From the NCBI GenBank assembly GCA_027339965.1, contig DAHWNL010000078.1:128001-192000 (forward strand): a stretch of DNA of 64,000 nucleotides. The letters are read 5' to 3'. The notes under the pieces are model-generated. The model was not told the DNA's origin. It searched no databases and saw only the letters and a program-made list of their open reading frames with translations. This DNA is from Granulicella sp. (GTDB lineage: Bacteria > Acidobacteriota > Terriglobia > Terriglobales > Acidobacteriaceae). Position 1 is the first letter of the stretch; the number at the start of each line of letters is the position of its first letter. Below are positions 1-64,000 of the stretch, one piece after another. The translations under genes were made by a program, and so were the position numbers.

Positions 1-1122
1 GGGAAAAGCGCTGGGCTGGATCTTCTCCAGGCACTGCCTCTTGCTGTCATGTTGGAGACCTCCTACACTTCGCTGAACAGCCCGGAGCCAAACACGCAAA
101 ATGGCAACTTTGAGTTTCCTCAGGACATTTCCCTGTTTCTTTCTGGGGCCTGGACGAGCAATATCGGCAGCTTTCTGCAGGTTACGTATGACACTCAAGA
201 GGATCACTTCGGTATAGACAATACCGACATTCGTTTCGCAAACCAGACGAAACTGGATGGCAAGGATCTGGTCTACGGTCTCGACTTCAACAACAACCCG
301 ACAGTAGAAGATCTTTGGAATGATACGCCAGCCTGGGGTTTCCCGTGGATTCAAAGTGACTTTGCACCAACGCCAGCCGCTGTCCCAATCATCGATGGCC
401 CTCTGGCCCAGGATGTTGCCGGATTCGGCGGCTACGCCATGTGGAATCGCCATGTGTATTTGGATGTGGCGGCCTACACATCAGAGCACGTAGGCGCTCC
501 ACAACCGAACTCAGGCAATGGATTCTCGTACAACATTCGCAATGCGGCCCCCTACTGGCGACTTGCCTACCAGGGGCATACCACCACGCTGCAGTATGAG
601 GTCGGCACTTATGGCATGCATCTGCATAGCAGCCCCAATGCAGTTGTCGGTCCAGAAGATGATTACACCGACTACGCTTTTGATATGCAACTTGACCAAT
701 CGCTGTTCCGCACAGATGTACTTTCCTTTCGCGGTGATTTCATCCATGAGAACTCTGACTTGCTGGGAAGCCTAACCCAAGGATTGGCTTCTCAAGGAGA
801 ACACCATCTCAACACGGGAACGGTTAACGCCGAATATCATCTTGGCAACAAATATACTGGCACATTCCAATGGTTTGAGACCAGTGGGACAACAGATCCT
901 CTGCGCTATTCTCCTGCTCCTGTTACCGGCAGCGCCAATGGAAACCCGAGGAGCGCTGGATACATCCTCAACTTCTCATACTGGCCGTGGCAGAACCTGC
1001 AAATCTCGCCACAGTACACCGCATATACCCGTTTCAACGGCGGTTCGACGAACTACGATGGCTCTGGGCGCAACGCGAGCGCCAACAACACGTTCTATCT
1101 GGATGTTAAGTTCCTCTTTTGA
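1..1122 (+). CDS. Cyc2-like cytochrome-porin, copy 1 (5' end outside window; beta-barrel part visible)
   Basis: Frame is open from base 1 (GKSAGLDLLQALP...). Near-collinear with the paralog at 2025-3383, whose N-terminus carries the Cyc2 heme motif. Ends in aromatic FLF, typical of outer-membrane barrels. Confidence 0.75.
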   Translation, partial: GKSAGLDLLQALPLAVMLETSYTSLNSPEPNTQNGNFEFPQDISLFLSGAWTSNIGSFLQVTYDTQEDHFGIDNTDIRFANQTKLDGKDLVYGLDFNNNPTVEDLWNDTPAWGFPWIQSDFAPTPAAVPIIDGPLAQDVAGFGGYAMWNRHVYLDVAAYTSEHVGAPQPNSGNGFSYNIRNAAPYWRLAYQGHTTTLQYEVGTYGMHLHSSPNAVVGPEDDYTDYAFDMQLDQSLFRTDVLSFRGDFIHENSDLLGSLTQGLASQGEHHLNTGTVNAEYHLGNKYTGTFQWFETSGTTDPLRYSPAPVTGSANGNPRSAGYILNFSYWPWQNLQISPQYTAYTRFNGGSTNYDGSGRNASANNTFYLDVKFLF

Positions 1123-1479
1123 AGCACTGCATGCGCAGCAATCGTATGCTTTGAAAGCGCTGTAGGAACCAGCTTGGATGAAGATCCATTCGCTTGAAAT
1201 GCGGCGCTTACACCCAACCTCAATTCAAGCTCCGGGGAAGAGGAATTCTTGTTTCGGTACAAATTCGCATTGCCTCGGCCGGGGATCGAATCTTGAGAGA
1301 ACCCTTTCTGGCGGGTGAGGGCGGAGGATGCAGTTGAAAGCTGAGCGGCGGTTCTACCCGATTCTGCAGGAATCGAGTTGCCAACCCTTTACTTACAACG
1401 AGAACCGCCGTGAAAAGAGCTTGCCGCACCATCCGCAAGCAAGTGAAACTGAACCTGGACAAGACGCTGGTTAGAGCCG

Positions 1480-1978
1480 CCATTCACGAAGATGGAAAGG
1501 GCGTGTGAAGAAGCCTTATTCGGCAGCTCCTCGATGCTTCCGCGGCCAGCTTGATCCCCTTTGTTCAGGGCTCGATAGCTGCGGGAAGCCTGGCTCATAC
1601 GAATGGCTAGCAGGGCTATTCGGCGCTGAAGGGCAACGGTTTCCAGCATCAGATCACCTATCTCAAAGGGAGGCCGGAAGCCGCTTCGGAGTTGTTGCCG
1701 CGAGTTCATCTGGGCGATCTCACTGCTGAAGCGATGGCTGATGGAAACCCCTCAGGGAGCGGTAAACCACAAACATCTGGACTACTTGGATGAGGTCGCC
1801 TTCCGGATCAACCGGCGCACCTCACGGAGCCTGGCAAGCTGTTTTATCGTTCGGCACAACAATCTGGGGCCGTCTATCCAGTTACTCGCCATCAAATCGC
1901 TCACCCCGCCGAAGAAAAACCGGTCGAAAAGCACAGCCGCTGCTGGATTTTGACGGGGCCGGGTGCAACCGAATAACC
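1480..1978 (+). pseudogene. IS1595-family transposase relic
   Basis: Frameshifted, stop-interrupted fragments DASAASLIPFVQGSIAAGSLAHTNG*QGY, ELLPRVHL and QGAVNHKHLDYLDEVAFRINRR match the IS1595 DDE C-terminal region. Boundaries approximate. Confidence 0.75.
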
Positions 1979-2024
1979 TCAGAGTGGCATCGGTCCATTG
2001 TATCGATGCAAACGAGGAGGATAG

Positions 2025-3383
2025 ATGAACTTTTCACCTTCGGGAGCCAATACAGTTCTATCGGTAGCAGCGATTTCGCTCCTGATCTCCGCATTCCCCA
2101 AGGGTGCAATAGCTGTCCCCAGTTATGCGCGCCAAACCGGCCTCCCGTGCATCGGGTGCCACGATGACCCGCCGGAGTTGAACCCTGAGGGGCGGCTTTT
2201 CAAGTTGCTGGCCTATGTGTAGGGAGCGAGCTTCCTCGGCTCCATAAATGCAAAGAGCAGCGGGAAGAATGCTGGTTTGGATCTTCTCCACGCACTGCCT
2301 CTTTCTGTCATGTTGCAGACCTCATACACTTCACTGAACAGTCCAGAGCCAAATACCCAAAATGGGAACTTTGAGTTTCCCCAGAACATCTCCCTGTTTC
2401 TCTCCGGTGCCTGGACGAGCAACGTCGGCAGTTACCTTCAGGTTACATACGACACCCAAGCCAATCACTTCGGTATGGACAATACCGACATTCGGTTCGC
2501 AAACCAGACAAAGGTAGATGGTAAGGATCTTGTTTACGGACTTGACTTCAACAACAATCCGACGGTAGAAGATCTCTGGAACGACACGCCGGCATGGGGC
2601 GTCCCATTGATTCAAAGTGACTTTGCGCCAACGCCGGCGGCTGTTCCCATCATCGATGGCCCTCTGGGCCAGGAAGTTGCCGGATTCGGTGGTTACACCA
2701 TGTGGAACAGCCATGTGTATCTGGACGTGACAGCCTACACCTCAGAGCACATTGGCGCCTCACAACCAAACTCCGGAAATGGTTTCTCGTACAACATCCG
2801 TAACGCTGCACCCTACTGGCGTCTTGCCTACCAAGGACAGACAGCCACGACGCAGTATGAGATCGGAACCTATGGCATGCATATGCGCAGCAGTCCTAAT
2901 TCAGTCGTCGGTCCCCAGGATGATTACACCGACTACGCTTTCGACACCCAAATTGACCAATCGGTGTTCCAGACAGACGTGCTCTCGTTCCGAGGCAATT
3001 TCATCCGGGAAAACTCCGATTTGCAGGCCAGCCTGAACCAAGGATTGGCTTCTCAAGGAGGAAACCATCTGAATACTGGCACGGCTAACGTCCAGTATCT
3101 TATTGGCAGCAAATATTCAGGTACATTTGAGTGGTTTGAAACAAACGGCACAACCGATCCTCTGCGTTATGCTCCCGCTTCTGTTACCGGCAGTGCCAAT
3201 GGAAACCCGAGGAGCGCCGGATACATTCTCAACTTCTCGTACTGGCCATGGCAAAACCTTCAAATTTCGCCCCAATACACTGCGTATACACGTTTCAACG
3301 GTGGTTCGACGAACTACGATGGTTCTGGACGTAACGCCAACGCCAATAATACGTTCTACCTGGATGTGCAGTTCCTCTTTTGA
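2025..3383 (+). pseudogene. Cyc2-like fused monoheme cytochrome c-porin, copy 2, interrupted by in-frame TAG at 2220-2222
   Basis: Signal peptide, then AVPSYARQTGLPCIGCH...PELNPEGRLFKLLAY (Cyc2 N-terminal signature). ORFs 2025-2222 and 2277-3383 share a frame. The linker after the TAG (GKNAGLDLLHALP) matches copy 1 (GKSAGLDLLQALP). Confidence 0.75.
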
Positions 3384-3423
3384 ATTGCCGTTTGCGCGGC
3401 AATCAAATACCTGAAAACACCGT

Positions 3424-3456
3424 ATGGGCCAGCCCGAAAGGAGGTCCATTTGATTT
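3424..3456 (+). terminator. Possible intrinsic terminator after cyc2-like copy 2
   Basis: ATGGGCC...GAAA...GGTCCAT imperfect hairpin followed by TTGATTTG. Confidence 0.35.
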
Positions 3457-3482
3457 GCTCACCCGGCAAGGAAGGTTTAGGG

Positions 3483-4911
3483 TGACCTGCTACCTGAAAG
3501 CTCTACCAGTTGGAACTGGAGTCCTCTCGTAATTGACCCGCCCCGCATGACTAAGCCAGAAGCGGCTGGAAAATCCGGCTTGCGTGGTTCGGTTCGGCCC
3601 GTGTTGACGGGCGGATTTGCAGATACTGTAGCTCAAGTGAGTGTCTCAAGTAACAGCGTTGAACCACTGTCGTTCTGCGCTGTGACAGCAGCCGTCGTCG
3701 TGCCATGGAAAAGTGGGAGGCGAGTAGCTGCTTCCACTTTTCCACGGCTGCAGATAGCCGCGAACTCCGCCGGTGTGCGGTCGTCCAGCGCAGAGTGCGG
3801 GCGCTGGTGGTTTGTAGTCGCGTCGCCAGAGGTGCAGCTTCCGGCGAGCGTCAGCCAGGTTCAAGGACACCTCCACGTTCAGGCACTCGTCGCGCAGCTT
3901 TCCGTTGAAGCTCTCGATGTAGTCGTTCTCTACCGGCCTGCCCGGGGGGATGAAGTTCAGATGCACACCGTTCCGATACGCCCAGTGGTCGAGCGCTTTA
4001 CTGGTAGATTCCGTTTCGTTGTCCACAGTGATCGACTCCGGCAGGCCGCGTTGCAGCAGCGCCTTATCCAACGCCGTTGCGACCTCCTCCCCGCTCAGTG
4101 TGTTGTCTGTCAGCAGCGTCACACACTCCCGCGTGTACTGGTCCACTACCGTCCGCACACGGATCCAACGCCCGTCCGGCAACCACTGCGCCACGAAGTC
4201 CATCGACCGCTTCTGGTCTGGCCGCAACGCCGATCCCTGCGCCACACGATGCCGCTGCGCGCGCTCCTTGCGCTTCTTCGTCCTCACGATCGGGCCCTCC
4301 TCGACGTACAGTCGGTAGATGCGCTTGGCGTTGACCTTCCAGCCTTCGCGCTTCAACAGCACGGTCAGCCGCCGGTAGCCGTAACGCACGCGGTTGCCGG
4401 CCAGCTCCCTCAGACGGATACGCAAGGCCTCCTGCCGGTCGCGGTGATGCTCGTAGCGCAGCGTCATCCGCTCGACTGAAATCAGCTGCGACACGCGCCT
4501 CTGGCTCATCCGGTGGACCTGCTGTGCCCACTCGGCCGGCTCGCGCCGCGCACGAGGCCTTACAGTTTTTTGCGACGATCTCCTGCGACACATGACGGTC
4601 CGGGTTCGGGTCCGCTACCAAACGCTTCGACTTCGCGTTCTCTTCACGCAACTGGAGCAGCTCCTGAAGCTCGTTCAGCCCCAACCCGGAAGACTTCTTC
4701 TTCCGCAAATAAAACGTCTGCTGGCTGATGCCGTGCTTCCGGCAAGCCTCGACCACCGTGTCGCCAGACGTGGTCTCCCGCAGCACCCGCAGAATCTCTT
4801 CCTCGCTGTGTCCACCCTTACCCGTACAGGTTCTCCTCTCTTGCTTCTCAGAGAACCACAACAGGCCAAATCCTCAACGTCAACTTGGCCTAGTTTTTGG
4901 GTTTTGGGTCA
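3483..4911 (-). mobile_element. Degenerate IS3-family element (IS407-like group), orfA/orfB
   Basis: orfA HSEEEILRVLRE...CRKHGISQQTFY...LREENAKSKRLVAD. orfB (3646-4593) RYGYRRL, SMDFV, ITVDN, PGRPVENDYIESFNGKLRDECLN (rve integrase). Imperfect TGACC terminal repeats at 3483 and 4906-4911. A-run at the orfA/B junction. Many conserved residues are mutated. Confidence 0.85.
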
Positions 4912-5070
4912 GATCGGACGTTTCCAATGGTGTCCGGACAATCTCCGGGCCAGGAGATCCGGCAAATCACCATGCATTCTAAGGTCTATCTAAATCTCCA
5001 TCTTTCGATGGAAGTAGGACGATAAACGACTGCCGTATAATTCAGTCTCTCCCAGAATGGAGCGGGCCTT

Positions 5071-5952
5071 GTGCACGCAAACCTCCAGGATGGCTTCGCC
5101 GATTCCCCGGATGCTTTAAAGGACGGGCAGCGGCAACGAACGATCATCCGGGTTCTCGGTATCGAAGTGGGTGGGGATGAGTTCGTCACCATGGCAGGGC
5201 CATGCTCGGTTGAAACCGAGTCCCGGCTCATGGCAACCGCTCATCATGTTCGCCGCTGCGGCGCGCGCATCCTTCGTGGCGGCGCGTTCAAGCCGCGCAG
5301 CTCCCCCTATTCCTTTCAAGGTCATGGTCTTCAGGCGCTCAGGACGCTCGCCCGCGCCCGAGCGGAGTTTGGACTGGCCATCGTCACCGAAGTCATGTCG
5401 GAAAGCGATGTCCCTTTGGTGGCTGAGTACGCTGACATACTGCAGATTGGCTCGCGCAGCATGGAAAATCTTCTCCTGCTCAAGGCTGCAGCGCAATCCG
5501 GGCGACCGATCCTTCTGAAGCGAGGCATGATGGCTACGGTTGCCGAGCTACTCTACGCGGCGCAGTTGATCCTGGAAGAGGGCAACCCCAACGTCATTCT
5601 CTGTGAACGAGGCATCCGCACCTTTGAAACATCGATGCGCAACACCTTCGATGCCGCGGCCATCGCATTGCTCAAGCAGATCTCGCACCTGCCCGTGATC
5701 GCCGACCCAAGCCACGCGGCCGGGCATCACGATCTGGTTCCCGCTTTGGCCCGCATTGCCGCGGCCGCGGGAGCGGACGGCCTGCTGGTTGAAGTGCACC
5801 CCGAGCCCGAGCAGGCGTGGAGCGATGGGGAACAATCCTTGGATTTTGCTGAATTCGAAGCCATGATGATTTCGCTGGACCCTCTTCTGGCGCTGCGCTC
5901 GACGGTTCCGGGCGCGCCCGTGGATGCAGGGTTCGTGGAGGTTGGTGGGTGA
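5071..5952 (+). CDS. aroF: 3-deoxy-7-phosphoheptulonate (DAHP) synthase, class I-beta, without N-terminal regulatory domain
   Basis: [47 protein letters not shown] and VEVHPEP motifs. Confidence 0.92.
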
Positions 5953-7367
5953 GGGGTTCTTTCTTCTTGTTTTTAGCCGCTCTCAGTGCTTTTGCGCCTT
6001 CGCCCTCACGTGCCCTGCCGCCCCGCATAGTCCACCAGACGGAAGCCGATTTTCTTGTCACCGCTGCTCCCGTCTACGTCCCCCTGGCAGAGATGCACGG
6101 GCGGGAGCGATTCCCCCGCGGAGCACGGTTGCTGCTGGTCCACAACGGCAAGGCCGCGCCCCTCGTGACCGGCTTCGCAGATACCGCGGACCCCGATCTC
6201 TCCTTCGGTGGCCAGAGGGTGCTCTTTGCCGGCAAGCGCACCACCGCCGATCCTTGGCAGATCTGGGAGCTCAACCTCAAGAACGGCTCGTTGCGGAACG
6301 TCATCAGCACCGGAGTCGATGCCGAGCGACCGCTGTATCTGCCGGGCGGACGTATAGTCTGGGCGCAACGCACGGCCTCTGGATTCCGGATCGAGTCGGC
6401 TCCGGACGGCCATCCTCCCAAGGTACCGTTCCTGAACCCGACCGCCGGTCCCGGAGTGCTGCCCCTCACCTACATCCAGACCAACGCCTTTCCCACCACC
6501 ATCCTGGCCGACGGCCGCATTCTCTTCGAGTCCGGCTATCCGCTCGGAGAAGGCGCAGCCACTGACTTATTTGCGGTCTACGCTGATGGCTCGGGCGTGG
6601 AGGAACTCCGTCCCTATCAAGGCCGCTCCCGCTGGGGTGGCTCGCAACTGGCCTCCGGTGACGTGGTGTTCTCCCATGGAAGGTCGCTGGCGAGGCTCAC
6701 CTCCGCGCTGCTGCAGGAGGAGCCCATTGCCGCCCCCCAGGCCGCCTACGCCGGCACAATCGAGGAGACGCCTTCCAGCGAATGGTTGCTGAGTGCGCGC
6801 GCGACCGGCCAGACGCACTATGCAATTGATCTGTGGAAGCCCGGAACCGCTGCACTCCAGACCATCCTTTCAGAACGCGGCGAGGATCTTGTCCAGCCTG
6901 TCCTGCTGGCGCCTCGTACCCCGCCCAGACGATTCCCTTCAGACCTCCACCCTTGGAACTACGCCAATCTTCTGGCCCTCGACTCGCGCCTGTCCATGGA
7001 AGGCAATCTGAAATTGGCGCCCGCATCGGTCCGCCTGGAGAGCCAGGATCCGAATGGCCACATCCACAACAACGGAACCGCTCCGATCTATCCCGACGGC
7101 TCCTTCTTTGTGAAGGTTCCTGAAAACCTCCCGATTCGCTTCCTCCTCCTCGATAAAAATGGCGCCGTTCTGCGTCGCGAACGCGGGTGGTTCTGGAGCC
7201 GCGGCGGCGAACAGAGGATCTGCGTCGGATGCCATACGGGACCGGCACTCTCTCCTGAAAATCAAGTGCCTGAAGTGCTGCTGCACACCACTACCCCGAT
7301 GGACCTCACGCTTGACTCACCTCGCACACCCACGCGCACTGAGGTGCAGAAAGGTAATACGAGATGA
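5949..7367 (+). CDS. Secreted hydrazine synthase alpha-subunit-like protein (propeller plus HZS-alpha middle domain, one CxxCH)
   Basis: Signal peptide. TolB-like blade (ADPDLSFGGQRVLFAGK...WQIWE). DGSFFVKVPENLPIRFLLLDKNG...WFWSRGGEQRICVGCH is characteristic of the HzsA middle domain. GTGA overlap with aroF. Confidence 0.75.
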   Translation: MRGSFFLFLAALSAFAPSPSRALPPRIVHQTEADFLVTAAPVYVPLAEMHGRERFPRGARLLLVHNGKAAPLVTGFADTADPDLSFGGQRVLFAGKRTTADPWQIWELNLKNGSLRNVISTGVDAERPLYLPGGRIVWAQRTASGFRIESAPDGHPPKVPFLNPTAGPGVLPLTYIQTNAFPTTILADGRILFESGYPLGEGAATDLFAVYADGSGVEELRPYQGRSRWGGSQLASGDVVFSHGRSLARLTSALLQEEPIAAPQAAYAGTIEETPSSEWLLSARATGQTHYAIDLWKPGTAALQTILSERGEDLVQPVLLAPRTPPRRFPSDLHPWNYANLLALDSRLSMEGNLKLAPASVRLESQDPNGHIHNNGTAPIYPDGSFFVKVPENLPIRFLLLDKNGAVLRRERGWFWSRGGEQRICVGCHTGPALSPENQVPEVLLHTTTPMDLTLDSPRTPTRTEVQKGNTR

Positions 7368-9130
7368 TCCTTCGCTCCCTGCTTCTTTTCTCTGCCGCCG
7401 TCTCGATCGCCGCAGCACAAAAAGCAGCGCCGCCGGCAAGATCCACCACGGATACCGCAAAAACAGCGGGACAACCTACCATCCGCTTTGAAGATGCTAC
7501 TGGGCAGTCCGGAATCCACTTCGTTCACAGCTTCGGATCCGCCAGGCTCAGTTCGCTGCTCGAAGGCACCGGAGCCGGCTGCGTATGGTTCGACTACAAC
7601 CACTCCGGCCGCAAGTCGCTCTTCGTCGTCAACGGAAGCACCCTTGACCCAGGCATGACGCACAACCCTCTGCCAACAAAGCCTGACCCGGCTCCGCATG
7701 CGCATCTGTACCGTAACGACGGGAACGGCCATTTTACTGATGTGACCGCTCAATCCGGCCTCGATCCCGATCTGTACGGTGACGCCGTCACCGTCGCTGA
7801 CTACGACAACGACGGCTATGACGACCTGCTCGTCACCGGCTACGGCAAAGTGATCCTCTACCACAACAACGGCAACGGCACGTTTACCGACGTTACCCGG
7901 CAAAGCGGCATCAAGGTTACCGGCTGGGCTATCGGCTCCACATGGCTGGACTACGACCGCAATGGCTGCGTCGATCTCTTCGTCGGCCGTTACGTCAAGT
8001 TCGACCCCGAATACCACTCGTATTATGCGGCCGATAACTATCCCGGGCCGCTCAACTATGCCGGCGAGTCCAACATGCTGTTTCACAACAACTGCGACGG
8101 CACGTTTACCGACGTCTCGGATAAGTCGGGAATCAGCGCCTTCGTGGGCCGCACCATGGGAGTGACCGCTGCCGACTTCGACAACGATGGCTGGGACGAT
8201 ATCTACGTCACAAATGACGATACGCCCAACTTTCTTTTCCACAACATGCACAATGGCACCTTCCAGGAGATTGCCAACAACGCTGGCGCAGCCTACGGAG
8301 AAGATGGCGAAGCCACTTCGTCCATGGGTCCCGTCGCAGCCGACTTCTGGAACCGCGGATTGTTAGACCTCTGGGTAACCGATGGGAGTTACAACCGCTT
8401 TCTCAAAAACCTGGACGCTCCGCAACTCGGGTCTTCCTCTGCCCATTCGGATTGGCATGGCTTCCAGGATGTTACCGCGGCAAGCGCCATCTCCCAGGTC
8501 GAAGCGCAATACGTCAGTTGGGGCACCGGCGTCTACGACTTTGACAACGACGGGCTGCTGGACATCCTGGTCTTTCACGGTGGCCTGACCCACATGATTC
8601 CAATGGAGCACACCCTCTTCCGCAGCCTGGGCAACGGCAAGTTTGAGGATGCCTCCCGCCAGGCAGGCCCCGTCCTGAGCGTACGTACTGTAGCCCGCGG
8701 AGCCTGCTTTGCCGACTACCGGAACGATGGAAAGGTTGACGCCTACGTGGTCAATCTCGGGTCGGAGGGAACGCTGCTTCACAACGTCTCTACCAACACC
8801 GGCCATTGGGTTGAAATCAAGCTCGTCGGCGCCATGAGAAAGGGCGATGCGGGTATACCCGTCGGAGATCCTGGAGCACGGAGCAACCGCGACGGCATCG
8901 GCGCTCGCATCCAGGTCGTCACCGGCGATGTGAGGCGCTCTGCGGAGCGAGTAGCCAGTTCCGGCTATCTCTCCCAGAATGAAGGACGCGTCCACTTCGG
9001 CCTGGGTACCGCTACGACCATTGACAAGCTGGTCGTCCGTTGGCCCAGCGGGATTGTGCAGACGCTCACGAACCAGCCGGCGGATCGCGTGCTCACGATA
9101 GCGGAACCGGGAAGAGGGGAGGCGCAATGA
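7364..9130 (+). CDS. CRTAC1-family protein (FG-GAP/VCBS repeats plus ASPIC/UnbV domain)
   Basis: Repeated DYDNDG/DFDNDG Ca-binding blades, LYRNDGNGHFTDVT. C-terminal SNRDGIGARI...GYLSQ...VHFGLG...VRWPSG. Confidence 0.9.
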   Translation: MILRSLLLFSAAVSIAAAQKAAPPARSTTDTAKTAGQPTIRFEDATGQSGIHFVHSFGSARLSSLLEGTGAGCVWFDYNHSGRKSLFVVNGSTLDPGMTHNPLPTKPDPAPHAHLYRNDGNGHFTDVTAQSGLDPDLYGDAVTVADYDNDGYDDLLVTGYGKVILYHNNGNGTFTDVTRQSGIKVTGWAIGSTWLDYDRNGCVDLFVGRYVKFDPEYHSYYAADNYPGPLNYAGESNMLFHNNCDGTFTDVSDKSGISAFVGRTMGVTAADFDNDGWDDIYVTNDDTPNFLFHNMHNGTFQEIANNAGAAYGEDGEATSSMGPVAADFWNRGLLDLWVTDGSYNRFLKNLDAPQLGSSSAHSDWHGFQDVTAASAISQVEAQYVSWGTGVYDFDNDGLLDILVFHGGLTHMIPMEHTLFRSLGNGKFEDASRQAGPVLSVRTVARGACFADYRNDGKVDAYVVNLGSEGTLLHNVSTNTGHWVEIKLVGAMRKGDAGIPVGDPGARSNRDGIGARIQVVTGDVRRSAERVASSGYLSQNEGRVHFGLGTATTIDKLVVRWPSGIVQTLTNQPADRVLTIAEPGRGEAQ

Positions 9131-11178
9131 ATCGTCTCGGACGAGGCCGACGCCAGCTACCATCCCATCCGGTGGCAGCTCTCTCTGCAGCACTTGCGGC
9201 GCTGCTCCTTGTTCTGCCGTGGCCCGGCCGCACCGTCCGCGCCGCCACTGCTTCTCCAGCCAGCCCGCTGCTGGGCTACGCCTCTCCGGTGGAGTTGCTG
9301 TTTTCGCCCGACGCAACGCGGCTTTATGTCCTCTGCCAGGATAGCGGCGAGGTGCGCGTGCTGAACGCTACAACCTACGCCCCCACCGCAACCATCGACG
9401 TGGGTCATGTGCCACGCGGATTCTTTCTCTCTCCCCATGGGAACAGGCTCTTCGTAACCAACTCCTGGGACGACACCCTTTCGGTCATCGACACCCGCGC
9501 ACTGAAAGTGGTGGCTACATGGCATGTCGGAATGGAGCCATCGAGCGTCATTGAGGGGCCTGCAGGCAAGCATCTCTATATCGCCAATCGCATCAGTAAC
9601 GACGTTGCTGTGCTGGACGCCCATACCGGCAGTGAGATCAAGCGACTTGCAGCCGGACGCGGAGCAAGCTACATGGCTCTCTCCCCCGATGGGCGGCGCA
9701 TCTACGTCTCTCATGTCTACCCCAACCCTACTCCTTACCGCACCCCGCCGGAGTCGGAGTTGACGGTGATTGACACGGCTACAGCAGAAGTGGTCCATCG
9801 TCTTCCTCTGCCCAGCATCGCCGGCGCCTTTCATATCGCGTTTACCCCCAACGGCAGCCTGGGCGTACTGGCGGAGATGCACCCCAAGAACATGGTTCCG
9901 GTCACCCAGGTCGAGCATGGCTGGGCCTTTGAAGATACACTCGAACTCTTTGGCTCCGCTGTACCGCATCAAGCAGTCGAAGTGCCGCTGGATGATCTGG
10001 ACAGCTATGCGGTGCGCCCCTTCGGCGTCGCCATCACGCCGGATGGTTCACGCCTTTACGTGAGCTGCGGTGGCTCGGACATCGTTACCGTCATCAACCT
10101 GTGGAACCTGCGCCGTTATCTTCACACCCACAGCGGGCCAATCGCGTATGATCTTGCCGCCAGCGCCCATTACGTCGTAGCCAGAATCTCCGTGGGCCAC
10201 GATCCACGCGGTGAGGTCGTCAGCGCCGATGGCCGTCGGTTGCTGGTAGCGAACCGGCTGGATGACACCATCAGCGTGATCGACACCGCCACCGGCAAGG
10301 TGGTCACTACCATCCCTCTGCCCCCATCCAGGCATCTGTGGGCAGAACGCTTCGGCCTGCAGATGTTCGCTGAGATGACCAACCCCTCTCCGGGGATGAG
10401 ACGTTGCCCAGCCTGCCATATCGACGAGCGCCATCGCAATGCTCAGAAGATGAACCTGACGCCACAGCAACTGCTGGCCGCCCTGCGGCGTGGCCAGCAG
10501 GCCTTCTATAGCGCGAACTACTCCTTTCATGGCGGCATGGGCTGTGCCAACTGCCACGTCGATACCACCATGGATGCGCTGTTGTGGAACTTTGAACCGG
10601 CTGGCCTGGGCCGGAACATCGTAGAAAACATGCTTCTGGAGGACATCCGCAACACCGCGCCGTACGATTGGACGGGCGTCAACCCCAACCTGCCCACCCA
10701 GTGCGGACCTCGTACCGAGTTATTCATCTGGCGCTCCCAGAACTACAACGCCCGCACCCTCGCTGATACAGCCGCCTATCTGAACAGCCTTCCGTCCCGG
10801 CCCAACCGCTGGCGTCTGCCCAACGGTCAATTCAGCCCCGCGCAGGAGCGCGGCCGGCAGATCTTTGATCGCACCGTAGACGACTTCGGCAAGCCCATCC
10901 CGCTGACCAACCGCTGCAACTTCTGTCACAGCGGTCCGCTGGGCACGGATAGCAGGAAGTTCGATGTAGGAACCAAAGGACCGTACGATACTACGGGGTT
11001 GTTCGTCACAGCGCAGTTGACTAACGTCGCACTCACCGCACCTTACCTGCATGACGGCTCTGCAGCAACCCTCGAAGAGATATGGACCACCCACAACCCG
11101 CATGACCAGCACGGTCGCACCAATGACCTGACCAAGAACCAGCTCAACGACCTGATCGACTACCTGCGGACCCGATGA
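9127..11178 (+). CDS. YVTN beta-propeller fused to cytochrome c peroxidase-like domain, three CxxCH (HzsB/HzsC-like architecture)
   Basis: ATGA overlap at 9127. LFVTNSWDDTLSVID and LLVANRLDDTISVID blades. CPACH, CANCH, CNFCH. NTAPYDWTG, ERGRQIF and TAPYLHDGSAATLEE CCP/MauG-type motifs. Confidence 0.85.
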   Translation: MNRLGRGRRQLPSHPVAALSAALAALLLVLPWPGRTVRAATASPASPLLGYASPVELLFSPDATRLYVLCQDSGEVRVLNATTYAPTATIDVGHVPRGFFLSPHGNRLFVTNSWDDTLSVIDTRALKVVATWHVGMEPSSVIEGPAGKHLYIANRISNDVAVLDAHTGSEIKRLAAGRGASYMALSPDGRRIYVSHVYPNPTPYRTPPESELTVIDTATAEVVHRLPLPSIAGAFHIAFTPNGSLGVLAEMHPKNMVPVTQVEHGWAFEDTLELFGSAVPHQAVEVPLDDLDSYAVRPFGVAITPDGSRLYVSCGGSDIVTVINLWNLRRYLHTHSGPIAYDLAASAHYVVARISVGHDPRGEVVSADGRRLLVANRLDDTISVIDTATGKVVTTIPLPPSRHLWAERFGLQMFAEMTNPSPGMRRCPACHIDERHRNAQKMNLTPQQLLAALRRGQQAFYSANYSFHGGMGCANCHVDTTMDALLWNFEPAGLGRNIVENMLLEDIRNTAPYDWTGVNPNLPTQCGPRTELFIWRSQNYNARTLADTAAYLNSLPSRPNRWRLPNGQFSPAQERGRQIFDRTVDDFGKPIPLTNRCNFCHSGPLGTDSRKFDVGTKGPYDTTGLFVTAQLTNVALTAPYLHDGSAATLEEIWTTHNPHDQHGRTNDLTKNQLNDLIDYLRTR

Positions 11179-11191
11179 AAGGACAGTGAAG

Positions 11192-12283
11192 ATGAGAGGG
11201 GTGCTCAACAAGCTTTGCCTGGGCGTGGCGTTTGCGGCCTCTGCGGCCTCAGCGTCTGCCGTGGCGCCAAAGCCGCCCGAAGTGCCACACTACCGCTTTG
11301 TCAACTACACCGTCGCGAACGGCCTGCCCAACAATCACGTCTACTCGGTTCTGGTGGATGGAAGCCGCGTCTGGGCTGGTACGGACGATGGCCTCGGCCT
11401 CTATGAAAATGGCAGGTGGAGAACTTTTACCACCAGGGATGGCCTGGCGCAGCAAGCCGTGCTCTCGCTGGCGCTCGACAAGCAGACCGGCGACGTGTGG
11501 GCCGGAACGATGGGTGGGCTGAATCGCATCTCCGGCGGCCGCATCATCGCTACCTACACACAATTGAACTCAGGACTCAGCAACGATATCGTGTACGGTG
11601 TATCCGTGGAAGGCAGGAATGTGTGGGTTGCCACAGCCGCCGGAGCCTGCCGGCTGAACCTGGATACGAACCAATGGTCGATCTATACCGACGAAAATAC
11701 CCCCATGAAGGAGATCTGGGTCTACGGCGTCTCAGCCGCATCGGACAAAGTCTACTTCGCTATCTGGGGAAGCGGTCTGCTCGAATATAACCAGCAAACC
11801 AGGCTCTGGGATATCTACGATGACCCCGACCACGAAACCGATCTTGTGCTCTTCAAAAACCAGGGGCTCATCCACGACATCGTATCTTCCGTCAGTTATG
11901 TTGATAAGACCGTCTGGGTCTCCACTTACTTCGGTGCCAGCCGCTACAACGGACGGTATTGGCATAACTTCCTCACCAAAGATAGCGGCCTGCCCTCGAA
12001 CTTCATCAACTACCTGAAGGCAGCAGACGCTAATCATGCGTGGTTCTGCACTGACCAGGGGCTGGCGTTCTATGACGGAGTCAGCTGGGCCGTCTACACG
12101 CCATCGCTCGCCACCGGCAAGCCGGAGATGTGGATGCGCGACGCCCAGGCTCATATCACCCACATTCCCGTCACCACCGCACCCGCCAGCAATTACTGCC
12201 TCGGTATCGATTTCCAGGGCCGCGATATCTGGGTCGCAACCGCCGGCGGACTAAGCCACGGAATCTTCCAACCGCAACCATAA
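11192..12283 (+). CDS. Secreted beta-propeller protein (two-component regulator propeller repeats)
   Basis: Signal peptide. Repeats NGLPNNHV...VWAGTDDGL, DGLAQQAV...VWAGTMGGL, SGLSNDIV and SGLPSNFI. Alternative GTG start at 11186. Confidence 0.8.
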   Translation: MRGVLNKLCLGVAFAASAASASAVAPKPPEVPHYRFVNYTVANGLPNNHVYSVLVDGSRVWAGTDDGLGLYENGRWRTFTTRDGLAQQAVLSLALDKQTGDVWAGTMGGLNRISGGRIIATYTQLNSGLSNDIVYGVSVEGRNVWVATAAGACRLNLDTNQWSIYTDENTPMKEIWVYGVSAASDKVYFAIWGSGLLEYNQQTRLWDIYDDPDHETDLVLFKNQGLIHDIVSSVSYVDKTVWVSTYFGASRYNGRYWHNFLTKDSGLPSNFINYLKAADANHAWFCTDQGLAFYDGVSWAVYTPSLATGKPEMWMRDAQAHITHIPVTTAPASNYCLGIDFQGRDIWVATAGGLSHGIFQPQP

Positions 12284-12295
12284 GGAGGTATCACT

Positions 12296-12796
12296 ATGAG
12301 CCCATTGACTGAACTTCTCGAGAGCATTGCCCACGCACCGGTCAGGAAACACGCCATTACCAACTACGGCGTACTGAATGAAGCCTACTGCTATGACAAG
12401 CCGAGTTCCTTTTCACGCGGCATGAGAATCGATCTCGGCCAGGTATCTATCCTGCTCATCTCCGGCACGGCTTCCATTGACGAGCACGGCAAGAGCGTCC
12501 ACATCGGTGACTTCCGCGCGCAGATGCGGCGCACGCTTTCCAATATCACCGGCTTGTTGGCCAGTGAAGGCTGCACCTGGCACGATATCGTACGGACCAC
12601 CTGCTACCTGCGAGACATCGAGCGCGATTACGAGGCATTCAACGAAGAACGTACAGCGTTTTACAAACAACTTGCACTCGACCCTCTGCCCGCTTCGACC
12701 GGCATTCAGGCAATCCTCTGCCGGCCGGAGCTGCTGATCGAAATCGAGGCCATCGCCATGTTCCGCAACGTTCAGACGGCCACCGCCAGGGAGTAG
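12296..12796 (+). CDS. Rid (YjgF/RidA-fold) protein resembling the catalytic domain of Hyg5/FkbO chorismatases
   Basis: SFSRG, LLISGTASIDEHGKSVHIGD...Q...TLSNI and AILCRPELLIEIEAIA motifs. Strong RBS TAAGGAGG. Confidence 0.8.
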   Translation: MSPLTELLESIAHAPVRKHAITNYGVLNEAYCYDKPSSFSRGMRIDLGQVSILLISGTASIDEHGKSVHIGDFRAQMRRTLSNITGLLASEGCTWHDIVRTTCYLRDIERDYEAFNEERTAFYKQLALDPLPASTGIQAILCRPELLIEIEAIAMFRNVQTATARE

Positions 12797-12801
12797 CCGC
12801 G

Positions 12802-14964
12802 ATGGTACAGAGATGGTTCGAGCGTTCTCCCTGTTACCGGGTACTCCGGGGAGAGCGAGTCGGCGCGTTTTCCGTTGGAAAAACCCATGCTCCTGTCGAT
12901 GCCCCGCGTTACCCCTGCCGGGGAGTCGCTCCAGCGGCCGCGGCCTGCCTTTGCCTGGCAGGCGTTACGCTTGCTTCTCGGGCTCAGCAGGCGCATCCGT
13001 CTCCGGCTGTGCCTCCTGCTCCACCGGCTATTTCCCACGCAACGGACTCCTGGTGCTCCTGTGGCGCTCATCCACCCGGCCCGGAACCGCTTTGGACTTC
13101 CAGGCCCTACGCCAATGTTCCACCGGACATGAAGCCCTACGCCAGGTTCGCCAAACCGTACTATCACTACTACACCCAGCCGACCATCTGGAACGGGCCG
13201 GGGCGCGATACACCCGCTCCCGCAAATCTCACCGAGGTGCGCATAGGTTTCGTCGGCCCCATCTCCCCGACCGATCCTGATTACACCATGGGTATGCGCA
13301 TGTTGCATGGAGTGCAGTTGGCCGTGGAAGAGGCAAACGCCCGTGGCAGCTACGGAGGCAAACCTTTCCGCCTGATGCTGCACGACGACTACAACAACTG
13401 GCAGGCAGCGGCGGTCGCCGGCCAGGCTCGTCCTACCAATCCTGCCATCTGGGGCGCTGGCTTGGATCCAGCCGTCAAGTGCATCTACGACGACAAGGAC
13501 TGGGCCATCTTCGGCTCCATCAACTCAGAGACCACCCACGAGATGTTGCGCCTCTCCCTCAAAGCCGAAATCCCCATCGTCAACTCGGCTTCCACAGACC
13601 CCACCATCCCGGAGACCTCCGTCCCCTGGTACTTCACTGATCTCCAGGATGACCGCGTCCAGGACTACACGCTGGCGCGCCGCATCTACACCGAACTGGG
13701 CCTCCAGCGGGTGGCTATCCTGCGCGTCAACAACCGCTATGGCCGCATGGGCGTCTTCAAATTTCGCGATGTCTCGCGCCGACTCGGCCATCCCGTAGTC
13801 ATCGAACAGACATTCGCGGCTGGAACCACGGACTTCACGCAGGAACTGAGAAGCATCCAGGACTCGCGCGCCGACGCCATTCTGCTTTGGAGCGATGAAG
13901 CCCCCGCGGCAATGATCCTGCGGCAGATGCGCGCCATGGGGATGAAGCAGCGCGTCTTCGGCTCATATCGCACGCTGGGCCCCACCTTGCTGGCTCAGGC
14001 AGGTCCGGCGGCAGAGGGGTTTGAAGCTGCGTTTCCCTATGATCCCAACCGCAACAACCCGCGGTGGCTCGCCTTCAATCGCCGCTTCGAAGCCCGCTTC
14101 CACGAACCGCCCGATTCGCTTGACTCCCTGGCCTACGATGCCATGAACATCCTGCTCGACGCCATCTGCAGGGCGGGCCTGAATCGTGTGCGCATTCAGG
14201 ACGCGCTAGACAACGTGCGGCAGTACGACGGAGTGACGGGGCACATGGTCTTCGATCCTAACCAGAAGAACGTAGCTCCCATGTACCTGGGCACGGTGCA
14301 CCATGGCGCCATCACCTACCGGCTCGCCCCACTTTCGGAGCTACCCCTTGCCGGGCAGTCCACAGGCGCCCAGGCTCAGGCCAGCCAGAAGCCTGCTCTC
14401 CATCCCGCGGCAGTGCCCATTCCCTATGCACGCGTCGGTGAGGATGGCATCCATTATTTCGGGCCGACACAGCCCAGCATACCGCTCGGCCCGGTGCGCG
14501 CCATACTCATCGGGCCCCAGGCTCAAAAACTGGCACAGTCGCCCGCGATCAAGGCGGAGTTGGCTGCTGCCGCGCAAAAGGGGCGCGCCTGGATGCTGCT
14601 GCCTGTGGACAGCGACCAGCAGTGGGGCGCTGCATCCACCCAGTTGGTTCGTGACTTGTGGAACGAACACCCTCTGGCAATCATTGCTTTCGGCAGCAAA
14701 GCCGGTCATCTGTCGGAACAGTTGGCGCTGAAGACCTTTGTCCCGGTTGTGGCCGTCTCCGACGACCGGACTCTGACCTCCGCGGCCGTGCCATGGATCT
14801 TCCGCCTCCCGACGGGAACCTCCGCGGTGGCCGCGCTGCATCTCCTCGCAGACGCTGAGGCTCGCGGAGGGCCCAATCCCGAACGGGTCAGGAATGTGCT
14901 GGCCTCGGGAGATCTGATCTCAGGATTCGCATTTCTTCCCAGCGGAGATCTGCGCAAGCCATAA
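12802..14964 (+). CDS. Type I periplasmic (branched-chain amino acid-like) substrate-binding protein with duplicated C-terminal lobe
   Basis: VRIGFVGP, GVQLAVEEANARG, NNRYGR, TDFTQEL, LAYDAMNIL and DGVTGHMVFD motifs. Start codon uncertain. Confidence 0.8.
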   Translation: MVQRWFERSPCYRVLRGERVGAFSVGKTHAPVDAPRYPCRGVAPAAAACLCLAGVTLASRAQQAHPSPAVPPAPPAISHATDSWCSCGAHPPGPEPLWTSRPYANVPPDMKPYARFAKPYYHYYTQPTIWNGPGRDTPAPANLTEVRIGFVGPISPTDPDYTMGMRMLHGVQLAVEEANARGSYGGKPFRLMLHDDYNNWQAAAVAGQARPTNPAIWGAGLDPAVKCIYDDKDWAIFGSINSETTHEMLRLSLKAEIPIVNSASTDPTIPETSVPWYFTDLQDDRVQDYTLARRIYTELGLQRVAILRVNNRYGRMGVFKFRDVSRRLGHPVVIEQTFAAGTTDFTQELRSIQDSRADAILLWSDEAPAAMILRQMRAMGMKQRVFGSYRTLGPTLLAQAGPAAEGFEAAFPYDPNRNNPRWLAFNRRFEARFHEPPDSLDSLAYDAMNILLDAICRAGLNRVRIQDALDNVRQYDGVTGHMVFDPNQKNVAPMYLGTVHHGAITYRLAPLSELPLAGQSTGAQAQASQKPALHPAAVPIPYARVGEDGIHYFGPTQPSIPLGPVRAILIGPQAQKLAQSPAIKAELAAAAQKGRAWMLLPVDSDQQWGAASTQLVRDLWNEHPLAIIAFGSKAGHLSEQLALKTFVPVVAVSDDRTLTSAAVPWIFRLPTGTSAVAALHLLADAEARGGPNPERVRNVLASGDLISGFAFLPSGDLRKP

Positions 14965-15133
14965 GTCCCCGCTTCGCCTACGTAGCAAAAGAACCACTGG
15001 CTGGAGCCAGTCCGGAGAAAGTGGCCGCATAGGGAAGACAACCTCCTTCCTCCCGGGGACGGTCTCCAGCGGTCGGGTACCTCTGTACCACTGGTCGTGC
15101 TGGCAGATTGGCGTTTGCAGCGCCGGCAAACGC

Positions 15134-16263
15134 GTGAGCGCTCAACGAAGCCCAGGGTCAGAGCGCGGCGAGTTCGGCCATGGTCGTGTCGTGGCGTAGC
15201 TTCCACTGGTCGGGGAGCCACAGGTCGAGGTCGGCGTCGGGCGTGACCGGCAGGTTGGTAAGCAGTTGGGTGAAGTAGATCTGCGGGTCGACCGCGTGGC
15301 GGCGGCAGGTCGAGGTCAGGCTGGAATAAGATGGCTGCCGTACGTCCGCCGCGCGGGTTGCCGACGAAGAGGCTGTTCTTCCGGTTTAGAACCACGCGCT
15401 TCATCTCGCACTCGCTGACACGATTGTCCAGCGGTATGGCGGGGTCGAAGAGGAAAACAGTCATCTCGGGCCATTGCCGGAGGGCGCAGCCGACAGCGTC
15501 GGCCATGGGATGCTTGGGCAGCAGGTACTCTTTCCAGCCAAGCAGCTTCTCGCGCGGCGCCGAGTGCTCCCCGCGCAGCGCCAGTCTGGCCGCAGGCTCC
15601 AGATCTTTTGCCTTGCGTTCGACCGCGTAGAGCGCGCGCACGTACTCGACCGCGGCAGCGGCGATCTCGGGAGCGGACTTTTCGGCTTCGACGAATCTTC
15701 TTTTCAGATGCGCCCAGCAGCCGGCGTGCGTGATGCCGTTGCGGGCGACAACTCCGTTGTAGCCGTCGTAACCATCGGAGAGCGCCAACTCGGCAGTCCC
15801 ATCATCCCCACCCTTGCTCTCCCACGGCGACCGGCATCGCTTCCAGCACCCGAATCACCGCGCAAAGTTGATCGCCGTCAAATCCAGGCCCCACCAGAAG
15901 GCTGCGCCCACCGCAAAGGGGAACTTCGATGGTAGACCTGTTCGAGCCCAACGAACTGCCCTCGGTCGGCTCCGCTTGAAGAGCCGGTGACTGGCGACTG
16001 GGTTTTTTCTCGCGAATGCCCCAACGACCGCAACCTCAACAAAACCGTCTGCCGCTCCATCCCTCAACCTCGGCCGCCAGGCGTAAAACCGCCCAACGCG
16101 CAGATCGCGTGCTCGGCAAAACGCCGCCACGCTCGCGCCGCTCATCTCCTGATCTCGAACCTGCTCCCGCCAAACCACCTACTCCGTCTTATCATGACGC
16201 CGCATGGGTCGAGTCTTACGCACCTCGACATCCCGCACAAGATGGCCTTCGTTGAGCGCTCAC
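15134..16263 (-). mobile_element. Internally deleted IS66-family element (tnpA remnant plus 3' part of tnpC)
   Basis: 17-bp perfect terminal inverted repeat GTGAGCGCTCAACGAAG at 15134 and 16263. tnpC motifs SDGYDGY, AGCWAHLKRRF, PLDNRVSE and LNRKNSLFVG. tnpA-like SGASVAAFCRARDLRVGRFYAW. Confidence 0.85.
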
Positions 16264-16286
16264 GGAATTTCTGCTCGATCTGAGGG

Positions 16287-17132
16287 TCAAGTCAGTACCG
16301 TCACCGGACCGCGACCCCTCCAGTTCGGGAAGGGAGACTGGCTGGCTCGCCGCAGTCGTCCTATCATCTCCCGCAGGCGATGGCGTCTGGCAAGCAGCGT
16401 AACTACAAGCAACTCGAGTCGATGGAGATCCGCCCCATGCCATTCTGGCGGCATGGTTTGGGCCAAGCTCCACAGAATGTCGGGGTCAAACTCTTCCATC
16501 CGGCTGAGCCATGGTTCGAAGCTGTTCCACCCGGTCACCCCAGCATAGACTCTATTGTCTGTGCACCTTCCTAGGAGTGGGGTGTCCTGAAACTCCCAAC
16601 GGCTGCCGCTGAAGCAGGACCCCTGATCGATGAACAGAACACGATACTCGGGCTCTTGCGCATTGCGTAGAAAGATGGCTTGGCGACGGTCGGTGTTGCC
16701 GGTCCATTGGTCGAAGGCGAGCATGGGGGCGAACTCACCTAGATTGCATACATTGCGGAGCCACTCGCCAGGCAGGAGATCAAAGGCTTGCTGATGCAGA
16801 ACCCCAGCGCCGAAACGGCTTCCGAACTGCAAGCCGCTAGCGCATCTCTCCCAACGCTGGTCTCCATAATGAATGATGAGTTGCGGACTGCGTTCGATCA
16901 GCCATTCACTGACCTGGATCATTCCCGTCCTCGGCACGGACAGCCCCACCACCTCTGCCATGCGGTTAGCCAGAAACTCATTGGCCGGTACCCGGGGATG
17001 CTGGGGATTATTCTTGAACTTAACCACCCACACTGCGTGGTCTTCACCCAAGATCAACTTGCTCTGCGAACCGCCTCGCAGGGAGGAGATCGCGTGCATC
17101 GCCCTTATCGGCGTCTCTTGGAAAGGCCCCAT
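16287..17132 (-). CDS. HipA-like (HipA_2 type) protein kinase
   Basis: LRGGSQSKL, WVVKFKNNPQHPRVPANEFLA, FDQWTGNTDRR and FIDQGSCF motifs. Start uncertain (ORF is open to 17303). Confidence 0.8.
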   Translation of the reverse strand: MGPFQETPIRAMHAISSLRGGSQSKLILGEDHAVWVVKFKNNPQHPRVPANEFLANRMAEVVGLSVPRTGMIQVSEWLIERSPQLIIHYGDQRWERCASGLQFGSRFGAGVLHQQAFDLLPGEWLRNVCNLGEFAPMLAFDQWTGNTDRRQAIFLRNAQEPEYRVLFIDQGSCFSGSRWEFQDTPLLGRCTDNRVYAGVTGWNSFEPWLSRMEEFDPDILWSLAQTMPPEWHGADLHRLELLVVTLLARRHRLREMIGRLRRASQSPFPNWRGRGPVTVLT

Positions 17133-17848
17133 CTGTCTGGCCGGCTGTCCGGTCAGCGTAGAAACGGCTTCTGAAGCCCCATGCGCTGTCTCCGCCAAGG
17201 GGTTCAGCGATGCTTTGCTCTCCATCCGTCGGGAGGCGCACAATAAGGGTTCTACAGACGCGTCTACTGTCACACTCTGCCACGCGCTCGCTCCCATAAG
17301 CACACACCTCTAGGTGTTAATCGGAGAAAGAAGGTGTATCATGAGATGTGTCGCAATTTGGAGCATCCTTCGCCCAGATTCCATCGCAGTCCGCCGCCCG
17401 ATACCCTCCGCGCTTCCAGTCTGATCCCAGCCAGCGCATGAAGGCCCTCCAGTGGGTTGTCATTCTTCCAACCCATGCTCTTGTTCGCTAAACCGAGCTC
17501 GGGCCTCCACTCTGCCGTCCACAGGTTCGTGGCGACTGTTGGTCGGATCCAACCGCCCCGCTCTAATGCCGGCTTGTTCGGAAATTCCCAGTTCTTTCCT
17601 GGCTCCTTATGCTTGTCAGCGCCAGTTCTTGCCTGAAAGCGCTCTCCAAGTGCGTACCTGGATCTTCACTTCTCTGAGCCTGCCAACAGCCTCGCAACCG
17701 ATCCCCGGCAACAATTCTTCCTCGCCCTCGGAGCCGGCAACACGGAACCAGAGTCCTCTGCGGAGATGAGCGGTCTACTCTCTCTATCCCACTCAGGACT
17801 GGTCTCAGTCACCACCCTTTCATCCGCGGAGATCCAGGATCTTCGTCT

Positions 17849-17864
17849 TGTGATGAAGCTCACA
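17849..17864. promoter_or_regulatory. CRP/FNR-family binding site
   Basis: Perfect TGTGA-tgaagc-TCACA about 110 bp upstream of the tetraheme cytochrome start. Confidence 0.6.
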
Positions 17865-17976
17865 TACGATCGCCCTTTTCGTGCCGCCCAATAAGGCAAC
17901 ATCGAATTGTCCTCCCGAGATTCACCCTCTAGAGGGCCGGTTCGCTGCAATTGCCGGGCGAAAGCGACATCGCTTG

Positions 17977-18450
17977 ATGAAAAACTTCCGGGATTCGGAA
18001 CATCTGCTCAGATTCGCCTTTCTGTTTGCGATGGTGCTCGCCCTCTTTCTAATCGTGCGCCACTTCGTCGTGCCCAAGAGTTTCGGAGAATACGGCCACT
18101 ATCGCGGGGCTGCCATCGGCGAGACCGCCGCACGGCCGATTCACTTCGCCGGACAATCCGCCTGCGCAACCTGCCACACGGACATCGCGGCAACCAAACA
18201 GGCCGGCATGCACGCTGGCGTTCACTGCGAAGCTTGCCACGGGCCTCTGGCCAAGCATGCCGCCGATCCGGCATCCGTTCAGCCGCCCAAACTTGACACC
18301 GCAGTTTTGTGCGTCCGGTGCCATGCAGCCAGCGCCGCCAAGCCGAAGAACTTCCCCCAGGTAGCCGCGGCAGAGCACTCCGGCGGATTGGTCTGTGAGA
18401 CCTGCCACCACCCCCACAGCCCTGCTATTCAAAGTGAAGGCGCCAAATGA
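17977..18450 (+). CDS. Membrane-anchored tetraheme cytochrome c
   Basis: N-terminal TM helix; CATCH, CEACH, CVRCH, CETCH. Confidence 0.9.
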   Translation: MKNFRDSEHLLRFAFLFAMVLALFLIVRHFVVPKSFGEYGHYRGAAIGETAARPIHFAGQSACATCHTDIAATKQAGMHAGVHCEACHGPLAKHAADPASVQPPKLDTAVLCVRCHAASAAKPKNFPQVAAAEHSGGLVCETCHHPHSPAIQSEGAK

Positions 18451-19181
18451 ATCTCAGTCGACGTCAATTTCTCGTGCTGGTGCCAGCCACGGCTGTCGCA
18501 TGGCAGTATGTGCTTGCCGGCACCCCCCGGGATGCCCCTAACTACCAGCTCGCCGACCACTGGTGGGGCATGTTGCTTGATATCACCAAGTGCATCGGCT
18601 GCGGAAACTGCGTCCGCGCCTGCCAGGCAGAGAACGATGTCCCTGACGGATACTTTCGCACCTGGGTCGAACGCTACCTCAGAACCGATTGGAATCTGAC
18701 CACCCCGGAGGTCATCTCTCCCGACGGCGGCAAAGAAGGCTTCCCGACCGCCGAAGAGGTCAAGGATGGCATGTACTTCTTCGTTCCCAAGATGTGCAAC
18801 CACTGCGCCGACTCTCCCTGTACCCAGGTCTGTCCCGTAGGAGCCACCTTCATCACCCCGGACGGCGTCGTCCTCATCGACCAGACCTACTGCCTTGGCT
18901 GCGCCTACTGCGTGCAGGCCTGCCCCTATGGGTGCCGCTATATTCACCCTACAAGACACGTCGCCGACAAGTGCACGCTCTGCTATCACCGCATCACCAA
19001 GGGCCTTACCACGGCCTGCTGTGAGAACTGCCCCACCGGGGCGCGTCAACTGGTCGATCTCAAAAACCCCAATGATCCCATCCATGCCTTTTTGAAGACG
19101 CATGACGTGCATGTCCTCAAGCCGGAGATGGCAACGGGAGCAAAGGCCTTTTACAACGGTTTGGATGGCTCGGTGCGATAA
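18447..19181 (+). CDS. Tat-exported 4Fe-4S dicluster protein (NrfC/PsrB/DsrO-like)
   Basis: SRRQFL Tat motif; CIGCGNCVRAC, CNHCADSPCTQVCP, CLGCAYCVQACP and KCTLCYHR...C..CP. Confidence 0.92.
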   Translation: MNLSRRQFLVLVPATAVAWQYVLAGTPRDAPNYQLADHWWGMLLDITKCIGCGNCVRACQAENDVPDGYFRTWVERYLRTDWNLTTPEVISPDGGKEGFPTAEEVKDGMYFFVPKMCNHCADSPCTQVCPVGATFITPDGVVLIDQTYCLGCAYCVQACPYGCRYIHPTRHVADKCTLCYHRITKGLTTACCENCPTGARQLVDLKNPNDPIHAFLKTHDVHVLKPEMATGAKAFYNGLDGSVR

Positions 19182-19199
19182 AAGGAGGAACGGACCATT

Positions 19200-20390
19200 A
19201 TGGGCGGCGTCGAAGGCTACATGTATCCCAATGAGATCAATCTGTACTGGAGCGTCCTGATCGTCGTGTACCCCTACGTCACGGGACTGGTCGCAGGCGC
19301 CTTCATTCTGGCATCCCTGGTCCGCATCTTCAACGTGAAAGAGGTCGCCCCGACCTATCGGCTCGCTCTCTTGACCGCCTTGGCGTTCCTCATTGTGGCG
19401 CCCTTGCCGTTGCTGCTCCACCTCGGTCATCCCGAGCGCTGTTTTGAGATGTACTTCACCCCCCATGACACCTCGGCCATGGCCATGTTTGGCTACGTCT
19501 ATATCTGGTACCTAATGGCTGTGCTGTTGTTCGAGATCTGGCTTGACTTCCGCCATGACATCATCCTCACCGCCCGCTCCTCAAAGGGCCTCAAGCGAGC
19601 CTTCTATGTCCTGCTGAGTCTGGGCTCGAATAACACCAGCGAGCACTCTCTCGCCGTCGATGAACGTGCCGGATGGATCGTCACTCTGATTGGCATTCCT
19701 TCCGCCTTCCTTCTCCACGGATACGTTGGCTTCATCTTCGGTTCCATCAAAGCCAATCCGTGGTGGAGTTCACCCCTCATGCCGGTGGTCTTCATCTTCT
19801 CCGCCATGGTCTCCGGCATCGCTCTGGTGCTGCTGGTCTATATGTTCACCACACGTGCGCGCCATCGCGAAATCGACATGCCCTGCGTGGACACCATCGC
19901 CAGGTATCTCCTCTATATCTTCATCATCGACTTTGTCATGGAGATGCTCGACCTGGTCCATCGCATCTATGTCGCCGACGAGAGCTTCCGTTCCATCAAC
20001 TTTATGGTCCACACCAAACTCTACTTCTCCCAGATTGTCCTTCAGATCTACATCGGAACCCTGGTACCGCTGATCCTCCTGGGCATCGTTCAGGTGACCA
20101 GACTCTCCCCATCCCTGCGCAAGGCCATCTATGCCCTTTCGGCTGCACTGATCGAGATCGCAGTGGTCTCCATGCGCTGGAATGTGGTCATCGGCGGGCA
20201 GCTCTTCTCCAAAAGCTTCCTCGGATATACCACCTACAAGATCGGCCTGATTACTCACGAAGGGCTGTTCATGGCCGTCTTCCTCACCCTGCTCCCGCTG
20301 GCCTTCCTGTGGGTCCTGGTCAAGATACTTCCCCCTTGGCCGGAGCTCAAGCGGGGTATGAATCGCGTCGCAAGTGTAACCATGCCATAA
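19200..20390 (+). CDS. NrfD/PsrC-family integral membrane quinol oxidoreductase subunit
   Basis: WSVLIVVYPYVTGLVAG, HLGHPER, TSAMA, YVGFIFG...NPWW and MRWNVVIGGQ motifs; multiple TM helices. Confidence 0.9.
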   Translation: MGGVEGYMYPNEINLYWSVLIVVYPYVTGLVAGAFILASLVRIFNVKEVAPTYRLALLTALAFLIVAPLPLLLHLGHPERCFEMYFTPHDTSAMAMFGYVYIWYLMAVLLFEIWLDFRHDIILTARSSKGLKRAFYVLLSLGSNNTSEHSLAVDERAGWIVTLIGIPSAFLLHGYVGFIFGSIKANPWWSSPLMPVVFIFSAMVSGIALVLLVYMFTTRARHREIDMPCVDTIARYLLYIFIIDFVMEMLDLVHRIYVADESFRSINFMVHTKLYFSQIVLQIYIGTLVPLILLGIVQVTRLSPSLRKAIYALSAALIEIAVVSMRWNVVIGGQLFSKSFLGYTTYKIGLITHEGLFMAVFLTLLPLAFLWVLVKILPPWPELKRGMNRVASVTMP

Positions 20391-20429
20391 CTGCGCCCGA
20401 CTGAGACCATCCCGGGTGAAGGGGGGACC

Positions 20430-22181
20430 ATGAACGAAGACCCCTTAAACGAGGTCGAGCAGTTGAGCCAACGCCTGGACGCTCGATTGCGTGCATTGGA
20501 GAGGCGGGTTGATCAGCTGGAGCGCCGGCAGGAAAGATCCTCGTCTCCACGAAACCCTTCGCTCGCTCATGCCCTGGAGCCCAGTGCCGAACCCACAATA
20601 CCGTCTCTGCCCGGCACGGGTGGAACCCTCCCGATTCTTGGCAGAGCAGTACTTGGGATCGCGGGTGCTTACCTTCTCCGCGCCATGGCTCAGCTGGCTT
20701 CGCCCCTACATTTCGCGGTTCTTGCACTGGCCATCGTCTATGCCATGAGCTGGCTGGCGCTGGCCGGCAGAGTTCGTCATGCGGCGTGGTTTGCGCGCCC
20801 CACCTATGCTCTCACCTCGGCCCTGATTCTCATTCCCATGCTGTGGGAGATGACGCTTCGCTTCCAGATGTTCAGCCCGGTCACCAGCGCCTGCGTTCTT
20901 GGAGCCTTCGCGCTGGAGGGATTGGTTCTTACCTGGAGGTGTTACAGTGCGACCGTGCTCTGGTTGGCCTATAGCGCTTCCCTGGCGGGATCCATCGCAC
21001 TCATGTTCGCGGCTCATCGGGTGATGCCATTTGGATGGGTGGTGCTCGGAGTTGCCTTGGCGAGCGAGATCGCCCAAAGCATGGGCCATAGGCTGCGGGG
21101 ACGTCTCCTCTCCGCGATTGCCATCGACTTAATCATCAGCTTTTTGATCTACGTCTACTCCATGCCGGAGAACGCTCGCCCAGCTTACCCCGATGCATCG
21201 ATCCCTCTTCTGGTCGCGTTGGCCTCCATTCCGTTCTTTCTCTATCTTGGCAGCTACTCTATCCAAACCCTATCCAACACGCGAACCATCACGGTCTTTG
21301 AGATGGCTCAGATCGTGCTCACATTCTTCTTTGCCTGCTACGGTTCCATGGTGCTCAGCTCCGGGCGCTACAAGGTTGCCATTGGAGCCATCTGCATTGC
21401 ATTGGCTGCCGCGGGCTATGGCATTGCCCCATGGCGCTTGGGCGATCAAAACCACCCGCGCAACCTTCGCGCCTACACCACCGCAAGCACAGCCTGGATG
21501 CTTCTCGGTTGCTCCCTTGCGCTTCCCCATGCATGGTTGGCGCCGGTACTGGGTCTGGCAGCCTTCATCGTAACCTTGGTAGGAGGGTGCCGGTCAGAGC
21601 CTATTCTGCTGGCCCAGGGCGGAGCCCTTCTGCTGGCGGCTTCGTTCTTCTCAGGGCTCCTAGAATTCTGCTTGCATGCTCTATCCGGGACGCACCCCTT
21701 AGCGCCTCCATGGATCATCTTGCTCGTTCTGGCTTTCGCTATGCTTGCCTATGCAGCCGGAGCCCGCAGTCCGCAGGGACAGACCGAGGTAGAGATCGCA
21801 CAACTCGCTTCAGCGTCTCTGATCAGCGCAACCGCGGCGTCCTTCGCAACATTTTTCATCGAGACGGCTATCGCGCATCGCGGAGGCCTGAAACTGCTCT
21901 ATACCGGAGGCTTGCTGGAGTTCCTTCAAACGCTGATGCTGTGCGCTCTTTCTCTGTGCCTGGCGGCAATCGGACCGCGCTGGAACAAGAACATACTGAC
22001 TTGGCTGGCCTACACAACGCTCGTGATGACCGCTGCTAAAATCCTTCTTGAGGACGCGCTCCACGGGCATCTGGTGTTCATCGCCGCTTCTTTCATTCTC
22101 TATGCTGCCACCTTGATGCTCCTGCCGCGTCTCTCCCGTCCTCGCCGCAAGGGACCGGCTCTGATCTCAAAGCTCCTTTGA
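20430..22181 (+). CDS. Polytopic membrane protein (DUF2339-like)
   Basis: N-terminal coiled coil (RLRALERRVDQLE) then many hydrophobic helices. Confidence 0.65.
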   Translation: MNEDPLNEVEQLSQRLDARLRALERRVDQLERRQERSSSPRNPSLAHALEPSAEPTIPSLPGTGGTLPILGRAVLGIAGAYLLRAMAQLASPLHFAVLALAIVYAMSWLALAGRVRHAAWFARPTYALTSALILIPMLWEMTLRFQMFSPVTSACVLGAFALEGLVLTWRCYSATVLWLAYSASLAGSIALMFAAHRVMPFGWVVLGVALASEIAQSMGHRLRGRLLSAIAIDLIISFLIYVYSMPENARPAYPDASIPLLVALASIPFFLYLGSYSIQTLSNTRTITVFEMAQIVLTFFFACYGSMVLSSGRYKVAIGAICIALAAAGYGIAPWRLGDQNHPRNLRAYTTASTAWMLLGCSLALPHAWLAPVLGLAAFIVTLVGGCRSEPILLAQGGALLLAASFFSGLLEFCLHALSGTHPLAPPWIILLVLAFAMLAYAAGARSPQGQTEVEIAQLASASLISATAASFATFFIETAIAHRGGLKLLYTGGLLEFLQTLMLCALSLCLAAIGPRWNKNILTWLAYTTLVMTAAKILLEDALHGHLVFIAASFILYAATLMLLPRLSRPRRKGPALISKLL

Positions 22182-22260
22182 CAATGTTACTGAAGCGCTG
22201 GAATCCGGCCCCTAAAGCTTCCCAACCCGCTGCGTTGCTCCCCTGACACTACTACAGGAT

Positions 22261-22328
22261 CTGCCGCGCCCCGCCCGGCGCCTGATCCAGAGCCGCAGGA
22301 TCGGCGCCAAACGGACGGCAGCTTTTTG
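22261..22328. terminator. Possible terminator between convergent genes
   Basis: GGCGCC-TGATCC...GGATC-GGCGCC hairpin inside CTGCCG...CGGCAG, followed by TTTTT. Confidence 0.35.
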
Positions 22329-23123
22329 TCATTGGTTGGAGGTTGAGCCGGATGGCGTCGAGGATTGGGGAGTGGTACTGCTTGAGGCCGACGGGGCCTG
22401 ACCCGACGCGCCGCCCGGAGCCACGGAAGAGGATGGGGCCGAGGATGAGGATGGCGTTGAGGATGACGAAGAAGTCGAGGATGATGGGAGGGGAGCGATG
22501 ATCACATCCTGCACTTCAGGCTGGATCGTAGCTGACCCACAGTCCGAATTGTTGCCTGCAGCGTCAAACCGGCAGCCGTAGAGGCCTTCGGTGGGAACTC
22601 CGCAGTCTCCTGCATTCAGCTCCGAGACCCACCAGCCTGAACCAACTGGGCGCTTGCGCGTGTTGCCCTTGGCGTAGATCGCCATCAGAGTGGAACCGGA
22701 GGCTGACTGGCCATTGCCACAGCTAAAGGTCCGATCGTTGCTTATATAGAGAACCTTGCTGTGATTGTCCCAGGCCTCATTGACCAGCACCGGGTTCCCG
22801 GAGTTATCCACATCCAACTGCTCGGCCCAGAAGGAACGGTCATGCGGGCTTCCTTTGAAGTGAACAGCAGCTTTTCCCTTGCCGAAGTCTTTGGTCGCGG
22901 CTTTTTTGACAGCTTTCGGTCCGGGCTTTGGGGCAGCCGCCTTGGCTTGGATCGGCGGAGTGACATGAATATTCGGCACGGACGGAGCAGGTTGCGGAGC
23001 CGGTTGGGTGACGGGTTGATTCGCAGCTACTTCGGGCTTTGGAGACTGCTTACAGGCAACGGCTATACATGCCAACGCGGTAGCCATGAAGATGGCGCCA
23101 GTACGGAAGAACCTAACGTTCAT
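22329..23123 (-). CDS. Hypothetical lipoprotein
   Basis: Lipobox AVAC, Pro/Lys-rich linker, Cys-containing globular domain, Ser-rich tail. Confidence 0.7.
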   Translation of the reverse strand: MNVRFFRTGAIFMATALACIAVACKQSPKPEVAANQPVTQPAPQPAPSVPNIHVTPPIQAKAAAPKPGPKAVKKAATKDFGKGKAAVHFKGSPHDRSFWAEQLDVDNSGNPVLVNEAWDNHSKVLYISNDRTFSCGNGQSASGSTLMAIYAKGNTRKRPVGSGWWVSELNAGDCGVPTEGLYGCRFDAAGNNSDCGSATIQPEVQDVIIAPLPSSSTSSSSSTPSSSSAPSSSVAPGGASGQAPSASSSTTPQSSTPSGSTSNQ

Positions 23124-23289
23124 ATCGATCCTTTCTTTTGCAAAGAACTTGTAATTTCAATACAACGGAAGATTGTACGCCGGCAGTTGGTTCGGGAAAA
23201 TATGCGCTTCGAAAGTCTGGTTCCTTGGACTCCGCCATCCCTCGCAAGCATCAAGGTAGCGCCACCGGTGGATAGCCATAATCCCCTCC

Positions 23290-25803
23290 TCAGCGGTACC
23301 AGAGAATCTGCTTGGCCTCGAGCGGGATGGTTGCCTCCGGATGGTAGGCAATCACGCGCGGAGTAAAGTCCCCCGCAGGCCGGAGAGCAGGCACGGATGC
23401 CGTGAAGCACGGGCTTCCTTTGTCTTTGCATGGATCTTCCAACGTCATGGTGATCGGAGACGGATCGCTCCCCTCGAGCGGTTCGGCGTACAGTTGCACT
23501 CTGACCGATTTGGGGCTGAGATCACCCAGGTAGACCTGGGCACGGACGTGGTGATGATCCCCTTGCGTCTCCACGTCAACCGATAGGAAGCGAACTTTAG
23601 GCCATTCCTCGGACAGTTGTCGCTGCCAGCGGAGCAGGCCTGCCGCAGTTTTGGACCCGGATCTGCTTCGACGCATATAGCTTGCCGCCAAAGGAGCATA
23701 GTACTTTGTGGTGTACTCCTGCACGCAGCGGGTCGCGGAAAAGGCCGGCGTCAGGCGCGCCATGCTTTCCCGCACCCGATTGATCCATGCGATGGGCAAG
23801 CCCTCTTCATTCCGGTCGTAAAACTCTGGAATCACCCGCTGTTCAAGGAGCGTATAGAGTTGTTGGGCTTCGGCGGCATCCCAGGCCGGATCGTCTCCGT
23901 GATCCAGCCCATCGCCCAATGCCCAGCCCAGGCCAGGCTGATAGGCCTCCGCCCACCAGCCGTCAAGTACTGAGAGGTTTAAACCGCCGTTGACAAGAAC
24001 CTTCATACCGCTGGTGCCGCAAGCTTCCCATGGACGACGTGGCGTATTCAACCAAACATCGACGCCATGCACCAGATGCTCCGTCAGACGCATATCGTAG
24101 TCACTCAAAAAGACTACCTTCGGCCGAGCTGCGGTGTGACGAATAAACTGGATCCACTGGCGGATCATCTCCTGGCCCGCGGTATCCTGGGGATGAGCCT
24201 TGCCGGCGAGGACCAGCTGCACAGGGCGATCCTTGTTGGTCAGGATCGACAAGAGACGATCCTGATCCATCAGCAGCAGGTTGGGCCGTTTATAAGTGGC
24301 AAAGCGCCTTGCAAATCCCAGAGTGAGCGTATCCGGATCAAAGATGGTCTCCATCTCTTTCACTTCATCCGCCGAGGCGCCATAGGACGCGGTCTGCCGC
24401 GCCAGCCGCTTGCGAACCACCTGGACGAGCGACTTCCTGGAAGCTGCGCGCATCTGCCAAAGCCGCGCGCTGGGGATACGGCGGATCTGCTCTTCGATCT
24501 GTTGCAAATCGCCGTCCCAACGTTGTCCTCCACAAGCTTCTGTCCACAGATTGTCTGATTCCGTAGAGTCCCAGATGGGCACGTGAACTCCGTTGGTGAC
24601 CGAACCAATGGGCACCTCGGGCTCTGGCCAGCGCGGGAAGATGTCCTGAAAGAGTTGGCGGCTTACTTGACCATGCAGACGGCTGACGCCGTTCACGGCT
24701 CCGCTGCCGCGCATCGCCAGCAGTGCCATGCTGAACGGTTCACGGGGATCATCAGGATTTTTACGTCCAAGAGCAAGGAAGTCATGCATGGAGATGCGCA
24801 AGGCATCCTGCACATAGTGCCGGAAGTGGTTCTCCACCAGCTCCGGGGCAAATCGATCAAAGCCGGCGGCTACCGCGGTATGAGTTGTAAAAAGATTACC
24901 GACGCGGGTGAGGGTCAAGGCGGCTTCAAAGGAAACGCCCTGCTCTTCCATATACTCCCTGGCGCGCTCGATGATTGCAAAAGCGGCATGCCCCTCGTTG
25001 AGATGGCAAATCTCGGGCCGCAGTCCCAACTCTCGCAGCAGCCGCCACCCGCAGATGCCAAGAATCAGTTCCTGCTGAATTCGCAGTTCAGGCCCTCCGC
25101 CGTAGAGTTCGCTGGCTATACCCCGATACTCCGGCAGATTGGCCGGATCATTCGTGTCGAGCAAATAGAGCGTTGTCCGTCCTACATCGGCCTGCCACAC
25201 CCTCACCCATAGTTGAAAACCGGGTAGCTGGAGGCTGATCCTCAACCATCCGCCATTGGCCCTGCGAACGGGCCGGATGGGGAGCTGGCCAGGATTGTTG
25301 AACGGATATAGCGCTTCTTGCCGGCCGTCGGCGTCGATCCGTTGCCGGAAGTAGCCCACCTGGTAGAGCAGGCCAACGGCAACCACCGGGACGCCAAGAT
25401 CGCTGGCGGCCTTGAGTTGGTCGCCGGCAACGTTGCCAAGGCCACCGGAGTAGATAGGCAGCGCGTCGTTCAGCATGTATTCCATGCTGAAATAAGCCAC
25501 GGAAGTGAATGGACTCTTGGTATAAGCTCGTTCAAACCAACTTTTGATCTCTTCGCGCCGTTCCTTTCGCTGATAGATCTCATCCAGAGCCTTCCTGAAC
25601 TGGGCGTCGGAGGAGAGCGATGCCAGTCGCTCTTCGGAAACGGTTTGCAGCATGGCACACGGGTTCCGCGTCAGTTCCCAAAGTTCCGGGTCCAACTGGC
25701 TCCAGAGACTGTCTGCGGCGTGGTTCCAGGACCAACGCATGTTGACGGAGAGTTCCGTCAGGGCGTCTCTCACAGAGTTGGCGGAGAAAAAATCGGCTTC
25801 CAT
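23290..25803 (-). CDS. glgP: Alpha-glucan family phosphorylase
   Basis: VAYFSMEY...[28 protein letters not shown] and EACGTSGMK (PLP lysine). Confidence 0.95.
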
Positions 25804-26708
25804 TCAAGATCCCTAGCCGGAAAAAGGCATCATGAAGAATGTATCTTCTCTTTTTAGGACGCAGCACAGCCGGGGTGGTTGCTCGACCACCCCAAAAATC
25901 TTCTCCGTCCGGGCAACCAGCGGATTCGATTGGCGTCTATAACCTTTAGAAGGACCGCAGGCGGCCTCCGGTAAGAGACTCCCTTCTGTTCTGGCTCTGT
26001 TTTTCCTCGCTGGGTGGTCCGATTGGTGTCATGGGCACGGCAAAATCTCACGGCCCTCATCACTAGGGCGGACCTAGATGCAGGCGGGGTGGAGACAAGC
26101 ACGGCAAGCGGTGAGGTGATGTTCATGATGGAAGAGGGGCTAAGGTGGCAGAGCAGGCCATCCGCGATCTTGCCCGGCGTTCCAGTGCCTGAAGAACCAA
26201 AGCGAATCAGTGCTACCCGGCAGCTCCTGCCACGCAGGAATCGCTATCAAAAGGAGCCTGAAGGCTCCGAGCAAAAGCCTCGCTCGCCGGCTTTGGCCGG
26301 CCCGCCCGGCGGGCATCTCTCCTGGGCCACGATGATCGGGCATCAAGATGTGAGTTTTCCTACGCTCATCTCTTCTGCCGAGTCCAAGCCTCTGCTCAGC
26401 AGAACGGTCTTGCCAGAGAAGCGCCGACGACGAAAGCCGTATAGCCGATTTGGTCCCGGCAGGGCCCCTAACGTCATCTGCATGGCTCTGATCTCCGTTC
26501 CATGGACGCCCCAGATGCCGTTAGGCCGCCTCGGCAACGCTCAGCCGCAACGGGGCCCAGTCAGGTCAGCAATTGGCTTTGCATCCAACACCACTTTTTG
26601 CTTACGCAACAAGTGCAACTGACATCCCGCCTCTTGCGGAGGTATTTGGCTCGAGGTCGAACCTTTTGTGACACAAACCTCAGGAACACGAAAAGGAGAG
26701 TTCCTCTT

Positions 26709-27272
26709 ATGAAGAAATTGTGCCGTTTGATGGCGGTGGCTGCGTGCTCCGCTGTTTTTTTGCTGCCCATGGCATCTGCTGACAGCATCAAGGTCGACTA
26801 CAACCACCATACAAACTTTGCCAACTATCACACCTATTCGTGGGGCAAGGTGGTGGTTACGGATCCACTGGTGGCGTCACGTATCAAGCGAGTGGTCAAC
26901 GCTGACTTGCAGAAAGAAGGCTGGAAGGAAGTTCCCTCGGGTGGTCAGGTCACCATCATGGCGCATGACAACATCCACAATGAACAGGAGGAAGAGACCT
27001 TCTACAGTGGCATGGGCGGCGGCATGGGCGGCTGGGGCTGGGGCGGCTGGGGTATGGGTCCGGGTGGCGGCCTGGGCGAAGAAGACACCACGACGGAAAA
27101 TATTCGCGTAGCGCACCTTGTGATCGACGTGTTCCATACCCAGTCCAAGCATCTGCTATGGCGCGGCGTATCACGCGGTGAGTTGTCAGGAAAGCCGGCT
27201 GACAACAGAAAGCGCTTGTTCGAGGACATCGATAAGATGTTCAAAAACTTCCCTCCGAAACAGAAGCACTAA
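26709..27272 (+). CDS. DUF4136-domain secreted protein, copy 1
   Basis: Signal peptide; KVDYNHHTNFANYHTYSW, Gly/Trp-rich loop, LVID...LLWRG and KMFKNFPP. RBS AAGGAG. Confidence 0.8.
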   Translation: MKKLCRLMAVAACSAVFLLPMASADSIKVDYNHHTNFANYHTYSWGKVVVTDPLVASRIKRVVNADLQKEGWKEVPSGGQVTIMAHDNIHNEQEEETFYSGMGGGMGGWGWGGWGMGPGGGLGEEDTTTENIRVAHLVIDVFHTQSKHLLWRGVSRGELSGKPADNRKRLFEDIDKMFKNFPPKQKH

Positions 27273-28083
27273 TCGCAGGTTGAATTGACGCCGGCTACGG
27301 GCCGGCGAAAGTAGCGCACAGCGCGATGCCCTTGTAAACTTGACCCGAGGATTGGTGCAGCCAGTGAATTTCGGGCCGGTTCACATGTCATCGCACTGTG
27401 CGCAGTTCTTTGGTAACCCTCGTGGAGATGTGTTTCACACAGACCCATATCCGACCTCCCTTTCGGGACCTCGGCTACTTGCCCCGTCTACCCTGCAGTT
27501 CCGCTGCCAGCTTACGGACCTTACGTGTCACCTGACCAGTCCGGCAGCGAGAGATCACATCTAGCCACCGCTTCTCTGTTTCGGCCAGCTCGCCGTATCG
27601 CTGGCCCATAGCGGCGATAAGGATAAGGATGGCATGGCTGCTCGTTGCGCGACTTCGATCAGCCCGCCCCTGGCTCCGGACGCTGGGTAATCGGCTTCGC
27701 CCGTTGGAAGAAGCGCTTGCCCGGCGCTGAGCAGGCGAAGGGGTGGTTTCCTTGCCTTTTTGCTCTTCCTTTCTTGCCGATGGTGCGCTAAGCTTGAGTC
27801 GGCAGCTCTTCTCATGAACTAGCGATGCTCTGAATTCTCTCAAACTGAGTTGAGCGGTCGTGCCACTTGCAACTAGAGAAGGAATTCTCCATGGCTTCAC
27901 CGGTTTTTGCAATGCTTCGGCGCCACTCGGACGCAGTGCATCCAACCACTCCGGGTCTTGGGCACCTGGCACTTCCGTTCGGTTGAGGGAGCAAAGTCCG
28001 GTCTGCCTCCTGGGGAGGTTTTCGGGTTGGGATCTAATGTTTCCATGAAGCACGAGCTGGGATATAGAAGAGGGGGTTGTTGT

Positions 28084-28593
28084 ATGTTGAGACTTTTGCG
28101 ATGGGTGACGGTGGTAATTTGCTTCTCGGTATGCATCTTGCCGATGGCGTCTGCTGACAACATCAAGGTTGACTATAGCCATCAGGTAGATTTTTCTCAG
28201 TTTCACACCTATTCATGGGGCCGGATGCAGGTTCCGGACTCCCTGGTTGCCGCGCGGATTCAACGCAGAGTCAACCTTGCCCTACAAGAGGCTGGGTGGC
28301 GAGAGGTTCCCAGGGGCGGCCAGGTGATCATCATGGTCCAGGACGGCATCCACACGGAGCAAGAGCAAGAAACCTTCTACGAAGGGATGCGTATGGGCGT
28401 GTCCACTACGTCAGAGTACGATTACCGGGTGGCGCATCTTGTGATCGCCATCTTCAACACGCAGTCAAGGAATTTATTGTGGCGGGGCGTATCCAGGGGC
28501 GAGTTGACGGACAATCCATCTGCGAACAGGAAGCGGTTGTTTGAAGATATCGATAAGATGTTCAAAGGCTTCCCGCCGAAGCCGAGAAGCTGA
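28084..28593 (+). CDS. DUF4136-domain secreted protein, copy 2
   Basis: Paralog of 26709-27272 (KVDYSHQVDFSQFHTYSW...LLWRGVSRGEL...KMFKGFPP). Confidence 0.8.
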   Translation: MLRLLRWVTVVICFSVCILPMASADNIKVDYSHQVDFSQFHTYSWGRMQVPDSLVAARIQRRVNLALQEAGWREVPRGGQVIIMVQDGIHTEQEQETFYEGMRMGVSTTSEYDYRVAHLVIAIFNTQSRNLLWRGVSRGELTDNPSANRKRLFEDIDKMFKGFPPKPRS

Positions 28594-28926
28594 TCGCTGT
28601 CTCGCTTCGTCGCTGATCTCTTCTCGCCGGCAAGAAATTTGGCCGGTTTGCTTCTGCTTGTTCCGCCGGGTTTGAGAAGTGCAGTAGAGCAACTCAAGCT
28701 AGCGGAACGCAAGGGGTCAGCATGCGCTCTATGCAAGCGCGCTATAGATGTTCCCTTGTGGATAGTCTTTAAGATGCGGGTTGGCTGTCACGGTTTCGTT
28801 CCACCCCGGGCAATCAAGCCTCCCGGGGATTTCGATCTTGGAGGAAACGCCCATCAACGTCAAGGCTTTGAGATAAACCTCCACAAGAAAATCCTCTCAT
28901 TGGCTTCAGATTCCACGTAGATCGGC

Positions 28927-30312
28927 TCAGTACAACTCCAGGACGATGCTGCCGCGAGGTGGCAGGCTGAGGACGATCCTCCGGGCAGGTTCGAAAACGG
29001 TATGGTTCCAGAGATTGCGTGATCGGAGCTTGGAGCCACGGATGCCCAGTTGCTTCCATGTGAAATTCACGGTCGCTTGGCTGTCAGAGAGATTGAAGAG
29101 CGCGAGATACTGAGAATCGCCACCGGAAGCTGCTTGGGCGACGGTCGCACTCCAGACGCTCAGGTTCCGAGAAGCTGGGCCCAGACGATTGGCGGAGATA
29201 GGACGGCTCGAAGTTGCATGCTGGTCGATGGAGAGCAGCGTTCGGTTGGTGAGCAGTGAGCGCGAAAGTGCGTTGAGGCGGGTAAGATTCCCGCCAAAAA
29301 ACAATGGGGCTCGGGCGAAGCACCAAAGGGCAAATTCGGTTCTCTGCTCATCAAATGTCTCACCCGATTCGCGCGCAACTCCCCAGCCTGGGCTTGGTCC
29401 CAACCATCCTTCGGGAAGCATGTCCGGATCCGGCCAGTGGCCGGGGCGGGCGTAGGAAGACCAGAAGGCGAGTCGCTGGAAGGCTTCTTCCACACCAAAC
29501 GGGAACTCGCCTTCCGGGTCGTGCCGAAATTTCCACCCGTCCCAATGGTCGCCGGAGATGCGCCACATCTGGGCCATGCCGGTGACTTCGCCGACCTCAC
29601 TCAAGGGTGGCGGGCCAGTGGCAAGACTGAGGACGATGGGCCGGCCGGCCTTGCGGATCGCTGTGGCGATCTGGCGTACCTCAGAGAGACGATACGGGTG
29701 GCCCGCGACGCAGTCCACTTTGAGAAAGTCGATACCCCAGGATGCGTAGAGCTTCATCATGGAGTCGTAGTAGGCTTGCCCGGCAGGGTTATCCTTTACT
29801 CCCCAGACGCCGGCAAACCACGGACAGGGAGCATTGGTGTCGGCGGCATCGGCGGCGCGAAAGCCAGTTCCAGCTATGGGCAGGTTGGCCGTGACGACCT
29901 GGCGAGGAATGCCGCGCACGATGTAGATGCCAAACTTGAGTCCACGCGCGTGAACCCAATCAGCAAGGGGTTTGAAGCCGGCGCCGTTTGCCGAAGACGG
30001 AAAGCGTCCGGGAGCGGGGATGAGCAGCCCGTTGCGATTCCAAACGTAGAATTTCTGCTCGACTGAGTGCCCTGTGGGATTGGCCATAAACCACCCAAGG
30101 TCGATTACAGCGTACCTCCACCCGTAGTTCGCCAGCGTACCAAGAACTGTTGCATTGGCCTTGAACTGATCCTCATTGATGGCGAGCCCATAGGCGTCCC
30201 AACTGTTCCAGCCCATGGGGGGCGTAGAGGCAAGGTCCTCGGCCAGGATGCGAACTCCGGCAAGGAAGAGAACCGCAAGCAGCGCCGCAGAGAGGGGGCG
30301 GTGTCTGGTCAT
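28927..30312 (-). CDS. Glycoside hydrolase family 27 (alpha-galactosidase-like), secreted
   Basis: PPMGWNSW, DFLKVDC, MWRISGD and WPDPDMLP motifs. Confidence 0.9.
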   Translation of the reverse strand: MTRHRPLSAALLAVLFLAGVRILAEDLASTPPMGWNSWDAYGLAINEDQFKANATVLGTLANYGWRYAVIDLGWFMANPTGHSVEQKFYVWNRNGLLIPAPGRFPSSANGAGFKPLADWVHARGLKFGIYIVRGIPRQVVTANLPIAGTGFRAADAADTNAPCPWFAGVWGVKDNPAGQAYYDSMMKLYASWGIDFLKVDCVAGHPYRLSEVRQIATAIRKAGRPIVLSLATGPPPLSEVGEVTGMAQMWRISGDHWDGWKFRHDPEGEFPFGVEEAFQRLAFWSSYARPGHWPDPDMLPEGWLGPSPGWGVARESGETFDEQRTEFALWCFARAPLFFGGNLTRLNALSRSLLTNRTLLSIDQHATSSRPISANRLGPASRNLSVWSATVAQAASGGDSQYLALFNLSDSQATVNFTWKQLGIRGSKLRSRNLWNHTVFEPARRIVLSLPPRGSIVLELY

Positions 30313-30582
30313 GTGGGAAGATATAGCACAATGATCAGCTCTAGCGGCGCGCGACGGACCAAAAGCGGGCGAAGCGTAGGTTGGAAGGTGGGACTCGACC
30401 TGTGCTGAAGCCAGAACTCGAGCACGGTGATACGATCAAAAGCTATCCGGCAGAGTCGATTGCTGTTGCAAGCTCTGCGCGCAACAAAGGCGAGAACGCG
30501 AGGGTTGTTTTGCGCCTGCGAGTTCCGGCAAAGTTCTCCTTAAGCCGTAAGCTCAGCCTGATGGCTTCCGATTGAGGTTTCG

Positions 30583-31521
30583 ATGGTGAAAAAGCGAAGA
30601 CGCAGTGCATGTTTTGCCGTAATAACGCTCATGGTTTTTCTAGACGGGGCCGCTGCGGCGGCGCAGAGCTCCGCCGTTGCCGCACCGGCTCAGGAGTTGT
30701 CCTGTTCTCTGCCCGGACTTACAGCGGATGCGGCAAAAGCACCCACAGTGAAGGAACTTCTTCAGGCTTATAACGCGCAGGGAAGATCGATTCGCAGCCT
30801 TCACGCCTTCTTGATGTTGCACGCTCAGGACAGTGCTGAACTGAATGGGAAGCTGAAAAATTCAAAGCCATTTCCGGCCATGCTCACCTTCAGGTCGCCG
30901 GCATCACTGCGATTGACGGGAGCCATCCCATTCTCTTCCCGCCGAATATTCGACCTCGCCAGCGACGGGCACACATTTGAACTGCTGACGCCCGAAGGCA
31001 AGACGATGCGCTTGATTCTGGGAGAGGTGGACGCGCCGGCTACTTCGCCCAATCCTCGAGAAGATATAAGGCCCCAAGCAATCCTGGAGGCAGTTCGGCT
31101 GCTTCCGGCGCGGCTTTCAGGCTCGCCAGTAGCCACACCCAGAAGGCCGGCTCACTCGACAACGGTCGATGTAGAACTCGATGCCTCCACCGGATCTGTA
31201 GCGGCTCAACTCGAATTCGATCTGCATTCCGGCACGATTTCACGTCTTTCCATCTCCGGCCCTCGGGGAAACTCTGGCACGGAAGTAGATTACTCCGACT
31301 GGCAACGTGAACCCGATGGGCGGCAAACAGGCAAGTTCGTCTGCTTCCCATCCCGCATCCTGGTTACGCAGCCAACGCAGGGCCGGCGGCTGGAGTTCAA
31401 GTTTCTTTCCATCGAGATGAACAAACCGACGCCGCTTTCGCAGTTTCGCTTTTTCCCGCCGCCGGGCGTTGTGGTTACACGGGTCGGACGCAGTGGTCGG
31501 GGGAGTGCAGCCAAGCCGTAG
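30583..31521 (+). CDS. Secreted LolA-like/DUF4292-like protein
   Basis: Signal peptide; LRLTG...IFDLASDGHTFELL, EVDYSDW, FPSRI and C-terminal F..PPGV, typical of LolA-fold proteins. Confidence 0.55.
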   Translation: MVKKRRRSACFAVITLMVFLDGAAAAAQSSAVAAPAQELSCSLPGLTADAAKAPTVKELLQAYNAQGRSIRSLHAFLMLHAQDSAELNGKLKNSKPFPAMLTFRSPASLRLTGAIPFSSRRIFDLASDGHTFELLTPEGKTMRLILGEVDAPATSPNPREDIRPQAILEAVRLLPARLSGSPVATPRRPAHSTTVDVELDASTGSVAAQLEFDLHSGTISRLSISGPRGNSGTEVDYSDWQREPDGRQTGKFVCFPSRILVTQPTQGRRLEFKFLSIEMNKPTPLSQFRFFPPPGVVVTRVGRSGRGSAAKP

Positions 31522-31867
31522 CCTGAAGCGGCAACTCGCACAGGCAGGCGTGTACCGGGCGCATCTTCGTTCCATAGGCGGCGTACCCAGACCAAAGCGC
31601 AATCGTCTGAGCGCATTCGAGGGCACCCAATCGTTCCAGATCTCAGCTAATCGAGTTGCAGGTTCCCCTGGTAGATGATGAACTTACCTCGCCCGGTGCC
31701 GGGGGATCGCCACGACATTTTCCCTGTTGCAAATTTTTTTACGAAACTGCCGTGATAGAACGCGCAGAACACACACTTAACAATAAGGGCTGCAAGGTTA
31801 CGTTTAGGCAATAGGACGAAACGTGCGCGGAGACGTGTCTCCGTTTGGCCCCAGTGCGAGGTCATAG

Positions 31868-34800
31868 ATGATTTCGAAGGGGTTTGGAATATTCCTGATC
31901 GGGGCCGTGCTCCGCTTCTTCCCTGCCTGCGGAGCACAGAGCTGGCAGCCGTCTGTCGCAGATGGAATAGCGTCCGGGAACGCAGTTACCCGTCCCATGG
32001 ACCCTGGCAGGTTCCTGCATCCGGCTGGCCGGCCCTATGCTATATCAGGGAGTCGAAAGTTCCTCGAGACGCCGCTCGAGTTCGAGGCCAATCAGGGGCA
32101 GGCACCTAGGGACTACCGGTTTATCGCCTTCGGCCCTTCGTACTCTCTCGGGATCTCCTCCACTGGGCTCGCACTCTCGCTGCATCGGCCACCAGAAGAT
32201 GACAACCGCGGGGAGATTCACGCACCGCCGGCCGCCCGCTCCGCAAGCGTCGCTTTGTCCATCGTCGGGTCCAGCCCCTCTTCCCGGGTGACAGGACTGG
32301 ACTCCCAGCCCGGGCGTAGCAACTACTTTCTCGGGAATAATCCGGCGCAGTGGCACAGGAAGATTCCACAGTTTGCCCGGGTGCGCATCGCAGGCGTCTA
32401 TCCCGGAGTCGATCTGCTCTTTCATGGCAACCGGCAGCAATTGGAATACGACTTTAATATCGCACCGGGCGTGGATCCCAATCAGATTCGGTTCAGAGCC
32501 CTCGGAGCGCAAGCGGTGACGATCGATGCTCAGGGAAATGCGCTGCTGCATACTGCGGCAGGCAACGTCGAACTGAAGCATCCGATAGCCTACCAAGAGA
32601 TTGCGGGCGTTCAGCATCCGGTTCAAAGCTCGTTTGAGATGGACAAGACGGGCCTCCTGCGATTCACCCTCGGCAGTTACGACCAAAGCCGACCCCTGGT
32701 GATCGACCCAATCTTGCTTTACTCCATCAACCTCGGCGGCTCCTACGGAACCGCAGGCATTGGTCTCGCCACGGATGCAAGCGGAGATGTCTATATCACC
32801 GGCAACACCTGCTCGGCCGACTTTCCCTCAACCGCAGGCAACTTTCAGACCATCCATACCAACCCACTCGCTGACGCCTGCGAGGACGGATTTGTCGCCA
32901 AACTGGACTCAACGGCTTCCACCCTGATCTTCTCCGACTTCATTGGTGGCGCTGACGGGGCGAGCACGGGAACCCATGTGGCCGTGGACAGCGGAGGCAA
33001 CGTCTACGTAGCCGGCGCGACCAACGCCACAGACTTCCCGAAGGTCTCCAATATTGGCGTTGCCGCAGCCAAGCAGTGCGGCCTTACGAACACCGGCTTT
33101 GACTGCCCCCAGGGGTTCATCCTGAAGCTGAGTCCTGACGGTTCGCAGATCCTTTTTTCCAGTCTTCTGGGCGGCAGTCAGGCGAGCGGAGCCTACCAGG
33201 TGGGCCTGAACCCAGCGACGGGAGACCTGGATGTTCTGGGTGGCACCAATTCATCTGACTTTTTGCCTGCGCCCACCACGCTCGATACCAGCTTTGAAGC
33301 AGGCTCGTGCAGCAATGGCAATCCCTGCTTCAACGGATTCCTGTTAGGGCTGGATCCTTCCAGCGGAGCGCTGCGGTATGGAACCTTTCTGGGAGGGCAG
33401 GGGAACGTCTGGGCAATGGGGCTGGCCTTCGATCAGAGCGGCAACATCTACATCACGGGCAGCGCGCAACTTCCCTTGTCAAGCAGCCTGGGGAGCGTGA
33501 CCAACACCTACGCTCCGGCAGGCGGAGCGACGGCCTCGGGAACGAGCCTCTATGTTCTGAAGCTGAATCTATCCGGCGCCACCCTTCGTCCCGGCTATCT
33601 GACGCTGGTGGAAGGCGACGCCGATACCGGCGGTTCAACTCTCGCCGTGGATTCCAGCGGAAATGCCTACTTTGGCGGTGGAACCTCCAGCCTGCATCTG
33701 GCGGTTACCTCCGGGGCTTACCAAGCCACCAACACCGATACGGCAGGGAACGGATGCCTTTGGGCGCCGGCGGTCACTCCGTTTATGCCTGCGTCGTGCG
33801 GGACGGGACTGGCCGGGAAGCTCAGTTCGGCCGGCGCACTGTCCTTCCTGACCTATTTGGGAGGCAACAGCCAGACCCAGGTGGAATCGCTGGGGCTGGA
33901 CAGCAACCAGAACCTGTGGATGGCGGGCTCAACGTCATCGACGGACTTTCCGGTGACCACGGGCCACTACCTGATAACCCCGGGATACCTCTCACCCTTC
34001 CTCGCCGAGATGTCAAACGACGGAACCCGACTGCCGTTTGCAACATTGGTAGGAGGCAACTCGGGGCACGCATCTTCCCTGACGATAGACAGCAGTAACA
34101 ACGTCTACCTTGCGGGATACATCTCGAATGGGCTGCAGACACCCAACGTTTACCAGACAAACTTTGCCGGCTTGAGCATGGCGTTTGTAGAAAAATGGGG
34201 AGCGGGCGCTGCACCAAGTATTACCCTTTCGACAAACAATCTGGCGTTCAACAATGTTCCGTTCGGCGCCGTCAGCGCTCCACAAACCATCACGATTCAG
34301 AACACAAGCAGCGTTGCAGCCGAGATTGGGGTGGAGCTGACCTCTAACTATCCGGGGCAGGCAGCGAACTTTGTAGATGCTTCCACCTGCGGAACATCTC
34401 TGGCCGGCGGAGCTTCCTGCACACTCACGGTGACCTTTGTGCCGGGAACGGCGCCGGCCTCCTGCGTGGAGGCGCAGGGGTGCAATGCAGCGGCGCCAAC
34501 GGCCACGCTTGAGATCCAGACGAATGCGCTTCAGGGAACGCAGATCGTCTCCCTGAGCGGATCGACGGGCACGGCTCCCGCCGCCGCGCTGAGCCCCAAT
34601 CCGATCGTCTTCCCGACCCAGGCTGCGGGGAGTACAGGCAATAGCATTCAGGTCGATATGGCAAACACGGGCGATATGAACCTTTTCGCCAGCAGCGTTG
34701 TGCTCAGCGGCCCGAACGCCTCCGACTTCCAGTTGGCCCTCTCGGGCTTTGGTCTCAACTGCGCCAATGCGTTCGCACCGGGGGAGTTCTGCGTTGTTGG

Positions 34801-37729
34801 CGTTACCTTCAGTCCGGCGGCCACGGCTACAGGCACGCGCACGGCCACGTTGACCTTTACGGACAATGCTCCTGACAGCCCGCAGAGTATCCCGATCACC
34901 GGCACAATTGCGGGCCCCGATTCACTTGTGGTTTCGCCTACGGTTGCAGATGTTGGGCCGGTGGTCATCGGGGGCTCCTACACAACCACGGTCTCTCTCA
35001 ATAATCTCTCTCCAAACACTGTCGACGTAACCAGCCTTGCGATTACCGGGACCAATGCCGGAGATTTTTCGGTCGCGCCGGAGTACTGTAGTGCAAGCAG
35101 CGCTCCAATAACGATCGCTTCCGGCTCCTCATGCGGCCTGATCGTAACCTTTGCTCCGACGAGCGGAGCCAGCGGACTGCGCACGGCTACGCTCACTGTG
35201 GGCACCAATCCAGCGATCAGCGGAATTCCCGCGATCACTCTGCAAGGAGACGCTCTCACAAGCTCCCAGACCTCAATCGGGTATTCGTCGACTCCCAACC
35301 CGATGAACTTCGGCGGACTGGAGGTGGGTGAAACATCCAATAATCAGAGCGTTTTGCTCACCATCAAGAACGTTCCTCCATCCATCTGTATTAGCAGTAC
35401 GTCAGCCTGTGGGGCGTCGCTGACGGTTTCCTCCATCACCCCGGGCCTGAGCGATTACTCCGTTGTGGTTCAACCCAGCTCCTACTCCTTCTGCACGGCG
35501 CCACCATTCACAATCCCTCCCGTGGGTGGATACTGCACCTTCGAGGTGGTCTTCACGCCAACGCAGGCCGGGTCCAGAAACACCACGCTTACCATCAACA
35601 GCAACGATCCGCAGGGGCCGGTGCAGATTCCGGTCTATGGCAGCGGCCTGGCGCTCCCTCTGGGCGAGTTTCTGCAGACTGCCCTGAACTTCGGCAACTG
35701 CGCCATTGGCGTGGCCTGCCCACCTTTGAGCACCACGCTTGTGAACGAGGGACAAAGTGACCTGGCGATCAGCTCGGTAACCGCCAGCGAGAACTTTTCG
35801 GTTGCGACAAACTCCTGCCCCGCTTCGCTGGCTCCACAGGCAAGTTGCAACATCTCGCTGAGCTTTACCCCGCCAGCGGCCGGCTTCTTTACGGGAACCC
35901 TGACGATCTCTGACAACGCAGGGTTTAGCTCGCAGCAGATCGTGACGATGACGGGCTCAGGAACCACCGGACCGCAACTGCGGCTGTGGCCCGCCGCGAT
36001 CAACTTTGGAAACCAGACGACGAATATGACGAGCAGCGCACAGACCATTGAAGTGGCCAGCACCGGCGACTCCACGGTGACCTTGCCGGAAAACGGCCTC
36101 TTTACCACCGGTGACTTCATCCTGGATGGCACTACGTGCGGTACGAGCCTGACTGCCGGGCAAACGTGTACGGCAAGCATCGAGTACAGACCATCGAGCT
36201 CTCAGCTTGTGGGGGTTGCTGAGTCCGGGTCACTGGAGGCGACGGACAATGCGACCGGTAGCCCGCAGATCGCCCTGCTGCAGGGAACCCCATCTCAAAG
36301 CACCACGGCAGCGACAACGACCACGCTTGTGTCGTCGCCGAATCCGGCGACCGCAGGAAGCAGTATCTTGTTTACGGCAACGGTGGCAGGACCCTCGGGC
36401 AATACGACTGTGCCCACAGGAACCGTGAGCTTCCTGAACGGAACGACGACTTTGGGCAGCGGGAAGTTAAGCGCCTCTGCTGCAGCCAGCTTCAGCACCT
36501 CTACGCTACCCGCCGGCACATACTCGATCACTGCTGAGTATAGCGGGGACTCAAACTTCAGCGGGTCAACATCGAACGTCGTTACCCAGGTAGTGAATGC
36601 AGCCGCCAAGGCCTCGACAACGACCGTTGTGACCTCTTCCGCAAACCCGTCAACGGTTGGACAATCCGTCTCCTTCACGGCAACGGTCGCCGGCGCGTCT
36701 GGCAGCTCCGGTGTGCCCACGGGGTCAGTGACCTTCATGGATGCCGGAACAACGCTTGGCCGCGGAACCCTGAATGCAGCCGGAATGGCGACCTACAGCA
36801 CATCCTCTCTCAGCATCGGGTCGCAATCCATTACTGCAGTCTACAGCGGCGACTCGAATTTCAATGGATCGACCTCAGCGGCACTCACGCAGATGGTGAA
36901 CGCCGCTGCCCTGCTATCTACGACCACGGCAGTTACCTCTTCGGTGAATCCTTCTGCGCAGGGAGAATCGGTGACGTTTACTGCGACCGTTCTCGGCCCG
37001 TCGGGCAATACCGTCACTCCCACTGGCTCGATCACCTTCTTGGACGGCGCCACCATGTTGGGGACCAGCCCGCTCAACAGCAGTTCGCAGGCGGTCTACA
37101 CGACTGCGTCTCTCGCCGTAGGCAACCACTCCATTACGGCGGTCTACGGAGGCGACACCACCTTTGCGGGATCGACCTCCGCGGCGCTGACGCAAACCGT
37201 GAACGGGCCGGGCTTCTCCCTAAGCCTGAACCCGACAACGGTCACTCTCAACGCCGGCCAATCCGGAAGCACAATCATTACGGTGACTCCCGAGAGCGGC
37301 TTTGATCAGGCAGTTAGCTTTACCTGCTCCGGGCTTCCGTTGGCGAGCACTTGTAGCTTCTCGCCTTCCACCGTGACACCGAACGGAAGCTCCGTCACTT
37401 CAACTTTGACCATCGCGACTGACGTGGCAATGATCCGGCTTCACAGACCGTCTACTTTCGGTGGCCATGGAAGAGCAGCGCAGGGCATCCTGTTGGCTTG
37501 CATGCTGTTCGGCCTTGGCAGCATCTTCCGGGCACGGCGCAGGTGGAAGAGCTTCTTCTCAGCACTCGCCCTCTTTGCTGCATTGGGCTTCGCCTTCTCC
37601 GGCTGCGGCGGCAGCAGCATTGGAACCAGCAGCGGCGCAACCACACCTTCAGGCAGCAGCACGGTGACGGTGACGGCTACGGCTGGCAGCATGAGCAAGA
37701 GTGAGTCATTCGTTCTCGCCGTTCAATAG
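31868..37729 (+). CDS. Large cell-surface protein: SBBP propeller repeats, choice-of-anchor D/ASH domains, three Ig-like (Big_3) repeats
   Basis: FEANQGQ...LEYDF...LVIDP N-domain; DSSGNVYITG.T.S.DFP repeats; Cys-paired C.L.VTF.P modules; TTTTL.SS.NP...PTG.VTF.DG...ITAVYSGDSNF repeats. Confidence 0.9.
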   Translation: MISKGFGIFLIGAVLRFFPACGAQSWQPSVADGIASGNAVTRPMDPGRFLHPAGRPYAISGSRKFLETPLEFEANQGQAPRDYRFIAFGPSYSLGISSTGLALSLHRPPEDDNRGEIHAPPAARSASVALSIVGSSPSSRVTGLDSQPGRSNYFLGNNPAQWHRKIPQFARVRIAGVYPGVDLLFHGNRQQLEYDFNIAPGVDPNQIRFRALGAQAVTIDAQGNALLHTAAGNVELKHPIAYQEIAGVQHPVQSSFEMDKTGLLRFTLGSYDQSRPLVIDPILLYSINLGGSYGTAGIGLATDASGDVYITGNTCSADFPSTAGNFQTIHTNPLADACEDGFVAKLDSTASTLIFSDFIGGADGASTGTHVAVDSGGNVYVAGATNATDFPKVSNIGVAAAKQCGLTNTGFDCPQGFILKLSPDGSQILFSSLLGGSQASGAYQVGLNPATGDLDVLGGTNSSDFLPAPTTLDTSFEAGSCSNGNPCFNGFLLGLDPSSGALRYGTFLGGQGNVWAMGLAFDQSGNIYITGSAQLPLSSSLGSVTNTYAPAGGATASGTSLYVLKLNLSGATLRPGYLTLVEGDADTGGSTLAVDSSGNAYFGGGTSSLHLAVTSGAYQATNTDTAGNGCLWAPAVTPFMPASCGTGLAGKLSSAGALSFLTYLGGNSQTQVESLGLDSNQNLWMAGSTSSTDFPVTTGHYLITPGYLSPFLAEMSNDGTRLPFATLVGGNSGHASSLTIDSSNNVYLAGYISNGLQTPNVYQTNFAGLSMAFVEKWGAGAAPSITLSTNNLAFNNVPFGAVSAPQTITIQNTSSVAAEIGVELTSNYPGQAANFVDASTCGTSLAGGASCTLTVTFVPGTAPASCVEAQGCNAAAPTATLEIQTNALQGTQIVSLSGSTGTAPAAALSPNPIVFPTQAAGSTGNSIQVDMANTGDMNLFASSVVLSGPNASDFQLALSGFGLNCANAFAPGEFCVVGVTFSPAATATGTRTATLTFTDNAPDSPQSIPITGTIAGPDSLVVSPTVADVGPVVIGGSYTTTVSLNNLSPNTVDVTSLAITGTNAGDFSVAPEYCSASSAPITIASGSSCGLIVTFAPTSGASGLRTATLTVGTNPAISGIPAITLQGDALTSSQTSIGYSSTPNPMNFGGLEVGETSNNQSVLLTIKNVPPSICISSTSACGASLTVSSITPGLSDYSVVVQPSSYSFCTAPPFTIPPVGGYCTFEVVFTPTQAGSRNTTLTINSNDPQGPVQIPVYGSGLALPLGEFLQTALNFGNCAIGVACPPLSTTLVNEGQSDLAISSVTASENFSVATNSCPASLAPQASCNISLSFTPPAAGFFTGTLTISDNAGFSSQQIVTMTGSGTTGPQLRLWPAAINFGNQTTNMTSSAQTIEVASTGDSTVTLPENGLFTTGDFILDGTTCGTSLTAGQTCTASIEYRPSSSQLVGVAESGSLEATDNATGSPQIALLQGTPSQSTTAATTTTLVSSPNPATAGSSILFTATVAGPSGNTTVPTGTVSFLNGTTTLGSGKLSASAAASFSTSTLPAGTYSITAEYSGDSNFSGSTSNVVTQVVNAAAKASTTTVVTSSANPSTVGQSVSFTATVAGASGSSGVPTGSVTFMDAGTTLGRGTLNAAGMATYSTSSLSIGSQSITAVYSGDSNFNGSTSAALTQMVNAAALLSTTTAVTSSVNPSAQGESVTFTATVLGPSGNTVTPTGSITFLDGATMLGTSPLNSSSQAVYTTASLAVGNHSITAVYGGDTTFAGSTSAALTQTVNGPGFSLSLNPTTVTLNAGQSGSTIITVTPESGFDQAVSFTCSGLPLASTCSFSPSTVTPNGSSVTSTLTIATDVAMIRLHRPSTFGGHGRAAQGILLACMLFGLGSIFRARRRWKSFFSALALFAALGFAFSGCGGSSIGTSSGATTPSGSSTVTVTATAGSMSKSESFVLAVQ

Positions 37730-38246
37730 GAAAGAGAGCAGAACTGGAAAGCCCTATCGAAAGTGCAGAGCCCTAGGGCTGCTTTGGCCTGCGTCTGGGA
37801 CTAGGCAGGTGACGATCTGCGTCATTGGACGTCTTGCGTGCAAGAGACACGCGTCCTTTGACGAACGAGCCGGAGGCGTTGGCCTCTTCTACTCGAACAT
37901 TGCAAGGTAAGGGTCGACCTCCCTTTTGCAAGCCTCGGCCTTGCAAGCCTCGGTCCGCAGAGGGAAGTCATTGCTGCCGGCCTGCCTCTGTCTGGAATCT
38001 TCGGCAAACGCTCTCTGTAGAACGCAAAGCTTCCGGTCGAGCCAGGCCCTCTCGTCAGAACGGCTTGTTCTTCGCTTTTGGGTTGCAGTCGAATGGAATG
38101 TCTAGAGCATCCTGCATAATGCTGTAGACTACAGATGGCGACTCTTCCGCGAGGCAAAGCGTACGGCTAAAGCCTGCGAGGGGGAATATCGGGTAGTGGT
38201 GCCGTTTGAAATCCACAGGCTCTCGGCTCGGCGGTAAACTTAGGTC

Positions 38247-38456
38247 ATGGCAAAACGACGGCTCCGCATCGTGAAAACAACCCCGAATCTGGGCGCAGTC
38301 TGCGAAAGGTGCGGTATGGGGTTCGACTCCGTTCTGCCGGATCGCTCCGCAGCCGAGGCTGAGATTTACGCTGCCTTTGATGCTCATGTTTGCCTGCCTT
38401 TGGATGCCAGCCAGAACGCTGTGCGGATCATCCGCGAAGCCACAGAAAACAAATAG
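38247..38456 (+). CDS. Small hypothetical protein, possible Zn-binding (CxxC...HxC)
   Basis: 69 aa with CERC and HVC; inside the IS; stop codon abuts the convergent gene. Confidence 0.55.
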   Translation: MAKRRLRIVKTTPNLGAVCERCGMGFDSVLPDRSAAEAEIYAAFDAHVCLPLDASQNAVRIIREATENK

Positions 38457-38666
38457 CTATTCTTCCGCAACTAGAATCTTGTCCTGCATGGCCATGAAAT
38501 GCTCATACCGCATCAGGACAGCCAGCGGATTGTCGTTGTCTTGAATTACCAGCGTCTTATCCAAGTTGCGCAGTTGGGTGACGTTTAGGGACCGGAGCCG
38601 GGTGATCCCGACATGCTGCACGCTTGGGTCAAGATACGGAATAGAAACCTGATTTGCTTTCGCCAT
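38457..38666 (-). CDS. Phd/YefM-like small protein
   Basis: VGITRLR...LVIQDNDNPLAVLMRYEHF matches the Phd fold pattern. RBS GAGG; 9 bp downstream of the transposase. Confidence 0.6.
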   Translation of the reverse strand: MAKANQVSIPYLDPSVQHVGITRLRSLNVTQLRNLDKTLVIQDNDNPLAVLMRYEHFMAMQDKILVAEE

Positions 38667-38675
38667 AATTCCTCG

Positions 38676-39563
38676 TTAGGCCATGTTTTCGAGAGCCTTT
38701 AAGATGATTGCTTTGCCGATCTGCTGAAGCGGCTTCGGCTCAGGGATCAAACTGCATAGTTCTTCCAGCGTCCAGACATGATCCGTCAACCCGGCCTCTA
38801 TTGCCGGAGTAACGCACAGGGTCTTGTGAACCCGGCAGAAGTTGTAGTGCATGAAGTACACCGCGATCTGATGCGCGTGGTTCTCCAGCTTCTTGCTGAA
38901 ACCGTTGGTCGGGCGCGTAAATCTGCGCATCCCCATTCGCATGGAGAGGTTTTGCCGTTCAACGTAAGACGTACTGACATGCTCTGGATCGGGATCGCCG
39001 CTAACCACTTTCATGCCAGTTCCGATGCACTTCGCCGGGGAATAACGGCGCTGCTCGGCATCGGTCGGAGTGCCGTATATCTTCTGTAATTGCGCATAGT
39101 CCACGTCACATCCAAAAGCACCTTCTATGGCTTCCAGATAGTGTTTCAGGCCGTCCGTGGTGAGTTGCACACGACCCCGAATACGTTCGGCGCAATCTTC
39201 CATGAACTCCATTGCCCATGCGCCATCGCGTCCCCCAACGAGCCAAGATACGCAGAGCTTCGTATCGGCATCGATGGCCGTCCAGGTCCATACGTCTCCC
39301 CACCCCTCCGGTTCCCGCTCAGGCTTTACGTTCTTTGCCTTGGCTCCGACAAACGACCAAATTTCATCGCATTGCAGGCGGCGAACGCGCAGGTTGCGGA
39401 CGTGCCGATCATGGAACTTAAAGCAAGCGTCCCCGGCATCTTCCAAGAGGCGCAGGACCGTGTGTTTGCCAACTCCAAGCATCCGGCAGGTAGCGTTGAT
39501 GGAGTTTCCTTCGACCAAAGCTCCAATCACCTTCGACCTCATCTCTGTGCTCAAGCGGTTCAC
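38676..39563 (-). CDS. IS1-family-like DDE transposase
   Basis: N-terminal HTH (LVEGNSINATCRMLGV); QCDEIWSFVG, WTAIDADTK, TTDG and STSYVERQNLSMRMGMRRFTR.TNGFSKK. Confidence 0.9.
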   Translation of the reverse strand: MNRLSTEMRSKVIGALVEGNSINATCRMLGVGKHTVLRLLEDAGDACFKFHDRHVRNLRVRRLQCDEIWSFVGAKAKNVKPEREPEGWGDVWTWTAIDADTKLCVSWLVGGRDGAWAMEFMEDCAERIRGRVQLTTDGLKHYLEAIEGAFGCDVDYAQLQKIYGTPTDAEQRRYSPAKCIGTGMKVVSGDPDPEHVSTSYVERQNLSMRMGMRRFTRPTNGFSKKLENHAHQIAVYFMHYNFCRVHKTLCVTPAIEAGLTDHVWTLEELCSLIPEPKPLQQIGKAIILKALENMA

Positions 39564-39566
39564 GTC

Positions 39567-39612
39567 TGCCTCTATACCGACTATATTACGTCAGTATAGA
39601 GGCAATTGTCAA
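39567..39612 (-). promoter_or_regulatory. Sigma70-type promoter of the transposase embedded in an inverted repeat
   Basis: Minus strand TTGACA-18 bp-TAATAT. 11-bp perfect arms TGCCTCTATAC (39567-39577) / GTATAGAGGCA (39594-39604). Confidence 0.55.
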
Positions 39613-39721
39613 GCGTTATACTGTATTGTTAATGACCTTTTTCTTAGGCGATTCGGCGGTGCTAAACTTCCAGACACAGGCACCCATCATAATCAGAAAT
39701 ATAATTCCAAGAGCCTTCATT

Positions 39722-40774
39722 ATGAATACATACGTCCTGAATATTGCGTCTTCTTTGGCTCTTACCCTGGCCAGTTCGCCACTGGGCGAATCTGCGGTAG
39801 ATACGGCCAAGAGGTTGCAACTTGGGGGCTTCCGCAACCACGATTTCAATCTACTGCTGGTGATGACTGCACTTGTGGCTTTCGGCGTGATAATGGAAGG
39901 CCCAGAGATAGTCCATGAAGCAAGAAATGCTTGGCTCCAATGCAGAGGGCGCAGGGCGCGGCACCGGAGCATTGCTCCCTGGATCACGCTAATCGGCGCA
40001 ATCGGATGGCTGTTTATTGCTGTCGGCGTGGCTGGGGAAGTTTATTGGGAAGTAAAAGTTTCCCACGATGACGAAGCAATAACGTCATTCGACGAGCAAA
40101 AGCTAGGGGACGCCGAAAAATCCGCTGCTGACGCTAACAAACTGGCAGGGGAATTAGGCGTTAAAGTAGATGAGCTACCAAGCTTTGTTGCAAAAAGAGA
40201 AGGTGAACTGAACGACAACATTGCCCAGTTCCGACGATATGCTCGTTTCGCACAAGGCCAGACGGCCAATGATTTAAAGCGCCTTAAGGACGATACAGAT
40301 GCTCTCAACAATGCACGTGACGATGCAACCGCCGCAGCAAAGCAAGCAGAGCGTGAGCGAGCAGCTATGGAAGCGGCCAACGCGCCGAGATATTTAACAC
40401 CGCAACAACAAGCAGATTTTGTAGCAAAGATGGCAACATTCCCCGGGCTATCTGCGAACGTATTGACTACCCCATCAAACACTCCGGACGTTGGACCTCT
40501 TGCCGCTCTTCTTGAATCACTGCTAGTACAAGCGAAATGGAAGACCGGCTCCATGCAGGGCTTAGCCGGGTGGGCGAAGTATGTCCATGTTTGCGTCGGC
40601 AAAAGTCCGAAACCAGCCGTTGTTAGTTCCGCGTCCATCTTTGCGGCGGAATTGAATGCGGACGGAATTCCTGCGTTCGTCGATAACACGATAGAGCCAA
40701 ACATCCAAGCAACTGGTGTCGGGACACTCCTTCCCAATCCAGATTTGCTTGTCATCGTCGGTTCTAAGCAGTGA
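39722..40774 (+). CDS. Hypothetical membrane protein (two TM helices, coiled coil, C-terminal domain), IS cargo
   Basis: ATG at 39722; hydrophobic segments LLLVMTALVAFGVIM and WITLIGAIGWLFIAVGVAG; Ala/Glu/Lys-rich heptads. Confidence 0.7.
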   Translation: MNTYVLNIASSLALTLASSPLGESAVDTAKRLQLGGFRNHDFNLLLVMTALVAFGVIMEGPEIVHEARNAWLQCRGRRARHRSIAPWITLIGAIGWLFIAVGVAGEVYWEVKVSHDDEAITSFDEQKLGDAEKSAADANKLAGELGVKVDELPSFVAKREGELNDNIAQFRRYARFAQGQTANDLKRLKDDTDALNNARDDATAAAKQAERERAAMEAANAPRYLTPQQQADFVAKMATFPGLSANVLTTPSNTPDVGPLAALLESLLVQAKWKTGSMQGLAGWAKYVHVCVGKSPKPAVVSSASIFAAELNADGIPAFVDNTIEPNIQATGVGTLLPNPDLLVIVGSKQ

Positions 40775-41019
40775 GTAAAGTCCCATGTGCCGTTGCTGGT
40801 CAGCGGGACAACCATCAGCAAGATTCTGACCAATCGTCTTACCTGTGGAAATCGAACGGCACCACTACCCATATCCTCCGTGGGTCGACGAACACCAGAC
40901 CCTTCCGGTATTCTAGTTTCTATATCATCAAGACCGGTTGCAGAGCGAGCGCCCGGAGCTCTTACCCTGCGCTCACCCACCAGGCGAGCTGGAGACGAAG
41001 CAACTCAAGGAGAACGGCT

Positions 41020-41535
41020 TTGCGTAGTCTTAGATATCTCTTACTGGCCGCACTGTTCGGATGCATCGCGGCGGCCTCTGCCGGTGCGCAGATTTCGTTT
41101 GGTGTTGACATCGGCGGTTACCCGGAGGGCCCCCCGGAATGCCAATGGGGATACTACTCCTATCCCCCTTATGCCTGCGCGCCTTATGGCTATTACGGAC
41201 CACAGTGGTTCAATGGCGGTCTGTTCATCGGTGCCGGTCCGTGGTACCACTTTGGCTGGGGCGGCGACGATTGGGGAGATGGCGGTTGGGGTGACTGGCA
41301 CGGCGGTGACTGGCACGGCGGCGGCTGGGCTCGCGGCGGTGGCTGGGGTGGAGGGCATGGTATGATCGGCGGCGGTTTCCATGGCGGAGGTTTCCATGGC
41401 GGCGGATTCCATGGTGGCGGATTCCATGGTGGCGGATTCCACGGCGGCGGATTCCATGGCGGTGGCGGCTTTCACGGCGGCGGCTTTCACGGCGGCGGTG
41501 GTGGATTCCACGGCGGTGGGGGCGGACGCCGCTAA
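41020..41535 (+). CDS. Secreted glycine-rich protein with GGGFH repeats
   Basis: TTG start after AAGGAG; signal peptide; PPECQWGYYSYPPYACAPYGYYGP domain; Gly-rich tail. Confidence 0.75.
   Translation: MRSLRYLLLAALFGCIAAASAGAQISFGVDIGGYPEGPPECQWGYYSYPPYACAPYGYYGPQWFNGGLFIGAGPWYHFGWGGDDWGDGGWGDWHGGDWHGGGWARGGGWGGGHGMIGGGFHGGGFHGGGFHGGGFHGGGFHGGGFHGGGGFHGGGFHGGGGGFHGGGGGRR
41368..41511 (+). repeat. Coding tandem repeat, nine G(3-5)FH units (about 15 bp each)
   Basis: GGC GGN GGN TTC CAY repeated with synonymous variation. Confidence 0.9.
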
Positions 41536-42180
41536 AGCGTTTTCAGTGCAGGTGTAACGCGACGCCTCGACCTCCATGGGCGTTTTTCCCAATGAAAACG
41601 CCACTGCACGCCCTCTCCGGTGTGCCCAGCAACACTGAAAATGCTATAAGTCAACTGCTCTCTGTTACTCCTTGAAGGCGGCTACTCTGCCGAGCAGCCG
41701 ATCTTCTTGGTTCGGTTGATCTTCGGAACTTACGGATCGCACTCTCGCAGAGCACCAAGCGCCCCGGTCTCGCGGCCTCGTCTGCTCTGCGAACGGCTCA
41801 GTTCCGGCGCAAAGCCAACCTCACGCCGAACCTACAATCCCTTCTCGAGTATGGATGAGTTTGCCGAAGCGGAGCAGGCCTTCCAGCAGTAGAACGGCAT
41901 CCGACGGATTCTGCGCTTGCATCACCGTCTCCTTGGCGATTGCCCAACACGGCGATCGCCCAACTTTCGGATCGAGCAGATCTGCGCGAATCCACTTTTT
42001 GAATCTCGGCTTGTAACCTGTGCCTGTCTTTCTGCCTGACAAAACTTCTATCGAAGCGCCTTCTGTCGATAAGAGAAATGCGAGAAAGAATTCGCTTGTC
42101 CCGGATACCGCGAATTGCGGAAAAGCCGCCCTGGAACCTTGACTGCAGTTCTGGGGCGGCTGATGGCGACACTTCGCTCT

Positions 42181-43086
42181 CTACCTGCTTGGCGCCGATG
42201 TCGTTGCTGGGGCCGCCGTGTTCGGCTTCTTGGCTGGAGTCGCATTCGGAGGCTGTGGATGCCAGAAGCTCATATCGTTTTGCGTCCAGCTACTTGGAAG
42301 GCGGCTCATACTTGGAGTAAATACGTAGAGATTGTTCTGGACGCTATCGTAGTCCGAGCTCACAATCCCCAGGATATGCTTATGAGCTACCTCGCCCATG
42401 TTTTTGAGGTATTGCTCAGCGAGGGACTGGTGCCGGTCGATATCGGATAGCGCCTTGACCGGGATCAGAATCAAGAAGGAATTGTCTTTCGCCTTTCCGA
42501 AGATCTGCTGATAGACGGTATAGTGGAAGTTCGGATCCGTCCGAGCCCAAACATCACCAGACTTGCGGATGACATCTGAGAACTCCGAGTCATGCCCGAG
42601 CTTGACCTGAATGTGGACCACGTCCATGAAGCGCATACTGCCGAGATTCTCAGGCTGTGGATTACTCAGGTCCGGGCGCAGCCGCCAGATCGACGTCTCC
42701 GTTTTTTCAAGAGTCGCGCTGTGTTCCGCTTCGAGCGTGTCCATCTTGTCGCCAATGATGGTGTCGTCATTGTCATGCACGTCCGCCATCTCTTGGAGCG
42801 AGGAGTAGCCAGAGAGAAACATGATGTCTTCCGATCCGGAGATTCCTCCCATGCCAAGGTAATATTCCTTGGCTTTGGCCGCGTCGAGGGCTGCTCTCAT
42901 CTCGACTTCCAGCTTCTCATGAGTGAACTCATCGCCAGGCTTCGGCGTCTCCCGAACGGTTACGAGGATCGGCGCCGGTCCGCTCGGCAACGGTGCGTGT
43001 TCCTGAGCGCTGGCCGCGATCGCCGTCAGGCCAGCGGCTGCTACCCCAATCCATACAAGGCACTTCCGAGCTTGGACCTGGTTCAT
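42181..43086 (-). CDS. Hypothetical secreted protein (two repeated alpha/beta, NIPSNAP-like domains)
   Basis: RBS GGAGG; signal peptide; two halves with similar KPG..../KLG... pattern. Confidence 0.6.
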   Translation of the reverse strand: MNQVQARKCLVWIGVAAAGLTAIAASAQEHAPLPSGPAPILVTVRETPKPGDEFTHEKLEVEMRAALDAAKAKEYYLGMGGISGSEDIMFLSGYSSLQEMADVHDNDDTIIGDKMDTLEAEHSATLEKTETSIWRLRPDLSNPQPENLGSMRFMDVVHIQVKLGHDSEFSDVIRKSGDVWARTDPNFHYTVYQQIFGKAKDNSFLILIPVKALSDIDRHQSLAEQYLKNMGEVAHKHILGIVSSDYDSVQNNLYVFTPSMSRLPSSWTQNDMSFWHPQPPNATPAKKPNTAAPATTSAPSR

Positions 43087-43270
43087 ATTCCTCCCCTCTC
43101 CTTTGGTGAGCGAAATCAAGATCTAACGTATTGTACGCGGCAGAGCAAAAATAGACCAAGCGAAGCAACAAATGGAGATGCACGCCGGCATGGTCCGAGA
43201 AGCAGACTGCCGGAGATGCGTGCCACGACGCCGGCGTAACCCCGGCCCCGGCACGGCTTGACGGAAATGG

Positions 43271-44782
43271 CTACCAGCCTCCTCCCAGCGCGTTGTAGAG
43301 CTGGACCAGAGCGAGGGCCTCCTGTCGCTCGACAGCATTCAGCGTCAGCTCTGCGTTGTAGAGATTCGTGTCTGTGGTCAATACTTCCAGATAGCTGGTA
43401 GCACCCCCTTGATAACGAATGCGAGCCAGACGCAATGCGTCGGCAGCGGCGGCCACCTGCTTCTCTTCTAAATCACGGTACTCGCGGCTCCTGTGGTAAG
43501 CCACCAGGGCATTGGAGACATCGCGGAGCGCCTCAGCGATCGTCTGCTGGTAGGTGTCCAACAGCTCCTTGTGCGCAGAGAGCGCCAGGTGGTAGTTGTC
43601 CCGGATCTTGCCGGCATTAAAAATAGGCTGGGTGAGCCCACCGACAGCATAGTAGTAACCGTTCGCAGGATTCAGAAGCTCGTCAAACTGGCTGCTGCCA
43701 AGGCCGCCCTCCGCCGTGATCGAGAGCTGCGGAAAGTATGCGGCGCGCGCGACGCCGATGTTGGCATTGGCCTGAACAAGAAGCTCTTCGGCACGGCGAA
43801 CATCCGGCCTGCGCTCCAAAAGATCAGAGGGGAGCCCGACAGGAACGTCTACCGGGTGCGGGGCGTCAGCCACAGGATACCCTCGATCGATGGGTCCTGG
43901 AGCTTCCCCAAGCAGCAGACGAAGGTCGTTCTCCTGGCTGGCAATCTGACTCTGAAGCGCAGGAATCTGCGCCTGGGCGGCGTAGCAGAGTTCCTCGGCC
44001 TGGCGCACATCGGCCAGCGATTCCGCTCCGCCACGCTCCAGGGTTTGGGTGAGCGCCAAAGACTGTTGACGCGCCCTGAAAGTCTTGCGAGTGAGGTCGA
44101 GCTGGGCATCCAGGGAGCGCAACTGATCGTAGTCGGTCGCCACATCTTCGATCAAAGTGCTGTAGGTGGTCTGCTGGGCCCACTCGGTTGCCCGCAGGTA
44201 AGCCCGCTGAGCCTCCGTCTGGCGGCGGTAGTATCCCCAGAAGTCCAGATTCCAGGCCACAGACCCGGTCAGACCGCCGAAGAAGTAGGTGGACTGAGAG
44301 CTTTTGGAGTTGCCGAGCAGTCCACCAGGCAGCCCCAAGGCTACATAGGACGCGCCCGCGTCGACGCTGGGATATTCCGCCGACTTAGTCATTCCAAGCC
44401 GGGCCTGCTCTTCCAGCACCCTGTCGGCGGCAATCTTTACGTCATAGTTGTTCTGGAGCGCCCGGCGGATGAGCTGTTGGAGAACCGGATCGGTGAAGAC
44501 GGTCTGCCAGCTTTGAGCCCCGAGCCACGTGGTTGCCGGTTTGGGGTCAGCGTTGTCTGCAGCCGCGGCGGTGGGTTTGGCCGCGTCGGGTTTGTTTGCG
44601 GTGCCGACGGAAGATGCGATCTCCGGCGCCATGGCTCCGCGATAGCTGGACGGGAGGTTGACCACAGGCCGCTTATAGTTCGGTCCGGCATTGCATCCTG
44701 CGAGGGAGAGCCCGAGGCCGGCGGCGAGCAGCAGAGCCAGACTGCGGTTGGCGTCGCAGAGGACGTGCAGAGAACGATTCAT
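43271..44782 (-). CDS. RND efflux outer membrane lipoprotein (NodT/OprM family)
   Basis: LAGC lipobox; LPSDLLERRPDVR, ARAAYFPQLS and LYNALGGGW. Confidence 0.93.
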   Translation of the reverse strand: MNRSLHVLCDANRSLALLLAAGLGLSLAGCNAGPNYKRPVVNLPSSYRGAMAPEIASSVGTANKPDAAKPTAAAADNADPKPATTWLGAQSWQTVFTDPVLQQLIRRALQNNYDVKIAADRVLEEQARLGMTKSAEYPSVDAGASYVALGLPGGLLGNSKSSQSTYFFGGLTGSVAWNLDFWGYYRRQTEAQRAYLRATEWAQQTTYSTLIEDVATDYDQLRSLDAQLDLTRKTFRARQQSLALTQTLERGGAESLADVRQAEELCYAAQAQIPALQSQIASQENDLRLLLGEAPGPIDRGYPVADAPHPVDVPVGLPSDLLERRPDVRRAEELLVQANANIGVARAAYFPQLSITAEGGLGSSQFDELLNPANGYYYAVGGLTQPIFNAGKIRDNYHLALSAHKELLDTYQQTIAEALRDVSNALVAYHRSREYRDLEEKQVAAAADALRLARIRYQGGATSYLEVLTTDTNLYNAELTLNAVERQEALALVQLYNALGGGW

Positions 44783-47700
44783 TCCCGGCCTCCTGCGGGG
44801 TGATCCGAGCCTTCGCCATGCCCGGATGCAGGGCCCGGATGATGGCCAGGATCGGCTGGTTCTTCAGAAGTTCTGCGATGGGCCGGGTGTCCTTTTAGCT
44901 CCAGCGAGCCGCTGTGTTCCTTGCCGAACCAGCCGGCGAAGCGTTCCGCCAGGGTAAAGGTGACCGGGATCAGGAAGATGGCGAGCAGGGTTGCAGCTAA
45001 CATGCCACCGATAACCACTGTGCCCAGAATCTGGCGCGAGACGCCGCCGGCGCCGTGAGCAAACCAGAGCGGGACGCAGCCGAGAATGAAGGCAAAGGCG
45101 GTCATCAGAATGGGACGGAAGCGCAGCCGCGCGCCGTTCATCGCGGCCTCAAAGAGGGTCTCGCCCTTTTCGAACTCCTCTTTGGCGAACTCGACGATCA
45201 GAATTGCGTTCTTGGCGGACAGACCGATCAGCATGACCAGGCCGATCTGGGCGAAGACATCGTTCTCCAAATGACGCGCCATGAGCGCAAGATAGGCTCC
45301 CAGGATCGCAATCGGGGTACTGAGGAGCACGCCGAAAGGAAGCGACCAGCTCTCATACTGCGCGGCGAGGATGAGGAAGCAGAGCAGCAGCGAGAGAGCA
45401 TAGACCACCCAGGCGGGAATGCTTTGCTCCGCCTTCTTCTGCTGGAAGCTGAGGCCGGAGTAATCCATCCCGATGCCGGCAGGCATGGTCTGGTGGAAGA
45501 CGGACTCCAGCGCGGCCATGACCTGGCCGGAGCTGTAGCCGGGCCTGGCGACGATCGTGATATCGGCAGCCTCATACTCATTGAAGCGGGTGATGAACTC
45601 CGGACCGGTGATGCGCCTCACCGTGACGAGAGAAGCCAGCGGGACACGGTTACCGTTGGCCGCTGTCACGTAAAACTGGCTGATGTCTCCGATGTCCGTG
45701 CGCGAGCTTCCTTCCGCCTCAATGTAGGTCTGCCACTCTCGACCGAAACGGTTGAAGTAGTTCACCAGCGTGCCGCCCAGAAACGCCTGCATGGTGGTGT
45801 AAATATCACCCAGGTTTACCTGATCCTGCGCGGCTTTTTCGCGGTCCACATCCACATAGAGCTGGGGAACCGCAGGAAAGTAACTGGGGATCGCAGCCGC
45901 GATCTCCGGACGCCGGCTAAGAGCGCCAAGGTATCTGTACACGTTGGCGGTAAGAAAGTTGGGGTCATTGCCGCCAGAGCGGTCTTCCAGGACCATGCTG
46001 ACGCCTCCAGAGGTTCCCAGGCCGGGAATGGCGGGCGGCGTAAAAGAGAAGGCCAAGCCCTCTTTGATCCCCGCCAGCGCCCGGGCAAGATTGGCTTGCA
46101 GAGCCTCGAAGCGTTCGTCCGGCGCTGCGCGCCGGTTCCAATCCTTGAAGGTGACGAAGAAAAAGCCGCTATAAGTGGTCTGGGCCTGCGAGAGAAGGCT
46201 GAAGCCCACCACATCCACCACGCTTTGGACCCCAGGCACCTGATGAAGCGCCCGATCGACCTGCAAGGCAGCCTGGGTAGTTCGCTGCAGACTGGCCCCC
46301 TGAGGAAGTTGCAGATTGACGAAGGCGTAACCTTGATCTTCCGTGGGAAGGAAGCCTCCGGGCAAGCAGGAGCCCAACAGCAGCACCAAGGCGCTAACCA
46401 CTGCGAGCGTCAGCACGCCCAGCACCCATTTATGCACCAACCATCCAGAGGCGGTGACATACCCACGGGTGGTGCGGCGGAAGACGCGGTCAAACCAGCG
46501 GAAGAAGGGCGCTAGAGGGCCCTTGGACTCAGCTTTGGGCTTGAGCAGCAGAGCGCAGAGTGCGGGGCTGAGCGTCAGGGCGTTGAAGGCGGAAAAGAGA
46601 ACCGAGATGGCGATGGTAACCGCAAACTGCTGGTACAAACGCCCGGTGATGCCAGGAATAAACGCCGTGGGAATAAACACCGAGGCGAGGATCAAGGCGA
46701 TGGCGATGACCGGACTGGCGACCTGTTCCATGGCGGCGTAGGAGGCCTCCAGCGGCGTCATGCCTTCCTCCATGTGATGCTCTACCGCCTCGACCACAAC
46801 GATGGCGTCGTCCACCACCAGACCAATCGCCAGGACAAGACCAAAGAGCGAAAGAGTGTTCACCGAAAATCCCAACACGGGGAAGACCATGAAGGCGCCG
46901 ATCAGAGAGACGGGAACGGCCAGCAAGGGAATCAGTGTCGCCCGCCAGCCCTGCAGGAAGATGAACACCACCAGGATGACAAGCGCCAGGGCCAGCAGCA
47001 GGGTGATGAGGATCTCATGCATGCCGGCGGTGACGGCCTTGGTGGTATCCAGCGGCACAGCCGAAGCCATGTCGGCAGGAAATTGGGCCGAGAGCCTCGC
47101 CAGCTCCAGGCGGACGTTCTTGGCTGTCTCAACAGCATTGGTTCCAGGGAGCTGATAGACGGCCATGACGGCGGCCGGCTTGCCGTTGAACAGACCGTTG
47201 AGGTTGTAAGTCTGGTCGCCAAGTTCGATGCGGGCCACATCGCGCAGGTGCAGGACGGAGCCATCCGGGTTGCTGTGCAGGATGATGTCGCCGAATTGCT
47301 CGGCGGTGAGCAGACGTCCCTGGGTACGCACGGTGTAAGTAAACTGCTGGCCGCTTGGAACCGGCTCGCCGCCGATCTGCCCGGCTGGGTTGACAGTGTT
47401 CTGGGCCAGCAGAGCCTGTTCGATCTGCGGAATGGTCACGCCCAGGCGAGCCAGCTTGTCCGGCTTGACCCAGATGCGCATGGCATACTGCCCTGCCCCG
47501 AAGATCTGGATACGGGAGACGCCCTTGACGCGCGTGAGGTCATCGGCCAAATGGATGTAGGCGTAGTTGGCCAGGAAGATGCCGTTGTAGGTGGAGTGGG
47601 GTGAGGTAATCGCCAGCAGCATGAGCGGCGAGGAGAGGGATTTTTGAACCGTAAGGCCGGCGGTGTTGACCTCCGCCGGCAGTTGGCTTTGGGCCTGAGA

Positions 47701-48036
47701 AACACGGAGCTGGGAGAGAATCTGGTCGGTGTCTGGGTTGGTGTCCACGCCGAAGTCAACGATGAGTTGGGTCAAGCCGTTACTCGCGTTGATCGACTGC
47801 ATGTAGTTCATGTTGTCCACGCCGTTCATCTGTTGCTCGATGGGCGTAGCCACTGAATTCACCATCGTCTCCGCATCTGCCCCAGGGTAGGTGGCCTGAA
47901 CCATGATCTCCGGCGGAACAATGTTCGGGTACTGCGCAGTGGGCAGACCCACCAGCGAGACGAGTCCCCCGATCACCATGAGAATGGCGATCACGATGGC
48001 CACGATCGGCCGGCGTATGAAGAACTTTGAAATCAT
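44779..48036 (-). CDS. RND efflux permease (HAE1, AcrB/BepE-like)
   Basis: FFIRRPI, IGLVVDDAIVVVE, IGLSAKNAILIVE and RFRPILMT. Confidence 0.95.
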   Translation of the reverse strand: MISKFFIRRPIVAIVIAILMVIGGLVSLVGLPTAQYPNIVPPEIMVQATYPGADAETMVNSVATPIEQQMNGVDNMNYMQSINASNGLTQLIVDFGVDTNPDTDQILSQLRVSQAQSQLPAEVNTAGLTVQKSLSSPLMLLAITSPHSTYNGIFLANYAYIHLADDLTRVKGVSRIQIFGAGQYAMRIWVKPDKLARLGVTIPQIEQALLAQNTVNPAGQIGGEPVPSGQQFTYTVRTQGRLLTAEQFGDIILHSNPDGSVLHLRDVARIELGDQTYNLNGLFNGKPAAVMAVYQLPGTNAVETAKNVRLELARLSAQFPADMASAVPLDTTKAVTAGMHEILITLLLALALVILVVFIFLQGWRATLIPLLAVPVSLIGAFMVFPVLGFSVNTLSLFGLVLAIGLVVDDAIVVVEAVEHHMEEGMTPLEASYAAMEQVASPVIAIALILASVFIPTAFIPGITGRLYQQFAVTIAISVLFSAFNALTLSPALCALLLKPKAESKGPLAPFFRWFDRVFRRTTRGYVTASGWLVHKWVLGVLTLAVVSALVLLLGSCLPGGFLPTEDQGYAFVNLQLPQGASLQRTTQAALQVDRALHQVPGVQSVVDVVGFSLLSQAQTTYSGFFFVTFKDWNRRAAPDERFEALQANLARALAGIKEGLAFSFTPPAIPGLGTSGGVSMVLEDRSGGNDPNFLTANVYRYLGALSRRPEIAAAIPSYFPAVPQLYVDVDREKAAQDQVNLGDIYTTMQAFLGGTLVNYFNRFGREWQTYIEAEGSSRTDIGDISQFYVTAANGNRVPLASLVTVRRITGPEFITRFNEYEAADITIVARPGYSSGQVMAALESVFHQTMPAGIGMDYSGLSFQQKKAEQSIPAWVVYALSLLLCFLILAAQYESWSLPFGVLLSTPIAILGAYLALMARHLENDVFAQIGLVMLIGLSAKNAILIVEFAKEEFEKGETLFEAAMNGARLRFRPILMTAFAFILGCVPLWFAHGAGGVSRQILGTVVIGGMLAATLLAIFLIPVTFTLAERFAGWFGKEHSGSLELKGHPAHRRTSEEPADPGHHPGPASGHGEGSDHPAGGRE

Positions 48037-48039
48037 AGG

Positions 48040-49257
48040 TCAGTTTCCCTGCTGGTCTGCGCTCTGCCCTGAAGCAGCGGAGGCGGGATCGACGGCAGGT
48101 TGGGGAGTGGTATCCGGTTGAGGTACAACCTTCATCCCGTCCCGCACCTTGTCCATACCCTGGGTAATGACCTGTTCGCCGGGATTCAAGCCGCTGGTGA
48201 TGACAATATCCGGGCCGATTTGAGGACCAAGCCGCACGGTGCGAACATGCGCAACATGATCCTGCCCGACCACGAGGATCTGATGCAGCCCCTGGAGCTC
48301 CGTAACCGCGCGCTGCGGCGCCAGCACGGCATTTCGCAGCACGGAGGTCTCCGCCGAGACGCGTCCGAACTGGCCAGGACGCAGCAGGTTGTCAGGATTG
48401 GCGAAGGCCGCCGCCAGACGAATGCTGCCGGTTTGAGCCGTCACCGCGCGGTCCACAAAGATGATATGGCCCAGGTGAGGGAAAGTCTGGTTGTTCGCCA
48501 GAGTGAGATGGATGGGAATGAGATTACCGCTCTGCAGAAGGTCAGCGTTGCCGTGCGAAGCTGCCCGCGCTGACAGCGCAAGATACTCCTGCTCGCTGAT
48601 GTAGAAGTACACTTTGATGGGGTTGACCTGCGAGACCGAGGTGAGGACTGAAACGGGGCTAACCAGATTGCCGACCTGGAGCATCGCCTGTCCCGCCACA
48701 CCATCGATAAGCGAACGCACTTTTGTAAACCCAACATTCAACGCTGCCGACTCAACGCCGGCCTGGGCACTGGCAACGGCAGCCTTATCAGCCGCCTCGG
48801 TCTGAACCTCAGTGTCCAATTGACTCTGCGGAATGGCCTGCGCCGCCGCCAGCGGCGTGTCGCGGCGCACATTAATCTGCGCGAGCCGCAACTGCGCCTG
48901 GGCCTGCGCCAAAGACGCGTTGGCCTGGTCCAGGACCGCCTGGAAGGGACGCGGATCAATCTCGAAGAGCACCTGGCCCTTGTGGACCGCACTTCCCTCT
49001 TTGTAATCCTGGCGGATCAGGTAGCCGGAAACCTGCGGCTGAATCTGCGCATTGACATAGCCGTCCGTGGTCGCCACCCAATGGCCGATCACTGGAACAT
49101 CCCTGCGTTCCGCCGGCGTCACCATGACCGGCAGCGGCCCAATGGCCTCCTGCATCGCCTGCGGTGGGCCACTACGGTTGCATCCGGCCAACGGCGCCGC
49201 AGACAACAGAGCTAGCGCTAGCGCAAGGGATCCCCGCAGAGGGGGGCAACATAGCAT
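48040..49257 (-). CDS. RND efflux periplasmic adaptor (MFP) lipoprotein
   Basis: LAGC lipobox; IQPQVSGYL, LFEIDPRPF and LLRPGQFGRV. ATG at 49257 with GGAGG RBS. Confidence 0.92.
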   Translation of the reverse strand: MLCCPPLRGSLALALALLSAAPLAGCNRSGPPQAMQEAIGPLPVMVTPAERRDVPVIGHWVATTDGYVNAQIQPQVSGYLIRQDYKEGSAVHKGQVLFEIDPRPFQAVLDQANASLAQAQAQLRLAQINVRRDTPLAAAQAIPQSQLDTEVQTEAADKAAVASAQAGVESAALNVGFTKVRSLIDGVAGQAMLQVGNLVSPVSVLTSVSQVNPIKVYFYISEQEYLALSARAASHGNADLLQSGNLIPIHLTLANNQTFPHLGHIIFVDRAVTAQTGSIRLAAAFANPDNLLRPGQFGRVSAETSVLRNAVLAPQRAVTELQGLHQILVVGQDHVAHVRTVRLGPQIGPDIVITSGLNPGEQVITQGMDKVRDGMKVVPQPDTTPQPAVDPASAASGQSADQQGN

Positions 49258-49309
49258 AACGGAATAGCCTCCGGCAGAAACTCCGGATACCTTCGGAGAA
49301 GCCTCCGAA

Positions 49310-49329
49310 AATATACACGTATGTATATT
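49310..49329. promoter_or_regulatory. Probable TetR operator
   Basis: AATATACA-cgta-TGTATATT perfect inverted repeat between the divergent tetR and MFP genes. Confidence 0.65.
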
Positions 49330-49359
49330 ATGCTCGAAGGTGGAGAATCGATTCAAAAA

Positions 49360-50034
49360 ATGTCCCGAGGAAGACGAAACCCGGAGCAAGGGATCCCATT
49401 GGCGGAGGAGGAGGAACAGCCCGGGCTTCGGCAGATGCTGAAGTCGGAGAAGACCCGAGCAGGCTTATTGCGCGCGGCGGAGAAGATCTTTGCCCGGGAC
49501 GGCTTTGAGGCTTCGCGCATTGAGGACATTGCCGCCGAAGCCGGCCGTAGCCGCGGAGCCTTTTACGCGAATTTTAAGGGCAAGACCGAAGTGTTTCTTA
49601 CGCTGCGCACGCTGGCGGCACAGCGGCATGCGCGTATGGTGCGGGAGCGCGTACTGGGCCTGCAGGATCAGGAGGCGCGCTATCAGGCCCTGATCGGCTA
49701 CATCGTCGAGCAAATCTACGACACTCAGGCACAGTTATTGCAGATTGAGTTCAAACTCTTCGCTTTGCGCCATCCGAAGATGCAGGCTAGGCTGGCGGAG
49801 ATGCATCTGGAGGCGAGCACCAGGGTGAATGAACAGGAGCTATCTGGCCTGTTTCCCGAAAAGACCGGGCGAGCGGCGGAGATGCGCTGCAGCACGTTGG
49901 AGGTGGAAGCGCTACTGGAGGGATTTGCGCTGAATACCCGCTTCAGTCCCGACGTTCTGGATGAAGCGAGCATTCAGGCGATTGTTCCGCGGTTGATGGC
50001 GCAGATCCTCTCCCGTTCCGAAGCAGAGTCATAG
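49360..50034 (+). CDS. TetR/AcrR family regulator
   Basis: [43 protein letters not shown]; start uncertain. Confidence 0.92.
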
Positions 50035-51879
50035 ACGGCAAATGAGCAACTCGCGCTCATAAATCATCTCGGCGGGCAGATGGTCATGCAGAGCGAGGAA
50101 GAGTTCTTCATGGTCCATGACCTCGCGCAACCAGGCTTTGCGGTCTACCGCTTCCAGTTGGGCAAAGACTGCGGGAGAGATGTTGAGTCCCTCCCAGTGG
50201 ATGTCCTGATAGCGCGGAACCCAGCCGATGGGAGTCTCTCTGCCCTGGGCGCGTCCACGAGCGCGATCGACGATCCACTTCAACACCCGCATATTCTCAC
50301 TGTACCCAGGCCATAGAAACTTGCCATCCTCGTCTTTGAGAAACCAGTTGACCTGGAAGACGCGGGGCGTAATGTTGAGTTGCCGCTGCATGGTGAGCCA
50401 GTGGCGTAAGTAGTCGCCCATGTGATATCCGCAGAAGGGCAGCATGGCCATGGGATCGCGACGGACTTTGCCGACCGCGCCTTCGGCGGCGGCGGTGGTC
50501 TCCGAGCCCATGGTGGCTCCGAGATAGACGCCGGAGGACCAGTTGAACGCTTGCACCACCAAGGGAATGGCAGCAGCGCGTCTTCCTCCAAAGACGAAGG
50601 CGGCGATGGGCACTCCGTCGGGCGACTCCGACGCGGCTAAATCGAACGATGGGCACTGCGAGGCGGGAGCGGTGAAACGGCCGTTGGGGTGCGCGGCGGT
50701 GCGGCCGGTCTGGCGTCCGATCTCCGGAGTCCAGGGCTCGCCCTTCCAGTCGATGCACTCTGCGGGCGGATCATCCGTCATGCCCTCCCACCAGACGCCG
50801 CCCTCCGGGGTAAGGGCCACATTGGTGAAGATGGTATTGCGGCTCAACGTGGCCATTGCGTTGGGATTGGTCTTGACGCTGGTGCCCGGAGCAACGCCAA
50901 AAAAGCCGGTCTCCGGATTGATGCCGCGGATGCGGCCGGTCGCGTCAGGACGAAGCCATGCGATGTCATCGCCCACCGTCCAGGTCTTCCAGCCTTCAAA
51001 TCCTTTGGGCGGAATCAGCATGGCCAGGTTGGTCTTGCCGCAGGCAGAGGGAAATGCCGCTGCCAGATAGGTCTTTTCGCCCACAGGAGACTCCAGCCCG
51101 AGGATAAGCATGTGCTCGGCCATCCAACCTTCATCGCGGGCGATGTTGGTGGCGATGCGCAGGGCAAAGCACTTTTTACCCAACAGCGCGTTGCCGCCAT
51201 AGCCGGAGCCGTAGCTCCAGATCTCTCTGGTCTCCGGGAAGTGAACGATGTACTTGGTGTCGTTTTGCGGCCAGGGAACATCCCGCTGACCAGGCTCCAA
51301 AGGAGCTCCGACGGAGTGCATGCACGGCACCACGCGATGGATGTCCTTATCGATCTCGGCGAACACCGGCAGCCCGATGCGGGTCATGATGCGCATGTTC
51401 ACCACTACATAAGCAGAATCGGTAAGCTGCACGCCGATGCGCGACATGGGTGATCCAATCGGGCCCATGGAGAAAGGCAGAACATACATCGTCCTGCCAC
51501 GCATGCATCCCCGGAAGAGATCCTTGAGTCTCTTGCGCATGGCATAAGGGGCCTCCCAGTGATTGGTAGGTCCTGCGTCGTCTTTGGAGTAAGAGCAGAT
51601 GAAAGTGCGATCTTCCACCCGCGCCACGTCCTTGGGGGACGAGCGAGCCAGATAGCAGCCTGGCCAAAGCTTCTGGTTCAGGCGGATGAACGTACCGGAG
51701 TCAACCAGTTGCTCGCAGAGGCCCTGGTTTTCACCCTCGGACCCGTCTACCCAGTGAATCGCTGCCGGCTGGGTGAGATCAGCCATCTTATCCACCCAGC
51801 GAATCAGGTGAATATTGGTCGATAAGACACGTGTTGCTGTGCGGCGCTGTCGGATAACCGCGTCAGAGATTGTTGCCAT
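50029..51879 (-). CDS. pckG: Phosphoenolpyruvate carboxykinase (GTP)
   Basis: [43 protein letters not shown] and AHPNGRF. Confidence 0.96.
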
Positions 51880-52388
51880 CCTCTTCCTCCGGTGCCCAAC
51901 GAATCCTCAGAGAGGGTTGAATTCGGTGCGCGAATGAACTCCATTGAGATTTATAGTCCTTATGATAGGAGTTACGCCTGTGAGCGTAAGGGAATGGGGG
52001 GATGCCATGGCGATAACCGGCTACCAGCAGAGATGTCCCACGACCCAAGGGGCATCAGCGGAACGATCTTGAGGGTCAGGGGTTGAATCGAATCAACCGG
52101 AAGGGATACCAAGCCGGCGAACGTCTCGAACTCTCGATTGCATGCAGATCGCTTTTGCCGGTACACTTGCGAGAGAGCGAGCAGAGACCTCACCGTCAGG
52201 GAAGGTCTACTCTATCCTCGGCGAACCTCGGGTTCCGGGGGTCCGGGAGGGTTCCGGGAGGGTTCCATCTTCGACTCCAGGAAGCCTTGAAAGAACCAAC
52301 GATGCTCCTACCCGGGTGGTGCTTGACGAAAAGTCCGGCACAATCCGTCGGATCTGGGAGGATCATAGGAGCGTTTGTGGGTTACGTT

Positions 52389-52480
52389 GGAGAGTTGGCA
52401 GAGCCCGGTTGAATGCACCTGACTCGAAATCAGACATAGTCGCAAGGCTATCGGGGGTTCGAATCCCTCACTCTCCGCCA
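52389..52480 (+). tRNA. tRNA-Ser(CGA)
   Basis: GGAGAGT...ACTCTCC-G-CCA acceptor stem; anticodon loop CTCGAAA; long variable arm ATAGTC-GCAA-GGCTAT; GGTTCGAATCC T-loop. Confidence 0.95.
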
Positions 52481-52861
52481 TCATTTCTTTTCATAAAGTG
52501 CAGGCGGGCTGGCGATCCGGTGGGGTGATCGGTCGGTTCGGCAGGTCAGATCCCGGCTTCTTGCATGCAATTGAGCAGCTTACCCAAAACGCAAGGCAAG
52601 CACCTGCGGATGCAGGCCCGGGAAGGGCCGACGAGACCGTCGCTCTCTGGCTCTGCGTCACGGCGCCTTTGAGCATCAAGCTTGGATGGGGCGTTGCGGC
52701 CCTGATAGGTGCGGAGAAGTTGCTGCCGCGGCCTTCAACAGATCGCCCTTCCATGAAGAGCGAGATAGAGGGAGGAATCTACTGCAAGGCGAGGAATTCG
52801 CCGGCGCACAAGGGACACGCCAAGATGGCGGCTAGGCGCCACCTAAGAAGTTAAAACTGGA

Positions 52862-53311
52862 TCAACCCTTCCCTGCTAAAGCGTTCCTATGAGCCACACT
52901 GGCCAGCTTTGCCTCCGCCACGCGGATGACGGCGTTGGCTTTGTCGTACTTCTCCGGGTCATCCCCAGCCTGCTCCCACAGTTCGGCTCCGTGGCGCAAC
53001 TCCGCCTGGGCCTGTTCGGGATCGATCTCGTTCAACGGCACGGCGACTTCCGCCAGGATCGTGACCCGCTCGGGCAGAACTTCCGCACACCCCCAGGCCA
53101 CGAAGAAGATCTGCTCACCCGCTGATCCGCCATGCAGACGGACCTCGCCAGAACCCAGCTCGGCCAACAGCGGAGCGGCGCCGTAAAGCGTCTCCAAGTA
53201 GCCGGACATCGAGGGTAGCTCAACCGCCTCCGCGGACGCATCCAGCAGCACGCGATCCGGCGTCACCAGACGGACGGCAAGCAGCCCCGCATTTGTTCCA
53301 ACCTCAGCCAT
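52862..53311 (-). CDS. atpC: ATP synthase F1 epsilon subunit
   Basis: VRLVTPDR...VELP...VTILAE; position after atpD. Confidence 0.92.
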   Translation of the reverse strand: MAEVGTNAGLLAVRLVTPDRVLLDASAEAVELPSMSGYLETLYGAAPLLAELGSGEVRLHGGSAGEQIFFVAWGCAEVLPERVTILAEVAVPLNEIDPEQAQAELRHGAELWEQAGDDPEKYDKANAVIRVAEAKLASVAHRNALAGKG

Positions 53312-53468
53312 GTTTTGTCTGCCCTCTACGATCTGCCATCCAACGCCCGGAGTTTGCTGAAAACACGGCATCGGACGGGAAGCTCTTCGATTCCATCGCG
53401 TTTCTCGGGTTACCGTTGCATGATGTGCTGCGCCTCGCCCCTGCTGTGAACGCACCCTCAGGTCAAGG

Positions 53469-54965
<1,497 letters not shown>

Positions 54966-56057
54966 TCAAAGCGCTGCCGCGCCGCTGACAATCTCAATAA
55001 TCTCTTTGGTAATGGCCGCCTGCCGCGCGCGGTTCATGGTGAGCGAGAGCTGATCGATCAACTCTTCCGCATTCTTGGTGGCGGCATCGGTGGCCGTCAT
55101 GCGCGCCGCGTGTTCCGCTGCAATGGACTCCAGCACAGCGTGGAAGATCTGGGTGGTAACGTAGCGCGGCATCAAAAAGCGGAAGATGCGGTCCGGCGCT
55201 TGATCGAAGATGTAGTCAACGTTTGCTGTGCCGAACAGCTTGGCCTCCCGCTCATAGACCGACTCCTCAGGGAGCGTGATGGACACACCTGACTTCCTGG
55301 CTGCCCTACCGGCAGCCTCCTTCTGCTCCTCGGTCATCTCCTCCATCACCGTCATCTCGTGAGAGCCGAGCTTGCGGATGGGGAGAAGTTTTTCCACCAC
55401 AACCCGCTGTGAGATGACCGACTTGAACTCGTTGTAGACGATGTAGACGGAGTCAATCTCTGCGCTACCGTAACGCGCAATGATGGAGTCCGTCATGGCC
55501 GCAATCTCGGAGATATTGGCCTTCACCAGCAGCGTTGGGTGCTCGGCGGCTATTTCAACGGGCGCAGCGCGGTGCCGGATCTCTTCAATATGCCGCGCCA
55601 GATCGTTGTCATAGCGATCCTCCTTGTGCTCGTAGACCGCCATCGGCACGCTCTTCTTGTACAACGTGATAGCCTTTTTCCCAATCGGCTCCAGATCGAC
55701 GTTCTGGCCCATCGCGAGCCTCTCCTGGATGAACCGCTGCGCCGCCTTGCCGATGTTCGCGTTGAAGCCGCCGGCGAAGCCTTTGTCACCCGCGATAACC
55801 AGCACAAGCACGTTCTTCTCCGCGCGCTCCATGAGCAGCGGGTGCACGATCTCGCCGGTCTCTTCGTTATACAGGTTGCTGCGCCGCACCACCGAATCCA
55901 GAACACTGGCCAGCATCTGCGCATAGGGACGCGCCTGCAATGCGTGCTCTTGAGCGCGGCGCAGTTTGGCCGCCGAAACCATCTTCATGGCCTTGGTGAT
56001 CTGCCGCGTATTCTTCACGCTGCGGATTCGCCGCCGTAGATCCAGTACGTTTGCCAT
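54966..56057 (-). CDS. atpG: ATP synthase F1 gamma subunit
   Basis: ITKAMKMVSAAKL...NRARQAAITKEIIEIVSGA. Confidence 0.97.
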   Translation of the reverse strand: MANVLDLRRRIRSVKNTRQITKAMKMVSAAKLRRAQEHALQARPYAQMLASVLDSVVRRSNLYNEETGEIVHPLLMERAEKNVLVLVIAGDKGFAGGFNANIGKAAQRFIQERLAMGQNVDLEPIGKKAITLYKKSVPMAVYEHKEDRYDNDLARHIEEIRHRAAPVEIAAEHPTLLVKANISEIAAMTDSIIARYGSAEIDSVYIVYNEFKSVISQRVVVEKLLPIRKLGSHEMTVMEEMTEEQKEAAGRAARKSGVSITLPEESVYEREAKLFGTANVDYIFDQAPDRIFRFLMPRYVTTQIFHAVLESIAAEHAARMTATDAATKNAEELIDQLSLTMNRARQAAITKEIIEIVSGAAAL

Positions 56058-56089
56058 TCGCCCCTATGCTCGCTGTTGCGCGTCTGCTG

Positions 56090-57739
<1,650 letters not shown>

Positions 57740-58288
57740 CTATGCTCCCGCCTCAATAAGGCGACTCTTTAGCTGGAGCAGTTGTCCGCGAATCGATCCG
57801 TCGTAGACCTTGGAGCCTATCGTAATGACGGCTCCGCCAAGCAACGCCCGATCTTCCCGGTAAGTTGCGCGCACCCGCCGCTGACCGGTCAGATTTGCAA
57901 TCTTCTCCTCCAGCAGCTTGCGGTTGTCATGGTCCAGCGGCAGAGCGCTGACGACATCGGCCTCCGCAATCCCAGCTTCCTGCTCCGCCAGGGCGGCATA
58001 AGCGAGCAGCATGCCACGCAGATCCTCCAGGCGATGGTGATGGATCACCACGGCCAGAAAGTTGCGCGAGGCAGTCTCCAGGCCCAGCTTGACGGCCAAT
58101 CCGTCCAACACTTTGAGTTTCTGTCCCTCCGGAATGGAAGGATCCTCCAGCGCTTGACGAAGCTCCGAACTCCGCTCAAGCGTGTCGGCGAAGTCATTCA
58201 ACTGGCCCTGCACCGCCGCCCAGTTCAGCTTCCGTTCCGCGACAACGGCAGCCAGAGCGCGCGCGTAGCGAAGATCGATTGCCGCCAT
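57740..58288 (-). CDS. atpH: ATP synthase F1 delta subunit
   Basis: RYARAL...LLGGAVITIGSKVYDGS. Confidence 0.95.
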   Translation of the reverse strand: MAAIDLRYARALAAVVAERKLNWAAVQGQLNDFADTLERSSELRQALEDPSIPEGQKLKVLDGLAVKLGLETASRNFLAVVIHHHRLEDLRGMLLAYAALAEQEAGIAEADVVSALPLDHDNRKLLEEKIANLTGQRRVRATYREDRALLGGAVITIGSKVYDGSIRGQLLQLKSRLIEAGA

Positions 58289-59064
58289 CAGCGGTTGCTC
58301 CCTTCACCCAGCTTGAGAGCAAAACTCTCCACCAGCCGACGGTCGACCTCGGCAGACACAACCAGTTTGCGCTCAGCCTGCGCGATGGCCAACTCGGCGC
58401 CGTAGCGTTGCAGCTCGCGGCGTGCGGAGTTGGTTGCGCTTTGAATCTCGGCTTCAGCTGCGGCCAGGATCTTCTCCTTCTCCTCTTCCACTCCGGCCTT
58501 GATCGACTGCTCATCCTGGCGACTGTCAGCCTCCACCCGCAGGCGAATCGCCTCAATCTCGGCATCCAATCTCGACAGCCTGTCTTCCACCGACCGGAGC
58601 CGAGCCGCGGCCTCCTCAGTGACGGTTCGCGCCTCCGTCAATCGCGCCTGAATGGCCGCGTTGCGGCGGCGGAAGGCCGCCGGCAGCAGCTTGAGAAGAC
58701 CGTACCCAATCCCGGATCCGAGCAACAGAAGATTGATGATCTCAAAGAGGTGGGAAGCGGCCTCTGGCTTCATACCGAGCATCGCGCCGAGCTTCACCAC
58801 GGGCGGTGAAAGCCAATATTGATCGATATCGCCGGAGGAAGAAGAAGGATTGCTCGAAGAGGCTGATCCGGAGTTGGCAGCTGCGGAGCGATCCTGCCCG
58901 ATTGTGACGACCTGGGTCGCAGCCGGGGCAGCCCGCCCCGTCGAGGTCTGGGCGCTCAGCGAGCCGGCCACTGACACCAGCAGCATGAGACCAAGGGCAG
59001 CCTTCTGCGAGCAGCGTCTGGCTACTGGAAGAGCGGATAATTCAAGACCAGAATGACGTTTCAC
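58288..59064 (-). CDS. atpF: ATP synthase F0 subunit b (N-terminally extended)
   Basis: TM helix then coiled coil (RRNAAIQARLTEA...); operon position. Confidence 0.85.
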   Translation of the reverse strand: MKRHSGLELSALPVARRCSQKAALGLMLLVSVAGSLSAQTSTGRAAPAATQVVTIGQDRSAAANSGSASSSNPSSSSGDIDQYWLSPPVVKLGAMLGMKPEAASHLFEIINLLLLGSGIGYGLLKLLPAAFRRRNAAIQARLTEARTVTEEAAARLRSVEDRLSRLDAEIEAIRLRVEADSRQDEQSIKAGVEEEKEKILAAAEAEIQSATNSARRELQRYGAELAIAQAERKLVVSAEVDRRLVESFALKLGEGSNR

Positions 59065-59525
59065 TGACGAGCCTCCGTGAAGCCGGGGCCGGACGGAAGC
59101 ACCCTACGCAAAATCTGGTCGCTCAGCAACGCAGCCGACTCCTCCATCTGCCGGCGCACACCCTCGGTCATGCCTTCGATCTCCTGCCGGGCGAGAAGGA
59201 TCCGCTCCTGCGCTGCGGCACGGGCAGCCTCCATCGCCTGATCGCGCTCTGTCTGCCAATGCTGGCGTCTTCTTTCCCGCTCGGCCATCAACTCATTACG
59301 GGCAAGGCGCAGCTTTGCTTCGTATTCGGCGACCTTGGCCTCGGCTGCCTCCATCGCCTCACCTGCTTTTTCCACCGCCCCTGCGGTTCGGGCATGGCGT
59401 TCCGCCAGAGTCTTCTCCAGGGGCTTTCTCACCAGCGGCCCATAGGCTGCTACCAGCAAAAGGAAGAAGATCATGGTCGGCACGGAGCCAAGCACAAGAC
59501 CGCCAAGTTGATGCAATATGTCCAT
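59061..59525 (-). CDS. ATP synthase F0 subunit b'
   Basis: TM helix, KPLEKTLAERHART, coiled coil; operon position. Confidence 0.85.
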   Translation of the reverse strand: MDILHQLGGLVLGSVPTMIFFLLLVAAYGPLVRKPLEKTLAERHARTAGAVEKAGEAMEAAEAKVAEYEAKLRLARNELMAERERRRQHWQTERDQAMEAARAAAQERILLARQEIEGMTEGVRRQMEESAALLSDQILRRVLPSGPGFTEARQ

Positions 59526-60080
59526 GAGATTCCGAATTCTTCCATAGGCGCAGGCCCCCACCGCTTCCTGCAAGCGAATCAGGCCGACATCCCCGCAGCC
59601 GAGGAGCTCGAGCAAACTCTCTCAATTGTTCAAATTTCTTTCCCTTCCTTTGTAGCAAATCTGGCCTTTGAAAGTCTAGGATCGGCGAAAAGGAAATCCT
59701 GGCAGGTGAGCGCGTGGCCGCGCGCTCCACTTGATGAGGGTTGGCGCAAGAACAAGGTCGGAGAGCGGCAGCGCGCGAACCTCTGCTTGCCTTTGTTGTT
59801 CTCTTTCCACATTGTCAGCTGCGTCGCATGGCGGCTGGCTTCCGTTGGCTGGCAGCCACGCCCGGCTGGGGCTGCGCCTGCCGTGCAACCGTAGCCCGTC
59901 TTTTGAATCAGCCTATAATCGCCAGATTTTCTTTTCGCCAGACCGGCTGCGGGAGTACACTAGATACACCATCCTGAGACCCACTCCGGGTCGTGCAGGC
60001 CGCGTGATCTGGGGACATTACCTCCGCTCCCCAGTCAGGCGGCCTTGCAGCATTGAAGCTCAAGAATCGGGAACGTCCGC

Positions 60081-61610
60081 CTACCTGGAATCGCTCCGAT
60101 ACACGCGATAGCGCTCCAGCAGAGAGCTTGGTCCGACGACCTGTACATAAGCCAGGTTCTCCTCAAACCGCTGACCGGTGATCGTGGCTCCCCTCTCTAA
60201 CGCAGCGATCACCCGTCCCTCCGATTGCGGGATGCAAAACTCGGCAGTTTGCAGAGGATCGGCGATCAGGATCTCATCGATGGCATCGAGCAGCCCCTCC
60301 AGACCCGCGCCCGTGAGCGCAGAGACGGCGATCACCGCAGAGCGCTGTTTATCCCAGCTCGGCACAGAGCCTGGCGGAAGCAAGTCGATCTTGTTGAAAA
60401 CATACAGGCTCGGCTTGTCCCTAACCCCCAGTTCGCAGAGCACCGCCTCCACCTGCGAGCGCTGCTCCTCCAGGTTTGGACTGGCTGCATCCTGAACATG
60501 CAGCAGGAGTTCCGCACGCTCAACCTCCTCCAGGGTAGCCCGGAAGCTGGTCACCAACCCATGAGGAAGATTGCGGATGAATCCCACGGTATCGGAGAGC
60601 AGCACCTTACGCCGAGAAGGCAAGTTGAGTTGCCGCAGCTTGGGATCCAGCGTGGCGAACATGCGTTCGGAGGCGATCACTTCTCCTCCTGTCAAAGTAT
60701 TGAAAAGAGTAGATTTACCGGCGTTAGTATAGCCCACCAAAGCCACCGTGGGGATGGGTGCCGCCGCGCGCCGGCCGCGTTGCTGGCGGCGGATTCGGCG
60801 CACCGCCTCCAGTTGCTGCCGGATGCAGTCCAGGCGCAGATGAATCTTTCGCCGATCCGTCTCAAGCTGGGTCTCGCCTGGACCTCGTGTCCCGATGCCT
60901 CCTCCAGTCCGGGACATGGTCTTTCCCCGGCCGGCAAGCCTGGGCAACTGATATTCGAGCTGGGCCAACTCGACCTGCAACTGCCCTTCGCGTGTCCGGG
61001 CATGGCGCGCAAAGATATCCAGGATCAACTGAGTCCGGTCAATCGCCGTACAAGGCAGGCGGGATTCGATATTGCGCGCCTGAGTAGGCGTCAGATCGTG
61101 ATCAAAGAGCACGAGGCTGGCGCCAGTGGAGGCTACCGTAGCGACAATCTCGTGCAGCTTTCCGCTGCCCACCAAAGTGGCGGGATCAGGCCGGGAGCGG
61201 CGCTGGATGAGCACGGAGGCAATGGTGGCGCCGGCCGAGCGGGCCAGCTCCTGGAACTCGGCTAGGGATGCATCAAAGTCACGATCCGATGCGCTCAGGG
61301 AAGCCGGCCTGGGGCTGCTGGACGGCTGGGCGGATTCTGACGGAAGATTCAGAGAGTCTTGGCAGGCATCCGGGTTTTCTTCTTCCGCAACCCAACTACC
61401 CCGCTCCGAGATCGCTGCCGCTTGGCGAGCCTGCTTAGCAGCAGTCGAGGGGCGAAAACGATCGGAGGTGAACTCCACGGCGACCAGAACGGCCCTCTCG
61501 CGCGAGGCCTTTTGGCGGGAGCGCAGAAGACTGCGCTCCAAGGCTTCTCGGGCTTCTCGGCTGGCTTGAAGCTTGAACCCCGGACTCTTGAACCCCACTG
61601 TCATGGCCAC
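60081..61610 (-). CDS. hflX: GTPase HflX
   Basis: [43 protein letters not shown] and NKID. Alternative ATG at 61604. Confidence 0.96.
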
Positions 61611-61991
61611 CTGATCGCATCTTCAACCCTGCCGAGCAGCTCGAAACGGGCGGGCGGGAGCGGATCTTCCCCGGCCTCATCTGCCGGAGCTCGGCTGCGT
61701 CGCCCGGTAAAGGTATGGAAGACGCCGCCCCTGGAACGTACGGCTTGGGACGATCCCGGCAGGGGCGATACCCACGCGGAAGACACTCTCGACTTCTCCC
61801 GCTCTCCGCTTACTCTGCGCTCTCCAGCGCCTGCCGCACAATCGCCGGCCGTCAGCGCCGAGTTCGCTCCCGACGGCAGACTGCGCAACCATCCCCGCCC
61901 CACGGACCGGCGGATATCCTTGGGTGAGATTTCGCGCTTTCGCTTGAGCGGCGATGGTCCAGAACCAACTGCGGATGACAGGGGCGCGGAT

Positions 61992-62294
61992 CTAACTGTT
62001 CGCAGTTCCTGTTGTGGGCTGCGGATTCTCCGGATGGTGGGGTGCAATGGAGCGGCTCTCGCCGCGCATCTCTGCACTTACCCCTGGCCGGCCGCTCACC
62101 ACCGTCGAGATAGCATGTTTGAAGATCAACTGCTCCTGAAAGTTGTTCTCCAGCAGAACCGAGTATTTATCAAAGGAACGGATCTTGCCGGTCAGCTTCA
62201 CGCCGCTGACCAGATAGATCGTAATGGGGCTTTTGTCCTTGCGGACCGTATTCAGGAATGTGTCCTGAATATTCTGTGCCGGCTTGGAATCCAT
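61992..62294 (-). CDS. hfq: RNA chaperone Hfq
   Basis: QNIQDTFLN...[11 protein letters not shown]...FKHAISTV. Confidence 0.96.
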
Positions 62295-62467
62295 GGGCCG
62301 ATCTCCTCGTATCATCGCACTCAACCATTCTCTTAAACATTCCGCGCCAAAAGCTCGCGGTCGAACCCTGCAGTCAAACAGACTTGCATCCTTCACGTTA
62401 AACGGCTTGTACCCTTTCTTACAAGGGCATCGAAGATCGAACCGTTCCGCCCGGGCGGAGATTTACG

Positions 62468-63643
62468 ATGGATGAGATGAGCCAGACCGATTCCCAGCCA
62501 AACCTGATTGCGGTTCCGATGCTTGACTTCCGGCGAGAGTTCGAGGAGATCCGTGAGGAGGTTCTGGCGGCGATTACGAGTGTATGTGAGTCCCAGCGCT
62601 TTATTCTGGGGCCGGAGGTGGCTCGGTTTGAAGAAGAGGCGGCCCTGGCCTGCCAGGTTCCGTTTGCGGTGGGTTGCGGCAGCGGCACCGATGCGCTGTG
62701 GCTGGCGCTGGCGGCCCTGGGGATTGGGCCCGGAGATGCGGTGATCACGACGCCGTTCAGCTTCTTTGCGACAGTGAGCGCCATTCTGCGGGCTGGGGCC
62801 AGGCCGATTCTGGCGGATATCGATGAGAGGACGTTGAATCTATCTGCCGACAGCGTGGAGGAGACGCTAGCCCGGACGCGGGAGCGGGCAGCCTGCGTGA
62901 TGCCGGTGCATCTCTATGGGCAGTGCGCGGATATGACGGCGCTGGGAGCGCTACGGGAACGGAGGGGGCTGAAGCTGGTGGAGGATGCGGCGCAGGCCTT
63001 TGGAGCCACCTGGGAGGGGGTTCGAGCCGGTGGATTGGGCGATGCGGCGGCCTTCAGCTTTTATCCCACCAAGAATCTGAGCGCGTTTGGAGACGCCGGC
63101 ATGGTGACGACGCGCGACGCCAATACCGCGGAGAGGGCTGCTGTGTTGCGGGTCCATGGAATGCGCAGACGGTACTATCACGACGAGGTGGGCTGGAACT
63201 CTCGGCTGGACGCCCTGCAGGCCGCGGTTCTACGGGTGAAGCTGCGGCGAGTGGAGGCGGGAAACCAGCGGCGGCGAGCGCTGGCCGCTCTCTATCAGGA
63301 GCGATTCATGAAAGCCGGGCTGGTGGGCGCGACGACGAAGGATGGAGTCGTACTTCCCTTCACCGATCCGCGCGGGGTTCCTGTGTTCCATCAGTATGTG
63401 ATTCGCGCTCCAAGGCGGGACGAGCTGCGCGAGCGCCTGAGCGCGCAGTCGATCGGCTCAGAGGTGTATTACCCGCTGCCCTTGCACCTGCAGAAGAGTT
63501 TGGAGGGGCTGGGCTATCGGTTGGGAGACCTGCCGCGGAGCGAGCAGGCGGCAACGGAGGTTTTGGCGCTGCCCATCTATCCCGAACTGCGGATGGAGGA
63601 GTTGGAGAGCGTGGTGGAGGCTGTGCGCCGGTTCTACGCCTGA
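62468..63643 (+). CDS. DegT/DnrJ/EryC1/StrS family PLP aminotransferase
   Basis: SGTDAL, PVHLYGQ, EDAAQA, FSFYPTKNL and GWNSRLD. Confidence 0.95.
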   Translation: MDEMSQTDSQPNLIAVPMLDFRREFEEIREEVLAAITSVCESQRFILGPEVARFEEEAALACQVPFAVGCGSGTDALWLALAALGIGPGDAVITTPFSFFATVSAILRAGARPILADIDERTLNLSADSVEETLARTRERAACVMPVHLYGQCADMTALGALRERRGLKLVEDAAQAFGATWEGVRAGGLGDAAAFSFYPTKNLSAFGDAGMVTTRDANTAERAAVLRVHGMRRRYYHDEVGWNSRLDALQAAVLRVKLRRVEAGNQRRRALAALYQERFMKAGLVGATTKDGVVLPFTDPRGVPVFHQYVIRAPRRDELRERLSAQSIGSEVYYPLPLHLQKSLEGLGYRLGDLPRSEQAATEVLALPIYPELRMEELESVVEAVRRFYA

Positions 63644-64000
63644 GAGGGGCAGCGGGCGAATGGAGATATTGCCGCAAAGGGCGCGGCATCCGCCGCTGGA
63701 GTTCGAGGCCGAGGCGCAACTCTCGCAGTGGACAGCTTCGGCTGCCAGAGTGCTGACGAGGCTGCGCCGCGGAAAAGAAGGCAAATATTCCGCTTGATCC
63801 GGTCCTTGTAGATTGATCCGCGTACGACGCTGATTGCGAAAGTTGGGCCTGCAGGCGGTTGCGTTGCGAAGCCGCCAGCTATCACAGGGGCTTGGCGGGC
63901 GTTGGCTCTCGGGGAACGCGATCTCTATTGATGGACACAAGGGGCCATAGACGTCCACATCCTCTCCGAAGCGTCGCTGGCGAGCAGCAACGCTCCAGGA

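Follow-up and report, generated by a model that had tools for sequence, protein, structure and literature searches.

Gene content and conservation of the operon

The analyzed window, a 64,000-nucleotide stretch of a Granulicella sp. contig (DAHWNL010000078.1, positions 128,001 to 192,000), contains seven co-directional ORFs on the plus strand between positions 5071 and 14964, with overlapping or nearly abutting neighbors (Table 1). Overlaps of 4 bp are found at 5949 (GTGA), 7364 (ATGA), and 9127 (ATGA), and the later genes are separated by gaps of 7, 12, and 5 bp. Every ORF and overlap of the seven-gene layout reported in the initial annotation was recovered, and Pfam and profile searches agreed with the domains assigned there: DAHP_synth_1 in g1, HZS_alpha in g2, FG-GAP and UnbV in g3, YVTN and CCP_MauG in g4, Reg_prop in g5, Rid in g6, and Peripla_BP_6 in g7.

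Table 1. Genes of the operon and flanking features (window coordinates).
Feature	Coordinates	Strand	Description
g1	5071..5952	+	type I-beta DAHP synthase, predicted cytoplasmic
g2	5949..7367	+	short HZS-alpha homolog
g3	7364..9130	+	CRTAC1-like FG-GAP propeller with ASPIC/UnbV domain
g4	9127..11178	+	fused HZS beta-gamma homolog
g5	11186..12283	+	stand-alone Reg_prop propeller
g6	12296..12796	+	one-domain Rid-fold protein with Hyg5-type chorismatase residues
g7	12802..14964	+	LivJ/HAAT-type binding protein with second, shorter binding-protein-like part
IS3-type transposase remnant	3646..4861	-	rve and HTH_21; left flank, outside the operon
IS66-type transposase remnant	14706..16264	-	DDE_Tnp_IS66; right flank context; repeats elsewhere in the genome

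Of the 26 metagenome loci that were chosen via the Rid gene and have complete flanks, 22 carry the entire seven-gene set in the identical order. The full-length fusion was detected in 11 of the 60 relatives searched, all 11 of which keep six operon genes and 10 all seven. Given the order kept in the metagenome loci and the gene set kept in these relatives, the layout is not due to chance. The same genome carries a second copy of the operon, and both copies are under purifying selection (rough dN/dS of 0.11-0.22 for 5 genes). Across 38 loci, the five-gene exported core is nearly constant (g4 in 38; g3, g5, and g7 in 37 each; g2 in 36), the missing genes falling at locus or contig edges or in a part of the locus outside the examined stretch; of the aromatic pair, Rid is found in 33 of these loci and DAHP synthase in 29. 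The gene neighborhood survey thus bore out the suggested co-occurrence across genomes: the cluster recurs in two phyla, being found in 16 of the 300 Acidobacteriota genomes drawn and also in Planctomycetota, and because of this distribution, what it does matters for redox chemistry in soil and peat. Across the loci surveyed, the operon shows no conserved exporter, ligase, or prenyltransferase; cytochrome c maturation genes are present in the genome.

Homologs of the hydrazine synthase subunits

The g2 protein (472 aa) combines a hydrophobic N-terminus, a beta-propeller, and a middle domain with one c-type heme; a motif scan found the single CxxCH (C425/C428/H429) noted initially, which holds the only two Cys of the whole protein. 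Its homology to the hydrazine synthase (HZS) alpha subunit, which had been proposed from the sequence, was upheld by the HZS_alpha profile (PF18582; 56.5 bits, cut-off 26.6) and by the predicted model (pLDDT 91.9), for which the top Foldseek match was HZS alpha (5c2v_A; E 8e-21, TMq 0.76). In g4, residues 53-389 match HZS beta (5c2v_B; E 8e-33), and the heme domain has HZS gamma as its best PDB match (5c2v_C; E 1e-15), in agreement with the postulated beta-gamma fusion. The alpha, beta, and gamma folds of HZS are encoded together in the operon, and what it shares with anammox HZS (PDB 5C2V; the fused beta-gamma of Ca. Scalindua, NF052342) includes the propeller and middle domain of alpha; the beta propeller with its long insertion region; and the gamma fold with its two hemes, the second of them probably bis-His ligated, and a Cys where HZS has Cys165. 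The beta insertion loop, which has a conserved Glu in HZS, aligns to g4 with two candidate Glu, both at positions that are variable in the family. The NCBIfam HZS cut-offs were missed, with scores of 40 bits against 800 (g2, NF052339), 149.5 against 1250 (g4, NF052342), 136 against 560, and 63.9 against 625, that is, 5 to 24% of the cut-offs.

The differences concern the active sites, which a tunnel connects within the alpha/beta/gamma complex of HZS. In HZS, heme alpha-I has Tyr591 (His+4) as the proximal ligand, with Zn bound by His587 and Cys303 (PMC12758564). In a motif survey, Tyr at His+4 was found in 0 of 70 alpha homologs, with Ala in this position in g2; an equivalent of Cys303 is absent from g2, where the heme motif accounts for both Cys, and so is the C-terminal heme alpha-II cytochrome domain. 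Thus, whereas anammox HZS has a Tyr-ligated, Zn-neighbored alpha-I site and an alpha-II domain, the operon proteins lack both. Of the three CxxCH motifs of g4 (at 427, 473, and 597), a number that the initial annotation does not give, the first belongs to a lineage-specific linker heme (C427/C430/H431), the second to heme gamma-I (C473/C476/H477, with C526, W515, and R529), and the third to heme gamma-II (C597/C600/H601, with H662 the likely second ligand). The position of HZS gamma His144 is occupied by W515, with Trp in 37 of 37 aligned rows, and that of Asp168 by R529, with Arg in 36 of 37; both positions were assigned manually on the basis of the alignment to 5c2v_C (offset 39), and the Asp168 register may shift by one, to T530, likewise not Asp. 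The counterpart of Cys165, C526, is Cys in 22 of 37 homologs and Gly in the second copy of the genome. Because the alpha homologs lack Tyr591, and His144 and Asp168 are replaced by Trp and Arg, the operon proteins, judged by these residues, are not an HZS, though they are true homologs.

Predicted enzymes of aromatic metabolism

The g1 protein scores 352 bits against TIGR01361 (cut-off 267.75) and contains the AGPC, KPR, DPSH, EVH, and SDG motifs. AGPC lies at residue 42, and 51 residues past the stop codon upstream; by contrast, the housekeeping copy, on C54, is extended by a long stretch at its N-terminus. The g1 protein lacks an N-terminal regulatory domain and is likely feedback-free.

The g6 protein carries the Hyg5-type residues Y33, F39, R41, G57, R119, C142, and E149, with roles as assigned in PMC7170507. 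G57, C142, and E149 are invariant in 18 of 18 rows, and their spacing equals that of G231-C318-E325 in Nat-hyg5. In common with two NCBI-annotated members of the FkbO/Hyg5 chorismatases (TIGR04444; PDB 4BPS, 5A3K, 5AG3), g6 has the Tyr, FxR, SGTASI, and CR...ExE motifs, but the chorismatases are proteins of about 340 aa with three domains, whereas g6 has 166 aa and one domain, and scores 32.7 bits against TIGR04444 (cut-off 325). A longer Rid replaces g6 in 4 loci, and alignment and scanning of three of these showed an FkbO/Hyg5-like architecture of three domains, with scores of 30-43 bits, also under the cut-off. In overall fold and sequence, g6 resembles RutC/RidA-type proteins (Z 16.2) more than it does chorismatase 5a3k (Z 13.1, rmsd 5.6). 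The position of RidA Arg105/107, an arginine required for imine hydrolysis (PMC4433059), is Ser134 in g6, and all 15 aligned rows have this Ser. We predict that g6 is a chorismate-cleaving trimer.

In the Acidobacteriota draw (n=300), a g6-type Rid is encoded somewhere in 15 of the 16 genomes with the cluster versus 5 of the 284 others, an association whose statistic is overstated, the kin genomes not being independent. Among the cluster loci of the phylum draw, 5 of 17 have no Rid and 8 of 17 no DAHP synthase in the fetched stretch. In Planctomycetota, 7 of 11 g6 matches adjoin a beta-gamma gene. The g6 and DAHP synthase genes are paired away from heme genes in 7 loci, and several loci with 10 hemes have the pair apart from the core. 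Among the lone g6 genes, one has a UbiA gene nearby, and several others adjoin multiheme cytochromes. A link to an aromatic compound, suggested in the initial annotation, appears likely from the chorismatase-type residues of g6, the three-domain substitutes, and the presence of Rid and DAHP synthase across loci.

Additional exported proteins

The g3 protein, with a hydrophobic N-terminus and six Asp-rich FG-GAP-type loops, is predicted to be exported and to bind Ca. The Reg_prop (Pfam) protein g5, rich in conserved Trp and Tyr, is also predicted to be exported. The two binding-protein-like parts fused in g7 are separate genes in many relatives, and the best PDB matches are annotated as amino-acid binding proteins. 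No cognate permease of g7 was found: LivHM-type/HAAT permeases (PF02653) gave 0 matches in this genome, which is 98.86% complete, with the control positive in 12 of 14. With these three extra exported partners and the two aromatic-pathway enzymes, the operon extends beyond anammox HZS.

Relationship to described gene clusters

The initial suggestion that this may be an uncharacterized system was not borne out for its architecture. Its core (short alpha, CRTAC1, beta-gamma, and binding proteins) has been published as a non-anammox clade II cluster (Hagglund 2025, Genome Biol Evol, PMC12758564), with an alpha tree that takes in Acidobacteriaceae, including Terracidiphilus savannae; hzs-like clusters have also been reported in PMC10732223, where anammox was raised for Phycisphaerae homologs. 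As in clade II, the order is alpha, CRTAC1, and fused beta-gamma, with binding-protein genes downstream; the short alpha lacks heme alpha-II, Tyr591, and Cys303; and Trp occupies the gamma His144 position. Going by the available text of PMC12758564, clade II has no extra heme motif and clade III has one, and the binding proteins of clade II are not fused, unlike the third, linker CxxCH of g4 and the fused g7 found here. Our assignment to clade II is based on gene order and alpha features, and the quick tree was built without the sequences of PMC12758564. In this tree, 8 three-heme rows adjoin two-heme rows of the same gene order (SH-aLRT 95; group support 100) and stand apart from a CRTAC1-first three-heme group; because of this grouping with two-heme rows, the linker heme of this lineage reads as a recent gain inside clade II. 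Relatives with 6 to 10 hemes on beta-gamma were seen among the loci.

The available text of PMC12758564, the gene-order figure aside, makes no mention of the DAHP synthase and Rid genes. As far as we could find, no paper describes a DAHP synthase without a regulatory domain together with a one-domain Rid with Hyg5 residues in such an operon, the three-domain substitutes, the missing permease, or the third heme.

Possible function

How hydrazine synthase arose is still an open question, and no function is known for its non-anammox relatives (PMC12758564). The reading that we favor, with a confidence just short of an even chance, is that the HZS-homologous heme proteins would form a periplasmic oxidoreductase complex acting on, or with, a hydroxybenzoate that the cytoplasmic enzymes g1 and g6 are predicted to produce by way of chorismate. 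Shikimate flux would be raised by g1, free of feedback control, and the g6 trimer would split chorismate, the product most likely being 3-hydroxybenzoate. The hydroxybenzoate would get to the periplasm, where g7, feeding no permease, would hold or present the acid. The bis-His heme (H601/H662) would be the entry point for electrons into g4, from where W515 would relay them to heme gamma-I, with the linker heme lengthening the wire; the open face of heme gamma-I, which carries Arg529, appears suited to activating peroxide or a small N-oxide. A second site would be provided by g2, whose His-ligated heme would transform the aromatic compound or cycle it as a mediator, and g3 and g5 may be scaffolding propellers. 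The feedback-free DAHP synthase and chorismatase-like Rid offer a concrete and cheap entry, as the activity of a single 166-aa protein would point to the candidate substrate. It seems quite doubtful that the two-site logic of HZS is retained with another partner, NO being reduced at heme gamma-I to a species at the hydroxylamine level and then coupled by the alpha heme, through an N-C bond, to the hydroxybenzoate made in the cell; were this true, the operon would represent an undescribed periplasmic specialized-metabolite pathway, fed by the first one-domain chorismatase, and the ancestral chemistry of hydrazine synthesis. The N-N coupling that was part of the original proposal is less likely because the HZS residues for it are missing.

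Among the alternatives, a respiratory or detoxifying reductase (of NO, hydroxylamine, or peroxide), with the aromatic genes co-regulated but only providing something else, for example a redox shuttle or a precursor of quinones, is possible but rather unlikely. It would fit a bis-His entry heme like that of HZS, where gamma-II is at about -310 mV (bioRxiv 2023.01.22.525020), the relatives with many beta-gamma hemes, the loci in which the aromatic pair is apart from the core, and the UbiA and cytochrome neighbors of lone g6 genes. However, it leaves the permease-less binding protein in 37 of 38 loci unexplained, and Asp168, which is tied to heme gamma-I chemistry in HZS, is nearly always Arg here.

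The operon could instead be a signaling module, with g1 and g6 making a hydroxybenzoate signal, g7 and g5 acting as sensors, and the hemes reporting gas or redox state, which we regard as improbable. The Xanthomonas diffusible factor is such a hydroxybenzoate signal, the folds of g5 and g7 are used as sensor domains, and the search for a permease found none. Against this reading, the operon has no conserved kinase, receptor, or membrane-spanning protein, no internal hydrophobic span is predicted, and the conservation of two heme sites with an invariant Trp between them suggests catalysis.

Still less probable is a reading in which g6 has the usual damage-control role of a Rid, the DAHP synthase gene is incidental, and aromatics are unconnected with the heme complex. 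RidA/RutC-type proteins are indeed the closest solved relatives of g6, but the imine-hydrolysis arginine is replaced by Ser134, g6 and DAHP synthase also occur as a pair where the heme genes are absent, and three-domain chorismatase-like genes stand in for g6.

A stand-alone cytochrome c peroxidase or MauG-like role of g4 is very unlikely. Di-heme CCP, MauG, and MbnH share with g4 the fold (CCP_MauG match), the inter-heme Trp, and the TAPYLHDG motif, but their second heme is Met- or Tyr-ligated, whereas that of g4 is likely bis-His: residues differ within the family (H/Y/F) at the site of the distal Met of CCP, and His662, which is invariant, matches the second His of HZS gamma-II in the alignment. 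Also unlike these enzymes, g4 is propeller-fused and part of a multi-gene unit, with an alpha-like gene alongside in 36 of 38 loci, and the domain has HZS gamma as its top PDB match.

A true HZS in an unrecognized anammox organism, an option prompted by the real homology of all three subunits and by the suggestion for Phycisphaerae, has a negligible chance given the replaced residues and low profile scores, and PMC12758564 rejects the anammox reading of non-anammox homologs. In keeping with the initial annotation, which claimed no anammox activity, the hydrazine-forming residues (Tyr591, Cys303, His144, and Asp168) are absent, and matches to PF18582 or hzs-like genes alone should not be called anammox.

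The signal-peptide region of g7 contains a 114-bp in-frame palindromic insert (12822..12935) that is missing from the second copy in a pairwise alignment. The insert folds into a hairpin (-22.4 kcal/mol) and has two weak copies elsewhere in the genome.

Organization and duplication of the operon

The operon consists of seven genes that encode, in order, a DAHP synthase (g1), a short homolog of the alpha subunit of anammox hydrazine synthase (HZS; g2), a CRTAC1-like FG-GAP/UnbV propeller (g3), a fused homolog of HZS beta and gamma (g4), a Reg_prop propeller (g5), a one-domain Rid protein (g6), and a LivJ/HAAT-type binding protein (g7). The open reading frames lie where the initial annotation had placed them, with 4-bp overlaps at 5949, 7364, and 9127 and gaps of 7, 12, and 5 bp, and Pfam and NCBIfam upheld each of its domain calls; in the Atlas, g5 and g6 carry generic names only. 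A crude hydropathy scan detected a hydrophobic N-terminal stretch and no internal span in g2, g3, g4, g5, and g7; g1 and g6 were read as putative cytoplasmic enzymes. No sigma-70-type promoter was found for the operon and no clear terminator after g7, and three RNA runs compared with the window yielded only short foreign pieces, which weigh neither way on expression.

The whole operon is present twice in this genome, with the second copy on contig C81, and the nucleotide homology between the copies ends where the operon does (see table). The window copy is flanked by IS3 and IS66 remnants, and the C81 copy retains the upstream amidase-family neighbor known from relatives. Between the copies, a rough dN/dS of 0.11-0.22, obtained for the five genes whose lengths agree, indicates that both have been under selection. 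The signal region of g7 in the window copy carries a palindromic insert that may impair export of this protein; two weak copies of the element occur on contigs C41 and C24.

Coordinates of the operon and of other features in the window and elsewhere
Feature	Location	Strand	Description
Operon g1-g7	window 5071-14964	+	seven genes
Duplicated segment	window 4992-14967		~81% nucleotide homology to C81
Palindromic insert	window 12822-12935		114 bp, in frame, within g7
Cytochrome-porin, first	window 1-1122	+	gene start 254 bases upstream of the window
Cytochrome-porin, second	window about 2100-3383	+	in-frame stop just past the heme motif
Upstream gene row	C70:120100-127600		contig of the window, just upstream of it; flavoprotein, cytochrome b-like pair, 8-heme cytochrome, monoheme protein
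HipA-like kinase	window 16287-17303	-	adjoins the IS66 remnant
Cytochrome gene set	window 17881-20390	+	tetraheme cytochrome c, NrfC/TtrB-like 4Fe-4S protein, NrfD-like membrane protein
Surface protein	window 31868-37729		1953 aa, Ig-like and propeller repeats; ordinary
F-type ATP synthase operon	window 53469-59064		ordinary
Rearranged locus	L100:8775-9975		g1 joined to g5, apparent deletion of g2-g4; g6 and g7 remain
Three-domain Rid locus	L168:2501-9621		Parabacteroides distasonis NZ_OY725768.1; di-heme oxidoreductase, imelysin, two porins alongside

Relationship to hydrazine synthase

The homology of the alpha-like and beta-gamma-like proteins to HZS was confirmed. Residues 53-389 of g4 match HZS beta (E = 8e-33), insertion region included, and the C-terminal part gives a better match to HZS gamma than to any peroxidase; close relatives of g4 come from records titled Acidobacteriaceae or Terracidiphilus. 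The sequence match of g2 to HZS alpha is weak (E = 6e-8); its AlphaFold model (pLDDT 91.9) gave as the best Foldseek match 5c2v_A, the alpha chain of HZS in PDB 5C2V (E = 8e-21, TMq 0.76), followed by TolB (E = 3e-9, TMq 0.52). In a wide VIA-align search with this model, 5c2v was absent from the top 50 matches, which were generic propellers (TolB, Z 25.2).

The operon is real and belongs to a kind of cluster that has already been published, so that the architecture reconstructed in the initial annotation is already known. Co-located alpha and beta-gamma homologs fall into four clades, with a flanked CRTAC1 gene in clades I and II, binding-protein genes downstream, a short alpha in clade II, the key residues missing, and Terracidiphilus savannae in the alpha tree (PMC12758564); hzs-like clusters have also been described in Phycisphaerae, with alternative substrates suggested (PMC10732223). 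Neither DAHP synthase nor chorismate is mentioned in the text of these two papers, although their figures and the rest of the supplement may bear on this point. No link of DAHP synthase or chorismatase to such clusters was found in the literature searched, from which subscription journals were mostly absent; nor did the papers searched contain the missing permease, distal Arg, or third heme described below.

In HZS alpha, Tyr591 is a heme ligand, and His587 and Cys303 are zinc residues. By contrast, g2 has Ala in place of Tyr591 and no spare Cys, and Tyr at the His+4 position was found in none of 70 alpha homologs. According to a mapping made by hand from the alignment with the gamma chain 5c2v_C (chain index 63 = Cys102), W515, C526, and R529 of g4 occupy the positions of His144, Cys165, and Asp168 of HZS gamma, respectively. 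Among 37 aligned beta-gamma homologs, the Trp is invariant and the Arg is present in 36, whereas the C526 position is occupied by Cys (22), Asp (11), or Gly (4), the latter including the other copy in this genome. In the alignment, the HGRT motif of HZS gamma coincides with His662, which is invariant in 24 of 24 aligned homologs; the second heme of g4 is therefore likely bis-His. The NCBIfam scores of the operon proteins are far below the HZS cut-offs. Neither the genome nor the control gave a match in a search for the HAO/HDH family, which is therefore uninformative.

g4 contains three CxxCH motifs. The lineage-specific linker heme is found in eight aligned homologs that form one group in a quick beta-gamma tree built without bootstrap, and beta-gamma forms with 6 to 10 hemes occur elsewhere. 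At this linker position, the beta-gamma proteins P0073, P0107, and P0120 (alignment A3) have a CxxCH insert that is longer and of another kind, which suggests that a linker heme may have arisen more than once.

Conservation of the gene neighborhood

The cluster genes co-occur in genomes of both Acidobacteriota and Planctomycetota. The full-length fusion was detected in 11 of 60 relatives, all of which keep g2-g7 and 10 of which keep g1. Metagenome loci picked by g6 numbered 80; all seven genes are present in order in 22 of the 26 with full flanks, which are close kin (73-86% identity). Across 38 loci with alpha or beta-gamma, a set in which some loci were selected because they have g6 and others because they lack it, g4 is present in 38, g3, g5, and g7 each in 37, g2 in 36, a g6-type Rid in 33, and DAHP synthase in 29. 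The amidase, TPR-CRTAC1, GMC oxidoreductase, and sugar enzymes near the operons of close relatives do not recur from clade to clade and were excluded.

Of 300 evenly drawn Acidobacteriota genomes, 16 yielded g6 and 40 yielded PF18582. Examination of 28 of the 45 PF18582 places, the other 17 all scoring below 49 bits, revealed 17 cluster loci, distributed over 16 genomes; of these 17 fetched stretches, 12 include a Rid and 9 a DAHP synthase. A one- or three-domain g6-type Rid is encoded somewhere in 15 of these 16 genomes, and five genomes of the draw have g6 without a detected cluster. Of 200 Planctomycetota genomes, 11 encode g6, adjacent to beta-gamma in seven, to DAHP synthase only in two, and alone in two. 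Thus, the five proteins predicted to be exported are the invariant core, and g1 and g6 are its strong but not obligate neighbors.

The aromatic pair and the binding protein

g1 has retained the motifs of a DAHP synthase, but not the N-terminal extension that is seen in the housekeeping copy on contig C54; DAHP synthases without this extension escape feedback. g6 has the Rid fold but, unlike RidA, contains Ser where imine hydrolysis needs Arg (PMC4433059). Two proteins annotated as FkbO/Hyg5 by NCBI share its invariant residues Y33, F39, R41, SGTA, C142, and E149, and the spacing of G57-C142-E149 is the same as that of G231-C318-E325 in Nat-hyg5, a proven 3-hydroxybenzoate synthase (PMC7170507). 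At four cluster loci, a longer Rid replaces g6. The three longer Rids aligned have NxxR and PASTG in the middle domain and SGTAS and CR...E in the last; in g6, a single domain combines all these motifs, which is what a homotrimer would require. g6 is a predicted chorismatase, against which counts the higher score of RutC and RidA-type structures compared with chorismatase 5a3k. The g6 profile matched the solved chorismatases in PDB at low rank; they were absent from the PDB matches that phmmer gave for one three-domain substitute. At the P. distasonis locus, the three-domain Rid has the same motifs, so that here, too, a chorismatase-like gene adjoins a di-heme enzyme.

A search of this genome, which is 98.86% complete, for a HAAT permease gave no match (the control was detected in 12 of 14), so a role of g7 in import is unlikely. 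The best PDB matches of g7 are annotated as amino acid binders; some weaker ones are presumably aromatic-acid binders of Rhodopseudomonas.

Proposed function

We tentatively favor, at slightly less than even chances, a periplasmic heme oxidoreductase that uses home-made hydroxybenzoate as a substrate or mediator. In this scheme, the bis-His heme of g4 would be the entry point for electrons, which would then travel via W515 to heme gamma-I; peroxide or an N-oxide would be activated at the Arg-lined face of the latter. The alpha heme of g2 would be a second site, and the linker heme and the 6- to 10-heme forms would lengthen the electron path.

A reductase unconnected to the aromatic is a rather unlikely alternative. 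That the cluster is a signaling module, considering the folds of g5 and g7 on the one hand and the conserved heme sites on the other, appears distinctly unlikely. An incidental Rid, a reading suggested by the structure ranking of g6 and opposed by its Ser in place of the RidA Arg, is improbable, and even more so is a lone peroxidase, given the better match of g4 to HZS gamma. A true HZS is effectively ruled out by the lack of a Tyr591 equivalent and a spare Cys in g2, Trp and Arg at His144 and Asp168, and the low NCBIfam scores, in agreement with the original caution that no anammox activity was claimed. The chorismate link, absent permease, distal Arg, and third heme make the function of the cluster testable.

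Other redox genes near the operon

In relatives, the upstream gene row does not adjoin the operon, and no molybdoenzyme is encoded beside the cytochrome gene set downstream. The two cytochrome-porin genes are in tandem, and both products contain an N-terminal PSYARQTG-CxxCH motif, which we take to denote the Cyc2 iron-oxidase type.
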